Shown one piece after another: positions 1-64,000 of a stretch of 64,000 bases of DNA (the stretch's first letter is position 1; each line of letters opens with the position of its first letter). Under the pieces are notes generated by a model. It had not been told where the DNA came from. It saw only the letters and a program-made list of their open reading frames with translations, and searched no databases. The translations under genes and the position numbers were made by a program. Origin of the DNA: Salpingoeca rosetta (lineage: Eukaryota > Protista > Choanoflagellata); assembly GCA_033442325.1 (NCBI GenBank), contig JAWQFM010000014.1, positions 897,792 to 961,791 of the forward strand, in the 5' to 3' direction.

Positions 1-4458
<4,458 letters not shown>

Positions 4459-4650
4459 GATGTTTCGCTCACAACCACAACAACAACGACAACAAGTCAA
4501 GCAAACAAGCAAGGAGAGGAGAGGCAGGTGAGAGGGCGGTGCACAAGAAGAACAAGAAGAAGAAGGAGAAGTGGAAGGCAGGAAGGAGCGTTGTTTGTTG
4601 TTGTCCTCCAGCCACTTGTTTCTCTTCTTGGAAAACGCGTTTGACACGCT

Positions 4651-6097
4651 TCAGAACCAGTCGGGGACGCACGTCTTGTACGTGTCAGAGACGGTGCAGC
4701 CCTTGCTCTGTTGAGCAGCAACGCATCAGCAGCAGCAGCAGCAACCACGTGGGGTGTGGGCGGTGAGGGGTGGTGTGCGTGAGGAATAAGGGGCAGGGGG
4801 CGAAGGCAGGACAAGTGATGAATAGAAACCCCGCAACAACAAACAAACAAACAAACACCGTACAACACGCAACGCAACAACCATGGTCACAAGGCAGTGC
4901 ACGCGCACCTTCATGAGCTTCTGCAGCTTCTTGAGCGACTCCAGCTGCGCGCCCTGCGCACCAGAGGCGGCCATGCCCAGCGTCTCGTACAGCGAGATGG
5001 GCGTGATCTGGCGCGGGTTTGTGTAATGATGTTGTTGGTGAGGACGATGGTGGTTGGGCCAGACGAGGAACACGCACTGCACGCAGCACACCATCAACAG
5101 CACACACCACGCACCACACGCCACACGCCACATGCCACACGCCACACGTGGAGGCATCCATACGTCACACCCACACACACATCAACAGCACATAGCACAC
5201 CACACCAACACGTGCGCACCTTTGACTGGAGCTTCGGGTCGGCGCCAGCGTTGATGAGGTCGATGGCAAGATCGTACTTCTGCATCGACACCGCCGTATA
5301 CAGCACAAACATCCCCGAGTTGTCAATGTGGTTCAGGTCCACCTTGCCCGTCTGAGAATCCAAATGAGAGAGGGGGGGGGGGGGGGGGGGGTAAGAGACG
5401 CGCAGGGGTAAGAGACGCGCAGACGGGTTGATGCAAGAAAACGTGTGTGAGTGATTGCCAGGAATGGCAAAGCAAGCACGCAAGGAGCAGGAGGAGGAAC
5501 ATGCGGGGAAAGTAATGGATGGGAGCAAGCCAACACGAATACACACCAACGCACACGTTCGACACGCGTGCAACAACAACACGCAACACGCAACACGCAA
5601 CACGCAACTCTATCATACCTTCATCAGCATTCTTGCAATGTCTTCGTCAAGGTTGACCGCAAGGGCGACAGTCGTTTGGCCCTGGCACAGAAACAGCAAA
5701 CAGGAGTGCACGTGCATGTGAGCGTGACTGGAAAATAAGCAGCCTGTTCACGCAACCCACAGGGTAAGCGAACATGCACACGACAACCACACAACCACAT
5801 AAACGCACAACACGCAACCACACAACCACACACAAACGCACGCACAACACGCAGCACGCAAGCAGTGTACTGCCAGGGTGACGCACGGTGGAGTTCTTGA
5901 CAGACGGGTCGGCGCCGTTCTTGAGGAGAAGCTTGACGAGCTCGGGTTTGCGCATGCTGATGGCGGTGATGAGGGGCGTCATCCCCATGTTGTCCACCGC
6001 GTTCACTTCCACGTCATACTACACAACAAACGTCGCACAGAGCGGGTGGGGGAGCATGTGTTAGGTAAACAAGAGGCGAGGGAGAGAGAGTGTGTGT

Positions 6098-6133
<36 letters not shown>

Positions 6134-7010
6134 CGCAGGCTGTGTGTGTGTGTGTGACGCAGGTTGTGTGTGTAACCAGAGAAGCAGCGACAAGCTTCAT
6201 TCTGGCTCAAACCGTGAAACTGTCGCAGGAGAGTGTGCACTGCGCTCACCTTGAGCATGGCCTCAGTTGCTTTTGGATTCACGCTGATGGACATGGCAAA
6301 CGGTGTCTGGCCCTGTATTGTGGCATGCCGTGTCACGTGGCGTGATGAGTGATGAGTGGACATTGAGGGGCACAATGACGTGAACAACAGCACAAGCGGA
6401 CACGCACACATGTGCGATGTGCAACGGGCGCCCGGCAGGAGAGGAACCCAGGTTACAGATTCACATTGGCACAACCAGCTGCTCCGACACCCAGCAACAA
6501 CAGCCGACCAACAACAGCAGCAGACGTGCAGACGATCGCAACAACAAGGTGTGCTCACCGTGAAGCTCTTGACCGAGAGGTCGCCGCCAGCGTCGATGAG
6601 CAGCTTGATCACATCCTCAACGTCGTCCTTCTTGCGGCAGGCGGCGGTGTGCATCATCGTCATGCCAAAGTCCTGAACCAAAGGGGAGGGGGCGGGAGGG
6701 AAGAGAAAGGAGAGTGCCGGGACAGATCCAGAGACAAATGGCCGAAAATGCAGACAACGCACATGCATAAGCTCAACGCCATGAGATGACTGAAATGGAA
6801 GGTGCGAGAGAGAGAGAGAGACGTGTAGCGTGATACCACGCCCACCCGCGCAACAACCAAACACATTGGCAAGTAAGATACAAAGAAGCAGGCAAGCAGC
6901 AAACAGCAATCACGACGCACCGGGGATGGCAGGTTGATGTCGATGTCTGGGGTGAGCAGCTCCTTGACAGTGTCAAAGTCCTTCTCCATGAGCGCCTTGC
7001 CAAACTCCTC
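4651..7010 (-). CDS. Ankyrin-repeat coding region (~5-6 repeats); either a separate gene or the C-terminus of the NACHT-WD40 gene
   Basis: Exons DFGMTMMHTAACRKKDDVEDVIKLLIDAGGD, GQTPFAMSI, VNAVDNMGMTPLITAISMRKPELVKLLLKNGADPS and DNSGMFVLYTAVSMQKYDLAIDLINAGADP. Last exon ends CVPDWF-TGA at 4651. The first visible exon (EEFGKAL) follows an acceptor AG at 7011-7012 and has no ATG of its own. Confidence 0.8.
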
Positions 7011-7019
7011 CTGTGTGTG

Positions 7020-7101
<82 letters not shown>

Positions 7102-7104
7102 CAA

Positions 7105-7196
7105 TGCAAAAGGGGGCAAATCACATGTGTGTTGCGAGCTTAGTCATTTCTGCAAAAGGGGGCAAATCACATGTGTGTTGCGAGCTTAGTCATTTC
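7105..7196. repeat. 46-bp tandem duplication
   Basis: TGCAAAAGGGGGCAAATCACATGTGTGTTGCGAGCTTAGTCATTTC occurs twice in a row. Confidence 0.9.
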
Positions 7197-7329
7197 TTCG
7201 TGCCCGAAACAAAACTGCACGCACGTATTTCTTCTCATCATCGCGTTTCACTGGTAGTACAGCGTTGCAACACACACGGTGGTGGTGGTGGTGGTGAGTT
7301 GAGGGAGGCAGAGGATCGGCGCACGCACA

Positions 7330-8402
7330 TCATCCTCAACAACGATGTCGAGGACAAAGATGGCGGGAATGTGTTGGCAGCGCCTTCCGATGCAAAGCTG
7401 TACGTTCACAAAACCACCAACATGCAAACACACATGCGCGCACGCACACACACACATGCGCACACCTGTGAGCCAACGTGGTTCGCAGTTGCCCTTGTGG
7501 GCGGTGGGCTTGAGGCAGAAGAAGCCAAAGAGGTTGGCGGCCGTGCCCGTCAGAATAAGGTTGTCCCCGACGTAAGCGAGACCCTATACACAGAGAAAAA
7601 AAAAATTCACAGACACACATACACATAAACATTCACACAGATACACACGTGGAAATGAAATGGGTGAGAATGTACGAATGGCATCTAAACCGCACAAACT
7701 GAACATCAAACGAGATGGAACAAACCCTACAACAATTGTGTGCATGTGCGTGTGTACATGTATGCGTGGACATGTGTTCATGTGTACATGTGTACATGTG
7801 TGCATGTGGGCATGTGTGCATGTGTGCACACGCGTACCGAGAGGTAAATCTCAGAGAAGAGGCAGATGAGCGGCTTGATTTCATCGCCAGAGATGTCAAA
7901 GACATTCACTTCGTTCATCTGTCCAGAGACAGCAGCGTACCTGCACCCGCGACGTCATGCACACGAGTACACATGAGTGTGTTTATGTGTGCATGTGTGC
8001 ATGTGTGTGTGTGTGTTGAGGTTGTGACTGACTGACTGGAAGCAGTTGTGCAGGGCTGTCGCGACTGGCCAAGAAAGCAACACGCCATATCGTCACAACA
8101 AACACGGGTCCACCATCGCTTTGTCGCCGCTTACCGTGTGCCGTCTGCGTTCATGGCGCCGTGCTGATGGTACGACGACTGGCTGACGGCGACGGTTGAG
8201 ATCTCGTCGAGCGTCTTCCAATCGTACATGCCGACCTAGAAACCCAAAATAAAACGCCCGGAGGAAGGGGTGATGATGAATGCAACAGCCGCACGCAATA
8301 CACACAGGTCATGCGCATGCACACAACACAACGCACAAAAGCAAGTGCGCGTTTACACAAGCAATACAAACCCGAGTGTACACTCACTCACTCACTCACT
8401 CA

Positions 8403-8482
<80 letters not shown>

Positions 8483-9433
8483 GCATGAGGAGGCACCTTG
8501 AATCCCTGGATCATGACGAGCTGCTTCATGTTTGGTTTGAGGTAGGGCGCCTTGATCTGGATGTAATCGCCAGGATACGTCTTCTTCGCAACCTGTCGTG
8601 GCCGTCCATGAAACATGCGCAAGAATGTGGTGCCATTTTTTGGAGGGGGGAGGGTGAGGGTTGGGATGTAAGCGTTGGCTGCATTTTGAGTCGAGGTCGA
8701 GGCAACAGCAGATCTTGACGCTTGTGTGGACGAGACGCAAGCACAGGCAACAAGAGGCGATTCCAACGATGACAGCAATGACAACAGCGCACACACAACA
8801 CACACAACACACACACAACACTGAATCCACATACTACCATTCAAGTTCACGACGCACAACACGAAGCATGCAACAGATAGCACAGCACGGCACAGAGCAG
8901 GGCAGCGTGTGTGGCTTGCCTCCTTCTGGTTGTCGAAGCGAATGGCATTGGCACCGTGCACAATCACAAACTCGTTTGAGCCGGGCTTGCTGCATCCAAA
9001 CAGCTCTGCTTCCACTTTCAGCTCCTATCAAACGGTACCGGTGTAACGTGAGGACATGCAACGTGAAACCGGATGTTGTTTGAGAGAGCAGATCAACCAA
9101 CATGCATGCTCGTGCATGCAATCACACACGTGCAGACACATCTGCAGACACACGCACATGAACGCACACAAGTGAACGCACAAACCCGTCAGCCTCCCCC
9201 CCCCCCCTCTTGCTTCTTCGTCGTTCCCGCCTGCGCACCTTCTTCTTGAGGAGTTTGCCTGATTTGCCGTCGATCCAGCGAATGGTGCCGGCGTAGTCGC
9301 CAGCAACAATTGTGCCATTGGCGAGGGGAATCACGCACGTCACGTGCTTGTCGCTCTTCGGGCTCTCCTTCAGCACCATCGACTTGAAGTCGGCTGGCAA
9401 ATGGCGGCACAAGAGGAAAGAATGGGTGAGGGG

Positions 9434-9469
<36 letters not shown>

Positions 9470-10170
9470 GTGTGTGTGTGTGTTTTGTGTGTGTTGTGTG
9501 CTGTGTGTGCTGTGTGTGCGTTGTGTTGTGTTGTGTTGTGTGTGTTGCGTGTATGTATGTGTGTGTTGTGTGTTGTATGTTGTGTGTTGTGTGTTGAATG
9601 TTGTGTTTGCCTGCACATCATGACACGTGCATGGGCTGTTGCACGCGGAAACTCACAGGAGAACGTGCGAACTTTGCCGTCGTAGCTGCCGATGACAATG
9701 TTCCCGTTGGGCGCTTGCGCGACGGAGCTGAGGGAGATGGCTCGGTCGTGCTCGTTGGGCCCGCTCCACTTCTCCGTGATCTGATGGCCGTGCACAAACA
9801 TAAGCGGGAGAGAGGTGTGTATTGTGTGTTTGGTCGTGTTTGTGTTTGTGTTTGTGTTGTGTGAGGACATGTGCGTGGGATGCGTTTACGGGTTGTGTGG
9901 GATAGGATGTGATTGCAAGTGTGCGAGGCCCGTCTGGTGATCATGAACAAGAAACCGCAGTGTGATGAGCGTGAACAACAGCCGCTGTAGACGTCCACTC
10001 ACCAGGCCCGTCTTGACATTGCACGCAACGACTTGTGAAGAGTCAATGCCATAAACGGTGTCGCTGTCGAGGTGGAAAGGCGATTGAGTTGGTTGTTGCG
10101 TGGACGGATGAGTGTGTGGATGAGAAAAATGAGAAAGAATGCGAAATTATGCACACACACACACATGCAT

Positions 10171-10219
<49 letters not shown>

Positions 10220-11138
10220 TGCACAGCTGGTTCGCCAGCGCACGAATCGCCCATCACTTACCCGCTGGAGTAGAGCTTTGGGCTGGAGAGGTCGCACACG
10301 AACCCCTTGAGCAGCGGCTGCGGAGGCACAACGACAATGGTGACACAATAACGAGTAAGAAACGTGGCTGGGGAGCAAGCGGAATACACACGCACACATA
10401 GAATACACACGCACACATGCAGACACGCACACATGCAGACACGCACACATGCAGACACGCACACATGCAGACACGCACACCCTCACGCACGCACGCATGC
10501 ACACACGCACGCACACACACACACATATGCAGACACAACATGTTCGTTCGAGCGTGTGTGGTAGTGCGCTTACGTTGCGATCCTCCTTGCTCTCTTGCGC
10601 CTCCTTCTTCTTCTCTGCCTCAGCGACTTCGCTGGCGGAAGCCTTGGTCAGCTCAACACCAAACACCCTGCACAACAGCCACAAACAAGCAAGACCCATG
10701 TCAGCTCGCAGGTCAAAGGAGAAAGAGGTGTACGAGGAGGGAACATCGTGCAAGTGTGCAACACGCACACAAAACAAACTAAGTGAACCAACATCAACAC
10801 AACACACACGCACACACACACACACCGATGCTACAAGATGGCATGTGTACTCACTTGACGCTCATGTCGTTGCCGCTGACTGCGACAACCTGGTGCGAGG
10901 GGAGCGTGGCGATGGAGCTGATGGTGTTGCTGTTGGTCACATATTTGCGCAGCACTGTATCGCTGCTCGTGTCCATGATGGCAAGGTCGTCACCACACGC
11001 CAGCGCCAGGAACTGTTGTGATGGTGTGTGTTTGAGAGAGAGAGAGTATATGTATGATCAAAATTATCTCTCAAGCTTCGCAAGACGCACGCGTTCGTTT
11101 GCACACACACGCACACACGCACACACGCACACACGCAC

Positions 11139-11188
<50 letters not shown>

Positions 11189-12782
11189 GCACGCACACGC
11201 GCGCACCTTGCCGCCAAGCGGGGCGATGGAGTAGATGGTGTGGCCGTGGTCCGTGAGGTCGATCTTGCGCCCGGTGAGATCAGGCACGCTGAAGACCTGT
11301 GCATCGGGCATGGACGGGAGCAGTAGAGAACAGCAGTGAACACGCGCACGACTGAGAACGGCAACGCCACAATGGAGCGATCATGCACACGATTGTCGCA
11401 TGCAGTCGAGCAAGCACACAAGCACACAAGCACACAAGCACACAAGCATACTCAAAACTCAACCATAACGCAACGCAAAGCAACCAAAAACGCAACCACC
11501 AACACAACGCGACCCACGGACCTTGAGGTTGGAGTAGCTGTAGGCGATGGCAAACCAGTCGTCGCCGCTTGCCATCTCGAGCTTGGCGGCCATCGGGGAC
11601 GACGCAGCCATGGTGGAGATGTCCGTCTCCTTGGCGCTGCGCTTCACCTCAGAGAGGTCAGACAGCTTGATGGCAACGATATCGTCGTTGTGGTTGCCGT
11701 ACACAATCAGCTGAAGAATGGGCGGACGAGCGAAACAGTATGGTGGTGTGGGCCGGTGAGCGTGGAGCACACGAGGCAATCACGCGCATGATGGAGGCCT
11801 GCACAGTGCGCATACCACCACATCTCTTTCACAGCAGCAGCAGCAGTGCAAGTAACAGCGGGAGGAACAGTCCAACTCACAACAAACAGCGAATACCAGA
11901 CACCAAACGCCAAAACAGAAAACGCAACAGCAACGTGGATTGTATGCAACGCACGTCCTTGTTTTCGAGGATGGTCATGGACTGGATTGGGGCGTCGCCC
12001 GTGTACGTGCGGGTGTTCTCGCCCGTGCTCACGTTCCAGAAGCGAATCGTCTTGTCCCACGAGCACGTCACCACCTCGCCCGTGCTGAGGACCATGGCCT
12101 GGATATGGCAGTGACAGCAGCGGTGGTGGTTGCGTGTGAGCATTGTGTCAAGTGTGAGGGTCACATAATGTAACAATGACAGTAGAAAGATCACCATGAT
12201 GAGTACCTCACAAGCAACACACACACACACACACACGCTCGCGCACACTCTCGCGCACACTCTCGCGCACATGCACGCAATAACAACAGTTGAGGAGTCT
12301 GTCACCTTGGAGATTGGGCGTGCATGACCGGAGAGGTCGCGGATGAATGTTCCGGAGTTGGATTCGTAGACCTTGATGACCGATTCGGGAACCTCCATGA
12401 TGGGTCCAGAACACGTCAGCATGTACTTGCCTGGCGCGATTGTTGAGTATGATGCAGCAGGGGAGGCGGTGTGAGTTGAGTTGGGCTATGTGCTGGGTTG
12501 AGTTGAGTTGAGGAATATGCGCATGTACGCGAGCAACAAGACCAACAAAACTCAACAGTCATCCCAAACAAACAAAACACACACAAACAAACAAACAAGA
12601 ACAAGGCAGAAAGAGCAAGCGCGTGCTTGCCACATCCTCCTCTCCCCCTTCCCCCTCTTCCTCTTCTTCGCCCAAGTCAACGGACCATCCTGGGTGTAGA
12701 CGGGGCTGGCGCCGTAATGGCCGTAAATCGTCTGCTCCACCTCAACATCGAGGTCCGGCAGCGAGTACGTGAACATCTGCAC

Positions 12783-12851
<69 letters not shown>

Positions 12852-14155
12852 GGGGTGAGGCGATGTATGGACGACAGGAATAGTGTGGACGACAGGAGTA
12901 ACAAAAAAGCACGCGTGCGCCACAACGCAAACACACACGCACAAACACACACACACACACACACCACAACCACGCACAAACACACACACCACACGCACAC
13001 GTCATGCTTCAGTCACACTAGCACCACCAGCAGGCGAGACCTTGTTGCCTGGACACACGGCGAAGAGGGCGTTGGCCTGCGGGCTGATGGCCACAGCAGG
13101 CATGCCGCCACCACACGACACGCTGCACGTGTGCGGTACACATGCACGAACATTTCATGATGATGGTGAGGGTGTGGGGGGGGAGGAGGATGAGGACGCG
13201 AGCATGAGCATGAAAGGAACAAAACCAACAACAACAACAACCATTACAAACAACAACCACCACCAACAACAACAACAACAATACAAACAACACGACAAGC
13301 AACACCCTCAGCAGTCATCCTTGGCAGCAACAGCAACAGCAACAGCATGATTGTTTATGCCGTGTCATCGACCAGGCACGCACTGCGTACCTGCCAACGA
13401 GGCCCTTGCGGAAGGTGACGCCACCACCGGCGCCGGAGTCCGTGTCCGCTTCCTCCTCTTCCTCCGAGGAGTTGAGGATGGTGGCAGTGAGGGTGACGAG
13501 GCCACCCGTTGTCACAGGCGCATACTCGTCGCACACCTGACGGCACAAACACACGCACGCACGCACGCACGCGCGAGCGCGGACGATGATGGCAGTCGAT
13601 GAGCGATGAGGAAAGGATGCATGCAACAAGCAAACAAGTAGCAGGGGCAGCCGAGACGACCCGAATCGGTGCAAGGACACATGCAAACAACATCACCTTC
13701 ATCGCTACTGTCACGATCACTGCCACCACCACTGCCGCCAGCATGCGTACCTCGCGGCATCCCTCGACAAACTGCTTGGCGCCGGGGAGATCGAGACCGT
13801 ACATGCGGCCGGCCAGGTGGAAGCAGATGGTGGACGGCTCAGCGGAGACGTGTGTGGCGGACACGGTGAGGGTGCGGTTGATGGCGTGCACGAGCGTGAA
13901 CTCGTCCGACTTGGGCAAGGTGCGGAAGTCCTTGCGCAGCGTCTTCAGGCCGCAGTGGTGGGACTTGTTCTTGAGGAACCACGGGGTGGTGAGCAGCTTG
14001 GCCACAGCAGCATCGCCGTTGCACTCCCTGCACAAACCATCGAGGATGGTGATGATGGGTGGGTGATGGAGATGAGGAGGAAGGCATGGACATGTGGTGA
14101 AGAAGGGGTGGGCCAGGTGAGGAATGGAATGGTGGAAGCAGTACACCCATGAAAA

Positions 14156-14229
<74 letters not shown>

Positions 14230-15382
14230 GCACACACACAGACGCACACACACACACACACGAAACCTACACACGCACACACCGCTCAAAGTGTGGGAGG
14301 ACGAGGAGGGGCCTGGCGGCGCCGCAGTTGTAAGTCTGGTTGCCGTCTGGATCGGCCTTGACGCGGTAGTAGGCGAGCATGCGGCTGTTGAGGGCACGCA
14401 CGGTGGCGGCATTGCACAGATAGCGCTCCTCGATCACCTGAGAGGGAGAGGGGTGGGGCGTTGTTGGCGTTGTTGTGGTTGCGCGTTGTGGGTGAGAGAG
14501 ACGTGAGAAAACGCACATGGGTACATCACCACACCACAAACATCCAAACGCATCCACATTTGCACACACGCTCAAACACACGACCTCACGACCACACATG
14601 TGCATTCCTACACATATGCACCTTGCGAATGGGCTCGTGGAAGACGCGAAGGAGGCCGCTGCCGCCCGATGTGACATACAGCTTGATGCTGACAAACAGA
14701 CGTGCAAATGTCGACTTGCGCGGCTGCGTGTACGGGTACGACTCAATCAGCTCCACCAGCTCACCCTCCATGATGCCATCAGTGGAGAGGGCGATGTACG
14801 ACATGGTGGCACGCACGAGCTCCTCACCGTGGTCGTCCTCAAGCTTGCTCAGCACAAAGTTGAACAGCTGCGGCAGGTGGTCGGGGATGCTTTGCAAGTA
14901 TGGCGTCACCTTCTCGTACACACCAAACGTGACCAGCTCCGCAGCAGCAGCAAGCAGGTACAGAGGCAGACGCGCCTCCTGCTTCTCCATCAGCATCTTC
15001 ATCTGGTCGCCCAGCAGCCTGTTGGATGCGTCCTCGCACAGCTTCTTGTGGTACGTGTCCAGGAACGTGCGCACGAGCGTCTTGGCCTCCTCCTCTGCCA
15101 GCAGTCCAAGCTCGTACTGCAGCGGCTCGCAGTTGGCCACATAGTTGTCGTGCACGTCTCCATCACTCGATGTCGTCACAATAAGGCGGACATTGTCCGG
15201 CAGCTGCGCCGGCAGCCACTTCACGTCGCGCGCGCCATACTCCGTGTTGATCTGGCTCAGGCCGTCCAGGATCACCACCACGCGGTTGTTGGGTGCATCC
15301 TTGTCCGCCAGCATACTGTTGGTGATACAACAGGGGGGGGGGGGTGGAAGAAAAAGAGTGGTCATGTGCCGGGTGAGGTTGA

Positions 15383-15416
<34 letters not shown>

Positions 15417-16866
15417 CGTGTGGGGTGGGGTGCGTGTGTGTGTAAACATGTGTGTCACGTGTGTGAGCGGATATGATTGTGCTGACAACACCAAGGAAAC
15501 GAACGTGAGCATCTTGAGGAAGATGGAGCGGGCGTAGGAGATGCTCTGCAGTTTGTTCTTCTCAAAATAGAACGGAACCGCGCGCAGCTGTTGATTGGTG
15601 GTGGTGGTGGTGGTGGTGGTGGTGGTGGCGGTGCAAAACAAAAAAAGGCGGGGGGTTGATTGAGTGGATGGCGATTCAAGATGCACAAAACTATGAATCA
15701 ACACGAAATCCCGCAATTACAATGGCACACAAGCACGCATGCACACGCACGCACGCACAGACGCAAACACGCACAGCACGCCCGCGCGCGCACACACACA
15801 CACACATGGGCACGCACCTTGTCGAGCTGGTGGATGAGGAAGATGAGCATTTCGAGGAGATCAAACGACTCCGGGTTGGTGCCGACGAAGAACGACACAA
15901 CATCCACGTTGTCCCTGGCGTTCAGCTGCTCCGCGGCCTTGGCAACAAGCGACGACTTGCCCACGCCAGCAGGGCCCGTGATGAGCAGGCCCTTGTTGTC
16001 GGGGTTGGCCTTCAACACGTAGTCCTCAATGTACTTGAGGTCGGCGTCGCGGGCAACAAACCCTTCGCGGCGCGAGCGCACCATGAGCTCGTGCTGCACA
16101 GCAGACAGCTCCAGGGCAGGCAGCTCCGTCTCAAAGGAGGGGTACTCCGCATCAATCGCAGAGAACAGCATGGCGTACACCTAGTGGTGGTGTGGGAGGA
16201 TGGGATGTTGTGTGTGAGGTGGGGTGGTGTAGGTGGTTGGACGGGTGAGAATGGGATGAGAATGGGATGAAGAACAAAAAGGATGGCCGATGACGCAAGC
16301 CATCACGGCACAAAAGCCACTTGCATCAGTCATACATACACGTACACAAGTGCACACACACACGAATATGCACGTGTGCAAACAGATGTACACCTTCTCT
16401 GCGAAGAAGTCAAGACCGCCAACAGAGCCGGTGCCAAAGCGCTTCCCCGTGGGCAGACGACCCGTCTCCTTCACCACGATGGGCTGGCCGGGCTGGTAGT
16501 CAAACGACTTGGCCTTCTTGGTGGCACTGCGGATCTGGCTGGTGATGGTGTCGAGATCGGTCTTGTATTGGGAGTAGAGCGGTGTCTTGGTGTACTGCGG
16601 GGCGAGTGACTCCTTCACCTGCGCGTTCTCCGGCAGATACTCAAAGTCGAAGATCCACTGCCAGTCCTCGTCCACCGCTGTCATGCATTGGCAGTCACAT
16701 GTGGCGTCGAAAGGGGGGTGGCAGGGTGAAGGGAGGCGAGAGGGGGGAGCAGCATGAAGCACGAGGGCGGGTGCTGCTCCTGCATGCTCGTGTACGCTGT
16801 TCGTGTTCATGGTCGTGGTCATGCGACAAACAAACACGTGGATGTGCACATGCAGCCAAGCTTGTG

Positions 16867-16947
<81 letters not shown>

Positions 16948-17383
16948 AACACACGTACTCACAAACACACACGCACACATAAACACATGCAAACATACGC
17001 TGCATGCACACCTGCATACGCAAACACACCCACACAAACACACACACACAAACATACACACATGCACACACGATACATGCACGCGACACGCGGTCCTCAC
17101 CCTTCATAAACTCGTGGTCGCGGAAGGCGAAGAAGGCGTGTGGCTGCTCCATAGTCGCCGCCTCCTGGCCCAGCACGGCGTGCCACACCTCCATGGACGT
17201 GATGGACACGCCTGCAGGGTGCGCCTGCTGCACCTTGGGCATCCACGCAAAGCGATCGGGGTGCTCAAAGTCGTCCGGATCGTTGAATTTCTCCTGCACC
17301 CAACCATAGCGCTTGGAGCTGCAGCAGCGCGCGTGCATTGGGAGGAGGCCAGGCGGAGGGACGGGTGTGAGAGAATGCGTGTG

Positions 17384-17450
<67 letters not shown>

Positions 17451-18817
17451 GCGTGTGTGTGAGTGTGTGTGTGTGTGTGTGTGTGATTGGGGCTGACCAA
17501 GAAGTTTGATGGTCAAAGAACAGCTTGAGCACAGAGACTCAAACGGAGGTGCAACCATGCGCAAGTACCCAATCACGACAACAACTACATCAACACCATC
17601 ACGTCAACAACAAACACGTCACCACCAACACAATGACATGACACTCACACACGGTAACACAAGAAAGACACACCAACACGCAATACGACCGTGCTCACCG
17701 CAGGCCGAGGAACCAGGGCATTTCGTCCTCGTGCACGCGGCAGCGATCGATTTCGTTGAGGCAGGTCTTTTGGATGGCGTCAGCTGTGGACTCTTCAGCA
17801 GACACACCCCAACGCAAATCGACAGGCACAATCTGCACATAGCGTGACGCAAGCTCCTTGTTCAACGCAGGCAGAACCTGGTAGTGTGTGTGCGTGTTCG
17901 TGCGCGCGTGTGAGTGTATTTCGAATGAGCAGCTTGACATAAGCATGTACGAGGTCACACAAAAGCGAAAAGTTGCTTCAATGCACGGCGAACAAAACCA
18001 CACACACACACACACACTCACTCACACACTCACTCACTCACTCACTCACTCACTCACTCAACTCAACTCACTCACTCACTCACACACACGAACCACTGAC
18101 ACACATTGTCCCCTCCTCCCTCCCAAACACACGCACACGAGCGCACCTTGCGGATGAGGACGTCACGCTCGCCGTGCGTGTCGACAAAAGTGGAGGAGAT
18201 GAAGAGGCGGATGGTGGTCATCTCACCCTGCAGGCGCGTCTTGGGCGTCACGCCCTCCATCTTCTCAATCAGCTTCGACTGCGAGTAATCAGGGAACGGC
18301 TCAACAGCGGGCGGCTCCTCAACAGCAGCGGCAGCAGCAGTCGTAGTGGACGACGTCGATGGTGGTGCTGGGGATGGCTTGGTTCTCTTTGGTGGGGAGG
18401 GTGCTGGTTTCTTCGCAGCTGCTGGCGGTGCTTCCTTCGTTGGCGCAGCCCTTGGCGCAGGGGTTGGCTTTGGCTTGGCTGCTTCTGGTGCCTTGGCAGG
18501 CGCAGGCTTCTCCTCCTCCTGCGTCGTGGCAGCCGCGGCGGTGGTGGTGGTGGTGGTGGCAGCGGGTGCAGCTTTGCGCGGGGCAGGAGTTGGCTTGGAG
18601 GGTGCTGGCGTTGGCTCAGGCTTCGTGGTTTCTGCCGTTGTTACAGGTGGTGGTGCCTGCTGCTGCGCAGGGGCTGGCTTGGCGGCTGGTGTTGGCTGCG
18701 AGCTGGAGGAGGAAGGTGCAGCAGCATCGCCGTTCTTGGCACCTGGTGCATGTGAAAATGAAAAAAATCACGCTACACATGAACGTGTGCACCATTGGTG
18801 GAGACGCTGAAAAAAAC

Positions 18818-18873
<56 letters not shown>

Positions 18874-19786
18874 AAACACACAAACACACAAACACACACC
18901 TGCGTGTGCGTACATGTGCAAGAGCGAGCAAACGTCACAGCACCACATCACACCACATCACGTTGCGTCAAGCAAATGTTTGCGACGACGTACGGGTAAA
19001 GGCGTTCTTCCATTCTTCAGCTTGCGGTTCCTCGGCGCTGCAAAAGCAGAGCTTGCGGCCGCCGGAATCGGTGACCACGATGCGGGTCGTCTCGGGGAAC
19101 TTCTTGGACCACTTGCCGAGCGCTGGCAGTGCACGCATCTCACACGTGTGAGAACACACTCATCAAAGCAGTGCAACAAACACGAGAGCACACACAAAGC
19201 ATGTATGCACGCACACGCACGCACAAGCACACACACGCACACGCACACGCACATTATAGCACGCACGCACACATGCATTGCTGTGCCAATCTGAAGACAC
19301 GACACACGTGATTGGAATCGTCAAACGAGCACGCGAGATCACGCACACATACACGCTCACACACCCTCGTACTCACGGGTGGCATCAGCGCCGGTGACGA
19401 TGTTTGTGGCCTTCATCATGATCATGGGAGACTTGTCTCTGGGGGTCTTGTAAATCTTGATGGTGCCTTTTGATGTGGTGGCAGCATTGCAGTTGAAGGC
19501 ATGAGCACACATGCACACTGCGATCGCAATCGCAACACTGCAATAAATTACATGCGAGCAGCCCACTAAACACTTCAAACAAGCCACACACAGACACGCA
19601 CAACACACACAGATACACACAACACACACACGCGCACAACTGCACACACTACACACACACACACACAAAACCAAACAAATCAAGCAGACCTGTGCCATCC
19701 ATGACGGCATGGGCAAACTTCCACTTCTTGAAGAGGCCCGTGCCGGGCATGAGAACGGCGTTCTCGTAAACAGCACCGCTCGACAT
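7330..19786 (-). CDS. PH + Pro/Ala-rich linker + DUF4062 + NACHT NTPase + WD40 repeats (TEP1/NWD-like STAND protein), >25 exons
   Basis: PH-like N-terminal exons (GLFKKWKFAHAVMDGT...TIKIYK...LCFCSAEEPQAEEWKNAF). DUF4062 motif RLFISSTFVDTHGERDVL...VDLRWGVS...CLNEIDRC...WFLGL. Walker A GPAGVGKS at ~15955-15980, Walker B VVVILDGL, then KWLPAQLPDNVRLIVTT and LPLYL. WD40 exons such as VVTCSWDKTIRFWN, IGSYDGKVRTF and AGDYAGTIRWID. ATG at 19786; the 3' end is uncertain. Confidence 0.85.
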
Positions 19787-20001
19787 GTCTGCGATCGTGG
19801 CCGTCTTCCAAGATGACATCAAGCAAGCAAGCAAGGGTGGTGGTGGATCCAGCTCAGTGCAAATCGATTTTGCTTCTCTTCAGTCAGACAGCGCAACAAA
19901 CACAACAACCAACAAAGCAACCTATCGTTGCTGAGTCAGCACAATTTTCATTGCCGCCAAAATTTGAAAAGCAACAGAACAACACAACAGCAACAGCAAC
20001 G
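19787..20001. promoter_or_regulatory. Probable bidirectional promoter between the NACHT-WD40 gene and kinesin-14
   Basis: Head-to-head ATGs at 19786 (-) and 20002 (+), about 215 bp apart. Confidence 0.6.
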
Positions 20002-20270
20002 ATGACGATCGGACGAGCCAACAGCGTGCGGGGAGGAACAAGCACGCTTACCTCGCGCACGCGGAGCGGGGGAAGCAAGGACATGGGAAACTCCACCACG
20101 GGCAGCAAGCTGCCCCGCACCAAGCCCACGACAAAGCGCGTGCCGCTGGCTGCGAGGAACACCTCGACAACCAGCGCCACCACAACTGCAAGCAAGTCGA
20201 CCGCAGACAAGAAGAAAACGGCGACCGGAGCCACACGCAAGCCTCTCGGGTATCGCACACATGGGTGTAC

Positions 20271-20321
<51 letters not shown>

Positions 20322-22122
20322 GTACATACATATGTATACACACAGATACAAACTACACGCGCACGCACACGCACACGTACATGCACTTTTGCGCATGAGC
20401 ATGGAGTGTGAAGGGGGAGGGAAGAATGTCCTCTTGGCATTTGGTGTCGTTTTTGTGTGTTGCGCAGACGCTGTTCCCTGTTTGCTGTTTGTGCATTTCA
20501 TCGTTCAACCAACTCATCATCACAACTATGCTTTGCGCCTTCTAACTCAATGTTCGCTGGTTCACCCCATGCAGCTCCGTGAACAACACGACTTCGCGTC
20601 TGAACAGAGCCTCGACCTTGCGCCAGTCAACCGCAAAGCGTACAGCAACGGTGAGTCAGCAGTGAGGAGTCAAATCATGGTGAAATGCCGCCTACACACT
20701 CGCGCATGCATTGAAACATGCATTGAAACATGGCCATTCACAGCTTATCCGTCCTTGCTGAGAACCTTGCTCGTTGCTTTGTGTCCCCGCCACTAGGCAC
20801 GAAGCTCTGCCACAACGACTTCGCGTTTTGGTGGGGCGGGTGCAAAGGCGGCCAAGACCACGGACAAGCCAAAGAGTAAGGCCGCCCTCAAGATTGAGGA
20901 GCTGGAGCAGGAGTGCACGCGCAAGGACGAGGCGTTTGCTCACCAAAAGTGCGTTCATGTTGTTGTTCTTTCGTGTGTGTGTGTGTGTGTGCGTGTGAAG
21001 GGGTATGTTCGTGCGCGCATGTGCGTGTGTGTGTATCGTGTGTCATGTATGTTCGTGCGCGTATGTGCGTGATGTGACAAGGTTGGCGCACATGCGCCGA
21101 TGTTTTCGCTCGATCATGATTGCTCACGCACGTTTTTACGGCTTGTGTTATCATCACACCCTATTCGACCATGCAGGCAAGCGTTCGAGCAGGAAAAGGA
21201 TACACTGAAGGCGGAGAACGAGCAGCTCGCCACAACATGCACTGAGCTCAAGTCCGATGTTGATCAGAAGCAGGTACGCATGTTGAGACTGTATCTTCTT
21301 CTTTTCGTTGCCGCTACGAACTTGTCAACCCAAGCCATGCCAACAACGGCACGAGCACAATCCACACACATGAGCACATGCACATGTACACGCGAGCATG
21401 AAGACATGTACACGCAAACACGCATGCACACGCATGTACACACGTACACACATACACCTGTTCACACACAGCCGCATGTTAATCCATGCATGCACAACAA
21501 CACGTGTCGCACAGACGCGTGGTGTTGAACTGTGGTGGCGTTGGCTCAAATCATTGTGCTTGCCATCGCATTCGCCTTCATACACACGCTGCCCTTCCTC
21601 CCCTTGTTCTTCTTCCTCTGTCTCTCCTTTGCCTGACTCGCCTTCTTCAATGTCGTCATCGCACTGCTCTTCGTTCTCTTCCTCCGCCTCCACCCCAACA
21701 TGGCGTACACACCCACACCATACAATCACAACACGTCATGATCCTACTCCTCCTACTCCTCCTCTTTCTTCTTCTTCTTCTTCTTCTTCTTCTTCTTCTT
21801 CTTCTTCTTCTTCTTCTTCTTCTTCTTCTTCTTCTTCTTCTTCTTCTTCTTCTTCTTCTTCTTCTCTGGTGTCGTTCTTTCTTCCGTTCTTCTCTCTTCC
21901 GTTCACTGGGAAGGCGGCCATTGTAGAGCTGCGCGAGACCGTGGACGACCTTCAAGGCAAGCAGTCCTCCCTCCTGCAGGAACTGGATGGCCTCCGCTCC
22001 CACCTCTCGCACGTCAGTATTGGTGCATGGCTCGCGGTGGTGGAATGGGTAGCTGTGGTGTCGAGTATGGAGTTGTGGTGGGTAAGCAGCTATGTGCACG
22101 TGGATGGAAACCATGGGCTTGC

Positions 22123-22163
<41 letters not shown>

Positions 22164-24762
22164 TACACACACACACACACACACACAATACGACACGTTT
22201 TGCTTGCACCCATGCACATGTGCACACATACACATACACACACACACTTGGCACCATCAGGCGACATCGACGATTGAGCAGCAGACGTCTGAGATCAAGG
22301 ATCTGCACGACAAAGTGGCTGCACTGGAGGCGTGTGTCAAGGAGCACGAGCAGCAGGCAATTGTCGACGAAGCAGAGCGGTAACAGCACATGAATGCAAG
22401 CACGCGTGACTTGGGACACTGTGGCGAGCAACCATGGTGGCAACATGTCGTATGTGGGTGCGCAGCAGTAGCTGTTTCTGTTTCCTTGTAGCTCTTCGCA
22501 TCGATTCGTCATGCCTTTCGTTCTGTGTGTGGGCTCATGGCACATCAACTTGTTTTACAGGCGCCGCCTGCACAACATGGTGCAAGAGCTCAAGGGCAAC
22601 GTGCGCGTGTTTTGTCGCGTGCGCCCCTTTCTCTCTGGCGAGGACGCATCAGCGGATGAACAGCCAGTCGCTTGCCTCGACGGCAAGGTGCGATGCTGAT
22701 GCTGATGATGCCAGGCTGCTGTGTCATGACATGCGCGCCTTTGCCCTCTGTGCGATTGACGTCAAGTTGTGGACAAGCGTGCCGCACATGCAGAATGACG
22801 AGACATGACGTGACGTGAGTGCGGGGCTCACACCACATTCCCGTGTGTTTGCTTTTTGCCTTGCAGGAGGTGTCCGTGACTGGCGCCACAGGGCCGACGG
22901 CGACGTTTGCTTTCGACAAGGTGGGCATCAGCGCCACATGCACGTGTACAAGGGCGCGATCATCCACAACGCCGTGGAACAGACCAATACCCTTGCCAGC
23001 TGTGCATGCAGTGCCAACGTATTTTCATCAATCAAGCTCACTGTTCATCCTTCCGCAATGGTCCTTTGTTCCTGGCAGGTGTTTGACCGCGACAGCACAC
23101 AAGCGCAAGTGTTTGAGGAGATTGAGCAGCTTGTGCAGTCCTCCATGGACGGCTACAACGTCTGCGTGTTTGCTTACGGCCAGGTTTGTTTCTCATGGGT
23201 GTGGAGTGTGTGTGTGTGTGTGGGGTGTGTGTGGAGGGGGGTTGTGTGTGTGTGTGTGTGTCTGTCTGTCTGTCTGTCTGTGTGTGTGTGCATTGGGGGG
23301 AGTGAGTGAGTGTGTGCTGTTGCTGTTGTTCTCGTGACTGACGGGCATATGGTCACACACTCACTTGATCGCAGACTGGAAGCGGCAAGACATACACCAT
23401 GCTTGGCGGCGATGACGAGGGATCACGTGGCATGATCCCACGCGCTGTTGAACAGGTGCATCACATTGCAGTTATGTGTGTGTGTGCGGATACGTATGTT
23501 CTCATGTGCACATTTGCTTCCATTCTACCGCGACGCATCAATCTGCTCCACTCGGTTTTCCTCACATCTCACACACACTAGCACGCACACACTCACTCGC
23601 ACGCACACACTCACTCGCACGCACACACTCACACGGACGACTGTGTCTGCAGCTTTTCCAGCGCCAAGCGGAGCTTGCTGCCAAGGGGTGGGAGTACACG
23701 TTCAAGGCCTCCATGCTGGAGATTTACAACGAGGAGCCACGTGACCTGCTTGCCACGCCGGGATCCGCCACCAAGCCAGTCATCTCCTGGACAGCGCCCG
23801 TCTCAAACCTCTCTGAGTTTGCCGTCACCGTTCCAGATGACGTGAGCGGCTGGAGTTTGGGGTGTAGTGTTGGGAATTGGTGTGTGTGTGGGGGGTGATT
23901 GTGTGCCTGTGCATGCGTTTGTTTGATGTTGTGTGCGTGTGCGTGCGTGTGTGTCTGTATGTCTGTGTGTAGGAGCGTTCTGCGTCTTGTGCCAGTGTCC
24001 GTGGTACGTCTCTGTCAGTGTCCGTGGTACGTCTCTGTCAGTGTCCGTGGTACGTCTCTGTCAGTGCCCGTGGTACGTCTCTGTTAGTGCCCGTGGTACG
24101 TCTCTGTTAGTGCCCGTGGTACGTCTCTGTTAGTGCCCGTGGTACGTCGTCTCACTGCTCCTTGACGCACACCAACTCACAAGCAAGCGCCGTTGTCTTT
24201 GCCCCTCTCCTACTCCCTCCCCTCCACTCTCTTTCAGGTGCACGAGCTGCTTCAGCGTGCAGAGACCAACAGGAGGACGGCCAAGACGGCGATGAACGCA
24301 CGCTCGTCCCGCAGCCACTCCGTCTTCCGCCTGCAGATTGCGGGTGAGAACAAGGCCGCGGGCGAGGTGTGCAACGCCACGCTCAACCTCATTGACCTGG
24401 CTGGCTCCGAGCGCATCAAGGTCTCCAAGGTGCAAGGAAAGGAGGAGAAAGAGGCCAAGTACATCAACAAGAGCCTGACCACCCTCAAGCGCGTCTTCAC
24501 AAAGCTCTCCCAGAAGGTATCCATGAGAGTGAGGGGTGGGACGAGATGGGAAAGGGCGGAAGATGGGAAATATGGGAGAATCGGGGATTGAGGAGGGCGA
24601 GTGAGTGCAATGCATTTTGTGGTTGCGGTTGGCAATCGCTCACCTGTGTGATACATCTTGACTCCTGAATGCTTTCCACCCACCACTAGGATGGGCATGT
24701 GCCCTTCCGTGACTCCAAGCTGACCATGCTCCTCAAGGACTCCATGTGCAACAACAGCAAGT

Positions 24763-24826
<64 letters not shown>

Positions 24827-25290
24827 TGGGTGTGTGTGTTGTGTGTGTGTGTGTGTGTGTCTGTGTGTGTGTGTGTGCATGCTTGTGGATGTTTGCTTCT
24901 TCTTGTGTGTGCGCGCGCTATTGCCGTCACGCCATTGTTCACTCACCCTGTGTCCTCTGGAACTGGCTTCTTTGCAATGCAGCCTGATGTTTGTGAACGT
25001 GGCGCCCACAGCCGCGTCCGCCAGCGAGACAAAGAACAGCCTTCGCTTCGCTGCAGAGGTAACATAAACTGAGGGACAACGTGTGCTTCTCTTGGCAAGC
25101 TGGTGGTACGAGTGTGCGATTTTGCTGCTGGTACGAATTTGCCGTCTGGCTGATGTGATGCATTCACGATTCTCCTCTCTCCCCCCCTCCCTCCCCTCCC
25201 TCCTCAATCGTCAATCCACAATGTTGTTGACAGGCCAACAAGTGCCACCTCGGCACAGCACGTGCCAACAGTGGCACCTCCTCCAAGTAG
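20002..25290 (+). CDS. Kinesin-14 (C-terminal motor, KIFC1/Ncd/Kar3-type), complete copy A
   Basis: Basic S/T-rich tail and coiled coil, then neck [24 protein letters not shown]-loop FAYGQ|[37 protein letters not shown] and VPFRDSKLT. Ends [17 protein letters not shown] at 25290. Confidence 0.93.
21765..21863. repeat. (TTC)n microsatellite in a kinesin intron (also at ~33660-33758)
   Basis: About 33 TTC units read directly. Confidence 0.95.
23994..24148. repeat. 23-bp intronic minisatellite (AGTGYCCGTGGTACGTCTCTGTY), 7 cores; 5 cores in copy B at 35951-36059
   Basis: GTGGTACGTC cores counted at 23-bp spacing. Confidence 0.9.
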
Positions 25291-25935
25291 ACACCTCCAA
25301 CAGCAACTTTGCCTGCCCCTTTTCTGAAGTCTTTGCATGGTGGTGGTGGTGGTGGTGGTGGTGGTGTTGTTGTGTTGTTGTTGTTGTTGTTGTTTAAGTT
25401 GTTTAAGTTGTTGTTGTTTAAGTTGTTGTTGTTTAAGTTGTTGTTGTTGTTGTTGTTGTTTAAGTTGTTTCAGTTGCTGTTGTTTAAGTTGTTGTTGTTT
25501 AAGTTGTTGTTGTTTAAGTTGTTGTTGTTTAAGTTGTTGTTGTTGTTGTTGCTGTTGTTCAGAAAACCTTGTGGTGGTGGTGGTGGTGGTGGTGAGTTCT
25601 TGCGTTTTGCGTTCTTACGTTGGTGACAACCTCGTAAACACTTAAACAGGAGAGGTGTTGAACGATGTGATTGTTGGAGAAAGGAGATCTCGAGTAGGTG
25701 CTGAGTGAGTGGCGCAGATTTGCAAACACTTGCATGTGCCACATGACTTTAGGTCACAGCGTCTGCCTCTTTGACACGGGTCCGTGCACATGCTTCGTTC
25801 TTGTACGACCAAGCTGTGGGCTTTGCTGCGGTTCATGCTCGGTCGGACACTCACTTGTTTGGCTCGAAACCAAACAATAATCGCGTTCAACACATACAAC
25901 AACACACAACGCAGAGAGCAGCACACACACACACA

Positions 25936-26084
<149 letters not shown>

Positions 26085-26305
26085 GGGGGGGGTGAGCAGT
26101 CTCCCTCGCTATTCCAGTGCGCATGATTGTAGAATGTCTCATGTGTCTCAGCAGTTCATTCTTTCATTCGTGAAATCGATTGTGGCTGTGCAAGGGAACA
26201 AAAGCCAGCAGGGGCAAAGTGGTTACAATAGACAATAGTGATGGTTGGAGGTTAGGAAAAGTGTGTACAAGGCGTAGTACTTGTGCAGCACACTCAACGC
26301 AGTGC

Positions 26306-29300
26306 TCAGCTCAGTGGCAACGCAAGCTCAGCCTCGTGCAACAGCTGGTCAATGCTGGGCTGCCCTTCCCATGGCTGCAAGGCCTTGTGCACGAAATGCT
26401 GCATACCTCGCGCGCGACGTAAGGTTGCTCGTGCACGTGGTTCTGGGTCCGATTCAGTCCTCGGCAGTCGACGATCACCTCGGTTTGCTTCGGCCTCAGT
26501 GTTGGAAGGCGCATGGCTGCGGTCTGCAGAGGGTCCGCCCAGCTGGGATTCCAGGCCATCAAGATCCTGGATGGACGACTCGAGGCGTCGCTTGCATTGC
26601 ACGTCTCTCATGACACTGCTCGCGCGCTGCAGGTGCTTGCTGGCTCTGTGCAATCCCGGCAAAAGGTACTGCTGGGAAAGGCCTGGCTTCAGCGGCCGAG
26701 TAGGGTGCTGCTGCACACAGCGCCGCAAGTTTGCAACACACTGTTTTGCAAGCGTGACTGCCTGGGCTGGAAAAGCACGTGCTAGCTCACTGGCTGCCTG
26801 TGCCTGTATCGTGCCCAGCTTGTGCCGCTCCGCCCTCGAGTGATCATTGGTCTCGACGAACGCTTCCAAAGGCTGTAGGATCGCCGCCCACTCAGTCTCG
26901 GGGTTCCCGCTGCTCCCACTGCTTGCCATTGTAGACCAGCTGGTGGCTGGCCGTGGGTGCGTGAAAATCAGTCGCAGCTGAGTTTTGAGAATGGCAACCT
27001 GTCCCCTGGAATCTGTGTAGCCTGACTCCTCCATGTCGTCGTCAAGCGAGTCCAGTACGCCGTACACAGAGTCGAACACGCCCTTGTTGCCACGCTCGTA
27101 CGTCATCTGGATCCATTTTGGCATCTGGCACAGGCCGTCACCCCCACTCTCATCAGCCGTCAGTAGCACCAGCCAGGGCTTTAAACTCAACCCGGCCTCG
27201 CAGACATCACGGAACGCCGCCTTCATACAGCGGACGATCTTCTGAGCGACAGCCCTGCGCACGTCGGTGGAAGCATACGCACCCTCTTGCAGAGCAGAGA
27301 GAACGATGCCGCGCGATCTCAGCAACGGGAACGCCCACAGCATCGACGTCAGCCGTTCCCGCCCACCAGTGCCATCATTGCGGCGTACGAGCCACTTCCA
27401 CATTGGTAGCTCCACGCCCGTGCCAGGAAGCCAAATGTCGCTGATGTCACATCCAGCCATCACCTCAAGTAGCGCAAGCCGCTGTAGGCGAGATTGGGTG
27501 TCTTCCGGGACGGCGGCAAAACAGCTCTTAAGCATGCGAAAGGCGGCGCAGCAGTTCCCCAGTGACACGGCTGCACTGAGCAATGTGACAGGCAGATGGT
27601 CTGGTGTGTTCTCCAGCTCCCGCACGCGCTGCTCGGCCTGGGGGCAGTGCGATGCGTAGTGCTTGATGAAGCGCGGCTTCTCTTCGTCGATCAAGAACGG
27701 ACAGAACATAAACTCAGAGGCACCATCACGGGACGCGACGTACCGCTGGCACAACTTCACGTAGAACAACACGAACAAAGCCCCTTTCCTCGCCATGCAC
27801 GACCTCACACAGCGATCAATGTCTGAAATTGCGCGGCTAATGTCTTGGTCGGCGAGCACGAGGACACGCCGCGTCGTGGTCGTCACATATTGCGAGAGCA
27901 AGTTTTGTAGCTGTGGGCCCACTTGCCGAAGGTCGCATGCGCGTGGCACCCAAACGCAGACGTCGTGTCGCCTCCTCTCAACAAATGCCCGCGCCACCCG
28001 CTGAAGGCTCGTGGTCACGCCGATACCTTGAAACGGCGCCTTCCCGTACACAAAGTGACTCGGTGAGCCTGCATGCTGTTGCTCATCAAAAATCGCGTCC
28101 AGTTGAGACAGTAACGACTCATCCTGCAACCGATCCACCGCGGCAGTGTCAACCAAGCTCCACGGCAACTGCGCCTCGTTGACACCATCAACCTCACCGC
28201 CGTCACTCTCGGAGCCGTCGACGGCCTCTGCTGCTGCCGATGTGGCCGGTACATCTCGTCTCCCTGCCAGAAACCGCTGCACACACGCATGACCCTCGCT
28301 TGTGGCGGGGTGTGGGCCGAGAAGCTGACTCTGGTGTGGCACAACCATGCAGTGACTGATGGGAGTTGTGGGTGCCGGCGTCGTGCAAGTGGCTTCACGC
28401 ACCACAGAAGAAGGTGGCTGCGCTTCAAGCAACGACGCCAAGGATGGCAAGAGCCTCACGTCTCTCACGCAGTGGTGCGGGGTGTCCGAGAGGTATCGCC
28501 GGAACATCTGCAGCGCGGCCTCCAGACGCCCTGGCTCTGTGTCAACAACGCTCACCCACACCTCCATGTCGGGTAGACTGCGACACAGCGCCTGCACACT
28601 TTCGGTTTCCAGCCCCAACGCCATGATGACACCGCTCGGTCCTTGCCATGGGATGTTGCCCACAGCATTCACGTCGAACACTTGCATCCAATCAGGGAAC
28701 CTTGCGCTGCGCGCGTCCACAACAACCGGCATGGGGTGCGCGCCGATGCTGGGTGGCCTGAACAGGAGATGTGGTGTTACTCGATGGCGATGAAACGCCC
28801 ACGCCGCGAAGGGGGTCAGGGCCACAACATGTTTGCCGTCCCATATGGGGCAGTCAAACTTGTCCATGTTCCATAAGACGGTCGGATGCCCAGATACACA
28901 GGCGCGCTTTGCATCGAATTCCACTTCAACTAGAATCAACGGCTCTCCCATGCAAAGGTCGTCATACTCGCGCACGCACAGCGGCACTTCCACCTCCTTC
29001 CCAGGCTTCTTGATCCGCCACCCACGCAACTTTTCATCACGAACCTCGAACACCCCTTTGGCTGTGCTCGCCAGCGCGCACCACTTTCGGTGGCCAGCAC
29101 CACCCCGTCCTGTAGCTTGTTGCCGCTCAGTCATCACCGCCCCTCTGAACAGCACCATTTTGTCCTGTCCAGTCGCCTTGGCCATGCGCCTAAAGTCGTC
29201 TTCCGAAAGCACGTACACCGTGTTGCCTTCGGCTTGCCACAGCTCTTCAATTTTCGGTGCCACTACCCTCTTCACTCGCACAATCACGTCAAGCTGGGGT

Positions 29301-30835
29301 GCTGGAAACAGCCTTTTCAGGTAGCCGTGCAGTTGCTGTGAGATGTTTGATGCCAGGGTCTCCAAGTCAGCGTCCTTTGGGGACGGGTTCACGGGGATTC
29401 CCACCACGCTGCCGTTGTCTGCAACGCCGATGCCAATGTATGCACGCCTTGGCGCGCGTGAAGCATCCAAGGCGTACATCTCTGCCATGTAGTTGCGTGC
29501 ATGCTCCAGGACCTTGCGCTGAATTCCCGCTGGTGTGGGTTCGTCGAGCTGCACAGTCTTGTACTCTCTGACGTTGCTTTCAGGTGGGTGGCGGTGCAGG
29601 GCCGATGTGGTCGAAACCCGGTCCGCCATTGGCTCGGATGGAGGTGTTTGCAACACCATGGCGGGGGCGATGCTTGCCAGGCCCATGTGCAGCTCTGCAT
29701 CTGACACAGGCTTCGATGTCGCCCCGCTCCGCTTCGATCGGGTGTACTGGAGCATCAAGTGCACGTCTGCCGTTGTGCGCACAATGTCCAGCCTGAACCG
29801 CCCATGCGTGCCTTTGAGTTTGAACATGCGCACCACACTTCTGCGGTCGTCACACTCGACGCTTTGGTGTGTTGCTGCTTCGGGTTGTCCGTCTTCGTAC
29901 CGTTGGCCCAAGTCAGGGTGGTTGAAGGCGGCCGCGTCCACCTCAAATGGGCCGTCGATGATGGGTGCATGACAAAGGCGGTCGCTCAAGCTCGTGGCAA
30001 TGCCTTCTCCGGTCACCTTTGCCGCGCCGTTGACAAAAATGCTGCCGCACACGCGAGAGTTGTGGAAGGCGGCCACGGCACGTGTCGCTTCAGTAACGTC
30101 CGCCACTTCCACAATTGCAGGGGTGGTCATGCTGGTGTCGTGGGCGGTGGTGGTGTTGTGCGCGGTGGTGGTGTCGTCGACGGTGGTGTCGTCGACGGTG
30201 GTGTCGTCGACGGTGGTGCTGTGGGCGGGGGTTTCGTCGACGGTGGTGTTGTGGGCGGGGGTTTCGTCGACGGTGTTGTTGTGGGCGATGGTGGTGTCGT
30301 CGACGGTGGTGCTGTGGGCGATGGTGGTGTCGTCGACGGTGGTGCTGTGGGCGATGGTGGTGTCGTCGACGGTTGTGTCGTCAACGGTGTTGTTGTGGGC
30401 GATGGTGGTGTCGTCGACGGTGGTGCTGTGGGCGATGGTTGTGTCGTCGACGGTGTTGTTGTGGGCGATGGTGGTGTCGACGGTGGTGTCGTCGACGGTG
30501 TTGTGGGCGATGGTTGTGTCGTCGACGGTGGTGCTGTGGGCGGTGGTGGTGTCGACGGCGTTGTCGTGGGCGATGGTGGTGTCGTCGACGGTGTTGTGGG
30601 CGATGGTGGTGTCGTCGACGGTGTTGTGGGCGATGGCTGTGTCGTGGACGGTGGTGCTGTGGGCGGTGGTGGTGTCGACGGTGGTGCTGTGGGCGGTGGT
30701 GGTGTCGACGGTGTTGTCGTAGGCGATGGTGGTGTCGATGGTGGTGTCGTCGACGGTGGTAGCGGTGTGGGTCTGGGCGGACTCAGTGCTGGAGTCAGGC
30801 TGCTGCAGCTGGTCGTGAAGAGGTGTGCCTAACAT
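26306..30835 (-). CDS. Intronless SAMD9/SAMD9L-like protein: Thr/Asp repeats, Schlafen AlbA_2 domain(s), Rossmann/SIR2-like segment, STAND P-loop NTPase, helical C-terminus (~1509 aa)
   Basis: Uninterrupted 4.5 kb ORF with no microsatellites; first ATG (MLGTP) at 30835. AlbA_2 signature PESNVREYK...YIGIGVADNGSVVGIPV at ~29585-29390, DWMQVFDVN, RFLAGRR..LPWSL..AVDR, P-loop PFQGIGVTTSLQRVA at ~28040-27995, Walker B VLVLADQD, then FLIDEEKPRF. Confidence 0.75.
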   Translation of the reverse strand: MLGTPLHDQLQQPDSSTESAQTHTATTVDDTTIDTTIAYDNTVDTTTAHSTTVDTTTAHSTTVHDTAIAHNTVDDTTIAHNTVDDTTIAHDNAVDTTTAHSTTVDDTTIAHNTVDDTTVDTTIAHNNTVDDTTIAHSTTVDDTTIAHNNTVDDTTVDDTTIAHSTTVDDTTIAHSTTVDDTTIAHNNTVDETPAHNTTVDETPAHSTTVDDTTVDDTTVDDTTTAHNTTTAHDTSMTTPAIVEVADVTEATRAVAAFHNSRVCGSIFVNGAAKVTGEGIATSLSDRLCHAPIIDGPFEVDAAAFNHPDLGQRYEDGQPEAATHQSVECDDRRSVVRMFKLKGTHGRFRLDIVRTTADVHLMLQYTRSKRSGATSKPVSDAELHMGLASIAPAMVLQTPPSEPMADRVSTTSALHRHPPESNVREYKTVQLDEPTPAGIQRKVLEHARNYMAEMYALDASRAPRRAYIGIGVADNGSVVGIPVNPSPKDADLETLASNISQQLHGYLKRLFPAPQLDVIVRVKRVVAPKIEELWQAEGNTVYVLSEDDFRRMAKATGQDKMVLFRGAVMTERQQATGRGGAGHRKWCALASTAKGVFEVRDEKLRGWRIKKPGKEVEVPLCVREYDDLCMGEPLILVEVEFDAKRACVSGHPTVLWNMDKFDCPIWDGKHVVALTPFAAWAFHRHRVTPHLLFRPPSIGAHPMPVVVDARSARFPDWMQVFDVNAVGNIPWQGPSGVIMALGLETESVQALCRSLPDMEVWVSVVDTEPGRLEAALQMFRRYLSDTPHHCVRDVRLLPSLASLLEAQPPSSVVREATCTTPAPTTPISHCMVVPHQSQLLGPHPATSEGHACVQRFLAGRRDVPATSAAAEAVDGSESDGGEVDGVNEAQLPWSLVDTAAVDRLQDESLLSQLDAIFDEQQHAGSPSHFVYGKAPFQGIGVTTSLQRVARAFVERRRHDVCVWVPRACDLRQVGPQLQNLLSQYVTTTTRRVLVLADQDISRAISDIDRCVRSCMARKGALFVLFYVKLCQRYVASRDGASEFMFCPFLIDEEKPRFIKHYASHCPQAEQRVRELENTPDHLPVTLLSAAVSLGNCCAAFRMLKSCFAAVPEDTQSRLQRLALLEVMAGCDISDIWLPGTGVELPMWKWLVRRNDGTGGRERLTSMLWAFPLLRSRGIVLSALQEGAYASTDVRRAVAQKIVRCMKAAFRDVCEAGLSLKPWLVLLTADESGGDGLCQMPKWIQMTYERGNKGVFDSVYGVLDSLDDDMEESGYTDSRGQVAILKTQLRLIFTHPRPATSWSTMASSGSSGNPETEWAAILQPLEAFVETNDHSRAERHKLGTIQAQAASELARAFPAQAVTLAKQCVANLRRCVQQHPTRPLKPGLSQQYLLPGLHRASKHLQRASSVMRDVQCKRRLESSIQDLDGLESQLGGPSADRSHAPSNTEAEANRGDRRLPRTESDPEPRARATLRRARGMQHFVHKALQPWEGQPSIDQLLHEAELALPLS
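30125..30760 (-). repeat. Coding tandem repeat encoding (H-N/S-T-T-V-D-D-T-T-I-A)n at the N-terminus of the SAMD9-like ORF
   Basis: About 20 imperfect 27-33 bp units (GTCGTCGACGGTGGTGCTGTGGGCGATGGTG on +), all preserving frame. Confidence 0.9.
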
Positions 30836-31209
30836 CTTGGCTGGTTGTTTGCGTGGGTTGTCGAAAATCAAACGAAGACATTGCAAAGCAGTATCAGATG
30901 CGACAGCTGATTCACGCCAACGAAAGGTGCGCCGGCAAGTCGAAACACCATCTCCACCAAATCGACCCGGCGGACGACGACGGCCGCGACAACCGGCACA
31001 CCCCAACGTTTGCACAGGCAGCAGCGGGACAACGCGCCAACCGCCGCGGCCGCGGACGCAGGGCCATCACCACTACCAACAACATCACCAACAACACTCA
31101 CGCCACCAACAACACCTCTAACAACACCACTACCACCAACAACACCTCCGACGACACCACGCCCACTACCACCACCACCACTACCGCCACCACCATCGGC
31201 AGCAGCAGC

Positions 31210-31285
<76 letters not shown>

Positions 31286-31801
31286 CCGGGGGCAACCCCG
31301 ACCCGCGCCACGGCACGGGCAACGAGCGGTCAAGGGCCACTACCGCACAGATTCAGGGCCCACGGAGAGCAGCGACGCAACCGACCACCACGCGCTGCCC
31401 CATCGACACCACCAGCCAGGTGGAGACCAACGGAAACCGCAATGAGGAAGCGGCCTCCCAACCTGCGCAGGCGTCCTCCCACTGAGTCTAGACCCAGTGG
31501 CCTTTCTCCGGGCCTGAGGGCCCCTCTCTCTCCCCTCACTCAAAGCTGCCTTGCCTGCTCTCCGCCCGAGTGGTTTCGTTTTATTTATCACACCAATCCC
31601 CGTGTCCCTTTGCCTGGCTCGGTTGGCTTCACCGAGTGTCTCTTCCCCCATCGGTTTTTTTTTATTGCATGCTCCTCCCCGCTCGTCTCGCTTTCTTTCT
31701 TTGCTTCTTCGCCTGCTGGTCGGCACCGTGTCGTCTGCGTTCGAAGCCCGGCCCAGCCGGGGCAGGCGACACCATAAAGTTTTGATGAACCCCCCCCCCC
31801 C
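30823..31801 (+). mobile_element. Possible retroelement remnant: ORF fragment with Cx2Cx19Hx4C, a TFAQAAA motif and poly-Asn, then a structured 3' end closing with ATAAA and a C12 run
   Basis: ORF 30823-31485 (CVGCRK...IHANERC; PTFAQAAAG; RRGRGRR). Hairpins at 31618-31636 and 31728-31772, CATAAAG at 31773, C-run 31790-31801. No RT, integrase or transposase is visible. Confidence 0.3.
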
Positions 31802-31850
31802 AAATCACTGAGGCATCACCCCACTTGATAGCTCGCACAGGACAGTGAAC

Positions 31851-32746
31851 ATGAGCTTGGGCGCCGCCGTGTTCGTTCGTCCACAGACACTTGCCCGCTT
31901 CGATCGAACCATGAAGGTGCTCCTCAAGCAGTCACCCATGCGTGTGAGTTCGTCTCTCGCGTTGTTGCCCTCGTTACCTCACTGTTGCCGCATTCTCTGC
32001 ACTGCACTGCATCTCTTCTTGCAGGAGACTTGGCTGCTCAGGCACAACAAGCCAGTGCCTGCTACGGCCTGACAATGTCGGGTCCCCAGATGGCTGAGTA
32101 CGCAGCGCAAGCTCAAGGCAGAACTCGAGTCAAGCGGCATGCGGAGTTTGACAGACTGGCTTCATTCGTTCGTGAGTTTAGCTGTGAGCTTGTGTTTGAA
32201 CTGCGCGCACACGTGCGCGCGGGTGTGCGTGTGGATGAATTCGTGTGTGCGTGCGTATGTACACGTGTGTGTATGTGAGTACATGTGTGTGTGTGCGTGG
32301 ATACGTGTGTACGCGTGTATGTGTGTGTGTGTGTGCATGTACATGCACATGTGTGTATGTATACGTGTGTCCGTGCGTTTGTGCACGTGTATGTACGCGC
32401 GTGTGTGCACGTGTACGTGTGTGTGTGTGTCTGGCTATGTGCACGTATACATGTGTGTGCACGTGTGCACGTGTGCGTGTGGTGTTCTGTGTGTGTTTGC
32501 ACATGCAAGTCCAATAGTGCTTTGCGAGACCCTAACGTAAGCACCGTCTTGCACCTACACACTAGAGACCTCCAGGCTAGCTCGGGTTTGGGCTCGCATT
32601 ATGACCGCGAGAAACCCTGGTCAAGGTCGAGGCGCGCATTGAAGAGCTGCGCAGAAACCAGCACTCACTTCGCAGTCGAGCAACCCGTTTACAGACGTAA
32701 CGGCCGGTGCAGACCAGCCAGGACGCCAGCGACAAAGACTTCTACA

Positions 32747-32810
<64 letters not shown>
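31851..32810 (+). pseudogene. Degenerate spliced gene fragment of unknown family
   Basis: Exon-like pieces MSLGAAVFVRPQTLARFDRTMKVLLKQSPMR | GDLAAQAQQASACYGLTM...EFDRLASF with GT/AG borders and a GT-repeat intron. A third piece ([14 protein letters not shown] / [15 protein letters not shown]) needs a frameshift. Ends in (GAT)n. Confidence 0.35.
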
Positions 32811-32812
<2 letters not shown>

Positions 32813-32883
32813 ACAATAACAGCGGCACGACCTCTTGGCTCGAACAATCGCTCCTACGTTATCTCTTGTGTGTGTGTGTGTGT

Positions 32884-32916
<33 letters not shown>

Positions 32917-33071
32917 AAGGGGTATGTGTGAGTGTCGTGTGTCATGTATGTTCGTGCGCGTATGTGCATGACACGGTTTGCGCACATGCGCCGATTTTAT
33001 TCGTTCGATCATGATTGCTCACGCACGTTTTTACGGCTTGTGTTATCATCACACCCTATTCGACCATGCAG

Positions 33072-34012
33072 GCAAGCGTTCGAGCAGGAAAAGGATACAC
33101 TGAAGGCGGAGAACGAGCAGCTCGCCACAACATGCACTGAGCTCAAGTCCGATGTTGATCAGAAGCAGGTACGCATGTTGAGACTGTATCTTCTTCTTTT
33201 CGTTGCCGCTACGAACTTGTCAACCCAAGCCATGCCAACAACGGCACGAGCACAATCCACACACATGAGCACATGCACATGTACACGCGAGCATGAAGAC
33301 ATGTACACGCAAACACGCATGCACACGCATGTACACACGTACACACATACACCTGTTCACACACAGCCGCATGTTAATCCATGCATGCACAACAACACGT
33401 GTCGCACAGACGCGTGGTGTTGAACTGTGGTGGCGTTGGCTCAAATCATTGTGCTTGCCATCGCATTCGCCTTCATACACACGCTGCCCTTCCTCCCCTT
33501 GTTCTTCTTCCTCTGTCTCTCCTTTGCCTGACTCGCCTTCTTCAATGTCGTCATCGCACTGCTCTTCGTTCTCTTCCTCCGCCTCCACCCCAACATGGCG
33601 TACACACCCACACCATACAATCACAACACGTCATGATCCTACTCCTCCTACTCCTCCTCTTTCTTCTTCTTCTTCTTCTTCTTCTTCTTCTTCTTCTTCT
33701 TCTTCTTCTTCTTCTTCTTCTTCTTCTTCTTCTTCTTCTTCTTCTTCTTCTTCTTCTTCTCTGGTGTCGTTCTTTCTTCCGTTCTTCTCTCTTCCGTTCA
33801 CTGGGAAGGCGGCCATTGTAGAGCTGCGCGAGACCGTGGACGACCTTCAAGGCAAGCAGTCCTCCCTCCTGCAGGAACTGGATGGCCTCCGCTCCACCTC
33901 TCGCACGTCAGTATTGGTGCATGGCTCGCGGTGGTGGAATGGGTAGCTGTGGTGTCGAGTATGGAGTGTGGTGGTAAGCAGCTATGTGCACGTGGATGGA
34001 ACCATGGCTTGC

Positions 34013-34051
<39 letters not shown>

Positions 34052-36673
34052 NNNNNNNNNNNNNNNNNNNNNNNNNNNNNNNNNNNNNNNNNNNNNNNNN
34101 NNNNNNNNNNNNNNNNNNNNNNNNNNNNNNNNNNNNNNNNNNNNNNNNNNNACACACACTTGGCACCATCAGGCGACATCGACGATTGAGCAGCAGACGT
34201 CTGAGATCAAGGATCTGCACGACAAAGTGGCTGCACTGGAGGCGTGTGTCAAGGAGCACGAGCAGCAGGCAATTGTCGACGAAGCAGAGCGGTAACAGCA
34301 CATGAATGCAAGCACGCGTGACTTGGGACACTGTGGCGAGCAACCATGGTGGCAACATGTCGTATGTGGGTGCGCAGCAGTAGCTGTTTCTGTTTCCTTG
34401 TAGCTCTTCGCATCGATTCGTCATGCCTTTCGTTCTGTGTGTGGGCTCATGGCACATCAACTTGTTTTACAGGCGCCGCCTGCACAACATGGTGCAAGAG
34501 CTCAAGGGCAACGTGCGCGTGTTTTGTCGCGTGCGCCCCTTTCTCTCTGGCGAGGACGCATCAGCGGATGAACAGCCAGTCGCTTGCCTCGACGGCAAGG
34601 TGCGATGCTGATGCTGATGATGCCAGGCTGCTGTGTCATGACATGCGCGCCTTTGCCCTCTGTGCGATTGACGTCAAGTTGTGGACAAGCGTGCCGCACA
34701 TGCAGAATGACGAGACATGACGTGACGTGAGTGCGGGGCTCACACCACATTCCCGTGTGTTTGCTTTTTGCCTTGCAGGAGGTGTCCGTGACTGGCGCCA
34801 CAGGGCCGACGGCGACGTTTGCTTTCGACAAGGTGGGCATCAGCGCCACATGCACGTGTACAAGGGCGCGATCATCCACAACGCCGTGGAACAGACCAAT
34901 ACCCTTGCCAGCTGTGCATGCAGTGCCAACGTATTTTCATCAATCAAGCTCACTGTTCATCCTTCCGCAATGGTCCTTTGTTCCTGGCAGGTGTTTGACC
35001 GCGACAGCACACAAGCGCAAGTGTTTGAGGAGATTGAGCAGCTTGTGCAGTCCTCCATGGACGGCTACAACGTCTGCGTGTTTGCTTACGGCCAGGTTTG
35101 TTTCTCATGGGTGTGGAGTGTGTGTGTGTGTGTGGGGTGTGTGTGGAGGGGGGTTGTGTGTGTGTGTGTGTGTCTGTCTGTCTGTCTGTCTGTGTGTGTG
35201 TGCATTGGGGGGAGTGAGTGAGTGTGTGCTGTTGCTGTTGTTCTCGTGACTGACGGGCATATGGTCACACACTCACTTGATCGCAGACTGGAAGCGGCAA
35301 GACATACACCATGCTTGGCAGCGATGACGAGGGATCACGTGGCATGATCCCACGCGCTGTTGAACAGGTGCATCACATTGCAGTTATGTGTGTGTGTGCG
35401 GATACGTATGTTCTCATGTGCACATTTGCTTCCATTCTACCGCGACGCATCAATCTGCTCCACTCGGTTTTCCTCACATCTCACACACACTAGCACGCAC
35501 ACACTCACTCGCACGCACACACTCATTCGCACGCACACATTCACACGGACGACTGTGTCTGCAGCTTTTCCAGCGCCAAGCGGAGCTTGCTGCCAAGGGG
35601 TGGGAGTACACGTTCAAGGCCTCCATGCGGGAGATTTACAACGAGGAGCCACGTGACCTGCTTGCCACGCGGGGATCCGCCACCAAGCCAGTCATTTCCT
35701 GGACAGCGCCCGTCTCAAACCTTTCTGAGTTTGCCGTCACCGTTCCAGATGACGTGAGCGGCTGGAGTTTGGGGTGTAGTGTTGGAAATTGGTGTGTGGG
35801 GGGGGGGGGGGGGGGCGTGTGTGTGTGTGTGTGTGTGTGTGCGTTGTTTGATTGATTGTGTGCCTGTGCATGCGTTTGTTTGATGTTGTGTGCGTGTACG
35901 TGCGTGTGTGTCTGTATGTCTGTGTGTAGGAGCGTTCTGCGTCTTGTGCCAGTGTCCGTGGTACGTCTCTGTCAGTGTCCGTGGTACGTCTCTGTTAGTG
36001 CCCGTGGTACGTCTCTGTTAGTGCCCGTGGTACGTCTCTGTTAGTGCCCGTGGTACGTCGTCTCACTGCTCCTTGACGCACACCAACTCACAAGCAAGCG
36101 CCGTTGTCTTTGCCCCTCTCCTACTCCCTCCCCTCCACTCTCTTTCAGGTGCACGAGCTGCTTCAGCGTGCAGAGACCAACAGGAGGACGGCCAAGACGG
36201 CGATGAACGCACGCTCGTCCCGCAGCCACTCCGTCTTCCGCCTGCAGATTGCGGGTGAGAACAAGGCCGCGGGCGAGGTGTGCAACGCCACGCTCAACCT
36301 CATTGACCTGGCTGGCTCCGAGCGCATCAAGGTCTCCAAGGTGCAAGGAAAGGAGGAGAAAGAGGCCAAGTACATCAACAAGAGCCTGACCACCCTCAAG
36401 CGCGTCTTCACAAAGCTCTCCCAGAAGGCATCCATGAGAGTGAGGGGTGGGACGAGATGGGAAAGGGCGGAAGATGGGAAATATGGGAGAATCGGGGATT
36501 GAGGAGGGCGAGTGAGTGCAATGCATTTTGTGGTTGCGGTTGGCAATCGCTCACCTGTGTGATACATCTTGACTCCTGAATGCTTTCCACCCACCACTAG
36601 GATGGGCATGTGCCCTTCCGTGACTCCAAGCTGACCATGCTCCTCAAGGACTCCATGTGCAACAACAGCAAGT

Positions 36674-36737
<64 letters not shown>

Positions 36738-37201
36738 TGGGTGTGTGTGTTGTGTGTGTGTGTGTGTGTGTCTGTGTGTGTGTGTGTGCATGCTTGTGGA
36801 TGTTTGCTTCTTCTTGTGTGTGCGCGCGCTATTGCCGTCACGCCATTGTTCACTCACCCTGTGTCCTCTGGAACTGGCTTCTTTGCAATGCAGCCTGATG
36901 TTTGTGAACGTGGCGCCCACAGCCGCGTCCGCCAGCGAGACAAAGAACAGCCTTCGCTTCGCTGCAGAGGTAACATAAACTGAGGGACAACGTGTGCTTC
37001 TCTTGGCAAGCTGGTGGTACGAGTGTGCGATTTTGCTGCTGGTACGAATTTGCCGTCTGGCTGATGTGATGCATTCACGATTCTCCTCTCTCCCCCCCTC
37101 CCTCCCCTCCCTCCTCAATCGTCAATCCACAATGTTGTTGACAGGCCAACAAGTGCCACCTCGGCACAGCACGTGCCAACAGTGGCACCTCCTCCAAGTA
37201 G
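33072..37201 (+). pseudogene. 5'-truncated kinesin-14 duplicate (copy B)
   Basis: Lacks promoter and exons 1-3. SMLEIYNE>SMREIYNE (35628-35630), G>S in MLGSDD, P>R in ATRGS, and a GT>GC donor at 36428-36429. Confidence 0.7.
34052..34151. other. Assembly gap (100 N)
   Basis: N run inside a (CA)n tract. Confidence 1.
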
Positions 37202-37898
37202 ACACCTCCAACAGCAACTTTGCCTGCCCCTTTTCTGAAGTCTTTGCATGGTGGTGGTGGTGGTGGTGGTGGTGGTGGTGGTGGTGTTGTTGTTGTTGCT
37301 TAAGTTGTTGTTGTTTAAGTTGTTGTTGTTTAAGTTGTTGTTGTTTAAGTTGTTGTTGTTGTTGTTGTTGTTTAAGTTGTTTCAGTTGCTGTTGCTGTTG
37401 TTGTTCAGAAAACCCTGTGGTGGTGGTGGTGGTGGTTGCATGTGGTGAGTTCTTGCGTTTTACGTTGGTGACAACCTCGTAAACACTTAAAACAGCAGAT
37501 AAACACTTAAACAGTAGAATGAGAGGAGCAGGAGAGGGTGTTGAACGATGTGATTGGGGGAGAAAGGATATCTCGAGTAGGTGCTGAGTGAGTGGCGCAG
37601 ATTTGCAAACAATTGCATGTGCCACATGACCTTAGGTCACAGTGTCTGCCTCTTTGACACGGGTCCGTGCACATGCTTCCTGCTTGTACGACCAAGCCGT
37701 GGGCTTTGCTGCGGTTCGTGCATGCTTTGCTCAGACACTCACTTGTTTGGCTCGAAACTCATGCGAAAACATCCAAGAATTATCCACAACCACAACCACC
37801 AGCAGACCAGCAACGCTGCAAACAAAAACAAACACGGCGCGCTGACCTTCCGACTTTGTGCTCTTCTTCTCTTCTTGGTCTCCTCCCTTGCTTGGAGT

Positions 37899-39161
37899 AT
37901 GGTGACGAGAAGAAGACCTGGATGCCTGCAGGCACGTGCGTTACTGCCTTTCATGATGCTAGTCCTTGAGCTGCTGGCGGCAGTGTGCTGGATGCCGTTC
38001 ACCATCTCGGGTGAGGTGGTGATGGTTGAGGATGAAGCTGGTGCCTTCCACGTCAACACCAGCGATACCATGAACCAGCCCGTGTTTGTGAACGGCATGA
38101 ATGTGCATGAGACGCTCAGCACGCTGATGAGCGCCGTCTCGGTGCAGCAGAGCGCTATCAATGTACAGCAGAGCTTGCACGCTGAACTCTGCCAGGTTGC
38201 GAGGCGTGCCGATATGTTAGGGCAGCTTGGATCACGAGGTGGGAAGTGGGTTGGCGGCGTGCTGGCCAACAACGGTTTAATCTACGCTGCGCCATACAAC
38301 TCGCCTTCCGTGCTCATTATCAATCCGAGCACAAACACCGTTGATACGACCACAATCTCCGTGCTCCTTGAGAATGGTGCGAAGTGGGCGGGTGCGGTGT
38401 TGGCGCACAACGGCTTCGTCTACATGTTTGCGTCAACACAAGCAACCATGCTCATCGTCGACCCGGACACCAACACCACTGACACATCGAGTATCCACTC
38501 GCTGGGCTCCGGCGTCGCCAAATGGCGGAGCGGTGTTGTGGCCAGCAATGGCCTCATCTTCGGCATCCCCTCTTTTGCAACGTCTGTGCTAATTGTTGAC
38601 CCGGAGACCAATGTCGCCGACCTCACCACGCTCTCTGGGCTGTCGAACCATGAATTCAAGTGGTATGGCGGTGTACAGGCAGACACCGACCTCATATACT
38701 GCATTCCCGTGACGGCGTCCTCTGTCCTCGTCATCAATCCAGAGTTGCTCACGATGGACCTCACCACATTGGCTGGTTTTGACACGGGCTACAAGTGGCG
38801 CGGGGGCGTGCTTGCAGGCAACGGTCTCATCTACGCCGTCCCGTCTCGCTCTGCGATGGCCCTTATCATTGACCCAGCCACCAACGCCAGCCGCCAGCAC
38901 CCAGTCACGGAGCGAACCAGCTTTGGACAGTGGCTTGGCGCTGTGCTTGCACCCAACGCCAACATCATCGGCATCCCATACGACTCGTCATCTGTTCTCA
39001 TCTTCGACACCACCACCACCAGCATCAGCGACACCACGACCATCAACGATCTTGAAGAAGGAGGCACCAAGTGGTGGGACGGAGTGCTCGCTCCGAACGG
39101 CCTCGTCTATGGTATTCCATTCAACGCCGAATCTGTCCTCGTCATCGACCCAGGGTGCTGA
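37899..39161 (+). CDS. Intronless secreted/membrane-anchored protein with 7 KWxGGVLAxNGxIYxIP...VLIIDP repeats (predicted 7-blade beta-propeller)
   Basis: ATG at 37899 (MVTRRR), hydrophobic LLPFMMLVLELLAAVCW, HVNTSD..PVFVNG motif, short coiled segment, then seven ~45-aa repeats ending VLVIDPGC-TGA. Confidence 0.82.
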   Translation: MVTRRRPGCLQARALLPFMMLVLELLAAVCWMPFTISGEVVMVEDEAGAFHVNTSDTMNQPVFVNGMNVHETLSTLMSAVSVQQSAINVQQSLHAELCQVARRADMLGQLGSRGGKWVGGVLANNGLIYAAPYNSPSVLIINPSTNTVDTTTISVLLENGAKWAGAVLAHNGFVYMFASTQATMLIVDPDTNTTDTSSIHSLGSGVAKWRSGVVASNGLIFGIPSFATSVLIVDPETNVADLTTLSGLSNHEFKWYGGVQADTDLIYCIPVTASSVLVINPELLTMDLTTLAGFDTGYKWRGGVLAGNGLIYAVPSRSAMALIIDPATNASRQHPVTERTSFGQWLGAVLAPNANIIGIPYDSSSVLIFDTTTTSISDTTTINDLEEGGTKWWDGVLAPNGLVYGIPFNAESVLVIDPGC

Positions 39162-39192
39162 TGTGTGGGGAGGGTGTGTGTGTGTTGTCGAT

Positions 39193-39264
<72 letters not shown>

Positions 39265-39754
39265 TTGGGAAGGCTGTACACCCTTTCTGCCCTTTCCTGT
39301 TCCCCCATCCACTCGTTACCTTCCACATGGCGGGATTTTTCGTGAGCATGAACCACCTGTGTCATCACACTTGCTATGCGATTGCGTTGGCTCCATGTCC
39401 TTGGCCTCTCCTTCTCTCCTCCCAGCGAGTGTCTGCGTGTTACCCTGTTGTTGTTCGCCTGGATGCTCCCTTGCGCTGGTTGCTGGATCTCCTTTTCTTC
39501 CTCTTGTTTTTGTTGTGAGTGAACGCGACGGCAACCTGCTTGGGAAAGAGCACGACAGAGGACGAGAGAGGAGTTGGCCGCTTGTGTTGTCGAGGCTCGC
39601 GCGTTTTGATTTGAGTTGAGAATGCCAACAGCGGTGAGGGAAGCGGCAACAGGGGAGCACACACACACGCACGCACACGCTCACACTCAGGTACTCATTC
39701 ACATATACGCACTCACACACACACACATCCGCCTCAACAGCCACACAGCTGCCC

Positions 39755-40002
39755 AGCATTTGCCATCGCCTTCCGTGCGGTGAACAGCTTACACGGTGGT
39801 CTAACCGTCATTTGCAAGTGTTTCTTTTACGGACGATGAGGCGGGGTGCTGTCAAGGCTCCCATCCCTTAGACCCTACAGCTCAACTGTAGAGTAGATGA
39901 CAGACACAAACACGTGACAGGAGACCTCGAGACCTCATTCCTGTGTACATCGCCTTTGGTTGCTTGGGCGTGTGTGATGACCAGCATTTAGAGCATTTGC
40001 CA
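39755..40002. ncRNA. Candidate structured RNA or small insertion upstream of RPL10A (four consecutive hairpins)
   Basis: Inverted repeats at 39767-39843, 39846-39907, 39918-39944 and 39951-39970, flanked by an 11-bp direct repeat AGCATTTGCCA. Not recognised as a known RNA. Confidence 0.25.
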
Positions 40003-40067
40003 CAAGGGTGTGAGTGATGTGACGCTGTTATGCTGTTATGGCACTCCACAACACACACACACACGCG

Positions 40068-40131
<64 letters not shown>

Positions 40132-40311
40132 TTCAAATCCCGCGGTTCTCCCCTGTGAAATCTTACAATAACTTTCCACAACTTATGTACCTTTTTTTTT
40201 TCCCCCACCCATCGCGCACGCGAGACCCACACCGCCAGCACACTGCTCTGCCACCTCGTCCCCTCATTGTGACAACACCACACCACACGCAGCAACACCA
40301 GCACCGCCACC

Positions 40312-42785
40312 ATGAGGTTCGCGCGTGTTGTTCTTGTTGCTGTTGTCGCTGATGTTGTTGTTGTTGATGATGATGTGATGTGAACCCAGCACTGCAGAGG
40401 CACGCAAACGCACACACGCACACACACGCACAACACAACACAACACAACCCAACACAACTTTAGACATCAGGCACATTGTGCCCTTGTTGTCTGCTGTTG
40501 CTGTTGCTGTTGTTGCTTGTGGTGTTGCTGGTGGTGTTGTTGTTGCTGCTGCTGTCTCTGTTGCTGTTGTGGCAAGTGTGCACTATTGGAGAAGGGAGGG
40601 CCTCTTCACACTCTTTATGGTTGTGAATGCCCGCGGGTTGTTGTGCGCTGTCTTCGAATCTCTGTTGCTCGCGCTTCCTGCGCTTGTCTCTTTTTTGGTT
40701 GTGGTTGATGGCCTCTCTTTGTTCTCCAAGCCCCCCCCCCCCTTGTTCTCCTGCTCCCTGTTCTTCTGCCCCCTGTTCTTCTGGTGCCTCCCACCTTTAT
40801 TTATTTCTTGCGTGATGACGAGAAGTTGGTACCTTGTCTCTCTCTGAATTGGTTGTGCACTGTCCTTGGCTCAAAGTGCGACATCATGATGAGAAGACAA
40901 GTTGCCTTCTGCTTTGTTGTTGCAAGTGTTTTATGTGTGTGGTGGCTTCACCAACACCACCGTCTTTTGTTTCCCCGGTTGTTGTTGTCGAATGACTTCT
41001 TGTTCTTCCTCCCCAATGTGTTTCGCGCATGCACTTGTGTCGGCTCACTTGTTCTCCTGCTCTGTGTGTGTGTGTGTTTGCGTGCTTGTCTTCATTCCAC
41101 TTGACAGCAAGGTTTCCCGCGACACCTACGAAGAGGCGATCCAGGCCCTCCTCAAGCACTCCCTCAAGGACAAGAAGGTTTGTTGTTGTGTGTGTGCGCG
41201 TGTGCGTGTGCATGTGTGCGTGCGTGTGTGTGTTGTGCTTGTACACTCGCCACTCCACGAGCCCTTGTCTTTCTTTCGTCTTTGCTTGCTTCGTCCTGAA
41301 CTCATTCTCTCAACTTCCCCTCTTCTCACATCGCTTTTTGTCTCACTGCCACCACAGCGCAAGTTCCGCGAGACGGTTGAGCTTCAGGTTATGCTGAAGA
41401 ACTACGATCCCTCCCGTGACAAGCGCTTCAGCGGCACCGTGCGTCTGCCCGGCATTGCCCGCCCTGGCATGAAGGTGTGCGTGCTCGGTGACGATGCTCA
41501 CTGCGACGAGGCCAAGGCCGCCGACATTCCCTGCATGGACGTCGACTCCCTCAAGAAGCTCAAGAAGAACAAGAAGCTCGTCAAGAAGCTGGGTACGAGT
41601 GTGTGTGTGGTTGTGTGAGTGAGTGTGTGAGTGAGTGTGTGTGTGGTTGTGTGTGGTTGTGTGAGCGAGTGTGTTTGTAACTCTGTGTGTGTGTGTGTGT
41701 GCGTTTGTCTGTGTTTGTGTGTGAGCGAATGTTTTGTACACTTTGCTTTGTTTCTTTCCCTCCTTCCCCCTCTCCCCCACTCTCCTCCCCCATCTTCCCG
41801 CCTCCTCAAACACCACAACCAGCCTTCCGTCTTGGCCCGACATATCCCATGTCGAGATGCCATTTCTTTGTGCATGGGAGAGTTACGTTGTCATACGTTG
41901 AGTATGCGGCGTTCATTCGTCCGTTGGCGCTGCTTAATAAGTCTGACTATACTCTCCATCCTTCAAACCTTTGAAGTTTTGTCTATGTCCATCCTTCCCT
42001 CCTCCTTCAATTCAATTCCCTTGCACACTTGAACGATCCTTTGTCCTGTCTCCCCTCGACGCATGCATCCCCTTTCACCTCACTCACCCCAACCAAACAC
42101 ACACACACACACGCACACACACACACGCACACACACACACTCCTTACCCCCCACCCCATCCCCAAAACCACAGCCAAGCAGTACGATGCGTTCCTTGCGT
42201 CGTCGAAGCTTCTGAAGCAGCTGCCTCGTATCCTTGGGCCTGGCCTCAACAAGGCCGGCAAGTTCCCCTCCCCCGTCTCGCACGAGGAGAAGCTGCCCGA
42301 GAAGGTTGACGAGCTCAAGGCTACCGTCAAGTTCCAGATGAAGAAGGTGCTCACGCTCGGTGTCGCCATTGGTCACGTCGACATGTCCGAGGAGGAGCTC
42401 ATCACCAACTCCATCCAGGCCGTCAACTTCCTCGTCTCCCTCCTCAAGAAGGTTTGTTGTGCTGGCAAGTGGTGGTGGGGTTGTGTGTGTGTGTGGTGTG
42501 TGTGTGTGAGTGTGTGAGTGTGTTTACCTACTTGTGGTTACTTTTGCGTGCGTATTGTTGTGCTTCCTTTTGCGTCCATACTGTTGTGCTGCCTTTTGAG
42601 AACATGCGCACCTGTGCCAATCAGTGCTCTTTCCTTCTTGTTCACACCCTTCTTCCTCCTCACCACCAACTCATCCCCCCCCCCAATCACACGCTCTCCT
42701 TGCCATCACATCCCCACAGAACTGGCAGAACGTGCGCTCCCTCAACATCAAGAGCACCATGGGCCCTCCCCAGCGCATCTACTAA
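40312..42785 (+). CDS. RPL10A: 60S ribosomal protein L10a (uL1), 5 exons
   Basis: ATGAG|gttcgc at 40312 splices to C-AAG at 41108, giving MSKVSRDT; then [47 protein letters not shown] and [24 protein letters not shown]. Confidence 0.97.
40812..40901 (+). ncRNA. Kink-turn (box C/D-type) hairpin in RPL10A intron 1; candidate snoRNA part or cis-regulatory element
   Basis: GTGATGA at 40812, CTGA at 40844-40847 and ATGATGA at 40886-40892. 40833-40843 pairs with 40892-40901 (10 bp, one bulge) right next to the tandem G.A pairs. Inner stem GCACT/AGTGC. Confidence 0.45.
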
Positions 42786-43094
42786 GCAGATGCTGCTCTT
42801 TGGTGTGATGTCACCCTTTTCTTGACTGCACGTGTTATGCTAAGCAACCCTCTCCCTCCCAATTACAAGACCCCCGAACAGAGAGAAGGCGATTGCCGTG
42901 TGTATGGCGTGTATCTGTCTATGAGAGGAACGAAGCGAGCAAACGCAAGAACAAAGACAGATGTGCGTGCAGCGAGGGTAACACAACGGAAGCGGCCACA
43001 GCGGGAGAACAATGCCATGTGCAGCCGCGTTGGTAGGACAAGCGTGGCATGAATACACAAGCACGCCACCTCAACGAGGATCAGCAAGCTGGCG

Positions 43095-43712
43095 TCAGGT
43101 ACAGAGGTGCGGGTGCTTGGCGTGAATGCGCGCGGTAAATGCCGTGACGGTAGCAGCGGGAACGTTGAGGTCGAAGGAGAGCTGGGAGAAGACAGGCATC
43201 TCCATGAGGAGGATGTCGTGCCGCGCCAGCCGCCACTTGTCCTCGCACGCCTTGAACAACGGCTGCAGCCGCTGCTTGACAATGGACGGGCGGGCGGTGC
43301 AGTTGAACTTGAAGGCGAGCAGTAGGCAGCATGCCGGGATGAGCTTGCGCGTGGGCTTGGTCACCCACCGCTTTAGCACAAGGTGCTCAAAGTAGTAGTG
43401 GGCAAACGCCACCGTCGACACCTCCATCTTGCACTGCACGAGAAACACATGGGATGGCATGTGCGTGCGTGCGCGCGTGCGTGTGTGTGTGTGTGTGCGT
43501 GCGTGTGTGTGTGAGTTTGTGCGTGTGAGTATGTGCGTGTGTATGAGGGGAGTGAGTAGGTGAGCGAGTTCGTGTGTGAGCGAGTGAGGGAGTGAATGTT
43601 AGTGAGTGAGTGGGTGAGCGTGTGAGTGGGTGAGCGTGTGTGAATGTGCGCGTGAGTGAATGTGCGCGTGAGTGAGATAGACATTGTGTGTTCGCGTGTT
43701 CGTGTGTTCGTG

Positions 43713-43743
<31 letters not shown>

Positions 43744-44350
43744 TGTGTGTGGGTGTGTGTGTGTGTGTGTGTGGGTGAGAGGTGGACATTGTGTTAATGT
43801 GTGTGTTTGTGTTTACAAACGTCGCAGCTTCAAGGTTGCAACTATGTGGTACGCCCACCCTGAGGACTTACAATGCACACACCACCTCCACCTCACACAT
43901 GAATACCAACGCACCATGTCGCAGCCAATCTCCACCATGTCGCGCTTGAGACTGCGCAGCTTGGAGAGGGTGAGTTGAATGTCTGGGAAGCGTTCACGGA
44001 AGCTCTCGTTGAGCGCCTCTTTGAGTTCCGCCGGCGTCACATAGTGGCTGATGGACACCGTGTATGACTTGAGGGACAGCATCTTCTGGTGCCTTCCGTG
44101 GTGCAGGAACGGGTCGTCGAGCGTGGCGTGATCGTGCACTTGCGGCATGTCCCGCAGCTGCTTCTCGTAGCTCTTTGTCTTGCGCACGGGCTTGATCTCG
44201 AACTTGTCGGCTGTGTTGTGTGTAAACGTCAGGTACGTTTGCGTGTGTGTGTGTGTGTGTCAGTATGAATCACCAAGGTGAGGGCGTAGGCACAGCTTTG
44301 CACGAACAACATCTCTTCAAACTCTCAATCACCACCACACACACGCACGT

Positions 44351-44433
<83 letters not shown>

Positions 44434-45116
44434 CTCGCACGCACACACACACACACACGAAAACTCGCACGCACAACACATACACACACACACAACACAT
44501 ACACAACACACACACACACGCCAACACCAACAACACATACACGTAAATGCTCACCCTGCTTGGCTTTTTCGAGGCGTCGGCGCTTCTTGTGACGTGTGTC
44601 ACGTGCGGGAAGTAGGCTAAAAGCGGCGAGTGGCATACCGCCGCGCGGGCTTGTGACGAGCACGCGGGTGTTCACCAGCAGCTCTGCGTTGGTCTTCACG
44701 TCCGACACAAACGTGACCTTCGGCATGGCCTTTGATGGCCGCGTGCTGCTGCGTGCCTGCGACGTGGACGACGTTGCGAAAGCATCACGCAGCCGTTCCA
44801 TGTCTCCACTTGTCAAGCGCCTGCGCCGGCGCTGCGACTGCTGGTGCTGTGACGTGAGATCGGTGCCGTCAGATGCAAGCAGGTCGGTGGCTGCCATGCC
44901 CATGAAAGAATGGCGGGTGCTGGCATGTCCTGATTTCGGCCGCTGCGGCTGCTGTCTGCGCACAAGCGCGGTCTCTGCATCCTCATGGTCGTACTCGGAG
45001 TCGCTTGCCCCGAGAACAGGCTCATCCTCATCCCCTGTCAGCGAAATCCCCGCCAAGAACGCCGTCCCATCTCTGCGTATCCTCTCCACACCCCGCGCCC
45101 GCAACACATTCGCCAT
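43095..45116 (-). CDS. CABLES: CABLES-like cyclin-box protein (CDK5/ABL1 enzyme substrate), 3 exons
   Basis: AFLAGISLTG, LDDPFLHHGRHQKMLSL, ELKEALNESFRERFPDIQLTLSKLRSLK and TVAFAHYYFEHLVLK...RKLIPACCLLLAFKFN. Confidence 0.88.
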
Positions 45117-45283
45117 CTCTGCTTCTCTCCTCTTCTGCTTCTGCTGTGCCTTGAATCGACGAAAAATAGCTCAAATCATTCATCAGAATTCTACAACCGC
45201 ACTGCCGCTGTGGAGCGACACAAACAAACACGATAGCCAGCAGCACACCCACACATACACCAGCCACCAACCAACCAACCGCC
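45117..45283. promoter_or_regulatory. Probable bidirectional promoter between CABLES and VPS26C
   Basis: Divergent ATGs 167 bp apart. Confidence 0.55.
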
Positions 45284-48357
<3,074 letters not shown>

Positions 48358-48464
48358 CTGCAGAAATCGTCTTGCTTCTTCTTCCCTTTGTGTTTCTGTT
48401 TGTCATTTGTCATTGTTCATCATCGCATCATCTTTGCCGTCATCATTGTCGTCAAATGACACCT

Positions 48465-51177
48465 TTAAAGTGAGAATCGATGCCGAGACCTGTGGCGGTC
48501 GGGATGTGATGTCGAGGGTCAGTTTGCACGTGGTGGTGGAGGCCAGAGGGAAGACCACATGCACATGCAGCAACATAGCACCAGCACAATGAGCTACCCT
48601 CCCCGCAGCACATACAACAATGCGAAGAACACGAACAACGTGTGAACCAACACACGGCCCCACCCTCTCCTCTCTTCTCTACTCTTCGTTGTGAACCTGA
48701 GGTCGTCGACGGTGAGTTTGTAGAAATCGGACGGGAGATCCACACGCATGGCGGCGGCGATGGCCGCACCACGCGGCGGCTTCAGCACCCTGATCCCGTG
48801 GTAGTGGTGGTGGTGGTGGTGATGAGATGAGATGGGGGGGGGGGAGGCAGTGGTCAGGAGAGGCATCACGACACACACACACACACACACAGACACACAG
48901 ACAGACACACACACACACACACAGACACACACACAGACCCCCCCCCACACACACCTGACGTCGCGGTGGAGGCGGCAGATGATGGTTTGGTCGCTGGAGA
49001 TGACATCTTTTGCTGTCGTCAGTTCGTCCGTGGACACTCCTTCTGGCAGCGCAAGGAACGTCTTGCCATCCTCTGCACACAGCAAACCCGACAGCGCGTG
49101 CATGTGTCAAGGAGTGGCGCGTTGTGACATGAGTTGTACGACCATGCGAGGTCTTGCGGGAACCAACAAGCAACAAGCATGTCCGTTCGGTCCATTCTCT
49201 GAGCATTATCCACCATCATTGCCGTTGCCAACATCTTGTCGCACCTTCGCCGTTCTCTTCCTCAAAGCCAACGGCCTTGAGAAACTCCAGCGCCCCCTCA
49301 GCCCCCAGGATGCGTGCCTGCAAGCAAGGTGACCAAAACCACACACACACACACACACACACACATGGTACAAAAAGAGAACATGGGAACAAGCGTGTCA
49401 TCTGGCCAAGCAACAAGATGGGGCGCCACGACCGCCAGCGCACCTGAAAGGCCTTGTTCTCCTTGTTGATGCGCCGGTACTTGGGCTCGTCCGGGTGCTG
49501 CAGCACATTGTTGATGTACCTGCAGCAGCAATGCACACACACACACATAGACAGGCGCATGTGAGAGAAGTCTTGTCATCGCACAAACGCGTGATGATAT
49601 CGGCAGCCACATGCATCTGCACACGCACACGTACACCTTCACACTCACACATGCATGTGCTCACGCGGGAACATACGCGCATATCGTCTTGACGGCGAGT
49701 TCTCGCTTCTCCCGGGAGTTGAGTGTCCACACCATCTTCGCCGCCATCGGCACCGGCATCTCCGTCAGGCGCTGGCGAGATGCACAAGGTGTGAGTGAGT
49801 GAGTGGAGTGTGAGTGAGTGAGTGGAGTGTGAGTGAGTGAGGGCGAGGGTGAGCAAGGGCGAGTTCAGCAACAACGGCGCTCGTTCGCTCGCCCGGCATG
49901 CTTTTGCCCTTTCTCGCATACGCAGCAGACCTGTGTTAGCTCTCGTCGGAGATGGTCTGTCTTGTCGCGTTCGCGAACGAGGTTGCCTGTGATGGGACAC
50001 ACCACTTGCACCTGGGTGGGCGGCAGCCAAGGGCGACACACGTGAGGGAGGGAGGGAGAGAGGTGCAAACAGTGTAAGGCGTGGTCGAAAACAGAGATAC
50101 ACACGGATGCACACAGAGATACACACGGATGCACACAGAGATACACACGGATGCACACAGAGATACACACGGATGCACACAGAGATACACACGGATGCAC
50201 ACACACATGCACACAAGCGTTGCCTGACCTGAAGGCGGTCTGCTTCCTGCTTCCATTGGCCCGCAGGCTGGTCGCGTGAAGGCGTGGCCGTCGACGGTTG
50301 AGTGCCGCTGCTGGCGGCCTCTGCCTGCACCTGGCGACGGGCCTCGCTCTTGATGGCGCTGGATGTGTTAGGCCTCCCCGTCTGCTGGGCGCGCTGCATC
50401 CGCTCCTGCGCAGCCCGCGCCGCCTGGCTCATCTCTGCAAGGCGCAGACACAGTTGGTTCACGGCAGTCAGCAGGCAGGTGTGTGGTGAATGGACAGAGA
50501 TGGCGAGAGGGATGCAAGGAGAGAGGAGGGGGATGGTATGAGGGGAGGGGGGAGGTGGGGGAGAACACAGACACGGACACACACAGACACACAGACACAG
50601 ACACACACATACACACACAGACACACAGACAGACACAGACACAGACACACACAGACACAGACACACACAGACACACACAGACACACACAGACACACACAG
50701 ACACACAGACACACACACACACAGACACACACAGACACACACACCGCGAGGCTGCTGTCTGCCTGACGCCGATGCATTCCTCGCCGTTGACGCTGAGGAT
50801 GAAGACGAGGATGCGGACGCTGGCTGCCCTTGAGACGCCCCTTCCACGCCCAGGCGATGGCCTTCAAGCAGAAGGGCAGACAGAGGATACACGACAGCAC
50901 GCCAACAAGCAATAAGCAACACCGCCACACTTGGCAAAGTCGAGCGAGCGTGCGTTCCTGCGTGCGTGCTTGATGGCCTTCCTCCCTCACCATCACACAC
51001 ACACACACAGACACAGACACACAGACACACAGACACACACACAGACACAGACACACAGACACACACACACACAGACACACAGACACACACACAGACACAG
51101 ACACAGACACACACAGACACACCTTCGCCAGCCCTCTTGAACTTGCGATCCTTCTTGAACCTGCGAAACAAGTCCAT
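48465..51177 (-). CDS. UBXN6: UBXN6/UBXD1-like p97 cofactor (N-terminal motif, VIM, PUB domain); UBX domain not found
   Basis: [39 protein letters not shown] motif [39 protein letters not shown], and [14 protein letters not shown]. The next exon gives SRHRFSL-TAA at 48465. Confidence 0.8.
50091..50200. repeat. 22-bp intronic minisatellite (ACAGAGATACACACGGATGCAC) x5
   Basis: Read directly. Confidence 0.9.
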
Positions 51178-51474
51178 CTTGGCTGTTGCTTCGCCGTGCT
51201 GCTTCGTTGTTTGTATTCGTGCCAGTCTTGCTTGTTGCTTGTTGCTTGCTTCACTTGTTCTTCTTCTTGTGGTCGTGGAAGAATCAAGCAAGGGGGAAGG
51301 AGAGCAGGTAACATAACAATAACAACATGCAGCTGAGAGAGGTAATCACTAAGGAAGAGGAGAGAGGAGCAGAGGAGGCAGGCTACCAAAGAGCCAGCAA
51401 CAACGCGCGCGCGCGTGAACGAGAAGCGACAAATAAAACAAGGGCACTCGCCCATCACCACCCATTCACCCCAG

Positions 51475-54014
51475 TCAACCACCAAGCCCGTCGCTGTGTA
51501 CGGCGTTGGCATGGCTCTCTCCGTTCTTGAAGGTGACGGTGACGCGCTGGCCGTCCTTGGCCACCCTCAAGATGGGCTTGAACTCGTAGTAGTTGGTCGT
51601 CGTCTCCGCCCACGACAGCACGGGCGGGTCAACGGTGATGTTGACGCCGTTTGGGTAGTGCAGTGCCGTGTACGCATACACCACGGTCGGAGCAGTGCAC
51701 GTCTGCGGCGTGCGTGTGAGTGAGTGAGTGAGTGAGTGAGTGAGTGAGTGTGAGAGTGAGTGAGTGAGTGAGTGAGTGAGTGAGTGTTCATATGTGTGTG
51801 TGTGTGTGAGTGTGCGTGCATGAGTGAGTGAGTGTGAGAGTGTGAGAGTGAGAGTGCGTGTGTGTGCATGAGTTTGCGTGCATTTGTACATACATGAACC
51901 TTATTCAACCACCCTATTCAGCCACCCTGTTCCCCCTTCTTCCACGTCTCTGTATCTCCTCCTTCCCCTCGGCACCTTGTTGAGGAGGAACGCAAGCTCG
52001 AAGGTGCTGTTCTCGCGGGAAAAGTGCATGTCAACACCGTGGCCGGCGATAATGGGCGCATATGTGCGCGTCAGGTTGAACACCATGTCGCTGTTCACGG
52101 TGCCGTTGCTGTTCCAGAACCCGAAGTTGGAACCCGTCTTTGGCACAAACGCCTGTCACAACATAGGGTGAAGGGGAGTGTGGACGGCGCGGAGAAGGAG
52201 GAGGAGGAGGAGGAGGAGGAGGAGGAGGAAGCCTTGTGTGAGTGTGCATACGATCGAGAGCACAGTGTATGCATGTGTAGTGTGACATAACAACGGCAGA
52301 GCATCAGTGTCACACAAACACACACACACGCACAGACACAGACACACACACAGACACACAACACGCAATCACTGTGCTCACTTTGTATTCCCATCGCATC
52401 CACGACTGGAAGAACGGATCTGCCGTCTCGAAGAACACCTCGCCGTCCGTCTGACGATGACAATGATGATGATGGTGATGGTGGTGGTGACAGTAACAGC
52501 GAACCATGTAAGAAAAGGGGACAAGGTGTAATGTTGTGGTGAGCACAAAGCGAACCAGCGACGGCCGCAGCTTTGCGTGCACGCGCGCATGTGCAAGCCA
52601 CAAGCATGCAAGCACAGCACAAGGCAACACGCTGCAATGCACCACAGTATCACCCACTGTAGCACCATTGCACCACAACAACCGCGGACCTCCGAGCAGA
52701 ATGTGCCGCAGTTGAGTTTCTTTGCGGCATCGAGATGGAGCTGGATTGTCTCCTTGGGGCCAAAGTTTGGCGGCATGTAGTACTGCAGGCGCCGACAGGA
52801 GAGGGAGGGGCGCTGATGGTGAAGGCGGTGAAGGGGATCGAAACACACATACACACAAACACACACGCACACAGACAAAAACAAAAAAACAAAACACAGA
52901 TACAGATACACACACACAACCACACACACGCACACAGACAAAAAAAACACAGATACAGATACACACACAACCACACAACCACACAACCCCCTCCTCCTCC
53001 AATTTCTCCCCTCCTGCTCATGTCGCGCCATCCACAGCACGCAGACTGACGTGGTATGCGAGGACGCTCTTGTGGCCGCTGTCAGCGCCGCCGGGCGGGT
53101 GCGAAAACCCAACAACGACATCGTCCCACGTCACCTGGTAATGCATGCGCACACATGAATGAAGAGGGTAAGTTTGATGGTGAGAGAGAGAGAGAGAGTG
53201 TGTGTGTGTGTGTGTGTGAGTGAGTGAGTGTGTGTGTGTGCGTGTGTGCGTTTGCCCTTGTGTCTGCGTGCGGTTGAAGACACAACTTGGCTCCAACTCA
53301 CCGTTTCGAAGAAGATGGGTGTATCGGGATCAACGGCCCTGACGCAATCATCCCACACAGCACCACACGCGCGCGCGCAGTCGATGAGGAGAGAGAACAA
53401 GCGGTGGAACGTCACGACAGCATGCACAAGACATACAGCCTACAGGCGCATGCGCAATCAACCAAAGAAAGAGCACACGCATGCATCAAGCATGGCACCT
53501 GATGGCAGCGGCAGCTTTATCGTATGTGTTCTGCAGGTTCTTCTTGTCGGCCTGACCGGGGACAAGCAGGTCAGGGTCCTTGTTCACATCGCCTGCGCGC
53601 CGTGATGGCAAATAGTGCGAGGAGGGATGAAGTGTCGTGTTACAGAGGGGTGGACTGAAAGTGCAAGGCTTTCACGCAAAGGCGACACGGCGACACAGAC
53701 AGACAAACAGACGGACGGACGGACGGACAGACAGACAGGCAGCCAGACACACACACACACACACACACACACGCGGGCGCGGCCACGACCACAACGCTGA
53801 CCTGCCCAGGGCTCATTGATGAGCTCGTATCCGAGGATGTTGGTGTAGGACTTGAAGGTTGACGCGACGAGTGCCCAGAAGCTGCAGAACGCATCGAGAA
53901 GGCCATCTTGGTTGTCGTACATGCGCTGCACAGCCGCGCCCACCGCTGCCACGCGGCGAGAAGGGAGATGTGTGTGCGAGCGAGTTCGTGTGTGTGTGTG
54001 TGTGTGCGTGAGTG

Positions 54015-54052
<38 letters not shown>

Positions 54053-54477
54053 TGTGACGAGTTTGGGTGGGCCAATGCATGTGTGATTGAGTGCAAGAGC
54101 GAGCGCTCGCGGTGCTCACAACCACACAACAGGCGTCGAACATACCAGAGGCAAAGTAGTAGTCTGGCCAGTCATGCTTGCCGCAGTCCTGGGCTGAGGG
54201 AAGGCCCGTGGTGCTCTGTGTCGACGAAACAACGCCAGCAGTGTGAACGCCATCGCAGGTTGTACAACCCGCAACACCTTCTCTTTAATGGTAGTTAGGC
54301 AGACAGGGCCGACAGAAACTGGTGTGCCCTCGCACCCGATGCATCCTCACTTAACTCCGCACACGACACAACACACACACACACACACCCACAGCCACAG
54401 CCACAGCCACACACACCCACAGCCACAGCCACAGCCACACACACACCCACACCCACACCCACACCCACACACACCCA

Positions 54478-54534
<57 letters not shown>

Positions 54535-55430
54535 CAACAAACACACACACACACAGACAAACACACACACACACACGTACGTTGACGTTGTATGGCTTGT
54601 CGAGGGGAGCAGGGAACCCTTTTGCGTCTGGGCCGGGGTCTGCCGCCCAGTATGGAACGCCCTCCCCGCAGAACCGCTCGCTCCACACGTCTTGGTGCAT
54701 GTCCAGCAGCACCCAGATGCCTTGTTCCTCGCACATGGCCGTGATGTTCTGTGGAGGAAATGGCGGGCAAGTGTGAAGAATCGCTGAAGACGGCACCAAA
54801 GAGGGCAGTGGAAGAAAGGATAGAGCTGCCGGCAGCTCACAAGCCGGCACGAAAGCCACGAGGCGTACTGGAGTAAGCAAACACACACCCACACACCCAC
54901 ACACATGCACACCTGCAAGTGCTGCAGGTACGTTTGGTTGTATTTGCCCTTCTCTGGCTCAACCTGAGGTTTGTTGGAGGGCAGTCAACGCAGGTGTTGC
55001 TGTTGAGTCAGTGGCTCTCGCGTGAAGCAGCGTTGACGTATTTAGCCGTGACCGACAAGCCCGGCACAAGCGAGAGCAGTGACGCGCATCCAAGCCAGCA
55101 CGACAACGCAGCTGCCTTACCCCGGGCCACATGACACCGAGGCGAATGGCGTTGACGCCCCACTTTGACAGGAGGGCGACATCGTCCTTGCTGAAGCTGT
55201 ACTGATAATCGAATCGATCGATGATGGGCACATATGGTGGCCCCTTGAAGACGACGTTTGTGCCTGTGTTGATGAGGGGGGGGGGGCGACCCGGTGTGGT
55301 TGCAGCATCGTTAAGCGTCGGGATTGGGCACACAGGGCACGGACCGACCTTCGACAGCCATCAGCACATAGCCGGAGGTCGCAAAAACGAACACACCAGC
55401 GCACACTGACACACTCCCGCACACAGCAAC

Positions 55431-55468
<38 letters not shown>

Positions 55469-55488
55469 CACACACCACACACACCACA

Positions 55489-55519
<31 letters not shown>

Positions 55520-55600
55520 CACCTAAGGGACGCTCCGCTCGCCGTCAGAATGCCACCCATGCATATGAGCTTCACCATGCGGCTTTACGGGGCCCTAAAG

Positions 55601-55638
<38 letters not shown>

Positions 55639-55887
55639 CTACACACCCACCACACACCACCACACACACCACACACACACACACACCAACACACACTCAC
55701 ACACCAACACACACACACACTCACCATGGAAGATGCGCTCGCGGCCGTGGCTGTCAACGAGCCGCGATGTGGTTGTGTTCACGACGAGGGGTTGTGCAGC
55801 CACATGCTGTGGGTCCACAACACAGATCCCAACAGCCACCACCAGCACTGCAGCCGCAGCCACAACACCAACACCTCCTCCACGCAT
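51475..55887 (-). CDS. Endoglycoceramidase-like glycoside hydrolase family 5, secreted
   Basis: Signal peptide, then [56 protein letters not shown], acid/base [14 protein letters not shown], nucleophile region [12 protein letters not shown] and RTYAPIIAG. Confidence 0.9.
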
Positions 55888-56763
55888 GCTCAACCAACCC
55901 ACACACACACACGCACAACACTGCAAACACAAACAAACCAAAGTGGTGGAGTTCGCGGCTAAATGCTGGCACCCGACACGATGAAAAGTAATGAAATTTC
56001 GTAGAAGATATGTGGGAAACCCCGTTTCCGAACAAACGGTGATTTGTGAAAGATGTCTCCTAGTTTTCTCATGCTTCCTTCCATCAAACAACCGCCGACG
56101 ACAACGCAGCAACAACTCTGCATTCTCCCTGCTTGGTTTGTGTGTGAGCGTGCAGGCAACCGAACGAACAGATTCATCATCGTCGTCCATCCATCGTTCT
56201 TCTTGCCTTCTTCTTGCCTTCATTCCTCCCCCCCCCTTTGGTGTGCCTGTGTCTGTTCCATTACCACCCTCAAGGACGCGCAAGTCACCCCCACAAAGGT
56301 TTGTCGACTTGCTTCGCATGGCATTGCCTACTCTGTTGCGTTGCGCAGGTTTGTTGTTTCGGCCTTGTTGGTTTTTTTCCCGCCTATTTTTGAGTGTCGC
56401 TTTTGCTGGGTTGTGCTGGCGCGCTTACGGTCGCCAGCGCGAATCCCCAAGCGCGACCCACCACCTCCGCATACACACAAACTTCACTTTTTTTTTTTTT
56501 TTTTGGAGAGCAAGAGGAGGAGGACGAGCAGTAGGAGGAGGAGGAGCTCCTCTTTGCAGTCTTCCTCGTGACGTGGGTGCTGTCTCTCTCTCTCTCTCTC
56601 TGTCTTCTTGTGCAAGTGTGATGCTCTCACACACATTCACACACACGCACACACATTCACACACACACACACATTGACGACCACACACAAGACCACCGTC
56701 ATTGTTGCATGCGCATGTGCGCGAGAGTCCTTGGCGGCCAGTGCAACGAAGCCGCGCGTTGGA

Positions 56764-64000
<7,237 letters not shown>

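Follow-up and report, generated by a model that had tools for sequence, protein, structure and literature searches.

The locus examined here raises the question of whether the single-celled relatives of animals possess a protein of the SAMD9 type and, if so, what it might do. SAMD9 and SAMD9L are major antiviral and disease genes, and transfer from bacteria, vertical descent and convergence are all debated as explanations of their origin. A survey from 2017 placed SAMD9-type proteins in animals and bacteria only (PMC5445408), and a structure-based survey from 2025 reported no match in plants, fungi, algae or protozoa (PMC12680541). Structural models of the protein encoded at this locus suggest that the SAMD9-type architecture also occurs among choanoflagellates, the unicellular organisms nearest to animals, and that it was missed by the published surveys. 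The original prediction, made from a window of 64,000 nucleotides (the whole stretch of DNA that was analysed), had described an intronless, SAMD9-like protein with a Schlafen-type nuclease domain and a STAND NTPase in a unicellular holozoan, and the host is indeed a choanoflagellate, Salpingoeca rosetta. The interpretation favoured here, which is considered probable, is that the ORF is a genuine S. rosetta gene belonging to a single-exon choanoflagellate family with SAMD9/Avs9-type architecture, and that its product would act as an RNA-cutting sensor-effector.

Gene model and genomic context

The open frame lies on the minus strand, which the original prediction had left unnamed, and spans positions 26306..31015, with the first ATG at 30835 (Table 1). 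In the annotation of the S. rosetta scaffold (GL832966.1, assembly GCA_000188695.1) the same 4530-nt range is a single exon encoding 1509 amino acids, which bears out the intronless ORF of about 4.5 kb that had been proposed. All eleven sequence motifs quoted in the original prediction are found in this ORF in the order stated. Those in the N-terminal half of the protein are PESNVREYK (aa 418-426), the stretch beginning YIGIGVADNG (aa 466-481), PVVV (703) and DWMQVFDVN (715). They are followed by RFLAG (854), LPW (890), AVDR (899) and GIGVTT (937-942), and the last of them are VLVLADQD (991-998), CQR (1029) and DEEK (1050).

The ORF is a real nuclear gene of S. rosetta. It lies inside a 1.67-Mb scaffold, where the genes on either side are eukaryotic and include a spliced one for a kinesin, and its GC3 is host-like (0.67, compared with 0.62-0.69 in other exons of the window). 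It could be argued that the ORF is not a functional choanoflagellate gene at all, but rather a contaminant, a decaying recent horizontal insertion or an annotation artefact arising from a GC-rich open frame. Such an explanation would fit with the lack of introns in an intron-rich genome, with a GC content slightly above that of the surroundings and with a tandem repeat at the 5' end that is open in several frames. It is nevertheless very improbable given the genomic setting, the host-like GC3 and a frame that is intact over 1509 codons. Contamination and recent transfer were rejected on the basis of genomic context and GC3. No similar sequence was found in plasmids or phages by tblastn, and a viral structure library contained nothing similar, its matches being just generic AAA+/STAND-like ones (best 6.2e-5, TM 0.11); a viral origin is unsupported.

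Two further statements about the locus held in part. Nearly all other genes of the window had been described as heavily spliced, and introns do make up about 65% of two neighbouring genes (one has 5351 nt and encodes 619 aa, the other 4722 nt and 547 aa), but the adjacent 195-aa gene at 30898-31485 is likewise a single exon. The ORF had also been said to contain no microsatellites. This is correct for repeats with units of 1-6 bp, but a 30-bp tandem array lies within the first 700 bases of the ORF. The GC3 of this array is 0.94 versus 0.67 for the remaining ORF. Because the array is open in four of the six frames, its openness is no evidence of coding, and translation of the array is uncertain. 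The array is missing from all of the homologues described below and is specific to the S. rosetta lineage, and the next methionine beyond it is M236.

Table 1. Coordinates of the gene and of the observed or predicted features of its product (positions in the window)
Feature	Position	Strand	Basis and remarks
Whole CDS	26306..30835	-	One exon; 1509 sense codons, then the stop codon at 26306-26308
30-bp tandem array, ~19 copies, Thr/Asp/His/Ala-rich decapeptide, aa 26-229	30149..30760	-	TRF score 562
N-terminal family-conserved region, no fold assigned, aa 236-404	29624..30130	-	Alignment; R369 and A372 invariant; pLDDT <50
AlbA_2/Schlafen-like putative nuclease domain, aa 405-690	28766..29623	-	Sub-threshold Pfam, Foldseek; better-modelled core aa 423-525, pLDDT 60-84
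E419-x4-E424-Y-K426 strand, putative catalytic acidic pair and Lys	29558..29581	-	Family conservation
G470-V-x-D473 ... G479-x-P481, third putative catalytic acidic residue	29393..29428	-	Conservation and Pfam AlbA_2 alignment
Rossmann-like (SIR2-like) domain, aa 691-861	28253..28765	-	Secondary structure, pLDDT 63-74; beta-alpha-beta-alpha-beta-alpha unit modelled at aa 736-803
Acidic disordered linker, aa 862-886	28178..28252	-	pLDDT <50
STAND-type P-loop nucleotide-binding domain, aa 887-1050	27686..28177	-	Foldseek; nSTAND_NTPase5
Walker A without Lys, aa 937-942	28010-28027	-	Family alignment
Walker B strand, aa 991-996	27848-27865	-	Family alignment
Helical domain and winged-helix-like module, aa 1051-1192	27260..27685	-	Model secondary structure, pLDDT mostly 80-92
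TPR-like paired-helix array, presumed sensor, aa 1193-1431	26543..27259	-	Ten long helices, pLDDT 80-95
C-terminal tail, aa 1432-1509	26309..26542	-	Predicted disorder and one helix; pLDDT ~30, no strands

The choanoflagellate family and its putative nuclease domain

A search of 1.84 billion proteins with HMMER identified nine relatives of the S. rosetta protein, all of which are collinear with the query. Five of these are labelled as choanoflagellate sequences (one each from Microstomoeca, Stephanoeca and Monosiga, and two from Mylnosiga), and the other four are unlabelled contigs. The labelled homologues span both choanoflagellate orders. That they come from four other genera, and that some were recovered from transcriptomes as complete ORFs, further argues against a contaminant or an artefact of annotation. 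Counting paralogs across choanoflagellates had been proposed as a check in the original prediction, and copy number proves to be low, with one or two copies per labelled species.

Outside of this family, sequence comparisons yielded little. No animal or bacterial homologue was found by phmmer among 1.84 billion representatives at E<0.001, and neither the single sequence nor the family profile matched SAMD9, SLFN or Avs sequences by HMMER. Neither SAMD9 nor SLFN was among the results when PDB sequences (SAMD9 included) were searched with phmmer and the family profile; the only matches were weak ones to TPR proteins, those of the family profile being to IFIT5 and SPAG1 with E ~0.05. Word-index protein searches returned nothing but the query itself. 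No curated profile in Pfam, NCBIfam or PADLOC scored above its cut-off for the protein, and the Avs and other defence models of PADLOC gave no families at E up to 1. The family-conserved region at aa 236-404 has no Pfam match. A reading of aa 240-404 as a second, degenerate AlbA lobe of the Schlafen type was dropped, as comparison with aa 405-560 by hhalign gave a probability of 0.3%.

Within their region, conservation is highest in the AlbA_2-type motifs. In the first motif E419 and K426 are invariant among the eight members compared, while E424 is retained in six members and replaced by Asp in one and by Gln in another, the latter being the Monosiga protein. In the second motif G470, G479 and P481 are each present in 8/8 members and D473 in 7/8, the exception being Stephanoeca, which has Asn. 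The residue at position 444 is acidic in six of the eight. The tRNase activity of human SAMD9 (hSAMD9) depends on the acidic residues E184, E196, E218 and D241 (PMC12331169), and E419, E424, the acidic residue at 444 and D473 are probably equivalent to these, as judged by order and spacing rather than by residue-level superposition. Since E419, E424, D473 and K426 are all present in the S. rosetta protein, the putative nuclease site appears from its sequence to be intact, as had been predicted.

Profile and structure searches point in the same direction. The sole Pfam match of the isolated domain is SLFN_AlbA_2 (E=0.024, 15.6 bits), which falls under the cut-off of 25.3 bits. Scores for this profile ranged from 12.7 to 15.6 bits, and the G470-P481 stretch aligns to profile positions 33-69. 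The isolated domains of three other homologues gave no Pfam match for AlbA_2. When a model of the N-terminal part was compared by Foldseek with 350,542 chains of the PDB, AlbA_2 domains of SLFN or SAMD9 took all of the first 10 ranks (E 0.1-0.3) and 20 of the first 25, with SLFN14, SLFN11, SLFN13, SLFN5 or the tRNase domain of SAMD9 (entries 7ksp and 9o0d) at the top. These matches are weak (E 0.098-0.8 over about 110 columns, none passing E=0.001), and the N-terminal model is poor, with a mean pLDDT of 44.8 and values of 60-84 in the core. Weak but concordant indications from Pfam, Foldseek and residue conservation, together with the position of the domain N-terminal to a SAMD9-like body, favour its tentative identification as AlbA_2.

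Alternatively, the architecture could be the same but the AlbA_2 domain inactive as a nuclease, or confined to binding nucleic acid. As a STAND protein the product might then have a function in regulation or scaffolding, such as in the signalling of stress or of cell state, and not be an immune effector. The substitutions of E424 in Monosiga and D473 in Stephanoeca are in keeping with this alternative, as are the degenerate Walker A and Walker B motifs, the small number of copies per species, which is unlike that of expanded immune receptor families, and the original description of the hSAMD9 domain as a DNA-binding domain (7ksp). It is nonetheless considered unlikely. The S. rosetta protein retains all three of the acidic residues along with K426, two of these positions do not vary among the eight members compared, the nearest structural relatives are all nucleases, and the SAMD9L proteins of some mammals likewise have Asn in place of the Asp (PMC12331169).

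Predicted structure and its likeness to SAMD9 and other STAND proteins

An AlphaFold model of aa 690-1509 had a pLDDT of 66.5 and a pTM of 0.61; both this model and that of the N-terminal part were built on alignments of 8-10 sequences. In a Foldseek search of the PDB, ranks 1-6 were occupied by chains from cryo-EM structures of human SAMD9 (including 9zjr, 9zjs and 9zjv), with E from 1.4e-9 to 2.3e-7 over 794-851 columns. The match takes in all 820 residues of the query, those that precede the P-loop among them. The next families were Avs5 (6.5e-5), followed by STAND-TPR, NRC1, CED-4, Avs4 and Apaf-1. The SAMD9 alignment has low TM-scores (0.21-0.26), an rmsd of about 27 A and an identity of 9-11%. 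The SAMD9-like architecture that had been proposed is borne out at the level of the model, in that SAMD9 ranks first, four orders of magnitude ahead of Avs5.

The full-length Foldseek alignments to Avs5, which is a SIR2-STAND protein, and to human SAMD9 include the SIR2-like region. No Pfam SIR2 match was obtained for this part, and the PVVV..DWMQVFDVN stretch is a low-confidence part of the model. The model contains the STAND layout of a nucleotide-binding domain, a helical domain and a winged helix, followed by a repeat array, the last of which has no Pfam TPR match. The nSTAND_NTPase5 profile matches five of the ten members of the family, under its cut-off and with a best E of 0.004. In the Walker A motif G939 is present in 10/10 members and T941 and T942 in 9/10, while position 940 is Val, Thr or Ala and never Lys. 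No conserved His or Lys that might substitute for the missing Lys was seen in the family alignment, and D996 of Walker B is kept in just five of the ten members. The SAMD9 family likewise lacks the Walker A Lys, having GGT/S for GKT/S (PMC5445408), and SAMD9L binds NTP, with hydrolysis undetectable (bioRxiv 2026.02.01.703102). The predicted order of domains, from N- to C-terminus, is the family-specific N-terminal region, AlbA_2, a degenerate SIR2-like domain, a STAND domain without the Walker A Lys, a helical/winged-helix module and a TPR-like array. Taken as a model, this order suggests a very divergent protein of the SAMD9/Avs9 type, which combines AlbA_2, SIR2-like, STAND and helical repeat elements.

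Another conceivable reading is that of a generic STAND NTPase which carries helical repeats and a lineage-specific N-terminus unrelated to AlbA_2 or SIR2, the likeness to SAMD9 resulting from a shared core and from model error. The sub-threshold AlbA_2 scores (15.6 versus 25.3 bits, and a Foldseek E of at least 0.098), the three homologous domains that gave no AlbA_2 match, the lack of Pfam SIR2 or TPR matches and the low TM-scores would all be understandable on this basis. SAMD9, however, outranks all other STAND proteins of the PDB by four or more orders of magnitude and over the full span of the query, and Avs5, which comes second, is a SIR2-STAND protein as well. Moreover, ten Schlafen or SAMD9 domains as the best ten of 350,542 chains would not be expected of a random fold, and conservation in the region is concentrated in the AlbA_2-type motifs. 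A generic STAND NTPase is considered improbable on these grounds, and the SAMD9/Avs9-type architecture is retained as the preferred interpretation.

The likeness to animal SAMD9 and SAMD9L consists in a common predicted order, in which a putative nuclease of AlbA_2 type and a putative variant SIR2-like domain precede the STAND P-loop and the helical repeats. The absence of the Walker A Lys is shared as well, and the acidic-x-Lys motif and later Asp are comparable to E196/K198 and D241 of hSAMD9. There are also differences. The original prediction had named SAM and OB domains as parts of animal SAMD9; in the S. rosetta protein there is no SAM profile match at E up to 1, and no OB fold is seen in the last 78 residues, which are modelled as disorder and one helix without beta strands. 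The SAM domain is confined to vertebrates (PMC5445408). The Lys position of Walker A is occupied by Val, Thr or Ala here versus Gly in SAMD9, no conserved upstream His is seen here, and the first two acidic residues of the putative nuclease are 5 apart versus 12 for E184 and E196 of hSAMD9. The choanoflagellate family has an extra conserved region (aa 236-404), the decapeptide array is found in S. rosetta only, and sequence similarity to SAMD9 is undetected by HMMER.

Other systems resemble the protein in part, among them Avs5, Avs6 and Avs9, which are bacterial antiphage STAND proteins of the AVAST type (Legrand et al. 2025, PMC12680541). Bacterial Avs9, which was compared by its description only, has the order AlbA_2, SIR2, P-loop and TPR without SAM (PMC12680541). 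The filament of bacterial Avs5 (9nc9) is the second-best structural family, matching over about 749 columns, and bacterial Avs4 (8dgf) is a structural match at 1.8e-3. The layout of effector, STAND module and repeat sensor is common to the Avs proteins and the S. rosetta protein; unlike theirs, the S. rosetta gene has a eukaryotic setting and a eukaryotic base composition, and no bacterial homologue of it was found among the 1.84 billion representatives searched. The Schlafen proteins SLFN5, SLFN11, SLFN13 and SLFN14 share the putative AlbA_2-type core, including two acidic residues five apart followed by a Lys and a later Asp, but they continue into a linker and helicase, in contrast to the STAND NTPase that makes up the C-terminal body here. 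Classical STAND or NLR proteins (Apaf-1, CED-4, the NB-ARC of plant NRC and ZAR1, and the TPR-STAND protein 6mfv) have the same layout of nucleotide-binding domain, helical domain, winged helix and repeats. Their Foldseek match probabilities are 0.98-1.00, but the SAMD9 matches are stronger by four to six orders of magnitude. The S. rosetta protein differs from them in its missing Walker A Lys and in having a predicted nuclease-type effector and SIR2-like spacer rather than CARD, CC or TIR domains.

Proposed mode of action and origin

Human SAMD9 is an antiviral sensor that cuts tRNA, and the vertebrate SAMD9/9L proteins cleave tRNA-Phe, arrest translation and restrict viruses. By analogy with SAMD9/9L and bacterial Avs proteins, the C-terminal repeats may lock the protein in a closed state, from which the sensing of a ligand or stress signal would release it. 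Binding of nucleotide, and not its hydrolysis, would then drive opening or oligomerisation of the STAND module. Opening would free the N-terminal nuclease, with E419, E424 and D473 as its putative catalytic residues together with K426 and an acidic-His pair at 444/445. The freed nuclease would cut RNA, most likely tRNA, leading to a shut-down of translation. The enzymatic activity, the trigger and the immune role of the protein are all attributed to it by this analogy, and it is as a matter of conjecture that it can be imagined as an active nuclease with a role against giant viruses, as the original prediction had proposed. The protein is nevertheless a candidate nuclease-type immune effector to be added to those of S. 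rosetta, a model organism in which innate immunity is already studied.

With regard to the origin of the family, vertical descent, transfer and convergence may each be considered. One tentative possibility is that the family and animal SAMD9/9L are sisters by vertical inheritance, such that a single-exon gene with this order of domains and without the Walker A Lys would predate the split between choanoflagellates and animals, perhaps following one ancient transfer from bacteria. If vertical descent is correct, shutting off translation by RNA cleavage would be a pre-metazoan immune strategy, and the published view that protozoa have no SAMD9-like protein would need revision. Choanoflagellates are sister to animals, and a family that is present in both of their orders provides the missing outgroup for animal SAMD9; with it, structure-aware phylogeny can test for an ancestral as against an acquired animal gene. 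SAMD9-type proteins can diverge past the reach of sequence profiles, and the family may therefore be under-counted elsewhere. The lack of introns in the S. rosetta gene fits with a prokaryotic origin, as would be in keeping with its likeness to the Avs proteins. The gene of the Monosiga homologue is also without introns, and vertebrate SAMD9 and SAMD9L are likewise encoded on one coding exon.

Gene structure and setting

The minus-strand open reading frame spans 31015 to 26306 in the window and from its first ATG, at 30835, runs for 1509 codons plus a stop; all of the motifs quoted in the original prediction occur in it, in the order stated. The window is part of S. rosetta scaffold GL832966.1 (assembly GCA_000188695.1), in whose annotation the identical 4530 nt form a single-exon gene for a protein of 1509 amino acids. 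The ORF had been described as free of introns and microsatellites, and it is indeed one annotated exon, but it does contain repetitive DNA in the form of a 30-bp tandem array (table). Translation of the array is uncertain since four of the six frames are open across it, its GC3 is 0.94 and every homologue in the family alignment lacks it; the next Met after it (M236) lies 14 residues ahead of the first conserved block. Just 3' of the ORF stop, at 25365-25559 and 25922-26082, are a (CA)80 microsatellite with 98% matches and a compound repeat of TGT/TTAAG type, both in the 3' UTR or intergenic DNA before a kinesin gene; 32223-32476 holds a cluster of imperfect, GT-rich tandem repeats whose periods are 18-34 bp.

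Contamination or recent insertion of the gene is unlikely, as the GC3 of aa 236-1509 (0.67) matches that of the window's other long exons (0.62-0.69), and on its 1.67-Mb scaffold the gene is flanked by the kinesin gene, which is spliced, and by other eukaryotic genes. Heavy splicing of the other genes, as originally described, applies to two neighbours that are ~65% intron but not to a small single-exon gene placed head-to-head with the ORF. This annotated gene (30898-31485, plus strand), 62 bp from the ORF ATG, encodes a low-complexity, Thr/Asn-rich product of 195 aa, in which a CAA repeat gives a run of ~25 Asn and which has no Pfam match; the gene model may be an artefact of prediction across repeats.

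Features of the ORF and its predicted protein (aa numbered from the ATG at 30835)
Feature	Position	Conservation or source
30-bp tandem array, ~19 copies; Thr/Asp/His/Ala-rich decapeptide	30149-30760 (window); aa 26-229 (minus-strand ORF)	
Putative nuclease site	E419	8/8
Putative nuclease site	E424	6/8, plus one D, one Q
Putative nuclease site	K426	8/8
Putative nuclease site, acidic	444	6/8
Putative nuclease site	H445	7/8
Putative nuclease region	Y449	8/8
Putative nuclease region	G470	8/8
Putative nuclease site	D473	7/8, plus one N
Putative nuclease region	G479, P481	8/8 each
Rossmann-like beta-alpha-beta-alpha-beta-alpha unit	aa 736-803	body model
Acidic linker, disordered	between Rossmann-like unit and P-loop domain	body model
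P-loop alpha/beta domain	aa 887-1050	body model
P-loop	G939	10/10
Walker A lysine position	940	V, T or A in 10/10
P-loop	T941, T942	9/10 each
P-loop	R946	invariant
Walker B aspartate	D996	5/10
Helical domain and winged-helix-like module	to aa 1192	body model
Ten long paired helices	aa 1193-1431	body model
C-terminal tail, disordered, without strands	after aa 1431	body model

Domain architecture and the putative nuclease

The protein is probably of a very divergent SAMD9/Avs9 type, with a putative AlbA_2-type nuclease, a putative SIR2-like part, a lysine-less STAND module and TPR-like repeats. Structure was predicted from shallow family alignments of 8-10 sequences, and both structures are models. 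The body (aa 690-1509) was modelled with AlphaFold2 from a 10-sequence alignment (mean pLDDT 66.5, pTM 0.61). In a Foldseek search of 350,542 PDB chains, human SAMD9 cryo-EM chains, from entries released in 2026, held ranks 1 to 6 (E 1.4e-9 to 2.3e-7), with alignments of 794-851 columns that covered the whole query at 9-11% identity. Avs5, a SIR2-STAND protein active against phages (6.5e-5), came next, ahead of a TPR-STAND protein, NRC1, CED-4, Avs4 and Apaf-1. TM-scores against SAMD9 were low (0.21-0.26) and the rmsd large, as expected if domain packing differs.

The structural comparison that had been proposed thus placed SAMD9 first for the body, whereas for the N-terminal part (aa 236-700) nothing passed E=0.001, AlbA_2 matches included. 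The model of this part is poor (mean pLDDT 44.8); aa 423-525 alone reach 60-84, in the order strand, helix, strand, strand, helix, strand. Ranks 1-10 were nevertheless all Schlafen domains (SLFN14, 11, 13, 5) or the tRNase domain of rabbit SAMD9, and domains from Schlafens or SAMD9 made up 20 of the best 25 matches, over ~110 columns each, a pattern taken here as real but weak evidence from a predicted model.

Sequence profiles from Pfam, NCBIfam and PADLOC all stayed below their curated thresholds, the latter two giving no match. The sole Pfam match of the isolated AlbA-like domain was SLFN_AlbA_2 (E=0.024, 15.6 bits where the cut-off is 25.3; E=0.19 when the full protein was scanned), which aligned aa 465-504 with profile positions 33-69. 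Five of the ten family members matched nSTAND_NTPase5 at the P-loop (best E=0.004; cut-off 34 bits). SAMD9 and Schlafens, both present in the PDB sequence set, were matched neither by the single sequence nor by the family profile, the search returning weak TPR matches alone (IFIT5, SPAG1; E ~0.05) in the C-terminal helices. Compared with SAMD9, the query is missing the SAM domain and the OB fold, and it has an additional N-terminal region peculiar to its family. The proposed SAMD9-type architecture is borne out by modelled domain order and best structural match but not by sequence-level membership, OB fold or SAM, and the protein is therefore best classed as a SAMD9-type variant rather than a SAMD9 orthologue.

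Residues of the nuclease region were counted in an eight-sequence alignment, in which the loop after the first strand varies from 11 to 98 residues. Catalysis by hSAMD9 needs E184, E196, E218 and D241, the last replaced by N in some mammalian SAMD9L, and tRNA binding needs K198, K214 and R221 (PMC12331169). The choanoflagellate family and hSAMD9 therefore share the series acidic, acidic-x-Lys, acidic, Asp, and the acidic residues of the family presumably correspond individually to those of hSAMD9. The Walker A anomaly is also shared, as the SAMD9 family has GGT/S for GKT/S (PMC5445408); human SAMD9L binds nucleotide with no detectable hydrolysis (bioRxiv 2026.02.01.703102). By analogy with SAMD9/9L and Avs proteins, the repeats would sense a trigger, upon which the nucleotide-bound STAND module would open or oligomerise and release the N-terminal putative nuclease. 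The released domain may then halt translation by cleaving RNA, most likely tRNA.

Relatives and origin

Word-index protein searches returned the query protein alone. When HMMER was run over the whole set of 1.84 billion cluster representatives, nine relatives came up (E 6e-30 to 1e-4), with no animal, bacterial or viral protein among the matches. Labelled relatives are from Microstomoeca roanoka, Mylnosiga fluctuans (two), Stephanoeca diplocostata and Monosiga brevicollis (XP_001747368), each of these species having one or two copies; the remainder are on unlabelled metagenome or read-archive contigs. All are collinear with the query in three blocks (~aa 350-545, 650-820 and 880-1300), and those taken from transcriptomes are complete ORFs, which shows expression of the family in the species concerned. 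Both choanoflagellate orders carry the gene, which is therefore old within the group.

Its origin has three possible readings: vertical descent from a common ancestor with animals, independent transfer of an Avs9-like gene, and convergent assembly, as already proposed for Avs9 and SAMD9. The M. brevicollis gene (on CH991557.1, at 6001-9504 in the numbering of locus L003; 3504 nt, 1167 aa plus stop) is also intronless, and an old transfer or a retrocopy fits an intronless gene in two intron-rich genomes. The HMMER representatives, a tblastn search of plasmids and phages and a viral structure library yielded no closer relative from bacteria, plasmids, phages or viruses; Avs9 is likened to the family by its published domain order. 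SAMD9-type proteins were confined to animals and bacteria in the 2017 survey of Mekhedov et al. (PMC5445408), and the 2025 Foldseek survey of Legrand et al. had no plant, fungal, algal or protozoan match (PMC12680541). Full-text literature searches turned up nothing relevant that links choanoflagellates with SAMD9 or Schlafen.

XP_001747368 has Q at the second acidic position and T at the Walker A lysine position. The closest homologue, from M. roanoka, has a ~100-residue insertion in the helical repeat region (family alignment columns ~1660-1760) that other members lack, and a Pfam scan of it at E up to 0.1 gave no domain. A 945-aa homologue on a 4960-bp contig of JGI 3300059473 starts between the AlbA-like and SIR2-like parts, and there is a 17-nt overlap between its start and a 215-aa ORF upstream. 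An assembly error, a frameshift or an intron may divide the gene at this point.

Elsewhere in the window, a long plus-strand exon at 56608-58950 contains a bromodomain (E=1e-15), another at 37581-39161 matches DUF6923 at 26.4 bits, just under the 27-bit cut-off, and long ORFs including 49398-51512 and 44596-45846 have no Pfam match. On the minus strand, ~6.5 kb downstream of the ORF, there is another large gene of STAND type (~16306-19819 and beyond; 21017-24530 in the numbering of locus L002). Its 2003-aa product has AAA_16/NPHP3_N (NACHT-like) and many WD40 beta-propeller matches in the precomputed Pfam list, and the two STAND genes lie inside ~15 kb with the kinesin gene between them.
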